From Candidatus Moraniibacteriota bacterium (GTDB lineage Bacteria; Patescibacteriota; Minisyncoccia; Moranbacterales; UBA1568), in assembly GCA_052034935.1 (NCBI GenBank), contig JBPOIB010000009.1, forward strand, positions 2,357 to 66,356: a DNA stretch of 64,000 bases, written 5' to 3'. Every line of letters begins with the position of its first letter. Position 1 is the stretch's first letter. A program made the position numbers and the translations under genes. The notes under the pieces were generated by a model that saw only the letters and a program-made list of their open reading frames with translations, was not told where the DNA came from and did not search any database. Positions 1 to 64,000 of this stretch are shown here, one piece after another.

Positions 1-128
1 TGTAGCTTACTCGCTCCTTTCGAATCCGTCCTCTGGCTTGTCCACGAGTTATACTGCAAAAGGAAGTCTCAGCATGTCATCTCCGCCTTATCCTGTCAAT
101 GCACATTGTGGTTAAGGATTCACTATAA

Positions 129-144
129 ATACTATAGGTAGTAT
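129..144. promoter_or_regulatory. perfect inverted repeat ATACTA-TAGG-TAGTAT upstream of peroxiredoxin/SOD genes (candidate operator)
   Basis: 6-bp arms are exact reverse complements with 4-bp spacer; 150 nt upstream of first ATG. Confidence 0.25.
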
Positions 145-200
145 ATGAGCCTATTTTTTATCGTTCACTGACCCTGTTTACTGCTTATTTCCGCATTCAG

Positions 201-229
201 TTGACACGTATTTTTGAGCTCTCTATCAT
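201..229 (+). promoter_or_regulatory. candidate sigma70-like promoter (TTGACA-17 nt-TATCAT)
   Basis: TTGACA 201-206, 17-nt spacer, TATCAT 224-229; 64 nt upstream of ATG 293. Confidence 0.35.
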
Positions 230-292
230 AGTGAAGCGTCACTCAATTTCGAGGTCGCCAAACACAATTTTTTACCCATTTTTACCAACACT

Positions 293-937
293 ATGTACCA
301 ACAAGAAGGGTGCTGCGGGGGCGGATGCTGCGAACAGGAAGAAGTGACAAAGGCACCGGCATTCTTTCCGGTCATCGGCGAGACTGTGCCAAATCTCGAG
401 TTCGATTATTACCACAAAGAATCGTTTCATAAGTCGCACTTTTCTGACTATCGTGGAAAGTGGGTTGTCGTGTTCTTCTACCCGGCCGACTTCACCTTCG
501 TCTGCCCGACCGAGCTCGAGGAGATGCAGAAGAATTACGCGAAGTTTCAAGAGATGGGCGCTGAAGTGCTCTCCGTTTCAACCGACACCAAATTCACGCA
601 CAAGGCCTGGCATGATCATTCACCCGCCATCAAGACGCTCGAGTATCCGATGATTGCTGATCCGTCCGGTGAGATTTCTGATGCGTTCGGTGTACTCATC
701 CATGAAGGTGACGATAAGGGTTTGGCACTCCGCGGTTCCTTCATCATCGATCCAGACGGCATCCTCCAGGCGTATGAGGTTCATGCCAACAATGTCGGCC
801 GAAGCGCCGATGAACTCCTCCGGAAGCTCGAGGCAGCAATCTTCGTCCGTGAGCACCACGGCGAAGTCTGTCCGGCCAACTGGAAGAAGGGCAGCAAAAC
901 GCTGAAGCCCGGTATCGATCTCGTCGGGAAAATCTAA
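293..937 (+). CDS. 2-Cys peroxiredoxin (AhpC/Prx1 family) with unusual N-terminal CCGGGCC extension
   Basis: FVCPTE peroxidatic-Cys motif, C-terminal resolving Cys in EVCP; ATG 293; possible alternative GTG start at ~341 would remove Cys-rich extension. Confidence 0.85.
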   Translation: MYQQEGCCGGGCCEQEEVTKAPAFFPVIGETVPNLEFDYYHKESFHKSHFSDYRGKWVVVFFYPADFTFVCPTELEEMQKNYAKFQEMGAEVLSVSTDTKFTHKAWHDHSPAIKTLEYPMIADPSGEISDAFGVLIHEGDDKGLALRGSFIIDPDGILQAYEVHANNVGRSADELLRKLEAAIFVREHHGEVCPANWKKGSKTLKPGIDLVGKI

Positions 938-948
938 AACAAACACCT

Positions 949-1530
949 ATGCCGTACGGTGCAAAAAACTACTCGCATCTTCTCGGACTGGCCGGTTTTT
1001 CGGAGGCACTCCTCACCAACCACTTCACCCTCTACGAAGGCTACGTAAAGAACACGAACGCTCTTTCCGATAAGCTGAAAGCGCTTGCTGAAAAAGGTGA
1101 GTTCTCGACGCCTGAGTTCGCCGAGTTGAAACGGCGGTTCGGTTGGGAATGGAACGGGATGCGCATGCATGAGCTCTACTTCGGCAATATGACGAAGGAG
1201 TCAACTATGCTCTCCAACGGCGCGCTCAAAGAGAAGCTTGTTCTCGGTTATGGCAGCGTCGAGAATTGGGAAAAGAATTTCGTCGGCACTGGCTCGATGC
1301 GCGGCATCGGCTGGGTCGTTCTCGCTGAAGATAGCGAGTCCGGCAAGCTCTACAACGTCTGGGTGAGCGAGCACGACGGAGGACACCTCATCGGCACAAA
1401 GCCGCTTCTTGTCATGGACGTCTTCGAGCACGCGTTCGTCCTCGACTACGGATTGAAACGGGCGGATTACATCGCGAGCTTCATGAGGGCAATCGATTGG
1501 ACGACCGTTGAAAAGCGCTTCACCGCCTAA
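949..1530 (+). CDS. Fe/Mn superoxide dismutase family protein (diverged)
   Basis: C-terminal DVFEHAFVLDY resembles SOD DVWEHAYY metal-ligand motif; N-terminal His-containing helices; 193 aa. Confidence 0.6.
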   Translation: MPYGAKNYSHLLGLAGFSEALLTNHFTLYEGYVKNTNALSDKLKALAEKGEFSTPEFAELKRRFGWEWNGMRMHELYFGNMTKESTMLSNGALKEKLVLGYGSVENWEKNFVGTGSMRGIGWVVLAEDSESGKLYNVWVSEHDGGHLIGTKPLLVMDVFEHAFVLDYGLKRADYIASFMRAIDWTTVEKRFTA

Positions 1531-1564
1531 CACCACTAACTCCAACTTCCGGAACACAAAAGCT

Positions 1565-4180
1565 ATGACCGTCGAGAAAATCCGCCGCCGCGATGGAGAA
1601 ATAATCCCGTTCGAGCGCGCCCGCATCGAGCGAGCAATCGAGCTTGCCTGCGATTCTATCGGAATGACCGATAAATCCTTCATCCCAACTGTTACCGACG
1701 AGGTCGTGAAAGACCTCGATAACATCTATGGTGAAATCTTTGTCAACCGTGTTCCCACGGTTGAAGATATCCAAGACATCGTCGAGCGGGAGCTCGTCAA
1801 GGCAAATTTTTTCGAACTGGCGAAAAGTTATATCATCTACCGCGAAGAGCGGCGGCGAGAGCGAGCCGAACGGCACGAGCGCCTCGTTCGTGAATTTGAA
1901 GAACGGACGCTCAAGGTTACCAAGGCGGACGGCACAAAGGAGCGGTTTGATGTGAATAAGCTGCGCGCCGTTTTTGACCGAGCCTCCAAAGGTTTCGAGG
2001 AAGAGTGCCGCTTCGAAGACCTCATGGACTCGTTCAAGAAGAATCTCGTCGACGATATCAAAACTTCTGATATTGAGGCGCTCCTCGTCAAGACTTGCAT
2101 CGACCTGGTAACCGTCGAGAATATCGCGTGGCAGAATATCGCCGCCCGCATCCTCCTCGGCGGGCTCTACAAGAAAGCGATCAAGAATCGCGGCATCAAT
2201 CAGAAGGATATCTATTCGCCCGAAGCATACAAAGCACACTTCGACGATTATATCGAGAAAGGCCTCTACTATAAGGACTTTTACCAGTACTATTCCGAAG
2301 CGGATATCGTTGAGGTCGGCCGACATCTTTCCAAGGAGACAGATGAGAGCTACGAGTACACAACCATCGTCTCCTTCATCAAGCGTTATCTCTTGAACCC
2401 GAACAAAGTCGTCCGCGAGCTGCCGCAGGAAATGTACATGTCGGTCGCGCTCTTTCTCGCGATACCGGAGAAGAAGGAGAATCGCGTCGCGCTCGCAATC
2501 AAAATCTATGAACATTGCTCAAAGCAGCGCATTTCGCTCCCGACCCCAACACTTCTCAATGCTCGGACGAACTATCATCAACTCTCCAGCTGCTTCAAAA
2601 TCAACGTCGATGACGATCTCCGCGGCATCTACCATGCCGTCGAGAATATGGCGCAGATCTCAAAGTTCGGCGGCGGTGTCGGCGTCTACCTCGGCAATGT
2701 CCGCGCTCGCGGTGGAGCGATCCGCGGGGTGAAGGGGATGAGCGGCGGTGTGAACCCATGGATCAAGGTGATTAATGACACAGCGGTCGCCGTCAACCAG
2801 CTCGGTAGCCGGCTCGGTGCCATCTCGGTGACACTCGACATGTGGCACCTCGACATCTATGATTTCCTCGACCTCCAGACGGAGACCGGCGACATCCGTT
2901 CCAAGGCCTTTGATATCTTTCCAGCCGTCTCGATTCCCGACCTGTTCATGAAACGCCTCCAGGAGGGGAAGGATTGGACACTCTTTGATCCGAACGAAGT
3001 AAAAAATCTCTACGGGAAGGCGCTCCAGGACCACTTCGGGGAAGAATTCGAAGCGTTTTATGAAATACTCGAGAAGGACGAGCGGCTCGAGATGCGAAAG
3101 ACCGTCAACTCAAAGGAACTCTTCAAGAAATTCCTGAAGACCACTGTCGAGACCGGCATGCCATATGTTTTCTTCCGTGATACCGTGAACCGCCTCAATC
3201 CGAACAAGCATGCCGGCAATATCTACTCAACCCAGCTCTGCACCGAAATCTGCCAGAACACTTCAGCATCGAAATTCATCAAGGAATCAATTGAGAATGG
3301 AGAAATCGTCCTTCGCTACGAACCGGGTGATCTGGTTGTCTGCAATCTCGCATCAATCAATGTCGCCACCGTCCATGAACCGAAGGTGATCGCCGATGTC
3401 TTCCCTGTCCTCATGCGCGTCCTCGACAATGTCATTACGCTCAACTACTACCCAATCCAGGAAGCCAAGCGGACCTCAGAACGCTATCGGTCCGTCGGCG
3501 TCGGCTACCTCGGTCTCGCCGAATACCTCGCCACCCGAAAAATCGCCTACGACACCGAAGAGGCGCGGCAGGAAACCGACCGACTCTTCGAACGCTACGC
3601 CTATCACACCTATCGCGCTTCAATCGACCTCGCCAAGGAACGCGGTACCTACGAGCTCTACCCAGGGAGTGAATACTCCAAAGGAATTCTCCTCGGCCGT
3701 ACTCTCGCCTGGTATGAGAAGAATACGCCGTTCGCGAGTGACTGGCGTACCCTTTTCACTGATATGAAGACTCACGGCGTCCGTTTTGCCTATCACACCG
3801 CTCCAGCACCGAACACTTCGACCGCTGGTGTCGTCGGTACTACCGCCGCCCTCCTCCCGATCTACAAGCGCTACTTCGTCGAGACGAACCTCTCGGCCCC
3901 GACTATCCGTGTCGCCCCGAAGCTCTCCAAGGACAACTTCTGGTTCTACAAAGAGTACACCCACATGGATATGGCCGATGTCATCAGCCTCATCGCTGTC
4001 GTCTACAAATGGGTTGATCAGTCAATCAGCTTCGAATGGATGATTGATCCAGCCAAGGTCTCACCAGCCCAGCTCTATGGCTATTACATCCAGGCCTGGG
4101 AGAAAGAAATCAAGACCGTTTACTATGTCCGGAGTCTCTCTGGCGAAGTAAAGGATGGTTGTGTCTCTTGCAGCGGCTAG
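1565..4180 (+). CDS. nrdA: ribonucleoside-diphosphate reductase alpha subunit (class I) with N-terminal ATP-cone
   Basis: ATP-cone VEKIRRRDGEIIPFERARIERAIELAC; catalytic LCTEI motif; C-terminal CVSCSG Cys pair; followed by nrdB; ATG 1565 chosen over overlapping upstream ATG 1508. Confidence 0.85.
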   Translation: MTVEKIRRRDGEIIPFERARIERAIELACDSIGMTDKSFIPTVTDEVVKDLDNIYGEIFVNRVPTVEDIQDIVERELVKANFFELAKSYIIYREERRRERAERHERLVREFEERTLKVTKADGTKERFDVNKLRAVFDRASKGFEEECRFEDLMDSFKKNLVDDIKTSDIEALLVKTCIDLVTVENIAWQNIAARILLGGLYKKAIKNRGINQKDIYSPEAYKAHFDDYIEKGLYYKDFYQYYSEADIVEVGRHLSKETDESYEYTTIVSFIKRYLLNPNKVVRELPQEMYMSVALFLAIPEKKENRVALAIKIYEHCSKQRISLPTPTLLNARTNYHQLSSCFKINVDDDLRGIYHAVENMAQISKFGGGVGVYLGNVRARGGAIRGVKGMSGGVNPWIKVINDTAVAVNQLGSRLGAISVTLDMWHLDIYDFLDLQTETGDIRSKAFDIFPAVSIPDLFMKRLQEGKDWTLFDPNEVKNLYGKALQDHFGEEFEAFYEILEKDERLEMRKTVNSKELFKKFLKTTVETGMPYVFFRDTVNRLNPNKHAGNIYSTQLCTEICQNTSASKFIKESIENGEIVLRYEPGDLVVCNLASINVATVHEPKVIADVFPVLMRVLDNVITLNYYPIQEAKRTSERYRSVGVGYLGLAEYLATRKIAYDTEEARQETDRLFERYAYHTYRASIDLAKERGTYELYPGSEYSKGILLGRTLAWYEKNTPFASDWRTLFTDMKTHGVRFAYHTAPAPNTSTAGVVGTTAALLPIYKRYFVETNLSAPTIRVAPKLSKDNFWFYKEYTHMDMADVISLIAVVYKWVDQSISFEWMIDPAKVSPAQLYGYYIQAWEKEIKTVYYVRSLSGEVKDGCVSCSG

Positions 4181-4216
4181 TATAACCGCAGAGAGCTGGA
4201 AACTACTAAATTCACC

Positions 4217-5266
4217 ATGTCTATGACCGCTGAAATGCAGAGCAACCGCCTCTTCAACCCTGAAGGAGACGATACCGTCGAACACCGCACTATCATCAAA
4301 GGTGCCACAACCGGCCTCTTCAACCTTAATGTGGTCAAATATCCTTGGGCCAAGTCACTCTACCAGGTCATGGTCGGGAACTTCTGGGTCCCAGAGAAGG
4401 TCTCCGGCCTCAAAGATGATGCGCGTATGTTCCATGGCGAACTCTCCCCTGAAGAGCAACGCGCCTATAAGGGCATCATCTCTTTCCTCACCTTTCTTGA
4501 TTCCCTGCAAACAGTGAACCTCCCGCACTTCTCGGACTATGTGACGAGCCCGGAGGTGAACCTCATCCTCTCGATCCAGGCCTACCAAGAAGCAATCCAC
4601 TCCCAGTCTTACGCAACTATCCTCGAGTCAGTCGTCGATTCGAAGGAGCGCGACGAAATCTACTACTTCTGGCGTACCGATAAGGTCCTCCTTGAGCGCA
4701 ACAAGTACATCGGACAGATCTATCAGGATTTCGTTGATGCACCGACTGACCGCAATTTCTTCCGCGGCATTGTCGCCAACTTTCTCCTCGAATCAATCTA
4801 CTTCTACAATGGTTTCGCCTTCTTCGACACACTGGTCGACCGGATGAAAATGCTCGCCACCGGCCGGATGATCGCCTATATCCGCCGAGACGAACTGACC
4901 CACGTCACGATCTTTTCGAACTTGATCCGCGAGATCAAACGCGAATTCCCAGATCTCTACGACGAAAAACTCATTGTTGAGATGATGAAAACAGCAGTGG
5001 ATCAAGAAGTCGAATGGTCCACCCATATCCTGGGCGACCGCATTCCCGGTATCAATGGAGAGACAACAGTCGGCTACACCAGGTGGCTCGCCAATCGCCG
5101 GCTCGCCATGCTCAATATCGACCCGCTTTACCCGGAAGCCATCAATAACCCCTACAAGCACCTCGACCGGCTCCAGGATGTGAACGGCGACAAGGGCAAT
5201 TTCTTCGAGACGACCGTCGTGAACTACACTCAATCGACCAGCATGAACGGTTCCTGGGAGTTCTAG
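4217..5266 (+). CDS. nrdB: ribonucleoside-diphosphate reductase beta subunit (di-iron R2)
   Basis: EAIHSQSY and iron-ligand E/H motifs typical of R2; adjacent to nrdA. Confidence 0.85.
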   Translation: MSMTAEMQSNRLFNPEGDDTVEHRTIIKGATTGLFNLNVVKYPWAKSLYQVMVGNFWVPEKVSGLKDDARMFHGELSPEEQRAYKGIISFLTFLDSLQTVNLPHFSDYVTSPEVNLILSIQAYQEAIHSQSYATILESVVDSKERDEIYYFWRTDKVLLERNKYIGQIYQDFVDAPTDRNFFRGIVANFLLESIYFYNGFAFFDTLVDRMKMLATGRMIAYIRRDELTHVTIFSNLIREIKREFPDLYDEKLIVEMMKTAVDQEVEWSTHILGDRIPGINGETTVGYTRWLANRRLAMLNIDPLYPEAINNPYKHLDRLQDVNGDKGNFFETTVVNYTQSTSMNGSWEF

Positions 5267-5315
5267 TATTCGACAAGTCGCGAAACAGGTGTCGAGTCCA
5301 CTCCCGATGACACAA

Positions 5316-5347
5316 AGAGTCCCTTTTCGAGGGGACTCTTTTGATTT
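5316..5347 (+). terminator. intrinsic terminator after nrdB
   Basis: 8-bp stem AGAGTCCC/GGGACTCT followed by TTTTGATTT. Confidence 0.7.
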
Positions 5348-5414
5348 ACTGGACGTATCCTGGTTTCTCAGCAGGAGAGAAAGCGGTGTATAATGAAAAA
5401 GCAAAAATCAAACT

Positions 5415-6683
5415 ATGAAAATTAAATTGTTCATTATCGCATTTGGGCTCGCGCTCTCCTTAGGAATTTTATCTCCTACGCAGGGTCTTTATGCCGCTTT
5501 GCCTGTACCACCTGTGGACAATCCAGCTGACTGCAACGCCCTCGGGGGACAATGCCAGGACGATCCTAACTGCTATCAGTATGCCGGGAATAAGCCACCA
5601 GGCAGCGTTGAATTTCTGGGTGTTTGCGATGGAGCTACTCAAAACAAGGCCTGCTGTGGTATCAAACCAATAGCAGCGGCTCCCGGAAGCGATCTCTACT
5701 GCACGAATACACTCAAAGGTAACTGCGTACAGAAAACGCAAACTTGTGGCAGTAAAGCGGTCAAGGTTGGCGACTGTACCACCGATACCGCGGGTGTGCA
5801 GCGCATCTGCTGCCAGACTCTCCCGGGTGCCCAAATCACCGGCCCCATGGTCGCACCATATAGTCTCCTCGAGAAGATTCCCGGTTCATCCAATACCGTC
5901 GGCAGCCTCAATACCTATCTCGAAGATATCTACCGCTTCGCTTTTTGGGCGGTCGGTATCGCAGTTGTCTTCATGCTCACCATCGGCGGTTTCATGTACC
6001 TGACTTCGGCGGGCAATACATCACGCCTCGGCACGGCGAAAACGATCATTTTCGACGCCTTCCTTGGCCTCATCCTCGCTCTCGTCGCTTGGCTATTCCT
6101 CAACCTCATCAATCCCAATCTGGTTGACTTGGCACTGCCAACCACCTCAGTCATTACCCCACCACCACCTCCGACTGATACCGGTGGAACATCCTCTACC
6201 CTCGCAGGAGTACTCAAGACAACACCCGGTGTTACCGTTAGTTCAGCTGGGGACTGCAAACTCGATGCGACCACACCCGTTTCACCCGACCTATCACTTC
6301 AGCAATCTGCTGATGGTGTGCCAGTAAACCATTGTCAGAAAGACTGCCCTTCGACTGGTTACTGCCTTGGGCAAACAACTTTGAGTGCAACCATGCTAAG
6401 TGCGCTCATCGAGGTCGCCAGCCTTTATCCGTTCACTATAACCAGCTTCACGGGTGGCAACCATAGCGGAAACAGCTCCCACTATTCTGGGCGAGCAGTC
6501 GACATCAAGCCTGCTGTTTCAGTTCCAAAGTCGGACTGGCCAAAGATTCAAACCTATCTCAGAAGTCAGGGCACAAATAAGGCGCGGCTTGTTATCTGTG
6601 ACATCTGGGATGCCGTCCAAAAAAAGAATGTTGGCATTAACTGTGACGACCCTCGCACTGACCATATTCATGCTGAGTGGTAG
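5415..6683 (+). CDS. secreted/membrane protein: signal peptide + two Cys-rich repeats + TrbC/VirB2-like pilin-type double-TM segment + C-terminal M15/LAS-type zinc peptidase domain
   Basis: N-terminal hydrophobic signal; repeated Cys patterns; hydrophobic pair YRFAFWAVGIAVVFMLTIGGFMYLTSAGN...IIFDAFLGLILALVAWLFLNLI; C-terminal SSHYSGRAVD (SxHxxGxAxD) and DHIH metal-ligand motifs. Confidence 0.5.
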   Translation: MKIKLFIIAFGLALSLGILSPTQGLYAALPVPPVDNPADCNALGGQCQDDPNCYQYAGNKPPGSVEFLGVCDGATQNKACCGIKPIAAAPGSDLYCTNTLKGNCVQKTQTCGSKAVKVGDCTTDTAGVQRICCQTLPGAQITGPMVAPYSLLEKIPGSSNTVGSLNTYLEDIYRFAFWAVGIAVVFMLTIGGFMYLTSAGNTSRLGTAKTIIFDAFLGLILALVAWLFLNLINPNLVDLALPTTSVITPPPPPTDTGGTSSTLAGVLKTTPGVTVSSAGDCKLDATTPVSPDLSLQQSADGVPVNHCQKDCPSTGYCLGQTTLSATMLSALIEVASLYPFTITSFTGGNHSGNSSHYSGRAVDIKPAVSVPKSDWPKIQTYLRSQGTNKARLVICDIWDAVQKKNVGINCDDPRTDHIHAEW

Positions 6684-6723
6684 AGCATCCGCTGGTGCCG
6701 TTTCTTGATAGCAATACCTGGCA

Positions 6724-7869
6724 ATGAAAAAACTCTTCATCCTCTCCGGATCCTTCTTTCTCTTGGTCCTCGCCTTTCTCGGGGTCTATAACTTTGCCTT
6801 CAAGCATAATACGCTTGATCCGGTCGCTGATCCGAAGAAAAAGGCTGAGGCGGAAGAAAAAAAGCAGGCCGAGATGGTGGAGTCATCGGCACGATCAGTC
6901 GCTTTCGAGCAGATTATCGGAGAAGCCGTTTTCCAACCGGTCATTGGGGAGTACAGCATCTTCTACTACTCCAAACGCGATAACGCCCTGAAGGAGGCTG
7001 GACTTGACGGAAAAGAGATCAAGGTCCGAGTTCCTCGGATCCCAGGCGAGGTGACCCGTGTCGTCTGGTCGCCGAATCGGATCCAGGCCCTCGTGCTGGC
7101 CAAAGTCGATGGTGGCAACCTCTGGCACCTCGCTGATCTCCGTAATCAGACGACGATACCGCTTCGAAACGATATGTCGCGTCTTGCCTGGACCAGCCTC
7201 GGCGACCGCATCCTCTACCAGTTTACAGATCCCGGGACCGGGGAACGGACGCTGAATATCGCCACACCGGACGGGTCGAACTGGAAAAAGCTCGCCGATC
7301 TCGGCCAGGAAGACCATTTCATCGCTGCTATCCCGCGGTCAAGCCTCATCGCCTTTTGGGAAAAAACTGACGCCGCTCGGGAAAGCGTCCTTGAGACGAT
7401 TACCGTGAACGGGGAAAATCGCCAAACTGTTATCACCGCCCGAGCAGGGGCGGATTTCATCTGGTCTCCAGACAATCAACATATCCTGGTTCAGAATACG
7501 AACACCACCGGAGGTAATGCTGTTGTTCTCGGGCTGACCGATGAGGATGGCGCCGGTTATCGCAATCTCTTCGCTCCCACTTTCATCTCAAAAACAGTCT
7601 GGTCAAAGGACAGCGAGACCATTTACTACGCTCTTCCAAGCACATTCCCAGCGGACGCGGTCATTCCGAATGACTACTATGCGAAACCGCTCTACACGAG
7701 CGACACTTTTTGGAAAATGAACATTCGTACTGGGAAAAAAGAGCGATTAGTACCGCTTGCCGAAATGACCGAGGGCTATGATGCGAGCGACATCTTTCTC
7801 TCACCAAGCGAAACCGACCTCTATTTCGTCGACCGCAAGACCGCGAAGTTCTACCGTATCACCCTCTGA
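6724..7869 (+). CDS. membrane-anchored TolB-like beta-propeller (PD40/WD40-like repeat) protein
   Basis: N-terminal TM; repeated WSPN/WSPDNQ-type PD40 motifs. Confidence 0.5.
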   Translation: MKKLFILSGSFFLLVLAFLGVYNFAFKHNTLDPVADPKKKAEAEEKKQAEMVESSARSVAFEQIIGEAVFQPVIGEYSIFYYSKRDNALKEAGLDGKEIKVRVPRIPGEVTRVVWSPNRIQALVLAKVDGGNLWHLADLRNQTTIPLRNDMSRLAWTSLGDRILYQFTDPGTGERTLNIATPDGSNWKKLADLGQEDHFIAAIPRSSLIAFWEKTDAARESVLETITVNGENRQTVITARAGADFIWSPDNQHILVQNTNTTGGNAVVLGLTDEDGAGYRNLFAPTFISKTVWSKDSETIYYALPSTFPADAVIPNDYYAKPLYTSDTFWKMNIRTGKKERLVPLAEMTEGYDASDIFLSPSETDLYFVDRKTAKFYRITL

Positions 7870-9124
7870 TCCGGAGAATTGCCAAGAGTAAGACAATCGA
7901 ACCCCAGACGGCCAGGACGAGGTCGTTTTTCATATATGGTGTATCCACCAGACCGTAGATAAGGTAGAAAAGAATGAGGGAAATGCCAAGAAGCGGCTCA
8001 GAAACAGCAGAATTATCTTGCTTTGACTTTCGCCACCAGCCTAAAAATGAGAACAGTACTGTAACAAGGACGCCAATCCACCCAACAAGAGCGAGGATCC
8101 CGCCCTCGAGAAGGAAATGGAGGGGGAGATTATGCGGTGTCGGCACAGCCCATTCGAGATATGGCGTGTATCTCTCTTGGTATTCCAGATACACGGCCTG
8201 GAAGCGAGCGGTCCCGATGCCGAAAAAAAGGTGCTCGCGAGCGATATCCACCCCGGTTCGCCAGATCATAATCCGCGAGGCAAACGACGAGCGTTCATGA
8301 AGGGAAACAAGTTGTTGCCATTTTTCCGATCCCTGCTCAAAAGAAAAAAAGAGGGAAAAAACAACCACCGGGAGCAGAAAAATAGGGGAAAAGCTTCGAA
8401 AATTCCTCTTTTTCGCGAATATAAGGACGCCGGATATCAATACCACGAGCGACACGGCCAGCCAGGCCGCATACGAACGCGTCAGAATGAGCGCACCGAG
8501 AGAAAGAAGCAAACCGAGAAGTCCAATGGCCCTCTCTCTTTCTCTACGAGCTGTGGCTATGAAGAATACCGAGAGAAGGACTCCGGGAGCAACCAGAAGC
8601 GCAAGGTAGTTAGCAGATTGATAGAGACCGGCCAGGCGGCCGTCGTAAAGGAAAAACCCCTCCAAGCCGGCAATGAGAGCAGCTAGGGCGGCAGCCATTA
8701 CGCCCCAAAGCCAGTTTTGCATTATCCAACGCCACCCACTCTCAGTTCTCACGCTCATGAATACGAAGAGAGCAAGGAGGAGCGGAACGACATAAAAGCC
8801 CTTGAGTCGGCCAAAAGTACTCGTTTCGTGTGGATTCAATAAAGCCGAAAGGACGATCGAAAAAAGGAAAAGTCCGGCGGAAAGAAAAAACCATCGATTT
8901 TCTCTGGCAAGTTCGCGAAAATCTCGAAAAAAACCAATTATGGACCTTTCTTTTAAGAAAATAAATATAGCAAGGATGAGGGGGAGCTCACCGAGGTAGA
9001 GCGGGAGTCCAAAGACTGAAAGGTGAGCGAGTGGAAAAAGGAGGAAAACACCACCCAAAAAAAGGATAGTGGGGCTCGGAAAAGTCGATTTTTCTTCTTT
9101 TTGCTCTTTCGTCAGCATTGCCAT
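7859..9124 (-). CDS. O-antigen ligase/Wzy-like polytopic membrane protein
   Basis: ~10-12 predicted TM helices with large loop, Wzy_C-like; tandem with paralogue. Confidence 0.55.
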   Translation of the reverse strand: MAMLTKEQKEEKSTFPSPTILFLGGVFLLFPLAHLSVFGLPLYLGELPLILAIFIFLKERSIIGFFRDFRELARENRWFFLSAGLFLFSIVLSALLNPHETSTFGRLKGFYVVPLLLALFVFMSVRTESGWRWIMQNWLWGVMAAALAALIAGLEGFFLYDGRLAGLYQSANYLALLVAPGVLLSVFFIATARRERERAIGLLGLLLSLGALILTRSYAAWLAVSLVVLISGVLIFAKKRNFRSFSPIFLLPVVVFSLFFSFEQGSEKWQQLVSLHERSSFASRIMIWRTGVDIAREHLFFGIGTARFQAVYLEYQERYTPYLEWAVPTPHNLPLHFLLEGGILALVGWIGVLVTVLFSFLGWWRKSKQDNSAVSEPLLGISLILFYLIYGLVDTPYMKNDLVLAVWGSIVLLLAILRIRG

Positions 9125-9128
9125 GCCG

Positions 9129-10400
9129 CTATTGTACCAATTCCTGCCGCTTCAGGCTCGGAATGAGCGCTAGAATAAATATGAGAAGGAGACTGATGTG
9201 CAGAGAAAACAAAGCGGTCTCGAATACTGAGTGAGCCAGATACGCCGAAAGTCCGGCAAGAATCGCCGGGGAAAGGGGGTGGGATTTCGAACAGACAACA
9301 GACTGGATCAAGCCGAAAAGAATCCATCCAAAAAAAAGGATAAGTCCCACCAGTCCGAGTTCGGCAGCGACATCGAGAAAGAGATTATGTGCATAGAACG
9401 GGGTCGCTTCCGCAGCAAGCGGATGGTAAAAATTCAGATAATTGCCGATTCCTGTACCGAAAACTGGTTTCTCAGCGATTGCTGATACGGCTCCCTTCCA
9501 GAGAGCTATACGCTCCGTGCTGGACGCATCTTTGAGAGTGAAACTCGTAGAAAATCGTGAAAGTACCGGCTGGCTCAGAATGAGAGCGATAAAAAGCACG
9601 CCGATGAGCAGCGGCAAGTGGCGCTGAAGTGCCGGCCACGGCCGTCTTCGCACCGCTACACCATACATGGCGGCGCCGACTATGAGACCCATATATCCAC
9701 CCCGGGAAAAAGTGAGGATATCTGCCAAGAAAAGCGTCGCCGCGACACTCAAAGCGAGATATTTTGATGTTGATTCGAGGCGAGCAGCACCAAGCGCAAG
9801 AAATCCTGACAAACCGAAGAAAAAAGCAGCCACATGGGGATCGGGAAATACGGCCGTGGTACGCAGCCAGGTTTCGCCACCAATATTGACGAGAAGGCTT
9901 GGGTACTCCGCAACCATGGTAGCAAGCTCTCGCCCTAGAAAGAAGGGGAGGATATTCCCGATAAGGAAGTGGAAAGTCTCGCTTGTCCCGAAAACAAACT
10001 GGGAGAAAAAAATAGTAAGGCCAAGCGTCGCGGCAGCTGTAGCGCCCCAAAGAAGCGACCACAGGCCCTGTCTCATCCGTTTCTTTGACCGAAATTGATA
10101 CTGCCAGATAAAAAATAATGGAAAAAGATTAAAAATGAAGATTATTTTCGGAAAAGCAAGGTCAAATCGGGGCACCCAGAGAAGAGAGGCGGCTACCCAA
10201 AACAGGAATGAGGCAAGTAGCCCCATGGATACCGGGGACGAAAAAGTCCACTCCCGCTTCATGAGTCGCTCGAGGGCAAAGACGATAATAATGCTCAGGG
10301 CGAGACCCCTCGCAAGCGGCAAGTCGAACCCGCCCGGAAAAGGGAGGGCGAATTGAAGCGGAAGACTCGCGATAAGGGCAAGGCTGAGAAAAAAAGACAT
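9129..10400 (-). CDS. O-antigen ligase/Wzy-like polytopic membrane protein (paralogue)
   Basis: polytopic membrane protein similar in architecture to 7859-9124; 4-nt gap to GT2. Confidence 0.55.
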   Translation of the reverse strand: MSFFLSLALIASLPLQFALPFPGGFDLPLARGLALSIIIVFALERLMKREWTFSSPVSMGLLASFLFWVAASLLWVPRFDLAFPKIIFIFNLFPLFFIWQYQFRSKKRMRQGLWSLLWGATAAATLGLTIFFSQFVFGTSETFHFLIGNILPFFLGRELATMVAEYPSLLVNIGGETWLRTTAVFPDPHVAAFFFGLSGFLALGAARLESTSKYLALSVAATLFLADILTFSRGGYMGLIVGAAMYGVAVRRRPWPALQRHLPLLIGVLFIALILSQPVLSRFSTSFTLKDASSTERIALWKGAVSAIAEKPVFGTGIGNYLNFYHPLAAEATPFYAHNLFLDVAAELGLVGLILFFGWILFGLIQSVVCSKSHPLSPAILAGLSAYLAHSVFETALFSLHISLLLIFILALIPSLKRQELVQ

Positions 10401-10403
10401 AGG

Positions 10404-11195
10404 CTATCGGTAACCAAGCACCTTCTGAGCCAAAAGCAAAAGTGCTGACTCGTACCAGGGACGCCATTTTATGAAAAAACGAAGCTGGCTCTTATGAAAA
10501 TGCTTCTTTTGGGCCGGAATCGATCTATGACTCTGGCCGCCGGCATGTAAAAAGCGGAGAAATGGGTAGACGCCGACATAACCACCACGCTCCTTTGCTC
10601 GCCGGGCTAAATCAACGTCTTCAAAATAGAGAAAAAAGTGAGGATCAAAACCATCTAAGGAGTGAAAAAAGTCTTTCTGAATGGCCAGTGCCGCACCGGA
10701 AACCCAGTCTACCGCTTGGACCGCCTTCGCTTCCCAAGGGAAAGGGTGTGGATAAAGTCCAAAATTAGCGCGGAAAAGCGAAGGGAGTCCTGGGTACGCC
10801 CCAGCACTCCACGGTTCACGACTGCCCCCCGGTGTTTCCAGCGCCATTCCATAAATTGCCTTGGGTCGGTAATGGAAGGCGGCGAGAAGGCCGGGGAGAC
10901 TACCCCCCAGAAAAATCGTATCTGGATTGATAAAAAAAAGGAGATTGCCTGCCGCTATCTGACTACCGAGCATATTCGCTCGGCCAAAACCAATATTTCC
11001 CAAAGAATGGACCGTTTTGAGGCGAGGGAAGTCCCGCTTCAACCCTTCAACAAGATCATGCTCAGCACTATCATTATTCACCACGATGTATTCAGCCGAA
11101 AGCCTTGTCTGAGCGAGATATCCTTCCAGACTCGTGAGGCAACGTCGGAGCGATGAAGCACTGCGAAAATTCACTGAAATAAAGCTGATATCCAT
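10404..11195 (-). CDS. glycosyltransferase family 2
   Basis: N-terminal ISVNFRSAS...VVNNDS, DxD-type GT-A fold signature. Confidence 0.7.
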   Translation of the reverse strand: MDISFISVNFRSASSLRRCLTSLEGYLAQTRLSAEYIVVNNDSAEHDLVEGLKRDFPRLKTVHSLGNIGFGRANMLGSQIAAGNLLFFINPDTIFLGGSLPGLLAAFHYRPKAIYGMALETPGGSREPWSAGAYPGLPSLFRANFGLYPHPFPWEAKAVQAVDWVSGAALAIQKDFFHSLDGFDPHFFLYFEDVDLARRAKERGGYVGVYPFLRFLHAGGQSHRSIPAQKKHFHKSQLRFFIKWRPWYESALLLLAQKVLGYR

Positions 11196-11212
11196 GACTT
11201 TTCCCCAATATT

Positions 11213-12064
11213 TTAGAGAGAAACGTCAGTATACGCCCGTTCTACCTCCCGTGCCAAGGGACTGTTTGAAATTATGAGCCGGAGACGATTTTTCACCCTT
11301 CTGAGGAGGTAGTAGCCACGTACCCAGAAGTGCCAGAAGCCGCGGCTCTCCCGAAGGAAAAATTCGGCACTCGAGCGCACCAGCCAGTACAGCTTGGTTG
11401 GGCTTTTTTCGCTCTCTTCGCTGTGATAAACCACGGCCGAAGGAACAATGTACCGCCCAATACCGCAGCGCTTCGCGCGAAGTGAATACTCGGCATCTTC
11501 AGCATAAAGAAAGTACCGCTCGGCGAGAAGGCCAAGTGACCGGATAATTGATGCTGGAATAAAAAGAGCACAGCCAGTAAGAAAATCGGAAGTGAAGGCA
11601 TTTTTTCCCGGAAAACTCTGAAAATGCACTGTTTTCATCCGAAAGAAATCGATTTTCCCACCAGAAAACCAAACTGGCCCACCTGGAGAAGAAAGAATGA
11701 GGGGGGAGAGAATGCTCTTTTCTACATTTGACTGAGCCGCCAATTTAAGTGAGGCGAGGGCCGTCGGAGCGACGATTGTATCATTATTGAGCAACCAGTA
11801 AGCATCACAACTTTTCCCTGTTTCAAAGTAGCGCAGCCCAGCATTCATCCCCCCTGCAAAACCGATATTTTTCGGTAGGCGAAGCGTTTCGATTCTAGGA
11901 AATTTCTCCTTCATCTCTTCTAAGATCTCCGTTTCCCCGCCGTTATCCACAACCAGGATGCGATCTCGTGGTTCAAGCGTCTTTACGAGCGAATCAAGGC
12001 AGGCGGGCAAAACGTGCTCCCCATGGTAGTTCAAGATAATAACCGCGACACGGTACGGGCGCAT
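11213..12064 (-). CDS. glycosyltransferase family 2
   Basis: VAVIILNYHG...VVDNGG GT2 signature. Confidence 0.75.
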   Translation of the reverse strand: MRPYRVAVIILNYHGEHVLPACLDSLVKTLEPRDRILVVDNGGETEILEEMKEKFPRIETLRLPKNIGFAGGMNAGLRYFETGKSCDAYWLLNNDTIVAPTALASLKLAAQSNVEKSILSPLILSSPGGPVWFSGGKIDFFRMKTVHFQSFPGKNAFTSDFLTGCALFIPASIIRSLGLLAERYFLYAEDAEYSLRAKRCGIGRYIVPSAVVYHSEESEKSPTKLYWLVRSSAEFFLRESRGFWHFWVRGYYLLRRVKNRLRLIISNSPLAREVERAYTDVSL

Positions 12065-12070
12065 AGGCCT

Positions 12071-13531
12071 TTAGGCGATAGGGAGAGGATTCGTCGGGGT
12101 TTCATTCTGAGCTTCTTTTGAAGCAAAGACGCTCATCACTTCTGCTGAGGTGACCGCTTTTGTCAGCCAGAGCAGCAAAAGGTATGACACTGCTGCAAGT
12201 ACGAGCGCTACGATGAAGGGGAGGGCTGATGATACAGCAAGAACACCTGCCATTGCACCGGCCGAAAGGAAAATTCTCGGTAATCGATCCGGTTTTGGGA
12301 AAAAACCAAGCGTTTTATAGGCAATCCAGCCCGAGACGATAACGACCAGCATCTCAGTAAAGGCCGAGGAGACCGCTGCGCCAAAGTAAGAGAATTCTCT
12401 GATCAGGAGAGTATTCAGGGTAACGTTGACCACAGCAATAAGTGCAAGCGCCTTGAGGAGCTTCTTTTGAGCGTTACCGACAAGGATGAGCATATTAAAG
12501 TAGTGTCCAAAGAAAATTCCGGCCAGAGAGAAGATGAGGACGCGCAAAACTTCAGCCGAGGCATCGAATCCTGAGCCCGTCACGATTGAAATAATACCTG
12601 GCGAGAGGAAAAGGGTGCCGACAACGATAGGGAGGACGATAGCAATAAAAACTTTCGCTGTTTTTTCTGCAATTTCCCGGAATTCGCGCTCATCGGTCTG
12701 TTTTGCCCGCGAAAGCAGCGGGAGAATAAGCCCAACCAGCATCGCCGGGAAGAAAATAAGATTCTCCATCACTTTATAGGCAACGTTATAGATGCCGACG
12801 TCCGCTGCCGGTTGGAGGAGAGAAAGAATGATCGTATCGAGTTTGAAGTATGCGAAAGTGATGATCGCGGTGAGGCCGAGCGGCCACGCATCATGCATGA
12901 ATATCCGCCAGAAGGCCCGATCAAAGGAGAAGCTGAAGTGAACAAAGGATCGGGAAAGCCAAAGAGAGACAGAAGCATTAAACATCATCGTTAAGAGAAC
13001 AGCGCTTACTATCGCAATAAATCCGAGATCAAATTTCACCGCGAGGTAGATCAGCGTAAACTGGATGATTTTCCCAACAAATTCAACCATCGCCACCCGA
13101 TCCATAGCGAGCCGCTTCTGGAAAATCCCGTTCAAAAGCGTACTGAATTGAGCAAAAAGAAGCGCCACCGTAACGAGCACGATCCCACCCTTCACATGGG
13201 GGGCATAGTGGAAGAACCCGATGATAAGGGGGGCAATCACGATGATCGCAATACTCGCTATCACCCGAAGCCCCGCGACCTTACCGAAGAACTCCGCCTC
13301 GTTCACATCCGGCTTTGCAATCTCGCGAGCCGTAATATTGGCAAGACCGAGATCACCGATTGCACCAAAAAAGGCGAAGAAGGCCAAGACCGTCGCGTAT
13401 TCACCAAAACCCTCCTGTCCGAGGTAGCCGGTAATAAGCCGGATAGAGAGAAGCGCAATGAAAACGGTCGACGTCACCTTGAGCGCCGAGTTAAACACCA
13501 CGTTATAGGCTATTTTTCTCGCCAGCGCCAT
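12071..13531 (-). CDS. polysaccharide/oligosaccharide flippase (Wzx, MOP superfamily)
   Basis: ~12-14 TM helices, Wzx-like; start moved to ATG 13531 (MALARKIAYN) to avoid 68-nt overlap with khpB. Confidence 0.7.
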   Translation of the reverse strand: MALARKIAYNVVFNSALKVTSTVFIALLSIRLITGYLGQEGFGEYATVLAFFAFFGAIGDLGLANITAREIAKPDVNEAEFFGKVAGLRVIASIAIIVIAPLIIGFFHYAPHVKGGIVLVTVALLFAQFSTLLNGIFQKRLAMDRVAMVEFVGKIIQFTLIYLAVKFDLGFIAIVSAVLLTMMFNASVSLWLSRSFVHFSFSFDRAFWRIFMHDAWPLGLTAIITFAYFKLDTIILSLLQPAADVGIYNVAYKVMENLIFFPAMLVGLILPLLSRAKQTDEREFREIAEKTAKVFIAIVLPIVVGTLFLSPGIISIVTGSGFDASAEVLRVLIFSLAGIFFGHYFNMLILVGNAQKKLLKALALIAVVNVTLNTLLIREFSYFGAAVSSAFTEMLVVIVSGWIAYKTLGFFPKPDRLPRIFLSAGAMAGVLAVSSALPFIVALVLAAVSYLLLLWLTKAVTSAEVMSVFASKEAQNETPTNPLPIA

Positions 13532-13541
13532 GTGAAAAACC

Positions 13542-14036
13542 TTAACGGGCTGATTCCTCTTCTTCTGGGCGTTTTTTGATAAGTATCTTCCGCTCCTCAC
13601 CGTTTCCAATACTTTCGGTCGTTACGGTCGGATGAGCCGCAAAAAGGTGATGGATGAGTTTGCGTTCGAATGAAAGCATGGGGCGAAGGGTGGCCGGGAG
13701 TCCTGATTCCTCGACTTCCTTTGCCGCTACGAGAGCCTCACGTTCAAGAAAGACCTTTTTTTCTTGAAAATAGTGATTTACGTCGAGCGAAATTACGCCG
13801 TTCTTGGGCATTTCTTTGCGAACAGCTAATTTCACGATATGGAGCAGCGCCCCGACATTGGCACCATGCTGACCAATCAGGAGGTTTTGCCCATCATGAA
13901 GGGTTATTTCGCCATGATACTCAATTTTTTCATCCGGTAATGCTACTTCGGACACCTTCACCTCTGCATCAAATCCGATCCGTTGAATCAGATCCTTAAT
14001 AGTCACGGTGAGTGTTTGACGAAAGGGCTCATCCAT
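13542..14036 (-). CDS. khpB: RNA-binding protein KhpB/Jag (KH + R3H)
   Basis: KH GxxG (GQHGANVGALL) and C-terminal R3H (RKLIHHLF...GEERK); conserved position after yidC; start at ATG 14036. Confidence 0.7.
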   Translation of the reverse strand: MDEPFRQTLTVTIKDLIQRIGFDAEVKVSEVALPDEKIEYHGEITLHDGQNLLIGQHGANVGALLHIVKLAVRKEMPKNGVISLDVNHYFQEKKVFLEREALVAAKEVEESGLPATLRPMLSFERKLIHHLFAAHPTVTTESIGNGEERKILIKKRPEEEESAR

Positions 14037-14041
14037 AAGTC

Positions 14042-14785
14042 TTACTTCTGGCTTACCAAGGCGTTTTTCGGTTGTTTTGTAAATATCCACTTCTGTTGCG
14101 CCCAGGAAAGGAGCGTCGATACGAACCAATACAGTGAGAGGGCAGCTGGGAACTGAAAGCTGAAGAAGAAAACGAGCGCTGGACCGAGATAGAGCATCTG
14201 CTTTCCCATTATAGCAGCCATATCTGGCATTTCGCCGTCTTTCTTTGGGGTAGCTGCTGTTTGGGGCAGTATCATTTTTGTCTGGAAGTACTGGGCGATT
14301 GCTGCAAGGGCACCGAGAAGCGGACTTGCCTTCAGCATATCGAGAATCCCGAATGCCATATACTTGATTTCTCCCGGATTTTCGACGAAGCCATAGAGGT
14401 CAGCCGCATTGATAATAAGCTTTTTCTCGGAAATATTCATAATCACGTGGTAGAACGTGATGAAAAAAACCAATTGTACGATGAGGGGGAGGCAGCCGGC
14501 AAAGGGGTTCACCTTATTCTCCTTATAGCACTCCATAGTGGCTTTCGTCTGCTTTTCCTTATCCCCCTTATAGCGTTCCTGAATTTCCTTGATTTTCGGC
14601 TGTATTTCCTGCATCCGCTTCTGTTGTTCAATCTGCATGCGGGACAGGGAGAGGAAGGCTCCCTTGATTACCAGTGTGGTCAGAATAATTGCAATACCGA
14701 AGTCTTGAATCGGCAGGTTGGCATAAAAAAATACCACGAGGTTATAGAGTGGCTGATATATGAACGCGTGAAAGACTTCAGTCAT
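14042..14785 (-). CDS. yidC: membrane protein insertase YidC (short form)
   Basis: YidC/Oxa1 TM core; rpmH-rnpA-yidC-jag synteny. Confidence 0.85.
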   Translation of the reverse strand: MTEVFHAFIYQPLYNLVVFFYANLPIQDFGIAIILTTLVIKGAFLSLSRMQIEQQKRMQEIQPKIKEIQERYKGDKEKQTKATMECYKENKVNPFAGCLPLIVQLVFFITFYHVIMNISEKKLIINAADLYGFVENPGEIKYMAFGILDMLKASPLLGALAAIAQYFQTKMILPQTAATPKKDGEMPDMAAIMGKQMLYLGPALVFFFSFQFPAALSLYWFVSTLLSWAQQKWIFTKQPKNALVSQK

Positions 14786-14787
14786 AG

Positions 14788-15135
14788 CTATTTTTTCTCA
14801 TTTTTAAGTCTCAAAACTAGCCCCCTTAATATCTGAGCTAACCCCTCATATGTCGGCCCCGAAGAGAACGGACGCTGGAAAAGAATAATTACCTCCGCTC
14901 CGAATGGGAGTTCGGCGTGCAACTCCCTCATTATCGCACTTCCTTTCCGCTTAAGGAAATGCCGTGAAACCGACCGAGGAAAGGTTTTTTGCTTAAACGC
15001 AAATCCGACCCGGGCCGGCCGATTGCCACCAAGTCGAAAAAAAAGAGCTATTTCTGAGCCAAAAATAGCCTTCCTTGATCGAAAAATGGATTCGAAGCTC
15101 TCTCTCCCTCCCAGGCGGAGGTTTTTTGGGAGCAT
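14788..15135 (-). CDS. rnpA: ribonuclease P protein component
   Basis: basic ~115-aa protein LPKNLRLGGRESFESIFRSRK; immediately downstream of rpmH; start ATG 15135. Confidence 0.75.
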   Translation of the reverse strand: MLPKNLRLGGRESFESIFRSRKAIFGSEIALFFRLGGNRPARVGFAFKQKTFPRSVSRHFLKRKGSAIMRELHAELPFGAEVIILFQRPFSSGPTYEGLAQILRGLVLRLKNEKK

Positions 15136-15139
15136 ACGC

Positions 15140-15280
15140 CTAAACGGAGAGTTTTTTTCTCCCTTGGCGACGACGGCGAGTAATGACGGCCTGGCCGCCC
15201 TTTTCACTCATTCGCTTCAGAAACCCGTGCCGACGGGCTCGACGGCGCTTTTTCGGCTGATAGGTGCGCTTTGTTGCCAT
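15140..15280 (-). CDS. rpmH: 50S ribosomal protein L34
   Basis: [24 protein letters not shown]...GRKKLSV matches L34 consensus; 46 aa. Confidence 0.9.
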
Positions 15281-15482
15281 AGTTACAGAAAAATATGTGT
15301 AGTCCAATTTTATTTGAAACAAGGGAAAAAGTCAATACAGCCACCCTTTTCACCCCTCATCACAAGTCCAGTAACCCAGAAAGATTAAAGTCTACAACTT
15401 TCCCACGCTTTTACAGAACCACTTTATACACCGAGTTTCCACATTTTATGCACGTTTTTGTATCGATAGAACGGGGTCTGCG

Positions 15483-15491
15483 TGATATAAT
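15483..15491 (+). promoter_or_regulatory. extended -10 box (TGaTATAAT) for dnaA
   Basis: TG-n-TATAAT at 15483-15491, ~20 nt upstream of dnaA ATG 15513. Confidence 0.4.
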
Positions 15492-15512
15492 CAGTTTCAC
15501 TTGTCTTTACTT

Positions 15513-16946
15513 ATGACTGATGAAGAGCTCTGGAAGGCGGCCCTGGGACAGATAGAACTTTCTCTCTCTCGGGCCAATTTCATTACCTGGTTCAAAAATA
15601 CAACTATTCTCTCTCGGTCTGATGGGCGAGTTGTTATTGGTGTGCCCAATGGGTTTGCAAAAGAGTGGTTAGAGAACAAATACAACCTCTACATCATCAA
15701 GGCTCTCAAGAGCCTTGATCCGAGTATTCAGGATATTAAGTGCTCTATCTCTCCCAGTAATCGCCAGGCCGTAGTAGCCACAGCACCAACAAAATCAATG
15801 GATGTCGCGCGCCCGGCAAGCCAAAATCAAACTACCCCACCCCCAGTACCAAATGGATTCTCTCGGAAACGGATTTCGGAAACACCCGTCACTAATCCTA
15901 ATAGTGGAGAACTTTTCGCGAGCAACCTCAATAAACGCTACACCTTCGAGAACTTCATCGTTGCAGAGAACAATGAGCTCGCTCGAGCCGCCTGTTTCGC
16001 TATTTCTCAGAACCTCGGACACCTCTACAACCCGCTTTTCATCTATGGCGGCGTCGGACTCGGCAAAACCCATCTCCTCCAAGCTCTCGGAAATGAAATC
16101 AATACGAAACATCCCGAAAAAAAGGTAAAATATATCACTTCCGAGCGATTTACAAGCGAACTCGTCGAATCAATCAAGAATCAGACGGTTGACCAGTTCA
16201 AAACAGCCTATGAGCACATTGATCTCCTCATCATCGATGACGTGCAGTTCCTTTCCGGACGCGAGAAAACCCAGAATGAATTTTTCCATATTTTCAACGC
16301 CCTCTATCAGCTCAATAAGCAGATTGTCATTTCAAGCGACCGAACGCCGAAATCCATCCCTACTCTTGAGGAGCGGCTCCGGTCCCGATTCGAAGGTGGA
16401 ATGATCGCTGATATCAGCAAACCAAGCCTCGAGACGCGCGTCGCTATTCTTCAGACCAAAGCCCAGGAAAAAAACATACCAATCGATCAGCCATCCATCC
16501 AATTCATCGCTGAGCATGTCAAAAATAATGTCCGGGAGCTCGAGGGGGCGCTTTCACGAGTCTTGGCCTATAGCGAATTCCAAAAAGTGCCCATTACCCT
16601 CCCACTTGTTCAAAAAGCACTCTCCGATATGATTATTCAGACAAAAAAATCAGTAAAACTTGATGATATTGTCCAAGTAGTCAGTGATTTTTATGGGATT
16701 GCTATTGAGGAGATGGTGAAGAAGGGCCGAAAGAAAGAAGTCGCCCACCCTCGCCAGATTGCCATGTATCTTCTCCGGACCGAGCTCGACACCCCCTTCT
16801 CAACGATCGGAGATTTTTTCGGTGGACGCGATCACACCACTGTTCTCCATGCTGTGGAAAAAGTCACCAAAACTAAAGAGTCTACTACTCGTGTCCGGGA
16901 AGAACTCCACTCGCTTAAGGAAAAACTCCAGGCAGCAGGTGTATAA
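15513..16946 (+). CDS. dnaA: chromosomal replication initiator protein DnaA
   Basis: Walker A GGVGLGKTHLL, AAA+ and C-terminal HTH; ORF-track start 15501 is TTG, first ATG at 15513. Confidence 0.95.
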   Translation: MTDEELWKAALGQIELSLSRANFITWFKNTTILSRSDGRVVIGVPNGFAKEWLENKYNLYIIKALKSLDPSIQDIKCSISPSNRQAVVATAPTKSMDVARPASQNQTTPPPVPNGFSRKRISETPVTNPNSGELFASNLNKRYTFENFIVAENNELARAACFAISQNLGHLYNPLFIYGGVGLGKTHLLQALGNEINTKHPEKKVKYITSERFTSELVESIKNQTVDQFKTAYEHIDLLIIDDVQFLSGREKTQNEFFHIFNALYQLNKQIVISSDRTPKSIPTLEERLRSRFEGGMIADISKPSLETRVAILQTKAQEKNIPIDQPSIQFIAEHVKNNVRELEGALSRVLAYSEFQKVPITLPLVQKALSDMIIQTKKSVKLDDIVQVVSDFYGIAIEEMVKKGRKKEVAHPRQIAMYLLRTELDTPFSTIGDFFGGRDHTTVLHAVEKVTKTKESTTRVREELHSLKEKLQAAGV

Positions 16947-17159
16947 GGCCTGTATAACTCTGTATTTCCTCGTGCTCGTTTGTGGACAAACACCTTCTTT
17001 ATGGATAATCCATCAGTTCCACACCTACTCCGTACAATCCACTCCACAAACTTATTTTTATAAAAACCTTTATTAGAGCCTCAACACCGTCATTTCCACA
17101 TATACAGTACGCTAATAACAATAATTTTAATAAATAACCTTACTTAATTACTTACCAAT
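16947..17159. promoter_or_regulatory. candidate oriC (dnaA-dnaN spacer with DnaA-box-like 9-mers and AT-rich unwinding stretch)
   Basis: TGTGGACAA, TATGGATAA, TTTCCACAT, CTCCACAAA (8/9 matches to TTATCCACA/TGTGGATAA) plus AT-rich runs 17060-17159. Confidence 0.55.
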
Positions 17160-18284
17160 ATGAAACTCTCATGTACTCAGGAAAATCTTCGGATAGCACT
17201 CTCATCACTCGAACGTATCGTTGGAAAACAAAGTACTCTGCCGATACTAAGCAATATCCTGCTTGAAACAGAGCGGGGTCAACTTCGGCTTTCTGCGACG
17301 AATCTTGAAATCGGGGTTATTACCTCGATTGGTGCAAAAATCGAAGCAGAGGGGAAAATAACCGTACCGGCGAAATTGCTCATAAATTTCATCCAGAATC
17401 TGGCTGGTGATCAGATTGTCGGAATTGAACAAATAGGAACGCAGGTTGTGCTCGAAAGCGGAAATTACCGGGTGAAAATTAATGGTCTTGATAGTAAGGA
17501 TTTTCCCATCATCCCGGAAAAGTCGGGTGGTCATACCTTTACTATTCAGTCGGAACTACTCCGTCAGGGACTCCAGCGAACACTCTTCTGTGTCTCGCTT
17601 AATGAAAGCCGTCCTGAATTGACAGGTGTGTTGATGAATATTAAAGAAGGGGATGTTTTTCTGGTCGCGACAGATAGTTTTCGTCTAGCCGAGTGGCATT
17701 CCCAAGGGGCGGCTCAGTGGGAAGGTGAGGAAATGACTGAGTTGTCTGTCATTATTCCGAACTATACCCTTCAGGAGGTATTGCGCGTCATGTCTCAGCC
17801 GACAGAAGGAGTTCAGGTAACGCTCGAAGAAAATCAGGTCTTCTTCGAATTAGGCAGTACGCGCATTGTTTCTCGTCTCATAAACGGCCGTTTTCCTGAA
17901 TACCAGGCGATTTTGCCGAAGCAATATACAATGGATGTAACCGTCACTCAGGAAGATCTTCAACGTGCACTCAAAATGGCGACGTCCTTCTCGGTCTATA
18001 GTTCCGGCGAAGTCACTTTTCAGCTGAATTCCGAAGAAGGACGACTTGAAATTGCTTCCCAATCCCAGGGTATCGGAGAACAGATAGCCAAAATCCCTTT
18101 TACAGGAACCGTAACGGAACCGCTTCAGATCGTATTCAGCCCGAGATATATCCTCGAAGGAGTCTCAGCACAACGGGGTGAAGAAATCATCCTTTCGATG
18201 AATTCATCAAGCACACCAGTTCGGATATCATCAGATGCTGAACGGGCAAGCTATCTTTACATCGTGATGCCGATTCGGAAATAA
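17160..18284 (+). CDS. dnaN: DNA polymerase III beta sliding clamp
   Basis: N-terminal MKLSCTQENLRIALSSLERIV...LSNILLE; 374 aa; follows dnaA. Confidence 0.9.
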   Translation: MKLSCTQENLRIALSSLERIVGKQSTLPILSNILLETERGQLRLSATNLEIGVITSIGAKIEAEGKITVPAKLLINFIQNLAGDQIVGIEQIGTQVVLESGNYRVKINGLDSKDFPIIPEKSGGHTFTIQSELLRQGLQRTLFCVSLNESRPELTGVLMNIKEGDVFLVATDSFRLAEWHSQGAAQWEGEEMTELSVIIPNYTLQEVLRVMSQPTEGVQVTLEENQVFFELGSTRIVSRLINGRFPEYQAILPKQYTMDVTVTQEDLQRALKMATSFSVYSSGEVTFQLNSEEGRLEIASQSQGIGEQIAKIPFTGTVTEPLQIVFSPRYILEGVSAQRGEEIILSMNSSSTPVRISSDAERASYLYIVMPIRK

Positions 18285-18292
18285 AGGAAAGT

Positions 18293-18592
18293 ATGCGCTC
18301 GCTGCGAGATTTTATCGGGAAGAGAGAGGGTAATTTCCATATTTCCCAACTCGATGATAAGACAGTGTTTTTTCTTTTTCGGAAGATTATCCGTGAAGAA
18401 TACGGGAATCGGGGAGTGAACGAACTGTCACCGGTTATTTTTTCCGAAGGGGTGCTCTCTATTAAAGCGAGTAATCCGCTGTACTCGAACGAGCTCTGGA
18501 TGCGACGTGAGATGCTTATCGAGCAAATGAACCGGGAGCTCGGTGAAGCGGGGATTCTCGAGATACGGCTTGTCCGTTATGACGGTCAATAG
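18293..18592 (+). CDS. small DUF721/DciA-like protein often found after dnaN
   Basis: 99 aa; position and size consistent; weak sequence evidence. Confidence 0.4.
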   Translation: MRSLRDFIGKREGNFHISQLDDKTVFFLFRKIIREEYGNRGVNELSPVIFSEGVLSIKASNPLYSNELWMRREMLIEQMNRELGEAGILEIRLVRYDGQ

Positions 18593-21177
18593 GCGACAGA
18601 GACGCTCCCGCTTGCTTCAGCGGTATTCCCGTTTTTATCCTCGACCGTTACTTTGATATCGAGGGTAGAATTGTTCTGGTCTCCAGGGATGCTGTAGTCA
18701 ATGGTGTAAGGTTTCTCGCTCCTCTCGCCCACGATGTCACCTTCTACTCGGAAAATGACCTTGGCGACCCCGTAAGGGGCATTTACGTTCGTTTTGAGCA
18801 AGAGAGTGCTGGAGTTGGATGAACCAGGGAGGTCGAGACTGATTGATGGGCGGTACTTCTTAAAATCGTCTTCGCTACAGTCCTTTTCAGGTGCTTCTTC
18901 AGCTACAGTCCCTTTCTGTTTCTTGTACCAATCCTTCACCGCCTTCTCCCAGTTCTTATACTGGCTATCACTTTCCGGCTTCTCTGGTTCATCCCCGCGG
19001 GGGTCATCGCGCTTCACATAGTGGAGGATATCGTGCGGTTCGACAAAGTCGCGCTTCTTCACTTCCCCTTCCGGGCAGTATTTGTTCGCGAGGCAGTATT
19101 TATCGTCTTCTCCGGGAATCTCACAAACCTTCAAATCCTTCTTATCTTCAAGTTTTCCACCAACCATTGGCTTGTTGATATCCTCCTTTTCATACTTCGG
19201 AAAGCGCTCAATTGCATAGTTGGTAAGTGTCTTATCAAGAAAGGCACGCCAGATTGGGGCGGCGACCACAACACCGTCAGCCCCCTCGGCCATGGGACTA
19301 TTGTCATTGTTGCCCGCCCAAACACCCACCGCGAGCGACGGTGTAAATCCAAGTGTCCACCCATCGCGGAATTCGTTTGTTGTACCAGTCTTCGCTGCGA
19401 CGTCTCGGTCATCAAAGCGTAAGGGGCTATTTTCCCCGAAGGCAGGGGTGCGATAGCTATTCGTCGACATGATGTGTTCAAGCATTGTTACATACTTTTC
19501 TTCGATCACTCGCTCACCCGGTCCGCTCTGGAATTCTTCGAGGATAGTACCTTTAGAATCTTCAATCCGGAGGATGGCAGAAAGGGGTTGTTTTATTCCT
19601 CCAGTTGCGAGAGTTGCATAGGCGTGGACATGATCGAGCAGTTTCACTTCGCCGCCGCCGAGAACGAGCGAGAGCCCGAGTCGGTCCGGGTCATTGAGTC
19701 CCTGGACACCGAGTCGCTTAGCGGTCTCAATCGAATCTTTCACTCCAGCAAGATAGAGTGTCTTTACTGCTGGAACATTGAGCGACTGGGCAAGTGATTC
19801 AGCCATCGAGAGGGGACCGCGGAATTTCCCATCATAGTTCTGAGGCTTGTAGCTTTTTTTTTCATCAGCAGTCTCGAATTCGGTCTCGACATCATACATG
19901 AGTGTCTCGGGGGTGTAACCCTTGGTAAAGGCCGTCAGGTAAACATAGGGCTTGAAAGATGATCCTGGCTGCCGGTCACGGATAGTCACGTTCACCTGGC
20001 CGTCGATAGCGGTATCAAAATAGTCTTTCGAACCGACCATAGAGAGAATTTGTCCGCTCTTTGGATCGATAGCCACCAGAGCGGCATTCTTCGCTTTTTG
20101 ACGAATATTCTTTTCAGCTCCGCCCCGAACAGCCTCTTCTGCAATCTGTTGCTTATCCCAATCAAGGGTTGTTATAACACGGTAGCCGCCCTCCTCAACT
20201 GCTCGATCACCATATTTCTCCTGGAGATAGTCTTTGATGTACATGACAAAATGGGGTGCAGCAATGATATCTTTCTGTGGAGCGAGCTTGCCGAGCGTAT
20301 CGGCATTGATCGCTTCCTCAGCCTGTTCATCAGTAATATAGCCGAGCCTTGCCATCTGACGAAGGGCGTAACTTTGGCGGCCAGAAAGGGCTTCCGTATG
20401 CGAACCATAGGGAGAATAAAAAGTCGTCGCTTGGGGCAGGGCCGAAAGGAGGGCAGCTTCGTCAAGACCGAGTTCGCGGGCTGATTTTCCGAAGAATGTC
20501 TGCGCGGCTGCCTCAATGCCGTAGGCATTCGAGCCATACGGAATCTCATTCAGATACATCTCGAGAATTTCGTCCTTAGAATATTTTGTTTCGAGCTCGA
20601 TTGCGAGGATAACCTCTTTGATCTTCCGCGAGAGAGCCTTCTCGTTGGTGAGCAGGGTATTCTTGACGAGCTGCTGGGTGATAGTTGACCCGCCCTCGGC
20701 CTTTTCGAGGGTGATGATGTCTTTAAATAAGGCCCGCGCAATCGAAGAGAGCTTTATCCCGAAGTGGTTGTAGAAGTCTTGGTCTTCAAGTGAAATAGTG
20801 GCATATTTCACCACGTCCGGCATCCCGGAGAGAGGAATGACGGTGCGTTTTTCCTCACCATGGACTTCGTAGAGGAGTTGAGTACCAGAGCGGTCGTAAA
20901 TTTTTGTCGATTCGGCCACGAACCGATCTCGGACATTGCCGGGCGAGGGGAGATCTTTAGCGATATAGAGGAAGAGCCCAACGATACCGAGAAAACCGAT
21001 ACCACCAAGAATAGCCAGAACTTTTGCCGCTTTCTTCCAAGGAAACCGTTTTTTCGGCCCCTGATTAGCACTCACAATTTCAATCGCCGGCTTGCGCCGG
21101 AAACTCGGCCGAGAAAATATTGATTTTTGGCTGAAATAAAGCATAAAGAAGATGGTAATCTGTCTCATGTATACCAT
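18586..21177 (-). CDS. class A penicillin-binding protein (PBP1A; glycosyltransferase + transpeptidase) with C-terminal extension
   Basis: GT51 motifs EDQDFYNHFGI and GGSTITQQLVKN; transpeptidase SxxK region; N-terminal TM anchor. Confidence 0.85.
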   Translation of the reverse strand: MVYMRQITIFFMLYFSQKSIFSRPSFRRKPAIEIVSANQGPKKRFPWKKAAKVLAILGGIGFLGIVGLFLYIAKDLPSPGNVRDRFVAESTKIYDRSGTQLLYEVHGEEKRTVIPLSGMPDVVKYATISLEDQDFYNHFGIKLSSIARALFKDIITLEKAEGGSTITQQLVKNTLLTNEKALSRKIKEVILAIELETKYSKDEILEMYLNEIPYGSNAYGIEAAAQTFFGKSARELGLDEAALLSALPQATTFYSPYGSHTEALSGRQSYALRQMARLGYITDEQAEEAINADTLGKLAPQKDIIAAPHFVMYIKDYLQEKYGDRAVEEGGYRVITTLDWDKQQIAEEAVRGGAEKNIRQKAKNAALVAIDPKSGQILSMVGSKDYFDTAIDGQVNVTIRDRQPGSSFKPYVYLTAFTKGYTPETLMYDVETEFETADEKKSYKPQNYDGKFRGPLSMAESLAQSLNVPAVKTLYLAGVKDSIETAKRLGVQGLNDPDRLGLSLVLGGGEVKLLDHVHAYATLATGGIKQPLSAILRIEDSKGTILEEFQSGPGERVIEEKYVTMLEHIMSTNSYRTPAFGENSPLRFDDRDVAAKTGTTNEFRDGWTLGFTPSLAVGVWAGNNDNSPMAEGADGVVVAAPIWRAFLDKTLTNYAIERFPKYEKEDINKPMVGGKLEDKKDLKVCEIPGEDDKYCLANKYCPEGEVKKRDFVEPHDILHYVKRDDPRGDEPEKPESDSQYKNWEKAVKDWYKKQKGTVAEEAPEKDCSEDDFKKYRPSISLDLPGSSNSSTLLLKTNVNAPYGVAKVIFRVEGDIVGERSEKPYTIDYSIPGDQNNSTLDIKVTVEDKNGNTAEASGSVSVAY

Positions 21178-21207
21178 GAAAGAGGGCTCTTCTCAAGGCG
21201 TCTGCCG

Positions 21208-22194
21208 TTATGCTGTCGGCAGACCGAAATAGATGCGGAGGATTTCTTCCGCTGCGTCGAATCCAGGGCGGTTCACCGGATTCTGATGGAGGGAAAGGTC
21301 TGGTCCGCCGTTGATTTCGATGATGACTCCGCCAGTTTCGACGAGCGGCCGGCCGATATCTTCGGTAATGACATCAATGCCGGCGACGTTGAGGTAAATT
21401 GCCTTGGCAGCGTCGAGGAAGACCTTCCGGTTCGCTGGATGGACCTGATCGGTAACATCGATTGCGGCTCCCCCGTGGGAAATCGGTGCGATGAGGTAGA
21501 GGGGAACGCGGATTCCGGGTGCCGGCACCATAGAAAGGGTTAGTTCCTGCTCCCCGAGGATAGAAATAAGCTCCGGTTTGATCGGGATAGGGTAGAGCTC
21601 GGATTCAGAGGTGAGGGTACGGTTATGGGATTCGATCAGCGTGAGTATGGTGTCGCGGCCATTGCCGACCAGTGTCGGTGGGATATATTCAGCAACTGCG
21701 ATGATGTGCCCCTCGAAAACGAGAATTCGGTATTCTTTACCGCGGATCTTTTTTTCCGCCAATACGTAAGTGAATTCTTTTTTGATCGCTTCATAGGCGG
21801 TGACCGCTGATTCGAGCGAGGGGAGCATCCCGTGAACGCCTTTTCCGACCGTGCTCGCGAGCGGCTTCAAGAGGATATCCCCCTTATGCTTTTCGTAAAA
21901 AGCGGCCAGTTCAGTCGAATCGGAGATAAGGAGTTGGTCAGTTGTAGGGAGTTTCTCTTGCCGGAGGATTTCATTGGTACTTGCCTTATCGGCCGCGATC
22001 TTCATCCCAATAAAAGAAGTGGAAAGAATCGTTGCCCCGAGGGTAAAGAGCTCTTTTTCTCCGTTGGAAATGCGGAAGACGGAACGGCGTTTTTCAGTAC
22101 CGCCCTTGATGGAGGCATACGGCGCTACTGTTAGGTCGAGTCGTTTTGCAGCCTGAAAAAACCCAAATTTTGAGGGAGTGTTAGAGTCGGGCAT
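21208..22194 (-). CDS. stand-alone cyanophycin-synthetase-N-domain-like ATP-grasp ligase
   Basis: KEYRILVFEGHIIAVAEYIPPTLVGNGRDTILTLIE and GGAAIDVTDQVHP...IIEINGGPDL closely parallel CphA ATP-grasp motifs; no Mur-ligase-like C-terminal half. Confidence 0.6.
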   Translation of the reverse strand: MPDSNTPSKFGFFQAAKRLDLTVAPYASIKGGTEKRRSVFRISNGEKELFTLGATILSTSFIGMKIAADKASTNEILRQEKLPTTDQLLISDSTELAAFYEKHKGDILLKPLASTVGKGVHGMLPSLESAVTAYEAIKKEFTYVLAEKKIRGKEYRILVFEGHIIAVAEYIPPTLVGNGRDTILTLIESHNRTLTSESELYPIPIKPELISILGEQELTLSMVPAPGIRVPLYLIAPISHGGAAIDVTDQVHPANRKVFLDAAKAIYLNVAGIDVITEDIGRPLVETGGVIIEINGGPDLSLHQNPVNRPGFDAAEEILRIYFGLPTA

Positions 22195-22207
22195 AGGTGT
22201 TTTAGTA

Positions 22208-22236
22208 GAAAAATAAAAAACGCCCAGGAGCGTTTG
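22208..22236 (-). terminator. intrinsic terminator downstream of GT4 gene
   Basis: AAACGC/GCGTTT stem; on minus strand followed by UUUUUUAUUUUU. Confidence 0.45.
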
Positions 22237-22341
22237 GAGAGGATCATCTTAAGCAGGCCTTGAGAGCATCCCTAAACGTCTAAAAAATATATCATAAAAC
22301 AATGAAAATGTAAATAGTTTTAATATGGATGACCAGTATTG

Positions 22342-23370
22342 TTATTGAGGAAGATGTGACTTTATAACAGATGAGTAAAAATCAATGTACGATTGGGCCA
22401 TCTGCTCCGCGCTGAATTTTTCTTCGGCATACCGCCGGCAGGCAGGCCGACTGAGCTGGTCCGTATGTTTGGTTGCCTGGATGAGCTCATTCAGATCATC
22501 TGAGAGAAAAGAGACGGCTGGATCGCTGAGTACTTCAGGGAGCGGATCTACCCGACTGCCGATAACGGGCGTGCCGCAGGCCAGTGCTTCTGCCGAAACT
22601 CGTCCGAATGTTTCTGGGCGGACAATCGGAAAAAGGAGGGCCTCCGAGTGGCGGAGTAAGTCAAGGAGCTCTTGATTGGGGAGATTATCGATAGCCTTGA
22701 TTTGTGAGCCGTCGATAAAAGGCAGGACCTCTTTCTCGTAGTATGCTTGGCGCTCATCCGAATTCCCCACTCGGCCAATAATAGTCAGTGTTTTCCCCGC
22801 TCCTCGAGCAATCGCGATTGCTCGGTGGATGCCCTTCTGCTCAGTGATGCGTCCGACGGTGATCAATCCCTTGCCTGGTGCGTAGGAGGGGGTGATTTTC
22901 GATACCGGAATACCTGGGTGAATGAACGCATCTGCACCAGTGATCTCCTGCTGCTGTTTGGTCAACGCGACAACCCGGACTGGAGTCGTTCGAATGAGTC
23001 GCATGTCTCTCTCGGCTATCTTGTTGTGGAGCGTCAGTACGGTCGGCACGGAAAGGTGTCGAGAAATGCTGTAGGCATAGCGTTGAGATGAGAGATGGAC
23101 GATATCAAACTCATTCTGATGAGAAATCACCTCGAGCTGGCTGCCGATAATCAAATTTGCTCGCTCCTGATCGGTCTGCTCCTTGAAGTCAGGCATGGAC
23201 CAGAGGCTGGTAGGAAGAATGGGATGGATCTTCGCTCGAGTGGGAAAGTTGGCAGGAGCAAACAGTGTGACGTCTACGCCGGCGTCAGTGAGAGCGTCGG
23301 CGAGCTGAATCGTCCCGAGCTCTGGCCCACCCGTCTCCCCAAACACCGGTGAAACAATGGCTACTCGCAT
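22342..23370 (-). CDS. glycosyltransferase family 1 (GT4-type)
   Basis: MRVAIVSPVFGETGGPE N-terminus and C-terminal E-x7-E-type GT-B features. Confidence 0.75.
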   Translation of the reverse strand: MRVAIVSPVFGETGGPELGTIQLADALTDAGVDVTLFAPANFPTRAKIHPILPTSLWSMPDFKEQTDQERANLIIGSQLEVISHQNEFDIVHLSSQRYAYSISRHLSVPTVLTLHNKIAERDMRLIRTTPVRVVALTKQQQEITGADAFIHPGIPVSKITPSYAPGKGLITVGRITEQKGIHRAIAIARGAGKTLTIIGRVGNSDERQAYYEKEVLPFIDGSQIKAIDNLPNQELLDLLRHSEALLFPIVRPETFGRVSAEALACGTPVIGSRVDPLPEVLSDPAVSFLSDDLNELIQATKHTDQLSRPACRRYAEEKFSAEQMAQSYIDFYSSVIKSHLPQ

Positions 23371-24320
23371 AAGGTGAGTAATTTTTTAGCATGGTCCAGA
23401 CGGACTTTTTCTGGAGCGACGAGCCGGAGAAGATCGAACCCCGGAGTTGTGTTCATTTCAATAAAGATAGGCGTGCCCTCTGGAGTGAACATAAAGTCGA
23501 GCGAGTAATGGGCCCTTTCAAAATGTCGTAACGGGGCCATGATGGATTCCGCTGCCTCCATGCAAGCCGCGGGAATCTTCTCATGAGGAACGAGCACGGC
23601 ATTCGCACCCTGATGGAAGTTCGTAAAGAGCGATCCCTTCTTGGCAATTCTTGAGAGCGCGTAGACAAGTCGGTGATTGATGAATACGAGCCGGAGATCG
23701 GCCACCTCCTCTTTTTGGGAAAAGCTGGGAACTCCAGCGGTTGGAATAAATTCTTGGACGATAACGGGAAAAGCGAATGTTTCCTTGAGGAGCTCTGATT
23801 TTTCACCGATGGCCACCTCTTTTCCGCCTGAGCCATAAAGCAGCTTGACCACCACTTTCGATGACCGTATCTTTTCAACCGCACTCATGAACTGTCCTTG
23901 ATTCTCGGCTAGAAAGGAGGTCGGCATCCATTCGCGGAAGATCAAGTACTGATGGAACTTATTATCGAAGAGCGTCCGGAACGTCGGGGAATTGATAAAG
24001 GGTGTCTGCAAAGACATAACCATTTTCTTTTCAAACAGAGCGTAGTCGTATTTCCCGGCGACCTTGTCGAAGAATGCGTTCGGTCGAGGTGGATGTTCTT
24101 TTTTCTCCCAACACCCTGAAGAGAATGTCCAGGCGCGAGAAAACAACCCGGTCGTCTCGTTATACCAGTCGATATGGGCGCGATAGACATCCCATCCTTG
24201 GGTCGCTGAAAAGGTATAGAATTCTTCGAACGAGATGCGCGTTTCGGGCGAGCCCTGAAGCGGAACAATGTCGCCCCAGTCGTCTTCGTTATAGAGAATG
24301 AAGAGCGCTTTCTGAGCCAT
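23361..24320 (-). CDS. ATP-grasp ligase (YheC/YheD- or RimK-like)
   Basis: Lys + Gly-rich loop KLLYGSGGKEV, hinge QEFIP, DLRLVFINHRLVY, Mg-binding FIEMNTTPGF. Confidence 0.55.
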   Translation of the reverse strand: MAQKALFILYNEDDWGDIVPLQGSPETRISFEEFYTFSATQGWDVYRAHIDWYNETTGLFSRAWTFSSGCWEKKEHPPRPNAFFDKVAGKYDYALFEKKMVMSLQTPFINSPTFRTLFDNKFHQYLIFREWMPTSFLAENQGQFMSAVEKIRSSKVVVKLLYGSGGKEVAIGEKSELLKETFAFPVIVQEFIPTAGVPSFSQKEEVADLRLVFINHRLVYALSRIAKKGSLFTNFHQGANAVLVPHEKIPAACMEAAESIMAPLRHFERAHYSLDFMFTPEGTPIFIEMNTTPGFDLLRLVAPEKVRLDHAKKLLTLCE

Positions 24321-24332
24321 AACGAGGAGGTC

Positions 24333-25748
24333 TTATTTTGTTACATCAACCAGGAAATTTCCGAGGTTCCGGCGGCCGATAATGGCGCGGTACTGGAGAC
24401 TGGAACGATCGACAACAGTCGGATTTGCTAAAATTTCCTGCCCGTCGATAAGAAGCTTAAGGCCGACCTTCGGCCGCATACTGACGCCGTTTGAGGCATA
24501 GACGAACACGATATCCTTGAGATCCGGTATATCTGACCGCAGGTACCTCTTTTTGAGGTCTTCCCGGGCTTTTTCCCCAGCCTCTTGGTTCTCTGGCTGC
24601 ACTGGCTCGATGGTATCAAAGTATTCGAGTACCGGCGTGAACCCGAGTTCTTCAGCGAGGGCGCGATCAATCGCACTGGAATCCGCACCAGTGTCGATTT
24701 TCGCTTCGATCTCGACTTCCTTTCCGTCTTTGCCGACGAGTTTTACCTTCTCGACCGAGCCGATGACATGCTTGCCGGAGAGCCCCTCGATGTTCTCTTC
24801 GATTTCTCCGCCGAAGAGATTCATCCCGACGCGCACGCCGTGGTCGACGCTTTTGATCTTCACGCCTTTTACGCGTTCGAGCCGTTCTTTCAGTCCTGCC
24901 ATGTTGGCGAGCTGAATTGAGAGTCCAGGGCGGGCATTGAGCTCGAGGATGACGGGACCAGCGTCACGGTCGATGGCGATATCGGCACCGAGGAAGCCGA
25001 GGCCGGAGACTTCCTGAGCCTTCACAGCCATCGTAAGAATGTCTTTCCAACGAGGAATCTTGATACCAGAGAGGAGAAGCCGGGTCTCGGGAACGTACTC
25101 GAGGAGCCGCCCCTTTCCGACGATAGCGGTCGTCGTCGTCCCGTTGGCCATGTCGATCCCGACACCGATCGCTCCCTGGTGGAGGTTCGCTTTACCGCCG
25201 GAATCCTTGGTTGGGAGGCGAAGCATCGCCATCACTGGTACGCGATTGAAAGTGATGATGCGGATATCAGGGATACCCTTCCAGGTGTAGGGCTTGAAGA
25301 GCTTGAGGAGCTTGAGCCGTTCTTCGAAAAAAGCGACGTCCGGCTTATTGGAAAGGGAGAAGGATCCATCAAGGATGTTCTGGATGTGGCTCTTAATATC
25401 AGCAACCGTGATGAGACTACCATCAGCCTTTACCCAGGCATCATCGCGCCCCTTTTTACGCGCGTAGACAACCACAATGCCTTCGCCTCCGAAGCCACGA
25501 TTTGGTTTCAGGGCGAAACTGTCGGGCAGCGTCTGCCAGTTGAACACTTCAAGTTCTTCAGCTGACTTGATCTTCGCAATGAGCGCGGAGACCGGCAACC
25601 CATTCTTTTTCAATACGACTTTACAACGGAGTTTCTGATCTGCCATCCGCCGACCACGGGCATGATTATACCGCCGTACATAATCGAGGTTGCGGGCGTT
25701 CATCCCGAGGAGAGTGCGGCTTTGAGCGAGCCAGTCGAAAAAAGACAT
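24333..25748 (-). CDS. alpha-L-glutamate-ligase-like (RimK-family) ATP-grasp fused to C-terminal retropepsin-like DUF785 (RimB-like) domain
   Basis: ATP-grasp: KVVLKKNGLPVS, FALKPNRGFGGEGIVVV, ILELNARPGL; C-terminal EAKIDTGADSSAID ... RAIIGRRNLGNFLVDV matches DUF785 pattern. Confidence 0.6.
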   Translation of the reverse strand: MSFFDWLAQSRTLLGMNARNLDYVRRYNHARGRRMADQKLRCKVVLKKNGLPVSALIAKIKSAEELEVFNWQTLPDSFALKPNRGFGGEGIVVVYARKKGRDDAWVKADGSLITVADIKSHIQNILDGSFSLSNKPDVAFFEERLKLLKLFKPYTWKGIPDIRIITFNRVPVMAMLRLPTKDSGGKANLHQGAIGVGIDMANGTTTTAIVGKGRLLEYVPETRLLLSGIKIPRWKDILTMAVKAQEVSGLGFLGADIAIDRDAGPVILELNARPGLSIQLANMAGLKERLERVKGVKIKSVDHGVRVGMNLFGGEIEENIEGLSGKHVIGSVEKVKLVGKDGKEVEIEAKIDTGADSSAIDRALAEELGFTPVLEYFDTIEPVQPENQEAGEKAREDLKKRYLRSDIPDLKDIVFVYASNGVSMRPKVGLKLLIDGQEILANPTVVDRSSLQYRAIIGRRNLGNFLVDVTK

Positions 25749-25766
25749 AGAAAAAGCGAAAAAGGA

Positions 25767-26426
25767 CTAGGACTCCTGTTTCAAGATATGGCGGAAGCGG
25801 AAAAGCTCCACGAGCCGCAGTCCCGTCCATTTGCCGAGACCGATGTTGATGACAAAGGTAACGAGAATTGCCCAAGGGTAGTGGAGGAAGAATTCTCGGA
25901 GCGCCGGCCAGCCGATGACGAAGTAACCAACGATGGAAATGATGAGTGTTTCACCAGCGAGGATGAGGGCAGTTTTTGACCCCTGCTCGATTTGGGTTGC
26001 GATGAATTTCTCGGCGAGGGTAATCATGATGAGGAGCGGAAAGATGTCGACCGCTGCGAGGCCGGTCCGTTTCAGTGAGGCACCGAGTGCGAGGATGCCA
26101 AGAATCATGAGCGAGATAATCGAGAGCGTGATGGCGACGCGAGGGAGGTAGAGGAGGCGGAAGGCACGGAGAAGGTAACGCGAGAGAATACCCATGCCGA
26201 TGACCGCAAAAAATATCGCGATGCCGTACTTCAACCCCTTTTCTCCAAAGGCAAGAAAGGCGAACGTGATGATTGATGGCGTGTAGATGCCGAAAGCCTT
26301 GATCCCAACGATTTGCCGAAAGAAGGCGACGAGGGTCGCGATAACTGGCAGCATGAGGAGGAGATAAACCGTTTCGAGCGGCACGCCTTCAGTCACAAAG
26401 TAATTGATGATGGGATGATAGTTCAT
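25767..26426 (-). CDS. 7-TM membrane protein (7TM_transglut-like, typical partner of alpha-L-glutamate-ligase-like ATP-grasp)
   Basis: seven hydrophobic helices in 219 aa; 18-nt gap to downstream ATP-grasp gene. Confidence 0.5.
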   Translation of the reverse strand: MNYHPIINYFVTEGVPLETVYLLLMLPVIATLVAFFRQIVGIKAFGIYTPSIITFAFLAFGEKGLKYGIAIFFAVIGMGILSRYLLRAFRLLYLPRVAITLSIISLMILGILALGASLKRTGLAAVDIFPLLIMITLAEKFIATQIEQGSKTALILAGETLIISIVGYFVIGWPALREFFLHYPWAILVTFVINIGLGKWTGLRLVELFRFRHILKQES

Positions 26427-26435
26427 ATATCTACA

Positions 26436-26924
26436 TTATACTCGCCGTTTCGCAAAAGAGGCATGGTGGAGATGGCAGAGCGCGATCGCGAGCGCATCGG
26501 CGACGTCATCTGGTTTCGGGATTTCTTTCAAGTGGAGAATTTCTTTGGCCATGCGCTGCACCTGCTGCTTGTCAGCCTTGCCGTAACCAGTGAGTGCCTG
26601 CTTCACTTCGAGCGGGGTGTAACCAGCTAGGGTAAGCCCAAAATCGGCCAAAGTCAAGAGGAGGGCTCCCCGTGATTGAGCGACTGAGATGGCCGTCTTT
26701 TGGTTATTGAAGAAGAAGAGCTCTTCGAGTGCGGCCGCATCGGGTTTGTATTCCTTTACGATTTCTGTCACATCGTCGCGGATTTCTTGAAGGCGTTTCT
26801 CGAGGGGCAGGTCTTTGCTCGTCGAGATATGGCCGTAGGCAATCGCGACTGTTGTGCCCTTCACATTTTCGACGACCGCCCAGCCGACGGTCGCGGTGCC
26901 TGGATCGATACCGAGGACTTTCAT
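26436..26924 (-). CDS. ruvC: crossover junction endodeoxyribonuclease RuvC
   Basis: MKVLGIDPGTATVGWAVVE RNase-H-like N-terminus; start at ATG 26924. Confidence 0.85.
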   Translation of the reverse strand: MKVLGIDPGTATVGWAVVENVKGTTVAIAYGHISTSKDLPLEKRLQEIRDDVTEIVKEYKPDAAALEELFFFNNQKTAISVAQSRGALLLTLADFGLTLAGYTPLEVKQALTGYGKADKQQVQRMAKEILHLKEIPKPDDVADALAIALCHLHHASFAKRRV

Positions 26925-27700
26925 AGTTTGTTTGAGAATGATTGAGTCGGAGCGAGCTGCCACAGTGCCTTGAAAAGCTCACGTTGATTGCGGGCGAGAA
27001 CAGCGTCGTGGATTTCTACCAGATAGTGTGGGCGAGTTCGCGTTTGGGCCATAAGAATGTAGTCTCCGGCCACCCAATAGCTCGTGTCAAAGGCAACTCC
27101 TTTGGGCATAACTTTCATTTTTCGCATGGTGAGGGAGGCATCCATCTCATGCTCAAGGGGGATATCGTTGAAAAATGACCTGATTTCAATCGAGGCAGAC
27201 CCATTTTTTGCTGCCCACAATAGCCACTCCATGTAGTTGGTAGTAAACGAATCATCTTGATACCCCCACCAAATATTCCCGTAACTTAAGACGCTTTCCT
27301 CCCATCGGGGATAGGCTTCGTAAAGGTGGGTTTTAAGATCAGTCTCCTCCACGAATCGGATCCGTGGGACAGAGTAGTGTTTCTCACTAACGAGGCTGCT
27401 GAGTTCTTTGGCGAGAGTTTTTGCTACCCTTTTTTTCTCAACTATTTTTTTTTCTTCTCGCTCAAAGAGAGCAACGAGTTTTTCTGGGGGAGTAGCGACG
27501 AGATAGGCGACTTTCTGCCCCAGATCCTGAGTCATCAGTCCCATTTTCCCCAATTTTTTGGCCACCGAGTAAACCGTGGTCCGGTTGACGCTGGTAATTT
27601 TTGCTACCTCATTCGGAGCAATTTTCCCCGACCTTAAAACGGCGAGGTAGGTCTCTCGCTCGTTTTCATTCAGGCCAAGTTTTCGGAATAGTTCTTCCAT
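26921..27700 (-). CDS. TrmB-family transcriptional regulator
   Basis: N-terminal wHTH; 259 aa with C-terminal effector-like domain. Confidence 0.6.
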   Translation of the reverse strand: MEELFRKLGLNENERETYLAVLRSGKIAPNEVAKITSVNRTTVYSVAKKLGKMGLMTQDLGQKVAYLVATPPEKLVALFEREEKKIVEKKRVAKTLAKELSSLVSEKHYSVPRIRFVEETDLKTHLYEAYPRWEESVLSYGNIWWGYQDDSFTTNYMEWLLWAAKNGSASIEIRSFFNDIPLEHEMDASLTMRKMKVMPKGVAFDTSYWVAGDYILMAQTRTRPHYLVEIHDAVLARNQRELFKALWQLAPTQSFSNKL

Positions 27701-27728
27701 AACACCTTTCTTGGCTTATTCTAGCATG

Positions 27729-27749
27729 TTGTTGATATATAGTCAACAA
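27729..27749. promoter_or_regulatory. perfect palindrome TTGTTGA-N7-TCAACAA (candidate TrmB-family operator in divergent promoter region)
   Basis: 7-bp arms exact reverse complements, AT-rich 7-nt spacer; sits between regulator start (27700) and plus-strand promoter. Confidence 0.45.
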
Positions 27750-27796
27750 AATATAAATTATATCAATATATTACTTTAAATAAAACATAAAAACAG

Positions 27797-27825
27797 TTGA
27801 CAAACTATAAACAATAGAGTATATT
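27797..27825 (+). promoter_or_regulatory. sigma70-like promoter TTGACA-17 nt-TATATT
   Basis: TTGACA 27797-27802, 17-nt spacer, TATATT 27820-27825; upstream of ORF 27892. Confidence 0.5.
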
Positions 27826-27891
27826 AGGACGTTCCTTAACAACTGAGCTCTCGCTCAACCGTTGCCGGCGGTAACCGGACGAGGAGGCTTT

Positions 27892-28293
27892 ATGTCTTAT
27901 GGAAGTGGCGGCCCCATTGAAAAGCATGGGCGCAAACTGGGCAACTACTTCGTTTGTCACCAAGAGGGTAATCGTCGTCGAGAGACTCTTTCCATTGTTG
28001 CGACAGGCGACGAGAGCATCGGCGCTACGCTGAGCAATATTGGGCTCCTAGAAGTGTGGTGTGGTGGCAGCGCAGCTCACGAATGCGAACAGAAAAGAGC
28101 TATTCAGCCCCCTGTGTTCTGCCTGAAAAGCATCGTGGTATCAATTCGTGACAGGCAAACCGAACTCAGGGTATGGATGTGGTGCAATGACCAGTCGTTG
28201 CATCAGGAAACCTTCATCTTTGATAGGCTGGTCAGTCCCGTGACAAACAGCCTAGAAATGCCGAAAGACAGTTATACCAAGAGGAGGGTATGA
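27892..28293 (+). CDS. hypothetical Cys/His-containing protein (133 aa)
   Basis: strong SD GAGGAGG 5 nt before ATG 27892; several Cys/His (VCHQEG, WCGGSAAHEC). Confidence 0.45.
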   Translation: MSYGSGGPIEKHGRKLGNYFVCHQEGNRRRETLSIVATGDESIGATLSNIGLLEVWCGGSAAHECEQKRAIQPPVFCLKSIVVSIRDRQTELRVWMWCNDQSLHQETFIFDRLVSPVTNSLEMPKDSYTKRRV

Positions 28294-28685
28294 TGAGCGT
28301 GAAGATCAAGGAAGGAGTTTGCTCTCGATTGGAGCAAGACGTTCGGCCGGCAGTTGCGGTGTTTCCCATCGTGGCACGTGGCGTGTTTGGTCCATCGCCA
28401 GGGGAGGTGCTGGAAAATACGAAGGGGAAGGTGGGCCACTTCTACTACCTCTTCATGCTGGTTCAGTACGTCTTCGCCCTGTTTTTCTACTGGCTTGTTC
28501 CGGAGAACATGGACCCGCCAATCAGAGACTTCCTCATCACGCATCTCGGATACGACACAGGAAATTGGCTTGCTGGGGCTTTGCTTTTGATGCTATGTGC
28601 CGAACTTGTAATTGCAGTCAGTCTTCGTGTGCTCCTGTTCCCGGTTGGTTCGAATGGCAAGGCAGATTGGCGATGGAAGAGGTGA
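28290..28685 (+). CDS. hypothetical 2-TM membrane protein (131 aa), translationally coupled to upstream ORF
   Basis: ATGA overlap with upstream stop, SD GAGGAGGG; two hydrophobic helices. Confidence 0.4.
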   Translation: MMSVKIKEGVCSRLEQDVRPAVAVFPIVARGVFGPSPGEVLENTKGKVGHFYYLFMLVQYVFALFFYWLVPENMDPPIRDFLITHLGYDTGNWLAGALLLMLCAELVIAVSLRVLLFPVGSNGKADWRWKR

Positions 28686-28693
28686 GGTCCGTT

Positions 28694-28735
28694 AAAAAAG
28701 CGTCGTAGGAAATCCTGCGACGCTTCTTCTTTTTG
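28694..28735. terminator. bidirectional intrinsic terminator
   Basis: A-run, GCGTCG/CGACGC stem with 12-nt loop, then TTCTTCTTTTT; between convergent genes. Confidence 0.6.
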
Positions 28736-28748
28736 ATTTGCGCTTTGC

Positions 28749-29468
28749 TTAGCCGAGATTGTCCCAGACGCGTTGGACATCTGGGTGATCGTCGAGCGTC
28801 TCCATGAGTTTTTCGAGCGCGGGACGATCGATGTCGCTCAGGGTTGCGGTCTGAACGGGAACATAGCCGAGACTTGCATTTTCGGCCGTCAGATTTTTCG
28901 AACGGAAGTACTCCTCGACCGCTTGGAGTTTGTCGACGGCGGTGACGACAACGAAAACTTCGTCCGTCGTGAAGAAATCATCGGCACCGGATTCGAGGAC
29001 TTCAAGCTCAAGCGTCTCGGCCGAATTCCTTTCGAGCGAAAAAGTGATGAGTCCCGCGCGGCGGAACATAAAGCTGACGGATCCAGTGGGGACAAACTTT
29101 CCACCACCTTTGGTGAGAATAGACTTCACTTCGCTGACCGTCCGGTTCTTGTTATCGGTCGCCGTCTCGATGAGAAGAGCAACTTGGCCAGGGCCATAGG
29201 CTTCGTAGGTGAGTTCCTCGATCTTGTTCTCATCCTTCAGCTCACCGGTGCCGCGCTTGATGGCTCGTTCGATATTATCTTTCGGCATGTTGAGCGCCCG
29301 CGCTTCCGAGATAGCAATCTTCAAAAGATAGTTGGCATCGGGATTGCCGCCGCCGCGGTTCGCCGCGAGGATGATGTTACGTCCGGCTTTGGTGAAGATG
29401 GCAGCGCGCTTGGCATCGTTGACGCCTTTGGCACGATGGGTGGTAGCCCAGTGGGAGTGTCCGGACAT
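28749..29468 (-). CDS. yebC: YebC/PmpR-family DNA-binding regulator
   Basis: MSGHSHWATTHRAKGVNDAKRAAIFTK... YebC signature. Confidence 0.85.
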   Translation of the reverse strand: MSGHSHWATTHRAKGVNDAKRAAIFTKAGRNIILAANRGGGNPDANYLLKIAISEARALNMPKDNIERAIKRGTGELKDENKIEELTYEAYGPGQVALLIETATDNKNRTVSEVKSILTKGGGKFVPTGSVSFMFRRAGLITFSLERNSAETLELEVLESGADDFFTTDEVFVVVTAVDKLQAVEEYFRSKNLTAENASLGYVPVQTATLSDIDRPALEKLMETLDDHPDVQRVWDNLG

Positions 29469-29576
29469 AGAACGGGGGAATAGTGGTTAATGTATAGATG
29501 ATAGCAAACAGCAGAGGAAAGAAAAAAGCGAGGTTCTGCCTCACTTTCTTATCACATCTCGCAGGAAAAAGGAACT

Positions 29577-30170
29577 CTAGGTGCTTTCCACTTTTCGGCC
29601 GGTACGAGAAGCTTCGACGATGCGGTTGATCTCGTCGTCACGCTCGGTCCGGAGGCGTTCCATGATGACGTCTTTCACGTGGTATGGATCCGGCACACGG
29701 CGGAAGAGAAAAAAATCTTCTTCGGAAGCGGTTTGCACCTTTACATCGCCGAAGTTGAGAATGGTCGGGAGCATGCCGCTCACTTCCGAAGTCACATCCT
29801 GGATGCGCGAGAATTTCAGCTCGCTGACCGAACGGACGAAAAGCCCCTTCTGTTCGATGTTCACGACGCGCTCATTGGTGATAATCCAGACATCGAAGAA
29901 GTAGTCGATCCAGACGAGGAAAGCGTAGAGCCAGAGCATGAGAATGATTGAACTGTTGATGAAAGTGACGAACTGCTCACCTTCTGATCCGAGCCAATCA
30001 GGGAACATTATCGGCATGATTGAGAAGCTGCCAAACAAGACAGCGAGGAAGAGGATGATGACAAAGAAATGGGTCGCAATATCGAACCAGTGCCGGTGAA
30101 CGATGCGCAGCACGACTTCGCTCTCGCGTTGTCCCTGGAAATGGTACCGGCTGAAATCGTGTTTCTGCAT
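29577..30170 (-). CDS. membrane protein with bacterial PH (bPH_2/YdbS-like) domain
   Basis: two N-terminal TM helices then PH-like region. Confidence 0.45.
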   Translation of the reverse strand: MQKHDFSRYHFQGQRESEVVLRIVHRHWFDIATHFFVIILFLAVLFGSFSIMPIMFPDWLGSEGEQFVTFINSSIILMLWLYAFLVWIDYFFDVWIITNERVVNIEQKGLFVRSVSELKFSRIQDVTSEVSGMLPTILNFGDVKVQTASEEDFFLFRRVPDPYHVKDVIMERLRTERDDEINRIVEASRTGRKVEST

Positions 30171-30173
30171 ACG

Positions 30174-30395
30174 CTAGAGCTGAATGGGAAGGAGGAGGGA
30201 GTCAACAGGGAGGGTAAGGAAAAGCATGCTATTCGAGAAAAGGAGGATCGAAGTCACGACGACGAAGAGGATAGTCATGCCGGTCGCAAGACGGCGATTG
30301 ATGGCATAGCGCGAGAGATGAAACATGATAAACAGGCTCGCGATGACAATGCCAGCGAAGAAAACGAGATAGGCGACACCAAAAAAAAGCTGCAT
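30174..30395 (-). CDS. small 2-TM membrane protein
   Basis: 73 aa highly hydrophobic; 4-nt gap to upstream gene. Confidence 0.3.
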   Translation of the reverse strand: MQLFFGVAYLVFFAGIVIASLFIMFHLSRYAINRRLATGMTILFVVVTSILLFSNSMLFLTLPVDSLLLPIQL

Positions 30396-30441
30396 GCGTT
30401 TTTATTTTTGATTGACTTCAGTATATCACTGCAACCGAAGA

Positions 30442-31473
30442 CTAGAGGAGCTTTTCTTCGAGTCCGAATGGTGGCTTTAGCCCAAGATGACGATAGCCTT
30501 CGGGTGTGACGATACGACCACGCGGTGTTCTCGCGAGAAATCCGATTTGGATGAGGTAGGGTTCAATCACATCTTCGATGGTGTGCATTTCTTCGCTCGT
30601 AATGGCGGCGATTGCCTGGAGTCCGGCCGGTCCGCCCTTGAACTTGTCGATGATAGTTTGGAGCACGACTCGGTCCGCTGGCTCGAGGCCGAGCTTGTCG
30701 ACTTCGAAAAGCGCGAGCGCCTTGTTCGCGACATCCTGGGTAATAATGCCGTTGTGATGAACTTCAGCATAGTCGCGGACACGCTTCAGGATACGGTTGG
30801 CGACACGGGGCGTCCGTCGGCTCGCCCCCGCGATTTCCTGAGCGCCGAGTTCGTCGAGCGTGACACCAAGGATTCCGGCTGAACGTTGAACGATGGTCTG
30901 AATTTCGTCAGCGGTATAGAACTCGAGCCGGTGGATAGAGCCGAAGCGATTGCGGAGGGGATTAGTGAGAGCACCGAGCCGCGTCGTCGCGCCAATGAGT
31001 GTGAAGCGAGGCAGGTCGAGCTGGATGGTGCGTGCAGCTGGCCCCTTACCGATGATGATATCGAGTTTGTAGTCCTCCATCGCCGGGTAGAGCACTTCCT
31101 CAATCGATTTGTTCAAACGGTGGATTTCGTCGATGAAGAGCACATCGCCCGGCTCGAGGTTAGTGAGGATGCTGCCGAGATCACCGACACGTTCGATGGC
31201 CGGTCCGCTTGTCACTTTGATACCGGCACCCATCTCGCGCGCGATGATGTGAGCGAGTGTTGTCTTGCCGAGACCGGCTGGTCCATAAAGGAGGACATGG
31301 TCGATTGCTTCACCGCGCTGTTTTGCTGCCTGGATGAAGATTTCGAGGTTTCGTTTCGCCTTTTCTTGACCGATGTATTCGGCAAAAGCTTTCGGCCGAA
31401 GGGTATTTTCGATGACGACATCTTCCTCGTTGTGTTCGGTAGTGGTGAGCATATTTTGCTTTTGTAGAGCCAC
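30442..31473 (-). CDS. ruvB: Holliday junction branch migration ATPase RuvB
   Basis: [15 protein letters not shown] Walker A, RuvB N/C domains; ORF start is GTG 31473, alternative ATG at 31452. Confidence 0.9.
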
Positions 31474-31611
31474 GTTGTCTCGCTCTTATGCGTGTATTTT
31501 AACACGCTTCTTGCATCAAATATAGGTAGTTTTTTTAGTCATTTCATGTCCTTTGATGAGCTCAAAAGGTAGATGCTAGTAAAAAAGCTTTAGATAAGCC
31601 ATTATAGAGAG

Positions 31612-31640
31612 TTGACAATGATTTCTCGTTGTGCTATCCT
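31612..31640 (+). promoter_or_regulatory. sigma70-like promoter TTGACA-17 nt-TATCCT
   Basis: TTGACA 31612-31617, 17-nt spacer, TATCCT 31635-31640. Confidence 0.45.
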
Positions 31641-31647
31641 ATTTCTT

Positions 31648-31899
31648 CGAAACAAATAGCAAAAAACCAGTTTCGGCCCAGCGAGTGCCGATTTTATTTC
31701 TCCTGAAGTTCCTTCGAAAATTCCTCACATGTAGACAATCTCGAGAGTCCTATCTTTTCTCTTGAGACTCGGAGAGGTCTATGCTTCGGCATAAAGTCAA
31801 GATCGGGTAGGGTGGTTCCGGCTGCGCTATACCTCGACACTTCTCCATTCCCTGGGCTCCCATGCCTAGGGCCTTGTCTACAGGTGAGGGATTTTTTGT
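31648..31899 (+). ncRNA. candidate structured small RNA or structured leader
   Basis: 16-bp long-range helix (31723-31738 with 31874-31889, 15/16 pairs) enclosing ~135 nt, including a UUCG-tetraloop hairpin (31780-31793), followed by U-run GAUUUUUUG 31890-31899; promoter upstream. Confidence 0.3.
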
Positions 31900-31943
31900 A
31901 TCTTTTACAACCAACGCGCACATGCGCAGAAAGTGAGTGAATC

Positions 31944-32291
31944 ATGAATGGACAACCAGTTACCCTTTTGGCGTGGTACCGAAACCATGCCCTGCCGCAA
32001 GGCGAGGATCTCTGCTTCTCCCTTGAGTTGGCGGGAGATCCGAAGGTGGTGGCAGCCCAGATTGCCGATATGCATGCGAGCGGTACGACACTGAGCAGCG
32101 ATGTTTCGGTGGTACTTCTCGGTCAGGTCTTCCTGCCGAAAGAAGTTGCGCTCATGAACCAGCTCATCGCCCTCGGCGACATGGTTCTTGACGAGCAGGA
32201 CCGCTCCATCAACCCCATCCGCGACCTCTTCCAGACTTTGATGGAGAGGGGCGCCGAAATTGCGCTCCGCCATCAGGCCGCCGGCCGCTGA
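31944..32291 (+). CDS. hypothetical protein (115 aa); strand assignment uncertain
   Basis: protein-like ORF but a comparably long antisense ORF (31905-32273) exists; no strong SD. Confidence 0.3.
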   Translation: MNGQPVTLLAWYRNHALPQGEDLCFSLELAGDPKVVAAQIADMHASGTTLSSDVSVVLLGQVFLPKEVALMNQLIALGDMVLDEQDRSINPIRDLFQTLMERGAEIALRHQAAGR

Positions 32292-32354
32292 ATTCTCATC
32301 AATCCACCAAAAGGTGGCCGATCTTCCCCGGTAGCGGAAGGAGGAGAACTTTCA

Positions 32355-32468
32355 ATGAAACGGAAGAGAAAGAAACCTGAAACCAGGAAGGCTCGGCTCC
32401 GGCGTCTCGGCCCCCGCTACTACTCACGACTCACCGTGAAGTGCTGGGGCTTCTGTGTCCTCTGGTGA
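32355..32468 (+). CDS. putative small basic peptide (37 aa)
   Basis: strong SD GGAAGGAGGAG 8 nt upstream of ATG; sequence MKRKRKKPETRKARLRRLGPRYYSRLTVKCWGFCVLW; followed by terminator. Confidence 0.2.
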   Translation: MKRKRKKPETRKARLRRLGPRYYSRLTVKCWGFCVLW

Positions 32469-32483
32469 ATGGAGGTTCCCCGC

Positions 32484-32530
32484 AAAAGAAAGCCCGGATG
32501 GTCTCGCAACCATCCGGGCTCAAATTTTTT
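32484..32530. terminator. bidirectional intrinsic terminator
   Basis: 10-bp stem GCCCGGATGG/CCATCCGGGC, 8-nt loop, flanked by A-run and T-run. Confidence 0.75.
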
Positions 32531-32548
32531 ATACGAATTGTTTCCCTC

Positions 32549-34366
32549 CTATGCACGAGGTGGTTCGGCCGGGCCGTCAGTGGTTTCTTCCTGAACGGTT
32601 GCCTCTCCGACACCGCCTGCATTTTCATCATCAAGCTCCTTGTCGTCGAAGGTCGCGTAGAGCTCGGCGAGACTATCTTCTTTGCCCGATGCACTCCAGA
32701 CCTCATCCATCGTCGTGTAGCCCTCGAGCACTTTGATGAGTCCATCCTGAGCCATGGTAAGCATACCCTCTTTGACCGCACAGTCGAAGATTTCTTTCTC
32801 AGTCGCCATCTCACCAATCAGATCACGCACGGTTTGAGTCATTGTGAGGACTTCGAAGATACCCTTGCGTCCATGATAGCCGCTGAAGTTGCACTCGATG
32901 CAGCCTTTCGGCCGATAGAGAACCTCGATTTTCGGAAACCTCTTCGCTTTTGCTGCTTCCGGAATCATAGCGAGCAATTTCTGGATGGCTACGACTGTGC
33001 TCTCAGCCGGGAGGTATGGTTCTTTGCAGTGTTCACAGAGGATACGTACCAGACGCTGCGCGATGATGGTGTTCATCGCTGAAGCGATGAGTGATGGTTT
33101 CACACCGAGCTCGAGGAGCCGCGAGACCGTTGCGACGGCGTTATTCGTGTGCAGGGTTGAGAGGACAAGATGGCCGGTCAGCGATGCGGATACGGCGACA
33201 TCCGCCGTCTCATCATCGCGGATTTCGCCGACGAGGACGACATCGGGATCTTGCCGAACAATAGCCCGTAAGGCGGCCGCGAAAGTGTAGTTACGGTCTT
33301 TGGAGACTTCAGTCTGGACGATGCCCGCGAGATTGTATTCGATTGGATCTTCGACCGTAATAACTTTGATTGATGGATTGTTAATTTTGTTGATGAGGCT
33401 GTAGAGCGTCGTCGTTTTTCCGGATCCGGTCGGACCGGTGTTCAGGATCATGCCGTTCGGACGCTCAATCGCTTTCTGAACTTCTTCAAAAGCTTTTCCG
33501 TAGATGCCGAGATTCGTCATATCGACATTGACGTCCTCGCTATTCAGGAGACGCATGTTGATGTTCTCGCCGTGGTTTCCGGGAATGAGCGAAATACGGA
33601 TATCGATGCGGCTGTCGCCGTTCTCTATTGAGAAATGCCCATCCTGCGCTCGATCGCGGACATTGATGCGCATACCACCGAGCATCTTGATACGTGAGAG
33701 AGCGAGCTGATACATATGCTGCGGCAAGTCTCCGATGTCCTGGAGTAGTCCGTCGATGCGGTAACGAAGTCTCGCGGTTTTCTCACCCGGCTCGATATGC
33801 ACATCACTCCCGCGCATCTTTGACGCACCGGCAAGAATGATCTCGATGATTTGTGAGGTAGAGACGGTGTTGTCGTCTTTGCCAAGGGCCAAGAGATCGC
33901 CGAAATTCTTTTCGAAGTGTTCGAGATCGTCGCCTTTGAGCGAGACGCGGAGAATATCGAGACTTTCGAGGAGCGGCTTGTTTGAGTAACTCGCCCAGAC
34001 CTTCTCGAGGGACTGGCGTGACACGACCGAAAGTGTCATCCGCCAGGCGTTCTTATTCGAGAGCTTCTGAAGGTAGTCGAGCGCTTCAGGATCCTCTGGA
34101 TTCTCGAGGCCGACGTAGACGTGGGCGCCGTTCTTTCGGAAGAGCGCGCAGTGAAACCGCTCAGCATCTTCTTTCGGCAGCAGTGCGACATCTTTCGGAT
34201 CAGCTGGAAAGAGATGGAGATCGAGGTAGGGGAGTCCGAGCTTCTCGCCGAGAGCATGGGCGCGGTCTTCCATGGACTGTTCGCGGAGCTTCTTCAACGT
34301 ATCTTCGGCTCGCTGGGTTTTTTCGTTGACGGCCGTCGGGATGATGCGCCTGCTGACTTTGGGCAT
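32549..34366 (-). CDS. type II/IV secretion-system ATPase (GspE/PilB family) with N-terminal T2SSE_N domain
   Basis: Walker A GPTGSGKTTTLYS; Asp box, His box; N-terminal GspE_N-like region; 605 aa. Confidence 0.85.
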   Translation of the reverse strand: MPKVSRRIIPTAVNEKTQRAEDTLKKLREQSMEDRAHALGEKLGLPYLDLHLFPADPKDVALLPKEDAERFHCALFRKNGAHVYVGLENPEDPEALDYLQKLSNKNAWRMTLSVVSRQSLEKVWASYSNKPLLESLDILRVSLKGDDLEHFEKNFGDLLALGKDDNTVSTSQIIEIILAGASKMRGSDVHIEPGEKTARLRYRIDGLLQDIGDLPQHMYQLALSRIKMLGGMRINVRDRAQDGHFSIENGDSRIDIRISLIPGNHGENINMRLLNSEDVNVDMTNLGIYGKAFEEVQKAIERPNGMILNTGPTGSGKTTTLYSLINKINNPSIKVITVEDPIEYNLAGIVQTEVSKDRNYTFAAALRAIVRQDPDVVLVGEIRDDETADVAVSASLTGHLVLSTLHTNNAVATVSRLLELGVKPSLIASAMNTIIAQRLVRILCEHCKEPYLPAESTVVAIQKLLAMIPEAAKAKRFPKIEVLYRPKGCIECNFSGYHGRKGIFEVLTMTQTVRDLIGEMATEKEIFDCAVKEGMLTMAQDGLIKVLEGYTTMDEVWSASGKEDSLAELYATFDDKELDDENAGGVGEATVQEETTDGPAEPPRA

Positions 34367-34438
34367 AGGAAAAATAAGAAAAGTTCACCCTCATTCTAGC
34401 ATCACTGCACCATCTCTGTAGACACTCGGTTTGTTTCT

Positions 34439-34471
34439 CTAAAAATAAAAAACCGCAGCCGTCGCTGCGGG
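34439..34471 (-). terminator. intrinsic terminator downstream of DHH phosphoesterase gene
   Basis: CCGCAG/CTGCGG stem; on minus strand followed by UUUUUUAUUUUU. Confidence 0.65.
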
Positions 34472-34501
34472 GTATTTGCCATTGGGAGCGGTCGTTCTCT
34501 T

Positions 34502-35647
34502 TTATGCTGGCAGGCTTGCAAGCCAGTTTCGGACGATTCGTTCAGCGGTATCGAGGTCGCTGGCCGAGAGACTGCCTTCCAGCATGTCGCCCGTAATTCG
34601 GCCGTTGGTAAAGACAGCGAGGAGCTGCTCGAGGTGTTCGTCCTGCTGGGCCTTCAGAAAAAGTCGGACAGAACCAGCGCTTTCTTTGAAGAAAAGGGCG
34701 AAGACGGTGGCGCCGGCATAGTTGCTACGGATCTTGTCGAGTACGGTCGGGAGATCTTCAGTCTTCGAATGCGATTCAACGAGGTCTTCGATCGTGACCG
34801 GCGCCCACATGAACTTGAGCGTATCATCAGAGCGGATATTGCCCATGACGCGACCCCACAGCTTTAGAATATGGAGCGGTTGGGTCTTGTAGAGATTCTT
34901 CACGATTTTCTGCTGGTCGGCACCGTGTCCCATGAGAGCGGAGGCGAGCTGGAGCGTCCTTGGGGTAGTGTTCTTCTTCTGGAACGATTCAGTCGCGGAC
35001 ATGATGCCTGCCAGGAGCGCCTCGGCAATGGTGGTGTCGATGAATTCTTTACCAGTGGTTTCGATGAAGTGAGCAATGATCTCGGCCGATGATGAGGCGG
35101 TGACATCGATGAGATTGAGCTGGCCGTACTGTTCATTGTTCGAGTGGTGGTCGATATTAATGATCGGCACCTCGTAAAAAATATCCGGATTAACTTCGTA
35201 CAGCTTACCGAGGCTTTCCTTATCTGGCGCATCGATTGCAAGCACACAGTCAAACTTGTATTTGGCGAGGATAAAAGAAAAATCACGCGGATCAATCGTC
35301 CCATGTTCTGGTGTGAGATGGATGCGAAGCTCGTTGTTGAGCCGCTCGGTCCGGACATCGAGAATATGGTTGTGCTCGGTATTGAATGAGAGAACAAAGT
35401 CCCGCGCACCGGAAATAGCCGAAACGACAGCGATGGTTTCGGGTTGAGGAAGGAATGGAAGCTCTCCAAGGCGTTCTTCGATCCGATCAGCAGCCAATGT
35501 TGGTTTTTTCCCGAGGGCAACCAAGAAATGTGCGAGCGCTAAGCCCGCGGCGAGTGTATCGCGACCGGGGAGCGGCGGCAGGAGGATGAGCGGATGTTCG
35601 GCGGGCTTTAGAAGCTCGAGGAATTGCGCTTCTTTTGTGAGCGACAT
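34502..35647 (-). CDS. DHH-family phosphoesterase (NrnA-like oligoribonuclease/pAp phosphatase)
   Basis: DHH motif NIDHHSNN, DHHA1-like C-terminus; ORF-track start 35740 is TTG, first ATG 35647. Confidence 0.7.
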   Translation of the reverse strand: MSLTKEAQFLELLKPAEHPLILLPPLPGRDTLAAGLALAHFLVALGKKPTLAADRIEERLGELPFLPQPETIAVVSAISGARDFVLSFNTEHNHILDVRTERLNNELRIHLTPEHGTIDPRDFSFILAKYKFDCVLAIDAPDKESLGKLYEVNPDIFYEVPIINIDHHSNNEQYGQLNLIDVTASSSAEIIAHFIETTGKEFIDTTIAEALLAGIMSATESFQKKNTTPRTLQLASALMGHGADQQKIVKNLYKTQPLHILKLWGRVMGNIRSDDTLKFMWAPVTIEDLVESHSKTEDLPTVLDKIRSNYAGATVFALFFKESAGSVRLFLKAQQDEHLEQLLAVFTNGRITGDMLEGSLSASDLDTAERIVRNWLASLPA

Positions 35648-35978
35648 AAGGGAGGAGACAACTGAAAAGAGAGTAGAGATAAGGAATGTCGGAAACCAGG
35701 ATGTCTTCGAGAGGAAGAGAGGATAGACTAACAGAGCCAAGAGAGGGCGTCAAACCATGTTACAGATGAAAAATACATGAAAGAAACCCTTCCTATCTGT
35801 AGTCTCGAAGGCCTTGTTTTATACTAAGTGCCCTCGTTTGGAGCCGGTTTGTAACATGATCAAACCCTGCTTCTCAATCGAGAGAAAGGTGATTGGAACC
35901 GTTCTCTTGGTAAGTTCCCGCCCAGTACGACCTCTCCTCAAAGGGGTTTATTTCCGCTAAAATAAAGGAAACTTTCGT

Positions 35979-36416
35979 ATGACTACCATAATTACTCACT
36001 CCAAAGAAGCGACTCAAGAATGGGGAAAAATCCTGGCGAAAAAGCTTCGGCCGGGCGTGGCTCTTACCCTTAAGGGGGACCTTGGAGCGGGGAAGACGAC
36101 TCTCGTTCAGGGTCTACTCGAGGGTCTTGGTGCTACGGCACCCTACCCATCTCCGACATTTGTTCTCATGAATCAATATGATTTGCCGCAGCCGACAACG
36201 GCCGGTATCTGGCGCGTATATCATGCTGATGCCTACCGTGTCGGCCGGGATGATTTCGAAAAACTGGGTTTTCTCGAGTGGTGTGCTGATCCAGCGGGCC
36301 TCGTGATTCTTGAGTGGCCGGAACGGCTCGGCGATCTCGTGCCGGAAAAACGCATCGAAATCAGTATCCGTTCGCTTTCAGAAACTGAACGCGAACTCAC
36401 CGCGACCGAACATTAA
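35979..36416 (+). CDS. tsaE: tRNA threonylcarbamoyladenosine biosynthesis protein TsaE
   Basis: P-loop GDLGAGKTTLVQGL; 145 aa. Confidence 0.8.
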   Translation: MTTIITHSKEATQEWGKILAKKLRPGVALTLKGDLGAGKTTLVQGLLEGLGATAPYPSPTFVLMNQYDLPQPTTAGIWRVYHADAYRVGRDDFEKLGFLEWCADPAGLVILEWPERLGDLVPEKRIEISIRSLSETERELTATEH

Positions 36417-36428
36417 TCCAGCAATATT

Positions 36429-39068
36429 ATGTCACCGAAGAAAAAGCTCCTTGTCCTCCTCGATGGCAATGCAATTATTCATCGGTCATACCATGCTTTG
36501 CCACCAATGGCGACGAAGACGGGGGAATCGGTGCATGCTGTCTATGGTTTCGCGATGACCTTGTTTTCAGTGATTGAGAAATTCAAGCCGGACTATATCG
36601 CGGCGTCATTTGATCTGCCGGGCGGAACCTTTCGTGACGAACTCTATGCGGACTACAAGGCGACCCGGACCGCCGCTCCAGATGATTTGTATGCGCAGAT
36701 TCCGAAAGTGAAGGAACTCGTCCAAGCGATGAATATCCCGATTTATGAACTACCCGGATTTGAGGCTGATGATTGTGTCGGAACGCTTGCCCGGCAAGGA
36801 GAAGCATCCGGTGTCGATGTCGTGATCGTGACCGGGGACGCAGACACGCTTCAGCTGGTGACCGATCACGTGAAAGTGTATGCGCTCCGAAAGGGAATGA
36901 AGGATTTGGTACTGTATGGCATTCCGGAAGTAACTGAGAAGTACGGTTTCCCACCGGAGCGACTCGTTGACTACAAGGGACTCCGCGGTGATTCATCCGA
37001 CAATATTCCCGGGGTGAAGGGGATTGGCGAAAAAGGCGCGACGGACCTCATTCAGGAATTTGGTTCGCTGGAAGACATCTATGCGGCGCTCGAAAAAGTG
37101 AAACCAAAAGTGCGTGAGAAACTTGAAGCCGATCGCGAGATGGCGTTCCTTTCGAAGAAGCTCGGCACGATTGATACTACGGCACCCGTCATGCTCATGC
37201 TCGCCGATGCCGTGACACGTGATTTTGATCAGCTGAAGATTGAGCAGTTTCTCCGAGCACTTGATTTCTACAGTCTGATCAATCGTATCCCGGGAAGCGG
37301 TGAAAAGAAAAATGGTGTCGAAAAATCGCTTGAAAGGACAAAAAAACAGGCCAAAAAAACGAAACGGATCGAGACGGAGGCTGATACGAAGGAGTGTCTC
37401 GAACGCTTCAGCAGCGAGTCCGTAGCCGTTGTTGTGAACGAGAAAGAGGCATCGCTTTTCGGCAGTGCCGGCATTGAGTCAGTCGGTCTCGCGGGTGTGA
37501 GTGAGGCAGTGGAGATCATTTGGAACGGTGTGACTGAGAAACAGCTCGCCGCATTTCTTTCTGATGCGAACCGAAAAAAAATCGCGGTCGACAGTAAAGC
37601 GATCATGCATGCACTTCTTCCACTCGGGGTTTCGTTTGCTGGCGTCGTCGAAGATATTTTGCTCGCCGTCTATATCCTTCACGCTGGCCGCCGGTCGGAT
37701 ATCGAATCACTCATCATGGAACATGAGGGCACCGTCTGGACCGAGCTTTCTGCTCGTGAAAAGGCAATGGCCGTCCGGAAACTAGCACTCGCGCTCCGTG
37801 CCGATCTCGAGGCGCTTGCGAAAGAACAGGGGGGCGAGGAGACGGTCGTGACGCTCTTGGATCGGATCGAACTTCCACTCGTGTCTGTCTTGTTCAATAT
37901 GGAAAAGGCCGGCATCCTTCTCGATCCGAAGATTTTTCAGACACTTTCAAAAGAGATTGACGCTTCAGTGCAGTCGCTCGAAAAAGAAATTCATAAATTG
38001 GCTGGCAAAGAGTTTAATCTGAATTCACCAAAACAACTCGCTGATATACTATTTGTTGATCTCGCTATTCCGACGGCGGGGATTAAGAAAAACAAAACTG
38101 GCTATTCGACCGCCTCGCCAGAGCTCGAGAAACTGCGCGCTGATTTCCCAATCGTGAAATTCATCGAAGATTATCGGGAGCTCTTCAAATTGAAGACGAC
38201 GTATATCGATGTGCTGCCTGGTCTCGTGAAGCCCGATGGACGACTCCATACGACCTTCCGCCAAGACATCGCTTCTACCGGTCGGTTGTCTTCGGCTGAC
38301 CCGAACTTGCAGAACATTCCGATCCGGACCGAGTGGGGTGCGCGGATCCGTGATGGCTTCGTGGCGGCTCCTGGAAAAAAGCTTGTCGGTGCTGACTACT
38401 CACAGATCGAGCTTCGCATCGCCGCCCATCTCTCAGGCGATGAAAATATGACGATGGCCTTCATCGAGGGCGAGGACATCCATCGGGCGACGGCTGCACT
38501 CGTCCATGGGCTGAAGCCCGAAGAAGTGAGCGATAGTCTCCGGCGCGAGGCGAAGGCGCTCAATTTCGGTATCATCTACGGGATGGGGGCGTTCGGGCTT
38601 GCGCAGGCGACCGATATGGACCAGAAAAAAGCGGCTCAGTTTATCAAGGACTATCTGGCGAAGTTTTCGGGCGTGGCCAAGTATATGGACGAGATGCGGA
38701 AGCAGGCTCACGAAAAAGGCTATGTCGAGACAGCACTCGGCCGAAGGCGGACATTGCCGGAAATCCAATCGACCAACCAGGCCTTGGTGCGTGGAGCGGA
38801 GCGGATGGCCATCAATATGCCGATTCAGGGCTTGGCGGCAGACATCATGAAGCTCGCGATGCTCGCGGCCGAGGAACTGGTCAAAACAAAATACGCTGGT
38901 TCTGCAAAACTCCTTCTCCAAATCCATGACGAACTCATCGCTGAAGTGGATGAAAGCGTTGCTGAAGCCTTCGCGAAAGACCTGAAACAATCGATGGAGG
39001 GCGTCTATACGCTCTCCGTACCACTCGCAGTATCAGTTGAAATTGGTGATAATTGGGGAGAAATCTAA
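36429..39068 (+). CDS. polA: DNA polymerase I
   Basis: 5'-3' exonuclease N-terminus; polymerase motifs incl. QIELRIAAHLS, YG motif; 879 aa. Confidence 0.9.
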   Translation: MSPKKKLLVLLDGNAIIHRSYHALPPMATKTGESVHAVYGFAMTLFSVIEKFKPDYIAASFDLPGGTFRDELYADYKATRTAAPDDLYAQIPKVKELVQAMNIPIYELPGFEADDCVGTLARQGEASGVDVVIVTGDADTLQLVTDHVKVYALRKGMKDLVLYGIPEVTEKYGFPPERLVDYKGLRGDSSDNIPGVKGIGEKGATDLIQEFGSLEDIYAALEKVKPKVREKLEADREMAFLSKKLGTIDTTAPVMLMLADAVTRDFDQLKIEQFLRALDFYSLINRIPGSGEKKNGVEKSLERTKKQAKKTKRIETEADTKECLERFSSESVAVVVNEKEASLFGSAGIESVGLAGVSEAVEIIWNGVTEKQLAAFLSDANRKKIAVDSKAIMHALLPLGVSFAGVVEDILLAVYILHAGRRSDIESLIMEHEGTVWTELSAREKAMAVRKLALALRADLEALAKEQGGEETVVTLLDRIELPLVSVLFNMEKAGILLDPKIFQTLSKEIDASVQSLEKEIHKLAGKEFNLNSPKQLADILFVDLAIPTAGIKKNKTGYSTASPELEKLRADFPIVKFIEDYRELFKLKTTYIDVLPGLVKPDGRLHTTFRQDIASTGRLSSADPNLQNIPIRTEWGARIRDGFVAAPGKKLVGADYSQIELRIAAHLSGDENMTMAFIEGEDIHRATAALVHGLKPEEVSDSLRREAKALNFGIIYGMGAFGLAQATDMDQKKAAQFIKDYLAKFSGVAKYMDEMRKQAHEKGYVETALGRRRTLPEIQSTNQALVRGAERMAINMPIQGLAADIMKLAMLAAEELVKTKYAGSAKLLLQIHDELIAEVDESVAEAFAKDLKQSMEGVYTLSVPLAVSVEIGDNWGEI

Positions 39069-39094
39069 CTTAGCTGCCATCAGAATAAAACTAA

Positions 39095-39120
39095 AACCGG
39101 CCCTTCGGCCGGTTTTTTCT
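39095..39120 (+). terminator. intrinsic terminator after polA
   Basis: 8-bp stem AACCGGCC/GGCCGGTT with CUUC loop then TTTTTTCT. Confidence 0.8.
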
Positions 39121-39128
39121 ATTTCCCC

Positions 39129-39392
39129 TTAGTTCTGGCCTTTTTGAATCAGGCCATCAAGTCGGGCGCGGACCCGAGCGAGTGCTGTAAGAGTATCAGC
39201 ATCTCCCGGCTTCTGCTGGAGCCGACCTTCCATTCGATCAACGGCATCTTCGAGTTCGCTCATTTCAGCACCCTCGATTGCAGTATCTCGGACTACCTGC
39301 TCAAACGCAGAGTCTTCGCCTACCTTCTTCGGATCGAGATGGAAATCAGCAGTCGGCCTCTTCCACTCTTCTGTTGGCAGTTCTAGCGACAT
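39129..39392 (-). CDS. small acidic helical hypothetical protein (87 aa)
   Basis: protein-like composition; opposite-strand ORF looks non-coding. Confidence 0.35.
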   Translation of the reverse strand: MSLELPTEEWKRPTADFHLDPKKVGEDSAFEQVVRDTAIEGAEMSELEDAVDRMEGRLQQKPGDADTLTALARVRARLDGLIQKGQN

Positions 39393-39549
39393 ATTTTTTT
39401 GTTGCTACGGGTTAATTAAATAAAAAAGACCGGTCACCCGGTTCTTTTACCTTCACAGTATAGCAGAAAAAAAGGCCAGAGTCAATCATTTTTTGGCGCT
39501 CGCAGTGAATGAGAAAAGCGATTACAATGGCTGTACAAAACTTTCCTTT

Positions 39550-40398
39550 ATGCCCGAACTTCCCGAGGTCCAAACCGTGGTCAGTCAGCTGGCGAAGAAA
39601 ATCATTGGCAAGACCGTGGCTAGTTTTTGGTCGGATTGGGAGAAACAAGTGAAGCCGGGACTCCGGAAGCTTTCAAAAATGGCAATCGGCGGGACGGTGC
39701 TCGGGACACGGCGAATCGGGAAGCACATTATCATTGATCTCGATAATGAAGTCTCGCTCGTTGTCCATTTGAAAATGTCAGGGCATCTCCTCTATAAGGA
39801 GCCGGCCAACAAGGATGCGGCGGAGTGGTTGGATCCGATGAACCGCTTCGTCCATCACCGGATTGATTTCACCGATGGGTCCTGGGTAGATTTCTCCGAT
39901 CTCCGGAAGTTCGGCTGGATCGATGGTGTCGCGACCGCTGAGGTCGAAACGATGAAATCAATTGCTTTCCTCGGCTGCGACGCACTGGCCGGCGAGTGTG
40001 ATTTCGATTTCTTTGATGCTCTGCTCAAGAAAAGCGTACGAAAAAAGATCGCGACGCTTCTTCTGGAACAGGACAAGATCGCCGGTATCGGCAATATCTA
40101 TCGGAGCGAAATGCTCTATCGAGCCGGCATCCGTCCGCTTCGGCTTGTGGGGAAAATCACCAAGGCCGAACGGGCGAAACTATTCCAATCGATGAAAGAT
40201 GTTCTGCGCGAGGCGGTGCGACTGCGCGGGACAACCGATGGAGATTTCCGTGATACGGCTGGCTTGCCGGGCGGCTTTCAAAAGACACTCTTCGTCTATG
40301 GCCGGGAAGGGCTTCCCTGCAAGCACTGTGATACAATAGTGGTGCGAAAAAAACTTGGTAGCCGGAGCATCTTTTACTGTCCGGCCTGTCAAAAATAA
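39550..40398 (+). CDS. mutM: formamidopyrimidine-DNA glycosylase
   Basis: N-terminal MPELPEV catalytic Pro; C-terminal CxxC-x16-CxxC zinc finger; start at ATG 39550. Confidence 0.85.
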   Translation: MPELPEVQTVVSQLAKKIIGKTVASFWSDWEKQVKPGLRKLSKMAIGGTVLGTRRIGKHIIIDLDNEVSLVVHLKMSGHLLYKEPANKDAAEWLDPMNRFVHHRIDFTDGSWVDFSDLRKFGWIDGVATAEVETMKSIAFLGCDALAGECDFDFFDALLKKSVRKKIATLLLEQDKIAGIGNIYRSEMLYRAGIRPLRLVGKITKAERAKLFQSMKDVLREAVRLRGTTDGDFRDTAGLPGGFQKTLFVYGREGLPCKHCDTIVVRKKLGSRSIFYCPACQK

Positions 40399-40413
40399 TT
40401 CTGAAACATCACT

Positions 40414-41523
40414 ATGCAAACGCGGCAGAAAGTCGTCATTGTCGTCATCTTGCTCCTTCTCGGGGGCGCTGGGTATGTGTATTTCTTCGGCGGAGACTCG
40501 AAGAAGTCCGAGAAGCAAATCGATATCAATAATACGCCGAAAGCCGGGACGGCCGCCGATGCGAAGCCGAGGAACCCGGAGAATATGAGCTCCATCGCTG
40601 GTCTCGGCTGCGCGGATTGGAAGCGCCGGCCGGTCGCGGTCATGCAGCCAGCCGATGCGACGGCTCGCCCGGCGGCCGGGTTCTCGGAAGCCGACATGGT
40701 CTTCGAGATGCCGGTTATCACTGCGACCATCAATCGTCTCATGGGTGTCTACCAGTGCAATCAGCCGAAAGAAGTCGGCGCGGTTCGCTCCTCTCGGCAT
40801 GACTTCCTCCCGATCGCCAAAAGCCTCGGCGCGATTTATGTCCATTGGGGTGGATCACACTTTGCACTCGATAAGATTAAGGAAGGAATTCTCGACAATA
40901 TCGATTGCACCGGTGCAGCGGGTAATGGTGCTGGAACGGAAGTCTGCTACCGAGCGGAACGGGTTGGCACGATGAAGCTTGAAGATTCGAGTCGGGTGAA
41001 TGTCCAGACTGCTTTCGAACGCGCGAAGGCATTGGGCTACGGTCTCGAGGATACGTTCGCTGGTTATCCGCATCAGGACGAAGCGCCGCTGGAAGCCCGT
41101 CCGACGGGCAGTCATATCCGTATCGGCTATCCGGGAACAGGGGAAGTGGAGTACTACTATGACAAGGAAACGAATACCTGGAAGCGACTCTGGGGAAATG
41201 CCGCCGATACCGATCGAAACAACGGTACCCGTATCGCTCCGAAGAATGTCGCCGTCGTCTACTCACGTTCCGAACAGATCGAGGGGCAGTACAATAATAT
41301 GCAGCTCGGTGATCCCTGGTATGACCAGACGGACTCTGGCGAGGCTTCGTACTACATGAATGGCAAAGAGACGAAGGGCTCGTGGAAAAAGGATAAGAGT
41401 AATCTCGGGAGCAAGTTCATGTTCCTCGATCAGGCGGGAAATGAAATCAAGTTCGTCCCGGGCCAAATCTGGGTAAATGTTGTGGAGCCAGGCACCGCGT
41501 TTGTCTGGGAGCCGGGTACATAA
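40414..41523 (+). CDS. membrane-anchored DUF3048 (YerB-like) domain protein
   Basis: N-terminal TM; RPVAVMQPADATARPAAGFSEADMVFEMPV resembles DUF3048 N-domain. Confidence 0.5.
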   Translation: MQTRQKVVIVVILLLLGGAGYVYFFGGDSKKSEKQIDINNTPKAGTAADAKPRNPENMSSIAGLGCADWKRRPVAVMQPADATARPAAGFSEADMVFEMPVITATINRLMGVYQCNQPKEVGAVRSSRHDFLPIAKSLGAIYVHWGGSHFALDKIKEGILDNIDCTGAAGNGAGTEVCYRAERVGTMKLEDSSRVNVQTAFERAKALGYGLEDTFAGYPHQDEAPLEARPTGSHIRIGYPGTGEVEYYYDKETNTWKRLWGNAADTDRNNGTRIAPKNVAVVYSRSEQIEGQYNNMQLGDPWYDQTDSGEASYYMNGKETKGSWKKDKSNLGSKFMFLDQAGNEIKFVPGQIWVNVVEPGTAFVWEPGT

Positions 41524-41538
41524 GAGAAACATTTCGCT

Positions 41539-42543
41539 ATGAAAAACCCGCTCTGGAAGCGGGTTTTTGCTATACTAGTGGATATGCTGATGTATCTTTT
41601 CGGGAGCGACCATTTTCGTCTGCGGCTTCGCGAACGCGCGCTTGTGGCGGAGTTTCAGGGTACGCACTCTGCTTCTGAGGAGCGGATTTTCGACGGCCGC
41701 GATACTGATGACCACATTCTTTCGAGTTTACAAGAGAGCTTCTCGGGCGGATTGTTTGCGAATCCGAGAGTTGTCCTCATTCGACATGTCGAGCTCTTCG
41801 ATGAGAAGCTGTGCGGCGCCATCATCGACCTGTTGGCGCGTGAAATCTCTGAAGAGGTTTGTGTTATCATGAGCGCCGAACCAGTGGGTCGAGCGAAGAA
41901 GGGGAATTCGCTCCAGCTTTGGGTCATCAAAAATGCTCAAGCAGAAGAAGTGAATGTACTGACGGGACGACAACTCTCTCAATTGATTACGAGCTTGCTC
42001 TGTGACATCGATCCGAAATCGACTATCGAGCTGCGAGCAATTGAACTACTCGCTTTTCGGACAGCCGGAGCGACGGGCCATATCTATCACGATCTCTTGA
42101 AACTCGTCCTCGCGACCGAGGGGCGAACTATCACCGAATCAGATGTCCGCAATCTTGTCGATGAACCGGCCGGAGAAAGCGTCTCCTTCGTGCTCCTCGA
42201 ACAGATTGTGCGAGGAAACCGGGAGCAGGCGGTTTCACTTCTCCGTCAGGAGGAATCGAACGAGGACGCAGTCTTCAAACTCCTGGGACTTTTCGCCTGG
42301 CAAGTGAGGCAGGCGCTCATGGTCCGGGATGAATATGACCGTGGCATGACTTCTCCCGAAAGTATTGCTGCTGCAATTGGTGCCAAGCCGTTTTCTGTGC
42401 GAAAGCTTTTGCCGCTCATCTCGAGACTGTCTCTCGCTCGTTTGAAGCGCTCGCTCGCGTACCTCGCCGACCTCGACCGTGAAATAAAGACCGGTCAGAC
42501 TCGCCCAGGCGTCGCCCTCGACCTTTTCATCTGGAAGTTCTAG
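41539..42543 (+). CDS. holA: DNA polymerase III delta subunit-like protein
   Basis: AAA+-like fold without Walker A, delta-like N-terminus (YLFGSD...); weak. Confidence 0.45.
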   Translation: MKNPLWKRVFAILVDMLMYLFGSDHFRLRLRERALVAEFQGTHSASEERIFDGRDTDDHILSSLQESFSGGLFANPRVVLIRHVELFDEKLCGAIIDLLAREISEEVCVIMSAEPVGRAKKGNSLQLWVIKNAQAEEVNVLTGRQLSQLITSLLCDIDPKSTIELRAIELLAFRTAGATGHIYHDLLKLVLATEGRTITESDVRNLVDEPAGESVSFVLLEQIVRGNREQAVSLLRQEESNEDAVFKLLGLFAWQVRQALMVRDEYDRGMTSPESIAAAIGAKPFSVRKLLPLISRLSLARLKRSLAYLADLDREIKTGQTRPGVALDLFIWKF

Positions 42544-42545
42544 TA

Positions 42546-42578
42546 ACAAAAAACTCCCCGCAAGGGGAGTTTTTATTT
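42546..42578. terminator. bidirectional intrinsic terminator between holA-like gene and rpsT
   Basis: ACTCCCC/GGGGAGT stem, GCAA loop, A-run and T-run on either side. Confidence 0.8.
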
Positions 42579-42592
42579 CACTTGGAAGCAAG

Positions 42593-42862
42593 TTACTTTG
42601 TTGTGAGTTTCTTCACAGCAGCATTGAGGCGAGACTTGCGGCGGGCGGCATTGTTCTTCTTGATGACGTTCTTCTCAGCGGCCTTGTCGAGCGCCTTCTG
42701 TGCTTTCAGGAACCACTCCTTCGCACCGGCGGCATCGGCCTTGGCGATAGCCTCGCGCGTCCCTTTGACTGTGCTCTTGATCACACCTTTGATGGAGCGA
42801 TTGCGGAGCGTGTTCTTGGCGGTGACGCGCATGTACTTCTTGGCGGACTCTTTGATCGGCAT
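42593..42862 (-). CDS. rpsT: 30S ribosomal protein S20
   Basis: MPIKESAKKYMRVTAKNTLRNRS... S20 signature, 89 aa. Confidence 0.9.
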   Translation of the reverse strand: MPIKESAKKYMRVTAKNTLRNRSIKGVIKSTVKGTREAIAKADAAGAKEWFLKAQKALDKAAEKNVIKKNNAARRKSRLNAAVKKLTTK

Positions 42863-43001
42863 ATTCTTTACTCAAAACTAAAATCGGATGAAAAAACACA
42901 CAAAAGCGACAGAACAGAGAAACCTGAGACGTCTCCATTTTTAGCACAACTTCGCCGTTTAGGCAAGCCATTTCCCTGCATGGTAAAATAGGGGCACTTC
43001 T

Positions 43002-43574
43002 ATGATTCGAGCTCTCAAAGGAACGGTTGGTTCCATCCATCCTCAATATGCCATCATCTTTGTTGGCGGCATTGGCTACCAGGTCTATGTCTCGGCGTAT
43101 ACCTCAGGCAAGCTCGCTGGCATGAGTGGTGTGGAACTTCATATCCATACCCATGTCAGGGAGGATCAATTTAATCTCTTCGGTTTCATCACCGAGGATG
43201 AGCTTTCGATGTTTGAGCTCCTCATCTCCGTCTCAGGTGTGGGGCCGAAGGCCGCGCTCGGCATCTTGGCCATCGCGGAACCGAAGACGATTCGAACCGC
43301 CATCGTGAACAAGGATCCGTCAATCCTCACTCGAGTCTCGGGTGTCGGGAAGAAAACGGCAGAAAAAGTCATTGTCGAACTGCAGAATAAGGTTTCAGCC
43401 GCTGACGTGACGGATCAAGCCGGTGCTTTGGCCGAACAGGAATCGATTGAGGCGCTGACCGCTCTCGGCTACACGGTTTCTGAAGCGCGCGATGCGCTCA
43501 AGAGTGTCCCGATCGATATCACGAGTGTCGGGGAGCGGCTCAAGCAGGCGCTCAAAAGCCTCGGCAAGAAATAA
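43002..43574 (+). CDS. ruvA: Holliday junction DNA helicase RuvA
   Basis: MIRALKGTV...GIGYQVYVS OB-fold N-terminus, HhH motifs, C-terminal domain III. Confidence 0.9.
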   Translation: MIRALKGTVGSIHPQYAIIFVGGIGYQVYVSAYTSGKLAGMSGVELHIHTHVREDQFNLFGFITEDELSMFELLISVSGVGPKAALGILAIAEPKTIRTAIVNKDPSILTRVSGVGKKTAEKVIVELQNKVSAADVTDQAGALAEQESIEALTALGYTVSEARDALKSVPIDITSVGERLKQALKSLGKK

Positions 43575-43578
43575 CCTT

Positions 43579-44586
43579 GTGGCCTCACCATCCTTCCTCA
43601 CCACTCATGCGCCAGACGGTGGCCTCCTCCAATCGGAGGAATGGGCGAAGCTTCAGACTGCTTCGGGTCGCGAGGCGATACCTTTTCAGGGGACTGGTTT
43701 CGAAGGAGTTGCCTTTCGACAGGTGTCGCACTTCTTTGGTCGCTACCTTTTTATTCCGCGAGGACCGGTTACTGACAGTGTGAATCTCGATGCTGAGGTC
43801 TTGAAGAAAGAGCTCATGCGTATCGCTCTGGAACGTCGGACACACTGGTTGCGGGTCGAGCCTCAAACGGAGGCCTGTCTTCAGTTGCTCCGGCAGGTCT
43901 TTGGTGAAGACAAAATCGTTCCAGCACCGCGCGATATCAATCCACGCGAGATATTTTTCGTCTCGCTCGAGGGCGAGGTATTGATGTGGTTCGAACGAAT
44001 GAAGCCAAAGACGCGGTACAATGTCCGACTGGCCGAGAAGCACGGTGTGGCCATTCGTTTCTCGCGAACGACGGAAGATATTGAGGTATTCATCGACCTC
44101 ATCTATGCCACTACGAATCGCAAAGCCATCGCGCCGCATCCGAAGAAATACTACCGAAGATTTTTTACGACAATGCCAGAAGAAATGTGTACGATTGCAC
44201 TGGCCGAACATGAAGGCCAGGTAATCGCCGCAAGTCTACTCGTTTTCTTTGGCGGCACAGCGTACTATCTCCATGGTGGATCGGCGGGGATGAAACGAGA
44301 ACTGATGGCGCCGTTTCTTCTCCACTTCAAAAGCATGGAAGAAGCAAAGTGCCGTGGCTGTTCGCGTTATGACTTTGGTGGTGTTCGAATTCTTTCCAAG
44401 AAGGGACCAGCCGATTCAGATTGGGACGGCATTACCCGTTTCAAACAAGGCTTCGATCCGAAAGCCGAGACACTCCTTTTTCCGGGCACTTATGATATTA
44501 TCCTGTCGCCATTCCGCTATGCGCTCTATCGACACTTGCGGCGAGCTACCGGTGTACGACGGATTATGAGGAGCTGGTTCAAATAG
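43579..44586 (+). CDS. FemAB-family peptidoglycan interpeptide-bridge aminoacyltransferase
   Basis: FemAB/GNAT-like fold; probable GTG start at 43579 just after ruvA stop (ORF-track start 43492 overlaps ruvA). Confidence 0.6.
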   Translation: MASPSFLTTHAPDGGLLQSEEWAKLQTASGREAIPFQGTGFEGVAFRQVSHFFGRYLFIPRGPVTDSVNLDAEVLKKELMRIALERRTHWLRVEPQTEACLQLLRQVFGEDKIVPAPRDINPREIFFVSLEGEVLMWFERMKPKTRYNVRLAEKHGVAIRFSRTTEDIEVFIDLIYATTNRKAIAPHPKKYYRRFFTTMPEEMCTIALAEHEGQVIAASLLVFFGGTAYYLHGGSAGMKRELMAPFLLHFKSMEEAKCRGCSRYDFGGVRILSKKGPADSDWDGITRFKQGFDPKAETLLFPGTYDIILSPFRYALYRHLRRATGVRRIMRSWFK

Positions 44587-44601
44587 TAGTTATCTATACC
44601 T

Positions 44602-45873
44602 ATGAAAGAGATAAGGCGCTTTGTCTCACAACTCTTGCCCCAGGTCGTAAAGAACTACGCCTATCACTGGCCGCTCGCGATCACCGCTAACCTCGCTTTC
44701 GGTTTTCCGTCGCGCGGCATGACCGTTATCGGTGTGACGGGGACAAACGGGAAGACCACCACCACCAAGCTCATCGCGGTGATTCTCACCGAGAGTGGGA
44801 AGAAAACTGCCTATGCCTCGACCATCGAATATGGTATCGGCGACAAACATTGGGTGAATGCGTCTAAATTCACTACTTCTTCCGCTTGGCAGCTTCAGAA
44901 ATTCCTGAGTGAGGCGAAGCAGGCGGGCTGTACCCATGTCGTCCTCGAGACCTCATCGCACGCCCTCGACCAGCTTCGAGTCTGGGGCATATCGTACACC
45001 GTCGCTGTCATGACGAATGTCACGCGTGAGCACCTTGATTATCATGTGACCATGGAGGCGTATCGGCGAGCCAAGCGAAAGCTTTTCGACGGTGTGAAGT
45101 ATGCGGTCGTGAATACTGACATGGAACATCCAGAAGAATATTTTATTCCCGAACCAGGTGAGACTATCACCTATAGCACGAAAAATCCGGACGCTAGTAT
45201 CACGGCCAGCGAGATTGAACTTGACCTTTCCGGGACGCGTTTTCTGGCACTGGGAACATCGTTCCGTCTCCGGCTCCCGGGACTCTTCAATGTCGAAAAC
45301 GCGCTTGCAGCCATTGCGACCGGCAGGACACTCGGTATCGATACCGAGACGATGAAACGAGCGCTCGGAAATATCACCGGCATACCAGGTCGGATGGAAA
45401 TGGTCGCCAACGACCGGCAGATCGATATCCTCATCGACTATGCGGTGACGCCAGACTCTTTCGAAAAGCTCTACCACGTAGTGACACCGATGCGGATTCC
45501 GGGAACGAAAATCATCCACGTATTTGGTGCGTGCGGTGAGCGCGACCGGGGGAAACGGCCAGTGATGGGAAAGATTGCTTCTGAAAACGCTGATGTCGTT
45601 ATCCTAACGAATGAGGATCCCTACCACGAGGACCCGGAGCGGATTATCGATGAAATCGCAGCGGGTGTGGATCGGAAGAACAGCGAGCGGTATTTTCGGA
45701 TTTTCGATCGGCGTGAAGCAATCGCCAAGGCGATTTCATTGGCGGAGGCCGGGGATATTATCCTCACTACCGGTAAGGGTGCCGAAGAAACGATGGCCTT
45801 GGGCGATAAACGGGTCCCGTGGAAGGAGCAGAAAGTGATTCAGGAAATTCTCCAAGAAAAAAGCAGTGAATAA
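44602..45873 (+). CDS. murE: Mur ligase (MurE-like UDP-MurNAc-tripeptide synthetase)
   Basis: GVTGTNGKTTTT P-loop, VLETSSHAL, TNVTREHLDYH; short (423 aa) C-terminus. Confidence 0.7.
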   Translation: MKEIRRFVSQLLPQVVKNYAYHWPLAITANLAFGFPSRGMTVIGVTGTNGKTTTTKLIAVILTESGKKTAYASTIEYGIGDKHWVNASKFTTSSAWQLQKFLSEAKQAGCTHVVLETSSHALDQLRVWGISYTVAVMTNVTREHLDYHVTMEAYRRAKRKLFDGVKYAVVNTDMEHPEEYFIPEPGETITYSTKNPDASITASEIELDLSGTRFLALGTSFRLRLPGLFNVENALAAIATGRTLGIDTETMKRALGNITGIPGRMEMVANDRQIDILIDYAVTPDSFEKLYHVVTPMRIPGTKIIHVFGACGERDRGKRPVMGKIASENADVVILTNEDPYHEDPERIIDEIAAGVDRKNSERYFRIFDRREAIAKAISLAEAGDIILTTGKGAEETMALGDKRVPWKEQKVIQEILQEKSSE

Positions 45874-45877
45874 GCTA

Positions 45878-45906
45878 AAGAGCGAGGCACGAGGGCCCCG
45901 CTCTTT
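45878..45906. terminator. hairpin between convergent murE and PAP2 genes
   Basis: 8-bp stem AAAGAGCG/CGCTCTTT with 14-nt loop; weak U-tract. Confidence 0.4.
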
Positions 45907-45921
45907 ATTATGTGGCGACTC

Positions 45922-46371
45922 CTAGCCGAATATCCGGATGAGTATAGTCGAGAGGAAGAAACCGATAAAGCCACCAACGATAACTTCACTCGTGCGGTGA
46001 CCAACACGCTCCTTGAGGCGGGGGAACTCGCTCGAAGAGAGCTTCAGGGTTTGGATAAGCGTATTCAGATAACGCCCCTGATCGCCGAGGTACATGCGAA
46101 GCCGGACCGCGTCGTCGATGATGAGAAAGGCAATGGCGACCGCGACCGCGAAAGCACCGGATCCGATACCCTCGTAGTAACCGATCGAGGTGAGGAGAGA
46201 GATTGCGAAGGCAGTGTGGGCGCTCGGCATGTGGCCGTGGGTGGCGATGTATTCGAGTTTCCAGCCGTGCTTCATGCTGTACATGACGAACTTCATGATT
46301 TGCGTGATGACACTCACGATAATCGGGATGAGGAAGACGGCGTGTTCTTGAAAAAATTGGTTGGGTATCAT
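45922..46371 (-). CDS. divergent PAP2-family membrane protein (YuiD-like)
   Basis: HGHMPSAHTAF and RLRMYLGDQG motifs characteristic of divergent PAP2 family. Confidence 0.65.
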   Translation of the reverse strand: MIPNQFFQEHAVFLIPIIVSVITQIMKFVMYSMKHGWKLEYIATHGHMPSAHTAFAISLLTSIGYYEGIGSGAFAVAVAIAFLIIDDAVRLRMYLGDQGRYLNTLIQTLKLSSSEFPRLKERVGHRTSEVIVGGFIGFFLSTILIRIFG

Positions 46372-46477
46372 GTCGCCAGTATATCACCAGGGTCGGTAAT
46401 CGGACGAGTGCAGGCGGCTTTTCGGTGCTCAGGATTCTGTTATAATCAAGCTACAGAAATCCTCTAATTTTATCCCT

Positions 46478-47032
46478 ATGCTGAGTCTCCCGCTCATTCT
46501 CATCGGTGCTGCTGTAGTCGTGCTGCTTTACGGCGTTGCTCTCTATAATGGTTTTGTGAAGCTCGCGACCCGGGTCGAAGAAGCCTGGAGCGATATCGAT
46601 GTCCAGTTGAAGCGCCGCTACGATCTCATCCCGAACCTCATCAATACGGTGAAGGGTTATGCGGCTCATGAGAGCGGGCTCCTCCAGAAGGTGACTGAGG
46701 CCCGGAGTCAGGCGATGCAGGCCGGGTCGGTCGCAGATCACGGAGCAGCAGAAAATATGCTGACCGGTGCTCTGAAGAGCCTGTTTGCGGTCGCCGAGAA
46801 CTACCCAGACTTGAAAGCGAATACGAATTTCCTCGAGTTGCAGCGCGAACTGTCCGACACGGAGAATAAGATTCAGGCTTCGCGCCGATTCTATAACGGT
46901 ACGGTGATGGAACTCAATACGAAAGTCGATATGTTCCCGTCGAATATCGTCGCTAATATGTTCAAGTTTGCGAAACGCGAATTCTTCGAGATCGAAGAAG
47001 GAGAGAAAGAGCCGGTGAAAGTCGAGTTCTAA
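46478..47032 (+). CDS. lemA: LemA-family membrane protein
   Basis: N-terminal TM + LemA helical domain (YNGFVKLATRVEEAWSDIDVQLKRRYDLIPNL). Confidence 0.8.
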   Translation: MLSLPLILIGAAVVVLLYGVALYNGFVKLATRVEEAWSDIDVQLKRRYDLIPNLINTVKGYAAHESGLLQKVTEARSQAMQAGSVADHGAAENMLTGALKSLFAVAENYPDLKANTNFLELQRELSDTENKIQASRRFYNGTVMELNTKVDMFPSNIVANMFKFAKREFFEIEEGEKEPVKVEF

Positions 47033-47039
47033 CCGTCGT

Positions 47040-48905
47040 ATGATGTTCAATCGGAACAGGTGGGCGTTCGCGCTTACCTGTTTTCTTTTGTTAGCCTTTC
47101 CCCCCATTCTCGCATTGGCACAGGCCCCGGCGGATATGGGCGCAACCGAGCTGATCGAACAGTTTGATGTGGAGATTGTCATCGGGAAGAGTGGGGATAT
47201 CGATGTGACGGAAACCATTCGCTATCGCTTCGGTCCTAGTGAAAAACACGGCATCTACCGCGATATCCCGGAAGACTATGTCACTCCTCTCGGCACGCGC
47301 GAATCGATTTCGCTCTCGATAGAGAGTATCAAAGACGGCGAGGGGAAAAGTGTGTCCTATGAAGAAAGTCATTCAGGAGGAAATCTCCGCATCAAGATCG
47401 GCGATCCAGATCGGCTCGTCTCAGGTGTGAAGACCTATGTTATCCGGTATCGAGCTATTGGGGCCGTCACATTCTTCGAAGACTTCGACGAGTTATATTG
47501 GGATGCAATCGGCACTGATTGGATTGTCCCGATTCAGTCATCTTCAGTCATCGTGCGGACGCTCGAATCGACGACGGATGCACGCTTTGTCTGCTATGTT
47601 GGATCGTACGGAAGTGGAGAACGCTGCGATGTGGGAATTCCACAGCCGCTCGATACGAAGCGCGGGATACGGGCGGCCTGGAATGAACCGCTTCCTGCTG
47701 GTTCCGGTCTTACAGTAGCGCTCGGATTTGCCAAAGGCTTCGTGGTTGAGCCGATGATATTCGTGCGATTAATCCATTTTTTGTCGAACAATCCACTCAT
47801 TCTTCTGCCGTTTGTGGTTTTTGTCTTCATGTTCCGTCGCTGGCGGCGGGAAGGTCGAGATCCCGAGGGTCGCGGCACTATCATGCCGGAGTATGATGTT
47901 CCGTCCGGTCTCACCCCGCTCCATATGGCTGCTCTCCAGGATGGTCGGGTGACCGGGAAAGCGATTCCTTCAGCCATTATTGATCTCGCGGTCAAGGGGT
48001 ATCTCCGCATCGAGCGGATTGCCAAGGATGGTTTCATTTTCGACGCAACGGATTACCGGTTTACTGAAAGTGAGCGGCGACCAGCGACCGGAACGATTGA
48101 GGCTGAACTCATCGAAGCGCTTTTCGGCACGGCCAATCAGAATGTAACCAGTATCAAACAGGTGCTTTCTTCCTCACTAGTGAAATTTCTCCCGAGCACG
48201 CTGAAACAATCAATGGAGGTAATGCTCCTGAAAGAAAATAACAACAGAAAAGAAGACGCTCGGACCGTTGCTGTCGCCGAGCTGAAGAATAAGTTCTATG
48301 CAAAGATACCTGGCCTCCAGAAGCGAGCTATCGCCGACCTGGTCGCACAGAAACTCTATGAAGCCAGCCCGCAGGATGTCTGGGGGAAATACACACTTGC
48401 GGGAGCGGTTATCTTTTTTGGTGCTTTCTTTCTCATTCCCATCCTCAATCTTCAGGGTGCGAGTATCGTAGCCCTCTTCGCCACGATCCCGATCTACGCT
48501 GTCTTTGTCTATCTGATGCCGCGCGTGACTCGTGCTGGCGCGCTGGTGAAGGAGCAGTTGCTCGGACTGAAAGACTATCTCCAGATTGCTGAGAAGAATC
48601 GGCTTGAATTCCACAATGCGCCAGAAAAGACCCCTGAGCTTTTTGAGCGGCTTCTCCCGGCCGCCCTCCTCCTTGGTGTCTCTGACATCTGGGCCAAAGA
48701 ATTCGCTGATATCTCGCTCTCGGAACCGGAGTGGTACCGGAGTGGGAATGGAGCATCATTCTCAGCTGCATCTTTTGCGACTGATCTTGGTGGCTTCAAT
48801 GCCGCTGCGGAATCCTCCCTGGCGTCAGCACCATCGGGCAGCGGCTCGGGTGGCGGTGGATTTTCTGGTGGCGGTGGCGGTGGTGGGGGTGGTGGAAGCT
48901 GGTAA
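47040..48905 (+). CDS. DUF2207-family membrane protein with C-terminal poly-Gly tail
   Basis: signal peptide, DUF2207 architecture, ends GSGSGGGGFSGGGGGGGGGGSW; conserved partner of LemA. Confidence 0.7.
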   Translation: MMFNRNRWAFALTCFLLLAFPPILALAQAPADMGATELIEQFDVEIVIGKSGDIDVTETIRYRFGPSEKHGIYRDIPEDYVTPLGTRESISLSIESIKDGEGKSVSYEESHSGGNLRIKIGDPDRLVSGVKTYVIRYRAIGAVTFFEDFDELYWDAIGTDWIVPIQSSSVIVRTLESTTDARFVCYVGSYGSGERCDVGIPQPLDTKRGIRAAWNEPLPAGSGLTVALGFAKGFVVEPMIFVRLIHFLSNNPLILLPFVVFVFMFRRWRREGRDPEGRGTIMPEYDVPSGLTPLHMAALQDGRVTGKAIPSAIIDLAVKGYLRIERIAKDGFIFDATDYRFTESERRPATGTIEAELIEALFGTANQNVTSIKQVLSSSLVKFLPSTLKQSMEVMLLKENNNRKEDARTVAVAELKNKFYAKIPGLQKRAIADLVAQKLYEASPQDVWGKYTLAGAVIFFGAFFLIPILNLQGASIVALFATIPIYAVFVYLMPRVTRAGALVKEQLLGLKDYLQIAEKNRLEFHNAPEKTPELFERLLPAALLLGVSDIWAKEFADISLSEPEWYRSGNGASFSAASFATDLGGFNAAAESSLASAPSGSGSGGGGFSGGGGGGGGGGSW

Positions 48906-48998
48906 ACAACCCTCGACAGAGGAGAAAACCTGGATTATAATGGGCGGGCACCTCCGGTGCGTGCCTATTCTTTTCTTATCACTTCATATCAAAAACAT

Positions 48999-49886
48999 AT
49001 GGCAACCGCCTATTCGCATAGTACAAAAAACATCGAGCTCACCTGGCTCTACCTCAGCATTTTTTTTATCGGTGTCATCGGAATCGGCTACCTCTTCGCT
49101 CAAATCTACGGCAATAGCGGTATCCTTTATATTGCCGTCGGCTTCTCGGTCATCACCAGCTTCGTTTCGTACTGGTGGAGCGACCGGATCGTCCTTTCCA
49201 TGGCGCACGCGACTCCGGTTGATCGCGAGAGTAATCGGGAAATCTACAATCTCGTCGAGAATCTCTGTATCGCTGCTGGTCTCCCAGTCCCGAAAATCTA
49301 CATCACCGAGGATGCCGCTCTGAATGCATTCGCGACTGGTCGCAATCCGGAGCATGGCGTCATTTGCCTCACAACGGGGCTCTTGGCCCGTCTCGATAAG
49401 GCGGAACTCGAAGGAGTCATCGCTCATGAGCTCTCGCATATAAAGAACCGTGATACGCTCGTCTCAACCATTGTCGTCATCCTCGCCGGCTTCATCTCCA
49501 TTCTCGCTGACATGTTCCAGCACTCGCTCATTTTCCGCGGCCGGGATAATGATAATCGCGGCGGCGGGGCGATGATTATTGTCGGACTTCTGCTTTCCAT
49601 CCTCGCGCCGCTTGCAGCAGTGCTTATCCGGATGGCGATTTCAAGGAAGCGCGAGTTCCTTGCCGACGCCTCAGGAGCACTCCTCACTCGTTATCCGGAG
49701 GGCCTCGCTTCAGCACTCGAAAAGATCTCTGGTGATCCACGTCCGGTCGCAACGGCGAGCGGCGCGACGGCCCATCTCTATATCTCCAATCCATTCAAGT
49801 CGGGGAGTGTCATGAAGCTTTTCATGACCCATCCTCCGGTCGAAGAGCGGCTCGCCGCACTCCGCAACATGAATCTATCGAGATAA
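48999..49886 (+). CDS. htpX: M48-family zinc protease HtpX
   Basis: HELSHIKNRD (HExxH) and downstream Glu; TM N-terminus; ORF-track start 48957 is GTG, first ATG 48999. Confidence 0.8.
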   Translation: MATAYSHSTKNIELTWLYLSIFFIGVIGIGYLFAQIYGNSGILYIAVGFSVITSFVSYWWSDRIVLSMAHATPVDRESNREIYNLVENLCIAAGLPVPKIYITEDAALNAFATGRNPEHGVICLTTGLLARLDKAELEGVIAHELSHIKNRDTLVSTIVVILAGFISILADMFQHSLIFRGRDNDNRGGGAMIIVGLLLSILAPLAAVLIRMAISRKREFLADASGALLTRYPEGLASALEKISGDPRPVATASGATAHLYISNPFKSGSVMKLFMTHPPVEERLAALRNMNLSR

Positions 49887-49943
49887 CCGTCTCCGCACTC
49901 TTTAGAATCCTTTCTTGTCCTGATTCGCTCCCCTTCGCATCCT

Positions 49944-50378
49944 ATGGCCTGGTCAACATTTGGACAGAAGAAAAAGCCGACCACACTCAAAGCGGGGAAA
50001 AGCGGTCGTTATCAGTTCACGCTCCATTCCGAGTACAAGATGCGCGAGTATCATCTGTCCCGCCAGCGAGTGATCCGTATCATCCGCGCGCCGCATCGGA
50101 CTGAAGTGGGTATCGTCGAGAACACGGTCGCGGTCATGCAGCCGGCTTCGACGAAACGCGTCGCCGACAAAGAAACCTGGTCTCAGGAGCTTTGGGTCAT
50201 GTACAAAGTCATGGGCCAAGGAAAGCTGACAAAGTCAAAACTCGAGAAGGCACTCAATCAGTCCGAACTCAAGATCATCTCGGCCTGGCGGTACCCGGGT
50301 GTTTCACCGGAGCGTGACCCCATCCCGGCCGAGATTTTGCAGGAGATAGAGGCCCGAGGTGAAGAAGAAAGAGAGTAG
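49944..50378 (+). CDS. hypothetical protein (144 aa)
   Basis: no recognisable motif; segment RVIRIIRAPHRTE faintly RelE/BrnT-like. Confidence 0.3.
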   Translation: MAWSTFGQKKKPTTLKAGKSGRYQFTLHSEYKMREYHLSRQRVIRIIRAPHRTEVGIVENTVAVMQPASTKRVADKETWSQELWVMYKVMGQGKLTKSKLEKALNQSELKIISAWRYPGVSPERDPIPAEILQEIEARGEEERE

Positions 50379-50514
50379 TTTTGTCATGTAGATTAGTCGG
50401 GTTTACGAACTGGCGCACGGATGGTATATTCGGGATGCCTCAACCGTTGGGACACGCCTGTCTCTTTGGGTAAACCGAGGCAATTTGGGCACAAAGTGCC
50501 TGGGAGAAAGTACC

Positions 50515-50724
50515 ATGGGTTGGTTCTCTACCCCCACCAACGCCGACCATCACAACGATGGCCAGCGTGACGCATCGGATGGCAAGCCGTCCACGCCGCC
50601 GAACAGCGGTTTGGCCGGTGCGGCTGTGCGTTTCGTCCTCGGATCGAGCGATACGGTCCGCGAGATGAACGCCGAAGACCGTGCCTACGAGAAGGGCTAC
50701 AACAATGCCGAGGGCCAGAAGTAG
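50515..50724 (+). CDS. hypothetical small protein (69 aa)
   Basis: SD-like GGGAGA upstream of ATG 50515. Confidence 0.25.
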   Translation: MGWFSTPTNADHHNDGQRDASDGKPSTPPNSGLAGAAVRFVLGSSDTVREMNAEDRAYEKGYNNAEGQK

Positions 50725-50790
50725 GCGTCCTGACGCCCCTTCGAAAGACTGAACCCTACGGCAGCACAGAGAAGTGCTAGGAGGAATCGA

Positions 50791-50883
50791 ATGAAAACAA
50801 CCAAGGAAGAGATTTTCCGAGAGTGGCCCAATGGCGCCCTCGGCTTTTATTTTTCGGCGTTGCTGGAGTTTGTGGCTTGTTAG
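50791..50883 (+). CDS. putative 30-aa peptide
   Basis: strong SD AGGAGG 6 nt before ATG; MKTTKEEIFREWPNGALGFYFSALLEFVAC; followed by terminator. Confidence 0.2.
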   Translation: MKTTKEEIFREWPNGALGFYFSALLEFVAC

Positions 50884-50907
50884 AGCCAATAAATGAATAT
50901 TGTATTA

Positions 50908-50936
50908 AGAAAAGGCTGCGATAAGCCTTTTCTTTT
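50908..50936 (+). terminator. intrinsic terminator
   Basis: AAAGGCT/AGCCTTT stem, 6-nt loop, TTTTCTTTTG. Confidence 0.7.
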
Positions 50937-50970
50937 GGCTTGAATGAGCCATAAACAGCATACTTTATCA

Positions 50971-50999
50971 TTGACGGATATGCTGTTTTGGTGTATACT
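50971..50999 (+). promoter_or_regulatory. sigma70-like promoter TTGACG-17 nt-TATACT (with upstream TG)
   Basis: TTGACG 50971-50976, 17-nt spacer, gTGTATACT 50991-50999. Confidence 0.55.
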
Positions 51000-51054
51000 G
51001 TACTTTCAGTTCCTTAAACGTTTCTTTCACCACCACCCACGAAAGGGGTCTCTC

Positions 51055-51405
51055 GTGACTGTGCAAATCACCCTCGCGATCATGTGCTTCGTCTTCGGCG
51101 CCGTGATCGGCCTCGGCTTCCTCGACCGTTACAGCAACCTCCAACTTCGCAAGATGCCGGGGTCGGTGAAGCAGAAGTGGGCGGCGACCATTCTGGTCGA
51201 AATCATCTTCTTGTTTCCCTATCTGGGACTGCTCTGGATGATGTATGACCCGAAGACCCCACCCCTTGGCAATGTCGGTATGACAGGTTCCTTCATCGCC
51301 ATGGTGATGCTCGCCATGTTCTGCCAGACTGGCGCATGCATGGGCATCTACGCCTTCCTTCACCGGTGGACGTACCAAGAAAACCGCCCAACCTCGGCCG
51401 TCTAG
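51055..51405 (+). CDS. small polytopic membrane protein (116 aa)
   Basis: GTG start 6 nt after GAAAGGGG; 3-4 hydrophobic helices; shares 14-nt pre-start motif ACCCACGAAAGGGG with next ORF. Confidence 0.35.
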   Translation: MTVQITLAIMCFVFGAVIGLGFLDRYSNLQLRKMPGSVKQKWAATILVEIIFLFPYLGLLWMMYDPKTPPLGNVGMTGSFIAMVMLAMFCQTGACMGIYAFLHRWTYQENRPTSAV

Positions 51406-51416
51406 GCCACTTGGCG

Positions 51417-51507
51417 GTTGGGGGATGAATGTCACTGACAAACATCTCCCCTCAACTGGATTTCGAATGAAGCAATTTATTCGAAATCCTGAGAGTTACC
51501 AGTAGCA
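51417..51507 (+). repeat. double-hairpin intergenic repeat, copy 1
   Basis: hairpin A GGGGATG...CATCTCCCC, then CTCAACT, hairpin B GGATTTCGAAT-10 nt-ATTCGAAATCC (11-bp perfect stem), then TGAGAGTTACCAGTAG; ~90% identical to copy 2 over core. Confidence 0.75.
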
Positions 51508-51560
51508 CCTTCCAACCAGTCGGGCCTATCGCCCATCTACACCCACGAAAGGGGAAAAAC

Positions 51561-51896
51561 ATGCCGGCCTATTACAAACTGGCGAACCAGCGCTACTTCC
51601 GGATCGGCGCTCTCGTAGTTGCCATACTTACCAGCATCCTCCTTCTCTGGTTCCTCATCCATCTTTCGAACAAGTGGGCGATGGAGCAGGGAATGACCCG
51701 TGATGCCGCGCTTCGCGAAATCGGATGCATTTCGGAGGAGTTGCACACGTATCACTCGGTGATGCTCGGCCAGGCGGCAGCAACCATCTGGCGCTGTGAC
51801 GGCAAACTGGTCTATGACCAATTCGCCAATGTACTGGTCCGAGCAAACGAAGATGGCGATCCCACCTACTGGCAGAAGCTTCAGGCCAAGAAGTAG
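51561..51896 (+). CDS. small single-TM membrane protein (111 aa)
   Basis: ATG preceded by ACCCACGAAAGGGG motif; N-terminal TM. Confidence 0.35.
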   Translation: MPAYYKLANQRYFRIGALVVAILTSILLLWFLIHLSNKWAMEQGMTRDAALREIGCISEELHTYHSVMLGQAAATIWRCDGKLVYDQFANVLVRANEDGDPTYWQKLQAKK

Positions 51897-51900
51897 CGTC

Positions 51901-51990
51901 ATCGGGAGATGCAATTACAAAGATAACAACATCTCCCCTCAACTGGATTTCGAATGAAGCGATTTATTCGAAATCCTGAGAGTCTCAGTA
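51901..51990 (+). repeat. double-hairpin intergenic repeat, copy 2
   Basis: hairpin A GGGAGATG-18 nt-CATCTCCC; hairpin B GGATTTCGAAT-10 nt-ATTCGAAATCC; trailing TGAGAGTCTCAGTAG. Confidence 0.75.
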
Positions 51991-52038
51991 GTAAACTTTA
52001 CAACCCAATCCTCTCTTCTTTGGCTGGAGACCATCATC

Positions 52039-52944
52039 ATGAACGTGTTCATTCGCACCTCCATCGTTCTTGTTGCCATTGGCCTGTCGGCCTGTGGTAG
52101 TATCCCGCCCGACCCCTACGGCTATGGTGGCTATCACCGTCCAGTCGTGGTCCCTGACCGCCTGGGCTATCAGGTGGAAACCATGCCAGGCGGCCGCTCC
52201 TACGTGGCGGTGCTGAATCCTGATCGCACCTGGACCGTCGATACTGACCGTCCGCTTGCCCCGGGTGTCGCTGCGCCCACCGGCTTCCTGACCGCCTACC
52301 GGGGTCGTGACCAACAATGGCGCATCAACGGCAATGCGGTCCCTGACCGCCTAGTGGTGATGAATCGAGTCCCACAAGGGTTCGATGGTGTCTACCAGCC
52401 CCAGGCTGGTCTGCAGTCGGGCGTTGGTGTCTCGTCTGTCGCTGGCATCAGCGCAGAATCAGCCGCCATGTTGCTCCGTGAGCTCGAAACCGGCGGCAAT
52501 CCGTGCACGGCCAAGAGCCACAACTCGCGCTTGACGGTTGGCAGCGTCATTGGCGGTCTCGTCGGTGTGGTGCTGACGGGCGATCTCCGCGGCCTTGCCT
52601 TTGGTGCCCTCATCGGCGCTTCGGGCGGCTCCAGCGAAGCCAAGTGGAACTGCATGTCGTACACGAGGACCCGCATGGCGCTGCTGTCGGTCATCGACGC
52701 CGCTAAAGCCCGTTGTGAGAGCACGCTCTCGCAACGCGAAGTCAATGGTGTGCTCAGCACTACGAAGACGAAGGAGTGCAAGGCCATCGAGGCCATGGAC
52801 TTCGAACGTATCGGCCAAGGCCAAGCGCAGGCAACGGCGGCCGCTCCGACTCCCGCACCGGCCGCGCCGGTACCGCGTCGCGTTGCCCCAGCTGCCGCTC
52901 GCTCCTGGGATGGGACCGGCACGCCCCCGAGCTGGGTGAAGTGA
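52039..52944 (+). CDS. lipoprotein with glycine-zipper segment and Ala/Pro-rich C-terminus
   Basis: lipobox LSAC after signal peptide; GSVIGGLVGVVLTGDLRGLAFGALIGASGG glycine zipper; locally GC-rich. Confidence 0.5.
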   Translation: MNVFIRTSIVLVAIGLSACGSIPPDPYGYGGYHRPVVVPDRLGYQVETMPGGRSYVAVLNPDRTWTVDTDRPLAPGVAAPTGFLTAYRGRDQQWRINGNAVPDRLVVMNRVPQGFDGVYQPQAGLQSGVGVSSVAGISAESAAMLLRELETGGNPCTAKSHNSRLTVGSVIGGLVGVVLTGDLRGLAFGALIGASGGSSEAKWNCMSYTRTRMALLSVIDAAKARCESTLSQREVNGVLSTTKTKECKAIEAMDFERIGQGQAQATAAAPTPAPAAPVPRRVAPAAARSWDGTGTPPSWVK

Positions 52945-53077
52945 TCCGCTGATCACACCACCGGCCCAATCAACGGCGATTATCAGTACCCCTGACAATC
53001 GTCGTTTTCTTTTTCTCAATTCTTGCAAGAAGAACTTTGTTATACTGAGGGTATTCACTGCATTCGCAATCATACAC

Positions 53078-54502
53078 ATGAAACATACAAAAATTGTCGC
53101 GACGCTCGGACCGGTATCGGGAAACGCAGAAATGATACTTGCCCTCGCTACGGCCGGAGTGAATGTTTTTCGGCTCAATTTTTCGCATGGCGATACGGCT
53201 TGGCGTCTCGCTGCGATCAAAGCAATCCGCGAGACTTCCAGCCGACTCGAACGGCCGATTGCGATCCTCGCCGACCTTCAGGGTCCGCGCATCCGAACCG
53301 AAGTAACCTTTCCGACTGATATCAAAAAAGGCTTTTCCCTCAGGGTCTGTGATCTAGCTGAGCGGCATCGATTTTCGTCCGAGGAGCCAGTCGTTGCACT
53401 CGATACACCAGGAATTCTTGAACGGGTCGCGGTCGGCCATCGAATCCTCATCGAAGACGGACTCATTGGCCTCTCAGTGACGAAAATCGATGGAACAATC
53501 ATCGAGGCACAGGCGGAGAATGATGGCACGATTAAGAATCGCAAAGGGGTTATCCTCCCTGATACGCCGCTTGAACTCCCGGTTCTTTCAGCGAAAGACA
53601 AAGAGGATCTCGCGTTCATTGTCGAACAGGGGATAGAGTATCTCGGTCTTTCTTTTGTCGGTTCGGTAGCCGATATCGAGAGCGTGAAAAAAGAGATGGA
53701 AACACTTGTCGGCCCGGATATGAAGAAGCCCCTCATTTGTTCAAAGATTGAGCGCAAGGTCGCGCTCGAGCATCTCAGCGACATTATTCGAGCAAGCGAC
53801 TCAGTCATGGTGGCGCGTGGCGATCTCGGCATCGAGATGCCGGAAAGCGAAATCGCGATTTTGCAGAAACAGATCATCGCCGAGAGTCTTCGTGAGATGC
53901 GCCCGGTCATTGTCGCGACGCAGATGATGCAAAGTATGGTGAATAACCCGCGCCCGACCCGCGCCGAGGTATCCGATGTCTCGAACGCAGTCATCGATCA
54001 TGCTGATGCGGTGATGCTGTCGGAGGAGACGGCAGCTGGGAAGTACCCGGTTGAGACAGTGGCAACCATGCGGGAAATCATTGAGAAGACCGAAGAGTCG
54101 CCCTTCGATGACCTCTACCAGGCGCTCGCGCTCAATCATCAGTCCGAATACGCGGTGATGGTTCGGAGTGTGTACGAGCTCTCGCAGAGCTTCAAAGTAA
54201 AGGCCGTGCTTGTGCTTTCGGTGAGTGGCTTCACGGCGCGTCTCCTTTCACATTTCCGGCCGGATGCGCGGCTCTTGGTGGCGACGAGTTCGGTCGAGAC
54301 GTGGCGTGAGCTCGCTCTGGTTTGGGGAGTAGAATCGTATCTTTTTGAAGGTGATCAGAATTTCGATACATTGATTGAGCGTTTTATCGAGCACCTCAAG
54401 AAAAAAGAAGTCCTGACTACCGATGATCAAGTGGCGATTTTCTACGGCCGGACACCGGCGCAGGCGACCATGAAACTTGTCGGTATCCGGACTATCCACT
54501 GA
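53078..54502 (+). CDS. pyk: pyruvate kinase
   Basis: MKHTKIVATLGPVS...FRLNFSHGD and downstream PK motifs; 474 aa. Confidence 0.9.
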   Translation: MKHTKIVATLGPVSGNAEMILALATAGVNVFRLNFSHGDTAWRLAAIKAIRETSSRLERPIAILADLQGPRIRTEVTFPTDIKKGFSLRVCDLAERHRFSSEEPVVALDTPGILERVAVGHRILIEDGLIGLSVTKIDGTIIEAQAENDGTIKNRKGVILPDTPLELPVLSAKDKEDLAFIVEQGIEYLGLSFVGSVADIESVKKEMETLVGPDMKKPLICSKIERKVALEHLSDIIRASDSVMVARGDLGIEMPESEIAILQKQIIAESLREMRPVIVATQMMQSMVNNPRPTRAEVSDVSNAVIDHADAVMLSEETAAGKYPVETVATMREIIEKTEESPFDDLYQALALNHQSEYAVMVRSVYELSQSFKVKAVLVLSVSGFTARLLSHFRPDARLLVATSSVETWRELALVWGVESYLFEGDQNFDTLIERFIEHLKKKEVLTTDDQVAIFYGRTPAQATMKLVGIRTIH

Positions 54503-54666
54503 TTGTTACTGGATCCCCCCACGTTCTTTACCGTGATGGAATGCCTCGCGTTTACGAGTGCGATTTATCTCTCTTTTCTCCCTCGCAAAGTACGCTCGTG
54601 GACATCATTTTTTCGGGTGTATACTGGTAGCAGGTAATTAGTAGGCTTTTTAAAGAGTTATTCTCT

Positions 54667-55191
54667 ATGGAAGAAAATGCATCAGCGGGCGCACCTCAGT
54701 CAGAAAATCCGGGTGCTCCGAAGCAAGAAGAAGTGAAGGCGCAAGTCCTCGGTTTCGTCGAAAAGTTTGAGGCGTGGCTCGACGAATACATGGTGGTGAA
54801 GGCCCCGTTCCAGATTCCGATGGGCGGCAAAGAATTCCTGGCGACCATCGCGCCGTATCTCATCATCATCGGCATTGTCCTCTTTGTCCTTTCTCTCCCG
54901 GTACTTCTTGGTTTTGGTGCTATGACCGCTGGTATGGGAATGATGGCAGGGAGCAGCTGGGGATATGTCGCCCTCATCTCGCTTGTTTCGGGTGCGATCG
55001 CGGTCGTACTAGAAGCAAAGGCCGTACCCGGACTCTTCAAGCGGACGCGTGCCTCTTGGCGCCTCGTGTTTTACGCGACCCTGGTTACTTGTGCCGGGAG
55101 CATTCTCTCATTCAACTTCATCGGGGCGGTTATCGGCGGCATCATCGGCTGGTATATCCTTTTCCAGATGAAAGAGCTCTACAAAAACTAG
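54667..55191 (+). CDS. hypothetical polytopic membrane protein
   Basis: 4 hydrophobic helices; preceded by TATACT -10 box at 54620. Confidence 0.4.
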   Translation: MEENASAGAPQSENPGAPKQEEVKAQVLGFVEKFEAWLDEYMVVKAPFQIPMGGKEFLATIAPYLIIIGIVLFVLSLPVLLGFGAMTAGMGMMAGSSWGYVALISLVSGAIAVVLEAKAVPGLFKRTRASWRLVFYATLVTCAGSILSFNFIGAVIGGIIGWYILFQMKELYKN

Positions 55192-55208
55192 TTCGCCTTC
55201 CGTCGGTG

Positions 55209-55243
55209 AAACCCCCCGCTTCTGAAGCGGGGGTTTTCTTTTC
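55209..55243 (+). terminator. intrinsic terminator
   Basis: ACCCCCCGC/GCGGGGGTT stem then TTTTCTTTTCT. Confidence 0.8.
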
Positions 55244-55287
55244 TCCGAAAGTCGGCTAGAATGCTTCCGTTTTCACTCATCACAAAT

Positions 55288-55374
55288 GGAAAGGTGGCCG
55301 AGTGGTTGAAGGCACCGCTCTCGAAAAGCGGCATACCCGAAAGGGTATCGAGAGTTCGAATCTCTCCCTTTCCG
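55288..55374 (+). tRNA. tRNA-Ser (anticodon CGA), class II with long variable arm
   Basis: acceptor GGAAAGG/CCTTTCC, D-arm GCC-GAGTGGTTGAA-GGC, anticodon loop CUCGAAA, variable stem ATACCC-GAAA-GGGTAT, T-arm GAGAG-TTCGAAT-CTCTC, discriminator G; CCA not encoded. Confidence 0.85.
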
Positions 55375-55520
55375 CAGTGAAAGAAGCAGTCGAAGAAAAG
55401 GAGAGGATACCTGACAGCCCTTTCGTGAGGTGCTTATAGGTAGCCCTAGGGAAATTTTCAAAACAGGGTATCCGAAATGGCTTGCTCGTCCGGGTACGGC
55501 TCGAAAAAAGTGCATTAGCT

Positions 55521-56432
55521 ATGAATAGAAAAAAGCTCGCATTGCTCGTAGTCGCCGGGTTAGCGGTGATTTTTGCTTTTTTGGTCGACCAAAAAAAACT
55601 GTCGGAGCCTCAGTTGTCGACTGCGTTTACAAACGAACAGATCGTGGCCATTATCGGGTATGCGGGCGACGCCATGGAGCCTTCGATTTCAAGGGATGGA
55701 CAGTATTTATTCTGGAATAGCCTGAACGACGCCATCAGTACGGGTGTTTATTATGCTAAGCGAATCGATGATGCGAACTTCCAGTTTGTTGGGGAGGTTG
55801 CCAATGTAAACGGAGTTCCGCCTCGCCTTGACGCCGTAGCAAGTATGGATAGTGATGGAAATTTCTACTGGGTTTCGCTACGAAACTACCCGGATATATT
55901 TGAGAATTACCAGCGCGGAAAATTCAGCGATGGTACGGTGACAGACATCGCTCCTGTGAAGGGGGACTTCTACAAAAGAAGTCCCGGGTGGCTTATCATG
56001 GATGCCGAAGTAAGTTCCGATGGTGAACTTCTTTTTTTTGTGAATGCGAAATTTGAAGGAGGAGTATTGCCTGTGGAGTCGATCATCGGCTTTGCACGCC
56101 GGGTTAATGGGGAATTTATCCGAGATGCAAACTCTGACCAGCTATTGCGGAATATTAATACCGAAAAGCATCTCGAGTACGCGCCCTCGCTTTCGGCCGA
56201 TGGAATGGAACTGTTTTTTACCCGAGCCCGAGGAACCGGGATATTCATGAAAACCCATATCTATAGTTCTCGTCGGAACAGCCTTACTGAAGCATTTGGA
56301 AAACCGGAGCCTATCGACATCCGTGGCAATGGTATCGAGGGTCCATCGATTAGTTCTGATGGGCGAACATTGTACTACCACAAGAAAGACGGACAGCATT
56401 TCAGAATTTTCAAAATGACGAGGGATCGGTAG
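55521..56432 (+). CDS. secreted TolB-like PD40 beta-propeller repeat protein
   Basis: signal/TM N-terminus; repeated S-x-S-x-DG-x-x-L-x-F motifs (SISRDGQYLFW, SLSADGMELFF, SISSDGRTLYY). Confidence 0.5.
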   Translation: MNRKKLALLVVAGLAVIFAFLVDQKKLSEPQLSTAFTNEQIVAIIGYAGDAMEPSISRDGQYLFWNSLNDAISTGVYYAKRIDDANFQFVGEVANVNGVPPRLDAVASMDSDGNFYWVSLRNYPDIFENYQRGKFSDGTVTDIAPVKGDFYKRSPGWLIMDAEVSSDGELLFFVNAKFEGGVLPVESIIGFARRVNGEFIRDANSDQLLRNINTEKHLEYAPSLSADGMELFFTRARGTGIFMKTHIYSSRRNSLTEAFGKPEPIDIRGNGIEGPSISSDGRTLYYHKKDGQHFRIFKMTRDR

Positions 56433-56530
56433 TTTTTCCAGGTTTCCTTATCGGAAAACAGAGACCTGTCGTTTTAGAGAAATCGAATGGTGTAAAATAG
56501 AAATCATAATCGACTAAATGAAAGCATAGT

Positions 56531-56836
56531 ATGGCTGGATTCATGGAGTTTATCAGGAATCAGGGAGTCGTCGGTCTCGCGGTCGGATTCATTCTCGGCG
56601 GTGCGGTTTCGAAAGTAGTAACAGCACTCGTGACCGATATCATCAACCCAATTCTCGGTGTTGCGCTCGGTGCCGTCGACGGATTGAAGTCGGCCAAGTT
56701 CTCAATTGGTTCGGCCGATATTCTGATCGGAGATTTTCTCAGCGTAACGATCGACTTTCTTGTCATTGCCGCGGTCGTCTACTACGGTGTCAAAGGCCTC
56801 GGTCTCGATCGGCTCGACAAGAAAAAAGAAAACTAA
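56531..56836 (+). CDS. mscL: large-conductance mechanosensitive channel
   Basis: MAGFMEFIRNQGVVGLAVGFILGGA... matches MscL TM1 consensus; 101 aa. Confidence 0.8.
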   Translation: MAGFMEFIRNQGVVGLAVGFILGGAVSKVVTALVTDIINPILGVALGAVDGLKSAKFSIGSADILIGDFLSVTIDFLVIAAVVYYGVKGLGLDRLDKKKEN

Positions 56837-56844
56837 TGTGAACC

Positions 56845-56871
56845 AAAAAAGCGCCGCTGGGCGCTTTTTTC
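56845..56871 (+). terminator. intrinsic terminator after mscL
   Basis: AGCGCC/GGCGCT stem, GCTG loop, TTTTTTCT. Confidence 0.8.
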
Positions 56872-56918
56872 TATGCTAAAATAAAGAAGATTTCGATAAT
56901 TTCAAATCACTTACACAT

Positions 56919-57467
56919 ATGGAAACGCCTCTCGAAACGACTCCCGCCATGAAAAACTCTTCGCCCGTAGTTGTAAAGTGGTCATTTGTTTTCGGTATCA
57001 TGCTTTTAGCGAATCTCTTCGTTGCTTATCTCGTTCAGGCTTTGTATCCGACGCCCGAATACGAAAACTTTTGCTCAATGGATCTTTCTGCCAAGTTGAT
57101 AGAGTCTGAAAGCGTCTGTCGGGAGATCCGTGGCCAGTGGAATGCTGATCAGAGCGGAATGAATCCGAAAGGCGGCTACTGTGATGCGACCGTCGAGTGC
57201 CGAGGAAAATACGAAGCTGCGACGGCACTACATGACAGGAATGTCTTTGTCGTCTTTGTCGTCTTCGGTGCCCTGCTTCTTGCAGCGAGCGCCTATCTCG
57301 GAGTGGCTGAAGTGATCGCGCTCGGACTTTCCTTCGCTGGAGTGCTCGCACTGGTCATCGGATCGTTCTGGCACTGGTCTACCATGCAGGAGTGGCTGCG
57401 CGTCATCGTCCTGGGAGTCGCACTCCTGGCGGTAATCGCGATCGCGGCCAGAAAATTTAAAGCTTAG
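56919..57467 (+). CDS. hypothetical membrane protein
   Basis: N-terminal TM, Cys-containing ectodomain, C-terminal multi-TM. Confidence 0.35.
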   Translation: METPLETTPAMKNSSPVVVKWSFVFGIMLLANLFVAYLVQALYPTPEYENFCSMDLSAKLIESESVCREIRGQWNADQSGMNPKGGYCDATVECRGKYEAATALHDRNVFVVFVVFGALLLAASAYLGVAEVIALGLSFAGVLALVIGSFWHWSTMQEWLRVIVLGVALLAVIAIAARKFKA

Positions 57468-57477
57468 ACGACCGAAT

Positions 57478-58113
57478 ATGTCTGAAAAAAATAAAGAGAT
57501 ACCAGAAACAGTCGTCGGCGATGAGAAAGAGAAAAATGCTAATCGTCCTGCTATCGCCCCTGAGACCATTAAGGAGGCTGCTGAGCCGAACGAGGCATTT
57601 TTCGGAACGGTTCTCATTGGTTGTCTCGCACTCTCGCTCATCGCCGCCGTGGGCTACTTCGGATTCTCTGGTTATCGCTACTTCAAGGCAGTGAAGAACG
57701 AGAAGGCAGTTCCGTCGATCGCTGCACTACCCGTCCTAGAAAAAAAAGACGAATCATCAGAATCGGCCGAGAGGGGAGAGGGGGAGAAGGAGACCGAAAA
57801 GCTTGCCGCTGAAGTGGCTGCGGTGGATAAGAAAACGCTTGAAGTGAAAGTGCTGAATGGTGGTGCAGCGAAAGGTGTGGCCGGGACGTATGCAGAAAAG
57901 CTCAAGAAAGAAGGTTTCGTGAAAACCACTGTCGGCAATACGTTCGGAAGCTACACCGGAGCAGTCATCTACTATGCTCAGGGGCAAGAGGCAGGACTGG
58001 CTGCCTTGAAAGAAGTGGTGCTCAAGGATTATCCCAAGCTTACAGCTAAAGAAGCAGAATCAGGGAATAAGGACACGACGGCCGCCGCTCTGACTCTTAT
58101 CCTGGGCCGATAG
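57478..58113 (+). CDS. membrane-anchored LytR_C (LytR/CpsA/Psr C-terminal) domain protein
   Basis: TM then VKVLNGGAAKGVAGTYAEKLKKEGF...VGN typical LytR_C. Confidence 0.55.
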   Translation: MSEKNKEIPETVVGDEKEKNANRPAIAPETIKEAAEPNEAFFGTVLIGCLALSLIAAVGYFGFSGYRYFKAVKNEKAVPSIAALPVLEKKDESSESAERGEGEKETEKLAAEVAAVDKKTLEVKVLNGGAAKGVAGTYAEKLKKEGFVKTTVGNTFGSYTGAVIYYAQGQEAGLAALKEVVLKDYPKLTAKEAESGNKDTTAAALTLILGR

Positions 58114-58125
58114 CCAACGTCAGCA

Positions 58126-59214
58126 ATGTTTCCTTTCGTGATGCGTTTTAGTAGACTCCTTCATCGTTTAGCAGTTTTGCCGTTCGGGGCATCCGTGCTC
58201 TTCGCGTTTCCGGCGAGCACGAATTTTCAGCTGAAGGACTACGGCTACGGTGGGGGCGGAGTAGCGAATGGCACATCGTCGAGTTACGCGATCGAGGGGA
58301 TTGCTGGAGAACAGAATGCGCCGCGGCTCGACGGTACGACGTATGATCTTGGGCCGGGACTCCAATTTACTAATCAAGCCAACGTTCCGTCAGCCCCAGC
58401 GTTTACGAATCCGGCGAATTACTACAATAAGCTCGAACTGGTGATTAGTACTGGCTCCAATCCGAGCGATACGCTTTTTGCGATCGCTATCAGTACGGAT
58501 GATTTTGTTACGACGAATTATGTTCAGAGTGATTCTACAGTCGGCCCAGTACTCGGACTGGAAGATTATCAGACTTATGCAGCTTGGGGTGGCGCGAGTG
58601 GCTTCAATATTATTGGCCTTCTCCCGAGCACAATCTATAAAGTGAAGGTAAAATCCTGGCAGGGGAAATTTACCGAAACCGGATACGGGCCAGAAAGCTC
58701 GGCTGCGACCGTCGGCGCGACGCTTACCTTTGACATCGATGTCTCGGCATCCGACACGGATACGAATGCTCCGTATGCGACGAATATCGGCGATCTTCTC
58801 GCTGGTACGGTTACGAGCAGTCCAGAGAAAATCTGGGTCGATTTCGATACCAATGGCGAAAGTGGCGGCCGCGTGTATATCGTCGCCAGTAACGCCGGAC
58901 TCCAGAGTAGTCGGGCGAGCTATACAATTAGCTCGGTCACGGGTAATTTGACTGCTCTTCCTGAGGGCTTCGGCGCTCAAGGGTCGACAGCGACCCAGTC
59001 ATCGGGCGGGCCGTTCACCGTTGCGGCGGCCTATGCGCTTGCCTCGGACAATGTAGCGATCACTGATACGACAATCCGCGAAATTTTTGCGACGAGTGGT
59101 CCAGTGACGAGTGGTCGTGGTTCATTTCTTCTCAAGGCAAAGAGTTCGGCAGTGACTCCAGCAGCCGGAGACTATGCCGAGACTCTAACCGTCATCGCCT
59201 CGGCCAGTTTTTGA
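58126..59214 (+). CDS. secreted Thr/Ser-rich surface protein with WxL-like C-terminal motif
   Basis: signal peptide; C-terminus GDYAETLTVIASASF resembles distal WxL motif (DYxxTLTW) with W->V. Confidence 0.4.
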   Translation: MFPFVMRFSRLLHRLAVLPFGASVLFAFPASTNFQLKDYGYGGGGVANGTSSSYAIEGIAGEQNAPRLDGTTYDLGPGLQFTNQANVPSAPAFTNPANYYNKLELVISTGSNPSDTLFAIAISTDDFVTTNYVQSDSTVGPVLGLEDYQTYAAWGGASGFNIIGLLPSTIYKVKVKSWQGKFTETGYGPESSAATVGATLTFDIDVSASDTDTNAPYATNIGDLLAGTVTSSPEKIWVDFDTNGESGGRVYIVASNAGLQSSRASYTISSVTGNLTALPEGFGAQGSTATQSSGGPFTVAAAYALASDNVAITDTTIREIFATSGPVTSGRGSFLLKAKSSAVTPAAGDYAETLTVIASASF

Positions 59215-59287
59215 AGAGAGCGAGTCTTGACGGAGGGATTTTTTCACATCTGGACTCATGTTAGAATAAGAAGGTAAAAGAATTCCC

Positions 59288-59316
59288 TTGACCAAGCCGT
59301 TTTTTTCGTGTATACT
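59288..59316 (+). promoter_or_regulatory. sigma70-like promoter TTGACC-17 nt-TATACT
   Basis: TTGACC 59288-59293, 17-nt spacer, TATACT 59311-59316. Confidence 0.55.
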
Positions 59317-59334
59317 GGATGCATGAAGCTGAAG

Positions 59335-59369
59335 AACGGGTGGCCCGGTGGGTGCCCGTTTCTTTTTTT
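59335..59369 (+). promoter_or_regulatory. leader hairpin + U-run between promoter and start codon (possible attenuator)
   Basis: AACGGG...CCCGTT stem with GC-rich interior followed by TCTTTTTTT; lies after -10 box and before ATG 59384. Confidence 0.35.
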
Positions 59370-59383
59370 GGGAAAATAAAAGT

Positions 59384-60433
59384 ATGTCCGTGAAAGTAAT
59401 CCGTCCAATCAGTCTCCTTAATCTCGCTGCGCTTATCGCAGTGGGAATCTTGCCGGTTGTTTTCATTACTCTGACAGCACAGGCTGGAAATCTTGAACAA
59501 GTCTATATCAGACTTGATCGGCTTAAGGCTTCGACAACCACCGGCGGCACGGTCTGTGCTCAAGCGGATACCGTCGCGACGGAAGCGGATGTACAGGTGG
59601 TCTTCCCGACCGGCTTCACAGTCAACAGTACGCCCGCCAACTGGACCGTCACAACGACCAATCTGCCTAGTGGTGCAACTGCCTGGCCAGGAATCAACAC
59701 TGCGACAGCTGTGTCCGGACAGACGGTCACTTTTCCCTCAGGTGATCTGACGGTGAGTACGCTCTACTGCTTCAATTTCTCCGGGACGAGTACGCTGACC
59801 AATGCGACGGCCGGCAATGATAAGACCGGGACGGTCACGACACGGGCCAGTGGTCCGACCACTATCGATTCCTCCGGATACGCGCTTGCTATCGTCTCCG
59901 ATGATCAGATTGTCGTGACGGCGACGGTTCCAGCAACCTTTTCTTTTGCTCTTTCAGGGAATACCGATACCTTCACCGGCAACCTTTCGACTACGACGGT
60001 TTCGACATCTGGGCGGACAGTGACCATTGCGACGAATGCCGCTTCTGGTTGGGTCGCGTGGGTGAAAAGTGCTAACGCCGCCCTGAACTCGGCCTCCACC
60101 GGTGCTTCAATCGCGACCGCCGGATCAGTTGACAACTCGCCGACCGATCTCGCCTCGGCCACGGGCTATGTCCTCGATGTGAATGTTACGACCGACTCGG
60201 CCACGGGTACGGGTACGGTTTCTCAGGCTTCAAACTACGGCGCCGAATATAATGGTACGAACGTGACATCGGGCGGTACGCTTTCGACAGCATTCCAACC
60301 AATTGCCGCCTCAGATGGTACGACCGACGGCGACGTGCTGACACTTATTGAACGCGCAAAAATCACGGCCGTTCAGGCGGCAGCGACTGATTACACGGAT
60401 ACGTTGACGGTGGTCGCAGCCGGGCGCTTCTAA
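59384..60433 (+). CDS. secreted Thr/Ser-rich surface protein with WxL-like C-terminal motif (paralogue)
   Basis: signal peptide MSVKVIRPISLLNLAALIAVG...; C-terminus TDYTDTLTVVAAGRF; ORF-track start 59348 is GTG. Confidence 0.4.
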   Translation: MSVKVIRPISLLNLAALIAVGILPVVFITLTAQAGNLEQVYIRLDRLKASTTTGGTVCAQADTVATEADVQVVFPTGFTVNSTPANWTVTTTNLPSGATAWPGINTATAVSGQTVTFPSGDLTVSTLYCFNFSGTSTLTNATAGNDKTGTVTTRASGPTTIDSSGYALAIVSDDQIVVTATVPATFSFALSGNTDTFTGNLSTTTVSTSGRTVTIATNAASGWVAWVKSANAALNSASTGASIATAGSVDNSPTDLASATGYVLDVNVTTDSATGTGTVSQASNYGAEYNGTNVTSGGTLSTAFQPIAASDGTTDGDVLTLIERAKITAVQAAATDYTDTLTVVAAGRF

Positions 60434-60451
60434 CAGCCCCGCTAAATCAGA

Positions 60452-60480
60452 GAAATAGTCCCTGAAAAGGGATTTTTTCT
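60452..60480 (+). terminator. intrinsic terminator
   Basis: TCCCT-GAAA-AGGGA hairpin followed by TTTTTTCTT. Confidence 0.6.
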
Positions 60481-60550
60481 TGGTTGGGACTTTTGCATCG
60501 CTTTCGGATATACTGGGGGAAGCTCTCGGCTTGCCTGTCTCATACTATAT

Positions 60551-61585
60551 ATGAAACTCCTCTTTTTCCTGGTTATTCTCCTCGCTCTCCCGTCGGCAGC
60601 TTTTGCTCAGGATGGATCGTTGCGTCTTGTTACCTCGCCCCTCCCGATTTCCCTTATCGCTGAGCCTGGGACGAGTGTGACCGCCGAGCTTAAGGTGAAG
60701 AACGCGGGCACGGAAGCAGAAAACCTGAAAATTGAGATTCTCAAATTCAAGGCTTATGAAGATACGGGAAAGCCGGCACTCCAGGATATCGAACCGACCG
60801 ACGAATTTGTGAAATGGGTCAGCTTTTCTGAACCGACAGTCACTGTTCTCCCGGAGGAATGGAAGACGGTTACGGCTACCTTCAATGTGCCGAAAGAGGC
60901 CTCTTTTGGCTATTACTACGCTTTTGTCTTCAGTCGTGTGAAAGACAAAGAGGATCTCGCGCCTCAGGAGACGGCAGTTGTTGGTGGCACCGCCACGCTG
61001 GTGCTCCTTGAAGCTCGCGTCCCGGATGCTAAGCGGACGATTGAGGTTACGGAGTTCTCGACGGATAAGACCGTCTATGAGTTCCTTCCGGTCCGCTTCA
61101 CGGTCTCTCTCAGGAATACGGGCAATGTCCATGTCGCACCGCGCGGTAATCTTTTCCTCAGCCAGGGTGACGATAAGGATATTGCTCTTTTGGAGATCAA
61201 TCCCGGCAAGGGGAGTATTCTCCCAGAATCGACCCGGATCTTTGATTCCGAATGGAAGGATGGCTTCCCGGTTTATGAAGAGACGGTCGAAGACGGTAAA
61301 GTCGTCCTTGATGAGCTGGGACAACAGACCCATCACCTCACTTGGAATTTTGAGAACACTTCGCATCTTCGGATGGGCAAGTACACCGCCAAGATGCTGC
61401 TTGTCTACGACGATGGAACACGCGATATCCCGATTGAGGGGGTGGTATCCTTCTGGGTGATGCCGTGGAGATTACTCGCAGCAGCAGTCTTTATCGTAAT
61501 CTTCTTTTTGATTGGTATGAAATCAAGTGTGATGAGAGTATGGCGTGTCCTGCGCTCCGAAAAAAACGAAGCTCGTCCAGCATGA
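60551..61585 (+). CDS. DUF916-like cell-surface protein with C-terminal TM anchor (CscA-like)
   Basis: signal peptide, Ig-like beta-rich ectodomain (LRLVTSPLPISLIAEPGTSVTAELKVKNAG), C-terminal TM + basic tail. Confidence 0.5.
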   Translation: MKLLFFLVILLALPSAAFAQDGSLRLVTSPLPISLIAEPGTSVTAELKVKNAGTEAENLKIEILKFKAYEDTGKPALQDIEPTDEFVKWVSFSEPTVTVLPEEWKTVTATFNVPKEASFGYYYAFVFSRVKDKEDLAPQETAVVGGTATLVLLEARVPDAKRTIEVTEFSTDKTVYEFLPVRFTVSLRNTGNVHVAPRGNLFLSQGDDKDIALLEINPGKGSILPESTRIFDSEWKDGFPVYEETVEDGKVVLDELGQQTHHLTWNFENTSHLRMGKYTAKMLLVYDDGTRDIPIEGVVSFWVMPWRLLAAAVFIVIFFLIGMKSSVMRVWRVLRSEKNEARPA

Positions 61586-62499
61586 GGGCTTTTTGGATAG
61601 TTCTTGGACTCATGCTCATTCCCCGGGCAGTGTTCGGTGCTGGTTTTAGTATCACGCCCATGCTTCAAGAGGTTTCGCTCGATGGAAACTCGGGCGCTGA
61701 ATCCAGTGTAGCAATCCGCAACGAGACTACAGTAAGCGCAACATTCGAGATTTCGACAATCGATTTCAAGGGGCTTGATCAGTCCGGTGGCATCGCCTTT
61801 CTCGGGGCGAGTGACATTGCTAATACCTATTCGCTGGCGCCCTGGCTCGTCCCAGAGGTGTCACAAGTGACGCTTTCACCCCTGGAAACCCGTGAGATTC
61901 GAGTGAAGCTTAACAATGATGAAACGCTTTCGCCGGGAGGTCATTATGGTGCGCTTGTCTTCAGACAAGTAAGTCTATCTGGTCCAGTAGACGTTCCGAA
62001 AGTCGCGCTGCAACAGCTCTTTACCTCACTTTTTTTCGTTAAAAAGATCAGCGGAGCGAAATATGGTATGGAGCTCGAGTCTTGGGGGGCAAAACGACAT
62101 ATGTTCCAGCCTTTCTCTGCTCAAAAAGTGACATTCCGTGCCACTGGCAATGTCCATATCGTGCCAAGGGGGGAAATCAGCGTTTCAGACCCATTTGGGA
62201 GACTTATCGCCAAAGCGAGTCTGAATGAGTCCTCAGCTATCGTTCTTCCGGGAATGATTCGCGAGTTTCCCATAGTGCTTCACTCTGTCCTGATAGCCTG
62301 GATTCCTGGGAAATACCGGCTCACACTCCAATACCGATCAGACGATATCTCGGTACCGCAGATCAGTGAACGTGATGAGATTTTTATCCCGTTCCGTTTC
62401 CTTCTCTCCCTGGCTGTTTTCCCACTCCTCTTTTTTACCTTTAGGCTATTTTTTCGCTTCCGTACTGCTCGAAGCACTTCACCAAGCAAATCTCTATGA
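61582..62499 (+). CDS. DUF916-like cell-surface protein paralogue with C-terminal TM
   Basis: ATGA overlap with upstream gene; signal peptide; GFSITPMLQEVSLDGNSGAESSVAIRNETTVSATFEIS; C-terminal TM. Confidence 0.45.
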   Translation: MRAFWIVLGLMLIPRAVFGAGFSITPMLQEVSLDGNSGAESSVAIRNETTVSATFEISTIDFKGLDQSGGIAFLGASDIANTYSLAPWLVPEVSQVTLSPLETREIRVKLNNDETLSPGGHYGALVFRQVSLSGPVDVPKVALQQLFTSLFFVKKISGAKYGMELESWGAKRHMFQPFSAQKVTFRATGNVHIVPRGEISVSDPFGRLIAKASLNESSAIVLPGMIREFPIVLHSVLIAWIPGKYRLTLQYRSDDISVPQISERDEIFIPFRFLLSLAVFPLLFFTFRLFFRFRTARSTSPSKSL

Positions 62500-63107
62500 A
62501 TTCTGTGGTAGAAGGTGTGAAAATAGAAGGGCAAAGAGTAAAAATCAAGAAACGAGTTCTTTGGATCGGGGCAGTGTCGCTGATTGTTTCAATCGTTATA
62601 TTTCTTAACTGGCTTTTCGGACAGAAATCGTATGGAAACATCGCGTCTTTGGATCCGGTGACCGAAACCAAGGCCAAAGAACTGGTTGGCCAGTCTGTTT
62701 ATGACGGAAAATATATCACTTTCACCTACCCGTCGGATTTCAAGCGCCAAGTCGAGAGTGAATCTGTCAAATATCCCTTGCTTGAGCGCGCATATTTCAC
62801 CCAGGGTGATATTGCCGGGAGAAAGATTGCTGTGACTATCCAGGATAATACGGGCTATAGTCTCGAAGAATATTCGAGTTATCGTATCCGGACAGCTGAA
62901 CCGAACACGTATCAGCAGAAAACTTTTGAGGAAGCCAGCCTTAGAGCGACTGTTTTCGTGAAAGAAACGAATGGACCAGAAGTAGCACTCTTTTTCGAAG
63001 AAAAGAACCGGGTTGCGAGCATTGTCCTATCGTCGTTGACGACTCCTGAGGGGCTCGAAGGGGAGGCGCGTACACTTCTCCGGTCATTTCGTTGGAAGAA
63101 TGAATAG
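62496..63107 (+). CDS. N-terminally anchored hypothetical surface-locus protein
   Basis: ATGA overlap with upstream gene; single N-terminal TM; 203 aa. Confidence 0.35.
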   Translation: MNSVVEGVKIEGQRVKIKKRVLWIGAVSLIVSIVIFLNWLFGQKSYGNIASLDPVTETKAKELVGQSVYDGKYITFTYPSDFKRQVESESVKYPLLERAYFTQGDIAGRKIAVTIQDNTGYSLEEYSSYRIRTAEPNTYQQKTFEEASLRATVFVKETNGPEVALFFEEKNRVASIVLSSLTTPEGLEGEARTLLRSFRWKNE

Positions 63108-63258
63108 AGACTCCCGTTTTCCCTTGACGCCTATCGGACTTTTTCTTTTGTTAGAGCCATCGCTTTGATATACTGATAACGTGCCATAATTCTTGCTTCG
63201 ACGGGTGAACCGAAGCAGGTAGTTTCTCTTTGTCCGATAAAAAAATCGGGCTTGTGTA

Positions 63259-64000
63259 TATGTCGTCACCCCGAAAACACAATCTAACATCAAAATACAG
63301 GTTATTTCTGTCCCGGCGATCCGTCATCGGATTTTTCAGTTTTTCTCTCTGTATTCTTTCAGTTTTTTCTCTCGGTAGCCCGGCTGATGCGGCGACTGGT
63401 ATCAATGAGCAGATTAGTTTCCAGGGAAAGGTAGTCAATACCGACGGAACCAATGTCGCCAATGGGAGTTATAATTTTCTTTTTTGTCTCTACACCACTG
63501 CTAGTCCGGCGACACCTTGTACTGGAGTTGCGGACAATGACGCTGTTTGGCGCGAATCAAAGAGTGTGACGGTGACTGATGGTATTTTCCAGTCGAATCT
63601 CGGCGATACCACTACCCTCCCAGGATCGGTGGATTTCAATACCGACAATATTTACCTTGGCATCAATTTTAATAGTGATGGTCAGATGACACCATTAGTA
63701 CGATTCACTGCGGCGCCGTATGCCCTGAATGCCGCCAAGGTGGGTGGACTCACCGTGACTGACACGACCGGTACGCTGACGATTCCGAATAGCGAAACGA
63801 TTTCTTTTGGCGGATCATTTTCGACCACAGCCTCTAACGATATTGCTTTGACGACCTCGGGCGCGACGACACTGACATTACCCACGACCGGTACGCTCGC
63901 TACCTTAGCTGGGACAGAGGTGTTGACGAATAAAACCATTGGCTCGACGGGGCTGGTATTTTCTGGCGCAACGACCGACATTACCACCACTTCGGGTGAA
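63259..64000 (+). CDS. partial (5' portion) large secreted repetitive surface protein; continues beyond window
   Basis: ATG 63259, open frame to window end (not in ORF track because no stop); signal peptide then Thr/Gly-rich repeats (TLTIP, TLTLP, GTLATLAG). Confidence 0.4.

Follow-up and report, generated by a model that had tools for sequence, protein, structure and literature searches.

A Moranbacteria gene cluster with a probable role in surface-protein display and a remote likeness to WxL/WxLIP loci

A cluster of genes, which was analysed within a window of 64,000 nucleotides from a Candidatus Moraniibacteriota bacterium (contig JBPOIB010000009.1), probably constitutes a display system for cell-surface proteins. 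On balance, it is regarded as the core of a Moranbacteria (Patescibacteria/CPR) surface-protein display locus remotely related to the WxL/WxLIP (Csc) clusters, and the best reading is that of a remote variant in which a different domain anchors the cargo. A preliminary description of this DNA had proposed a WxL/DUF916 locus, the DUF916/WxLIP half of which was borne out, while the WxL half found no footing at the sequence level.

Organisation and conservation of the locus

The five genes listed in that description were all recovered, and every feature located here lies on the + strand. The first gene, g1 (58126-59214), encodes 362 aa with a signal-peptide-like N-terminus and the C-terminal end AAGDYAETLTVIASASF, and g2 (59384-60433) encodes 349 aa with a signal peptide ending in AQA and the C-terminal end ATDYTDTLTVVAAGRF; the g2 start at ATG 59384 was preferred over GTG 59348 because the homologues begin there. 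They are followed by g3 (60551-61585; 344 aa), which carries a signal peptide and, at the C-terminal end, a hydrophobic helix with a basic tail, by g4 (61582-62499; 305 aa), whose layout is the same, the signal peptide being followed by two Ig-like domains and a TM segment at the C-terminus, and by g5 (62496-63107; 203 aa), which has a single N-terminal TM segment. Downstream, g6 (63260-64000) is the start of a giant secreted protein that is cut by the window end and whose relatives range from 640 to >2100 aa. Serine and threonine together make up 22% of g1 and 28% of g2, and a motif search of g1-g5 found no LPXTG component, as had been noted before.

Direct reading of the sequence confirmed ATGA overlaps between g3 and g4 (GCATGAGG) and between g4 and g5 (CTATGAAT). 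The tight operon, which had been extended to all five genes, is limited to g3-g4-g5. A promoter-like site of its own precedes g2 (59288-59316; sigma-70-like TTGACC-17-TATACT, a consensus match only), which is followed by a terminator-like hairpin and T-run (60457-60482, hairpin 60457-60474); the intergenic distances are 169 bp between g1 and g2 and 117 bp between g2 and g3. A further gene (57478-58113) ends 12 bp upstream of g1, and its N-terminal TM segment and LytR_C domain (Pfam PF13399, 3.2e-9) mark the predicted product as a cell-envelope-related protein; in about 20 related loci, a homologue likewise precedes g1. The window also contains Mur ligase and FemAB genes, which provide a peptidoglycan context.

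The proposed synteny comparison revealed that the order g1-g2-g3-g4-g5-g6 is kept in about 45 species-level genomes of Moranbacteria, a group of tiny and uncultured bacteria; g1 and g2 precede g3 in 44 of 48 loci, and g4 and g5 follow it in 42 and 33 of 45 loci, respectively. Both this conserved order and the translational coupling of g3-g4-g5 argue against a set of uncoupled neighbours, with g3 and g4 as generic membrane proteins of the Ig fold and the C-terminal domain of g1 and g2 as an ordinary structural domain, a reading that is considered very improbable.

g3 and g4 are homologues of WxLIP

Both g3 and g4 encode type-I membrane proteins homologous to WxLIP, the DUF916-DUF3324-TM protein (PF06030 plus PF11797 plus TM; CscA-type) of Lactobacillales and Bacillales, of which EfmWxLIP1 has been solved (PDB 9i1y, 9i25). 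The two are paralogues, as had been suggested (BLASTP E=3e-14; family profiles P=1e-29). The g4 family was aligned with 12 Pfam-verified Firmicute WxLIPs by hhalign at a probability of 98% (E=2e-13) over 219 columns, which take in the PGBD and the greater part of the HBD, and our own profile script gave P=1.3e-12 (reversed control, P=0.02); the g3 family (66 homologues) reached P=1.4e-5 in the hhalign/profile comparison. Moreover, PF06030 was the top Pfam family in 32 of 42 g4 homologues, and the g4 HMM scored 54.8 bits on a DUF916-annotated protein of Streptomyces. In the Pfam scans, g4 of the window received no PF06030 score and g3 scored 33 bits for fn3_5 and 13.6 bits for PF06030, while PF11797 gave nothing at reporting level, the g4 homologues included.

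The AlphaFold model of g3 (AF2 pLDDT 84) consists of two Ig-like beta-sandwich domains and a TM helix at residues 306-339. Its best PDB match by Foldseek was 9i25_C, 'WxLIP from E. faecium bound to long WxL', which headed the results together with 9i1y, both being WxLIP, although their scores barely exceed those of other tandem-Ig proteins, namely pilus chaperones, RbmA and CEP192. This poor separation by Foldseek, together with the generic fn3_5 match on g3, which is the only above-threshold Pfam match within the locus, would suit the view of g3 and g4 as generic neighbours; against it stands the WxLIP match at E=2e-13, which is specific and covers two domains.

The same Foldseek results bear on another alternative, a fibre/pilus-like or surface-lattice assembly in which g1 and g2 would polymerise by donor-strand complementation, with g3 and g4 serving as membrane-tethered PapD-like chaperones or assembly platforms and g6 as a tip or adhesin. 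The two Ig-like domains of the g3 model matched the chaperones CfaA, CsuC and DraB at E values of about 1e-9 to 1e-7, close to the WxLIP match, and the donor-strand mechanism is conceptually similar to the docking that is proposed here by analogy. In contrast to PapD-like chaperones, g3 and g4 are membrane-anchored by a C-terminal helix and gave no PapD Pfam match at E<=1, and the monoderm Moranbacteria have neither an usher nor an outer membrane.

The size and layout of g3 and g4 agree with the published definition of WxLIP (PMC10599100), with 305-344 aa compared with 337-365 aa, a signal peptide, a tandem Ig-like pair and a C-terminal TM helix that is followed by a basic tail. In both, a long acidic loop and then a conserved strand follow the last strand of domain 1, and the gene lies directly 3' of two secreted proteins with a common C-terminal domain, so that the likeness to a WxL cluster pointed out previously holds for the arrangement; WxLIP genes normally adjoin two WxL genes (PMC10599100). 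Unlike WxLIP, g3 and g4 lack the NQIDKxxxYFDLK insert, the most conserved WxLIP motif, in the alignments, score at or below the Pfam thresholds, occur as two to three paralogues per locus, and belong to a CPR bacterium rather than a Firmicute. In addition, the next overlapping gene encodes the N-anchored g5, which was ruled out as a sortase because it contains no Cys.

In solved and predicted WxLIP-WxL complexes, a WxLIP loop inserts as an extra beta-strand (PMC10599100; PDB 9i25 title). The acidic loop of g3 (60938-60994; residues ~130-148), which was modelled with low confidence (pLDDT blocks 53-61), leads into a conserved stretch with the invariant residues T141..G145 G146..A148, and it aligns with the WxLIP loop/strand region past the last strand of the first domain. 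By analogy, residues ~130-148 of g3 are a candidate partner-binding (donor) strand.

The C-terminal domain of g1 and g2

Following its signal-peptide-like N-terminus, g1 comprises a region at residues ~28-90, which is strongly conserved and lacks a confident fold in the monomer model, an FN3-like domain (~95-195) and a C-terminal domain (CTD; 58714-59211, residues ~197-362, end DYAETLTVIASASF), which is beta-rich with pLDDT mostly 80-94. In g2, the signal peptide precedes an N-terminal domain, in which two Cys are invariant, and the CTD (59891-60430; residues ~170-349; end DYTDTLTVVAAGRF). The paralogy of g1 and g2 that had been claimed is real (BLASTP E=7e-6) and is confined to the C-terminal ~150 aa. 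The C-terminal motif highlighted earlier, DYxxTLTVxAxxxF, is likewise genuine and is conserved among homologues as DY-x-[DE]-T-L-T-V-x-A-x-x-x-[FY]-COOH, (nearly) invariant across both families; a conserved motif and DUF916 similarity were therefore both found.

The CTD is a previously undescribed, beta-rich and strictly C-terminal family of ~165 residues with at least 850 representative clusters (E<=1e-3), most of the short matches looking like fragments. In all 150 listed representatives it reaches the very end of the protein, behind unrelated passenger domains that include subtilase, TIG/NHL, LamG and Big_5, which again disfavours an ordinary structural domain among uncoupled neighbours. 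Some CTD proteins are encoded alone amid housekeeping genes and others inside g3/g4 clusters, and large multidomain CTD-bearing proteins are embedded in related clusters.

The CTD resembles the WxL domain (PF13731; CscB/CscC, Lwp/Swp, ElrA) in being always C-terminal, beta-rich and ~160-190 residues long, in occurring as two copies upstream of a WxLIP-type gene with large versions that carry N-terminal passenger domains, and in the similar placement of a final strand Y-x-x-T-L-T-[W/V]-x-[L/A] and of a G-W/G-G turn ~100 residues before it. It differs in having neither the distal Trp nor a D-x-R pair, in ending with an aromatic residue rather than ...D-x-P, and in showing no significant sequence or profile similarity. 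The assignment of g1 and g2 as WxL proteins was not supported on sequence: PF13731 gave no match in either window protein or in 43 g1 homologues by Pfam scan, hhalign of the CTD with real WxL domains gave P=0.39 or 0.02 at best, a broader 119-sequence CTD profile gave P=0.12, and HMMER in both directions found nothing (scores <=5.6 bits), while the positive controls linked large with small WxL domains (P=2e-13) and Firmicute WxL with Trp-less actinobacterial WxL-like domains (P=1e-8). The motif resemblance between CTD and WxL is accordingly treated as a lead on the sequence level, homology not being demonstrated.

These results have to be weighed against the possibility, regarded as real but distinctly less probable, that the cluster is a true, extremely diverged WxL cluster, in which the CTD would be a WxL domain with its Trp replaced that binds peptidoglycan directly, as in Firmicutes, and is stabilised by g3 and g4; this reading overlaps the preferred one, from which it departs only in the matters of homology and peptidoglycan binding. 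It draws on the WxLIP homology of g3 and g4 beside two CTD genes, and on actinobacterial clusters (Streptomyces, Embleya, Arthrobacter, Cellulosimicrobium and Clavibacter plasmids), in which a DUF916-type SP-Ig-Ig-TM gene adjoins genes for secreted proteins, both small and large. The C-terminal domains of these proteins end in DY-x-x-T-[LI]-T-[LS]-x-[LV] and have lost the distal Trp, for example GDYAGTLTLTLL or DYSSTITLSLFE, yet they are still found by WxL profiles (P=1.2e-8); a close relation between the g4 family of CPR and the actinobacterial DUF916 proteins is indicated by the 54.8-bit score. Furthermore, g2 retains the invariant proximal G-W, and relaxed hhalign alignments of CTD and WxL are collinear end to end, pairing TNxxSG[GW] with DxRGxxxGWxL and DYTxTLTV with YxTTLTWxL, with forward P values of 0.02-0.09 consistently below those of reversed controls (0.25-0.9). 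On the other side, no comparison of the CTD with WxL reached significance, the CTD has no D/R pair, and its turn from the D/T residue to the Trp is shorter by 2-3 residues; the actinobacterial cargo also differs, consisting of glycan-degrading GH43, RICIN and LamG proteins. The long-WxL chain of 9i25 was absent among the 50 listed Foldseek matches of the whole g1 model, which is weak evidence as FN3 matches dominate that list.

Proposed surface retention by non-covalent docking

The conservation of g1 and g2 is relevant to how they are used. Identities are 62-99% among the 120 best matches of g1, of which all named ones are 'hypothetical', and 70-99% among the 120 best of 2007 matches of g2, the most conserved gene of the locus. 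Such values (60-99% for the pair), far above those of usual exposed cargo, are in keeping with a polymerising role, as is the promoter-like and terminator-like equipment of g2, which suggests high expression. Residues 28-90 of g1 also look as a donor extension would, the neighbourhood of g6 is conserved, and the C-terminal motif, with its alternating hydrophobic residues and aromatic end, resembles the last strand of pilins of the chaperone-usher type. A fibre or lattice is nevertheless judged unlikely: g6 carries no CTD, and the CTD also occurs on enzymes, such as a subtilase encoded alone, for which an anchor fits better than a polymer subunit. The structure models of g1 and g3 are monomers. 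The unusually high conservation of g1 and g2 is as compatible with subunits of a polymer or lattice as with cargo.

In the preferred reading, a remote WxL/WxLIP variant, the CTD would serve as a surface-retention module with a role equal to that of WxL in Firmicutes. Since the CTD has no significant similarity to WxL, its assignment as the partner of g3 and g4 is inferred from gene neighbourhood and analogy. After Sec export, the CTD would dock non-covalently on the membrane-anchored g3 and g4, possibly by strand insertion of the WxLIP type, for which the g3 loop would be the equivalent. Because of their strong conservation and the separate promoter and terminator of g2, g1 and g2 may represent abundant constitutive cargo or scaffold, and the dispersed enzymes and adhesin-like proteins that bear a CTD tail would use the same g3/g4 anchors.

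Gene order and conservation of the locus

The five genes proposed in the preliminary description, g1 to g5, are all present on the + strand at window positions 58126-63107 and are followed by g6 (63260-64000, +, running off the window end), which encodes a giant secreted protein of which only the first 246 codons lie within the window. The products of g1 (58126-59214, 362 aa, ending in ...GDYAETLTVIASASF) and g2 (59384-60433, 349 aa, ending in ...TDYTDTLTVVAAGRF) are acidic, possess a signal-peptide-like N-terminus and are Thr/Ser-rich as had been noted, Ser and Thr together accounting for 22% of g1 and 28% of g2. The products of both g3 (60551-61585) and g4 (61582-62499) start with a signal peptide and continue with a beta-rich ectodomain; towards the C-terminus, a hydrophobic helix precedes a stretch of basic residues. 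A single N-terminal TM segment characterizes g5 (62496-63107), which contains no Cys. The anticipated paralogy was recovered for g3/g4 (E=3e-14; P=1e-29 between family profiles) and for g1/g2 (BLASTP E=7e-6; joint alignment A4), whose similarity is confined to the last ~150-170 residues, termed here the C-terminal domain (CTD).

The ATGA overlaps reported at the g3/g4 and g4/g5 junctions are present, and the notion of a tight operon holds for g3-g4-g5 only; it fails for g2, which has its own promoter-like site (TTGACC-17-TATACT, 59288-59316) upstream and a terminator-like hairpin (60457-60474) downstream. This gene alone is flanked by such a pair of signals, the promoter-like one being strong, and is also the most conserved of the locus; its product may be highly abundant on the cell surface, perhaps as part of a lattice or an S-layer-like structure. 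Comparison with homologues placed its start at ATG rather than the upstream GTG. The secreted g2 product has exactly two cysteines (residues 58 and 129), which do not vary among 38 homologues and are probably disulfide-bonded within its N-terminal domain. The mature N-terminus of g1 (PASTNYQLKDFGYGGGG...SSSNYAIEGIAGEQ...; residues ~28-90, window 58207-58395) holds many invariant residues and is one of the best-conserved segments of the g1 product, yet it was modelled by AlphaFold2 with pLDDT below 50; its folding may require contact with a partner or an adjacent subunit. The unusual conservation of g1 and g2, the separate expression signals of g2 and this conserved but unfolded region suggest, as one alternative, that g1 and g2 polymerise into a fibre or lattice, with g3 and g4 acting as chaperone-like platforms.

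The genes of the locus are linked tightly and widely, and together they rank with the best-conserved envelope gene sets of Moranbacteria. Scanning one genome for each GTDB species yielded 73 loci, most of them from Moranbacteria and a few labelled Berkel-, Sacchari-, Shapiro- or Woesebacteria, in which the order g1-g2(x1-2)-g3(x1-2)-g4-g5-g6 is kept. Both g1 and g2 were present in 44 of the 48 loci with sufficient upstream sequence, and downstream of g3, among 45 loci with sufficient sequence, g4 was found in 42, g5 in 33 and g6 in 40; a LytR_C-domain membrane protein, which lies upstream of g1 in the window (57478-58113, +), and MscL are frequent upstream of the locus. The closest named homologues of g1, g2 and g3 derive almost entirely from Candidatus Moranbacteria/Moraniibacteriota MAGs, and all are named 'hypothetical protein'. 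Many TPA MAG records (L034-L095) are titled 'uncultured Bdellovibrionales', 'Gammaproteobacteria' or 'Pseudomonadales'; their loci display the Moranbacteria gene order and 49-82% protein identity to named Moranbacteria loci, and the titles look like mislabelled taxonomy.

Relatives of g6 range from 640 to >2100 aa, with a conserved N-terminal region and highly variable C-termini (e.g. 11800-17035 in comparison locus L001, each such locus having its own coordinates). Neither a Pfam domain, a PDB relative nor the CTD was found in g6, and its candidacy as a cargo of the 'large WxL' type was ruled out, since the C-termini vary and lack the motif. ARAGORN and Rfam detected a single RNA gene in the window, tRNA-Ser(CGA) at 55288-55375.

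Kinship of g3 and g4 with WxL-interacting proteins

The DUF916-like character assigned earlier to g3 and g4 was substantiated, and both are homologues of the WxL-interacting proteins (WxLIPs), which comprise DUF916 (PF06030, PGBD), DUF3324 (PF11797, HBD) and a TM helix. Reference Firmicute WxL clusters were taken from metagenomes via the published WxLIP motif NQIDKxxxYFDLK and verified by Pfam (PF06030 plus PF11797, 126-166 bits; PF13731, the WxL domain, 244 bits). An alignment of 42 g4-family sequences from GTDB loci (A5) matched 12 WxLIPs (A6) with an hhalign probability of 98% and E=2e-13 over 219 columns, which take in domain one and the greater part of domain two and leave out the TM helix; a separate script gave P=1.3e-12 for this pair and 0.02 for the reversed control. 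The g3 family matched the WxLIPs at P=1.4e-5 with 66 sequences and at 7e-4 with the narrower profile A1. Because a 22-column match of g5 to reversed WxLIPs (hhalign, P=8e-5) was a TM-helix artefact, only long alignments without the TM helix were relied upon.

Window g3 matched the generic fn3_5 (33 bits) and, below threshold, PF06030 (13.6 bits), and window g4 had no Pfam match. Of the 42 g4 homologues, 32 had PF06030 as their top Pfam family, the best E value (4.8e-6) lying near the gathering score, and PF06030 matched weakly in 12 of 43 g3 homologues. A Streptomyces plasmid protein with a DUF916 annotation reached 54.8 bits with the g4 HMM. Judged from these profiles, the PF06030/DUF916 domain is present in g3 and g4 at the level of remote homology. 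The AlphaFold2 model of g3 (pLDDT 84) contains two beta-sandwich domains and a TM helix (residues 306-339), and its best Foldseek match in the PDB was 9i25_C, 'WxLIP from Enterococcus faecium locus A bound to long WxL'; 9i1y followed closely, and the pilus chaperones CfaA, CsuC and DraB, as well as RbmA and CEP192, had nearly equal scores. The resemblance to chaperone-usher pili through CfaA, CsuC and DraB is at fold level only: no PapD Pfam match was found in g3, g4 or their homologues, and no usher-like gene in the locus. That these genes are mere neighbours, devoid of physical coupling, is unlikely in view of the conserved synteny and the specificity of the WxLIP profile match.

The signal peptide and single C-terminal TM helix of g3 and g4 were evident from hydropathy, from the sequences and, for g3, from the AlphaFold2 model. 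In contrast with WxLIPs, no PF11797 match was obtained at E<=1 for window g3 or g4, and this family lay outside the 25 most-matched among 43 g3 and 42 g4 homologues; over the second-domain (HBD) region, the hhalign alignments run along template columns ~160-271/306, and AlphaFold2 predicts a second beta-sandwich. The canonical NQIDK...YFDLK insert is also absent from g3 and g4, where the profile alignments show a ~10-residue gap, and the Moranbacteria loci differ further in having two or three paralogues each. A g3 loop (residues ~130-148) of low pLDDT is yet conserved, with T141, G145, G146 and A148 invariant, and aligns with the WxLIP acidic loop and the strand that comes after it. A long hairpin loop of WxLIP has been reported to insert into WxL as a strand (PMC10599100), of which the g3 loop is, by analogy, a candidate counterpart.

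A g3-like tandem-Ig protein (41 bits with the g3 HMM) is encoded on a Deinococcus psychrotolerans plasmid (L004 4865-10611) in a layout like that of the Moranbacteria locus, where its gene is flanked by those for a 1058-aa SdrD_B-containing protein and two small secreted proteins. Csc clusters and their sortase-linked variants are marked by a small LPXTG protein and/or a sortase, and the enterococcal reference loci contain a sortase and an LPXTG protein; the LPXTG motif is missing from g1-g5, in agreement with the initial account. In enterococcal-type WxL clusters (L005 5771-6580; L011 5349-6098), a sortase gene overlaps or directly follows the WxLIP gene, which is the position of g5; a sortase function of g5, considered by this analogy, was ruled out by its lack of cysteine.

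A C-terminal domain common to g1, g2 and varied cargo

With varied cargo proteins, g1 and g2 share a new domain that is strictly C-terminal. Its profile found 850 members at E<=1e-3, 492 of them at E<=1e-10, among 1.84 billion representative proteins, and the motif noticed at the ends of g1 and g2 is conserved in homologues, the domain reaching the last residue as DY-[TSA]-[DE]-x-[LI]-T-...-[FY]-COOH in 150/150 listed proteins. No Pfam or NCBIfam model was found for the CTD, and NCBIfam was blank for all five proteins g1-g5. Among the 150 listed proteins, 94 measure 260-420 aa, the range of g1 and g2, and 17 exceed 420 aa; a Pfam scan of seven of these large proteins revealed recognisable domains in six, including a subtilase with CHB_HEX_C, five TIG, TIG with NHL propellers, LamG_3/DUF2341 and Big_5, in addition to weak FN3/DUF7948 matches. 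Most matches below 260 aa look like ORF fragments, and a class of 'small, domain-only' CTD proteins was rejected on this ground. Two large members are encoded alone amid housekeeping genes, and two others reside in g3/g4-like clusters, namely L110, in which genes for a LamG-CTD protein and a CTD protein accompany two g3-like and one g4-like gene, and the similar L108; one named member belongs to Candidatus Berkelbacteria. Such a strictly C-terminal position behind interchangeable passengers typifies domains for surface retention or sorting.

Since its alternating hydrophobic C-terminus ending in Phe resembles an outer-membrane beta-signal, this role was considered for the CTD and rejected, because these bacteria are monoderm; peptidoglycan genes of the Gram-positive type are present in the window. 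The FemAB-family and Mur ligase genes at 43492-45873 are consistent with a peptidoglycan-containing monoderm envelope and indicate that the peptidoglycan of this CPR bacterium has an interpeptide bridge.

The claim that g1 and g2 carry a WxL domain was not upheld. PF13731 matched neither g1 nor g2 of the window, nor any of 43 homologues of g1; hhalign gave P=0.39 between A4 and real small WxL sequences (A7) and P=0.02-0.37 for the CTD against mixed, large-only or actinobacterial reference sets; and HMMER gave at most 5.6 bits in either direction. Bridging through actinobacterial intermediates reached P=0.035-0.09 only, and broadening the CTD profile to 119 representatives weakened the WxL match rather than strengthening it (P=0.12). 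These tests have power, as demonstrated by the positive controls (large versus small WxL, P=2e-13; Firmicute WxL versus Trp-less actinobacterial domains, P=1e-8). The two Trp-x-Leu motifs are not present in the CTD, the distal one reading T-V-[IV]-A and the proximal position being G-G-R-V in g1 and G-W-V-A after T-N-A-A-S in g2, and the D/R pair of the D-x-R-G-T-x-A-G turn is absent from both. A relaxed alignment is collinear, with TNxxSG[GW] opposite DxRGxxxGWxL and DYTxTLTV opposite YxTTLTWxL, and forward P values are consistently below reversed controls, which are hints of a kinship with WxL. The CTD is not demonstrably a WxL domain; as an alternative reading, it may be a WxL domain diverged beyond detection, which would bind peptidoglycan. 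The WxL domain is likewise always C-terminal and also found behind N-terminal passengers, a likeness to the CTD that is an analogy of architecture and not membership. The PDB matches listed by Foldseek for the whole g1 model were FN3/Ig ones only, from the middle domain. No meaningful PDB match came from sequence searches with g5, with g6 or with profiles of g1, g3, g4 and the CTD, a result that is uninformative for the CTD since the small-WxL profile likewise finds no PDB chain.

WxL-like domains lacking the distal Trp were observed on plasmids of Streptomyces, Arthrobacter, Embleya, Cellulosimicrobium and Clavibacter (L002 4197-6819; L003 5190-7495; L111, from Embleya; L112 4857-10012; L113 2433-6581), ending in GDYAGTLTLTLL, DYSSTITLSLFE or DYEATITSSVS. 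They adjoin DUF916 genes in the four annotated loci, the Embleya stretch carrying no annotation, and glycan-degrading genes occur in three of the clusters. In Streptomyces, the domain closes a 535-aa ORF with a RICIN domain, GH43-like by eye and absent from the PLSDB gene table; the small WxL-like protein of Cellulosimicrobium and Clavibacter has LamG and GH43 genes as neighbours, the motif being absent from the two of these large proteins checked.

A putative route of surface retention

The proposed mirroring of the WxL/Csc loci stands for the WxLIP homologues and their arrangement, and falls for the two adjoining secreted proteins, which fail the WxL test. A WxL gene cluster was defined by Hassan & Williamson as at least one WxLIP and at least two WxL genes within 4 genes, a definition that leaves this locus outside because of g1 and g2. 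The anchor component is homologous to known WxLIPs, and the domain on the cargo is either new or diverged past recognition. The CTD would be held at the cell surface by membrane-anchored g3 and g4, probably via beta-strand addition by analogy with the WxLIP-WxL contact, and g1 and g2 would be abundant, conserved residents of the complex.

More broadly, we put forward as a tentative and rather doubtful proposal that Patescibacteria possess a general, sortase-independent surface retention, in which membrane-anchored, WxLIP-like tandem-Ig proteins would capture the CTD, as a dedicated module of ~165 residues (DYxxTLTV...F-COOH), by beta-strand complementation. Such a system would in effect bring the chemistry of donor-strand chaperones to monoderms and share an unbroken evolutionary line with the WxL systems of Firmicutes and Actinobacteria. 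It would serve an abundant and conserved g1/g2 scaffold, possibly a lattice or fibre, together with dispersed enzymes and adhesins that may mediate host attachment.

WxL and WxLIP have been placed almost wholly in Lactobacillales and Bacillales (PMC10599100, PMC9772566), and no prior description of WxL in Patescibacteria or of donor-strand systems in monoderms was found in the literature. The reach of WxLIP is now widened to Actinobacteria and CPR, and probably to Deinococcus through one g3-profile match; in the actinobacterial relatives, the Trp residues after which WxL is named are dispensable. Host-cell attachment is central to the CPR lifestyle, and to our knowledge almost nothing is known of how the cell surface of these bacteria is constructed. 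The link of g3 and g4 to WxLIP, together with the solved WxLIP structures, offers a concrete and testable mechanism, and the CTD provides a sequence tag with which likely surface-displayed CPR proteins, including proteases, adhesin-like repeats and lectin-like domains, could be listed straight from metagenomes.
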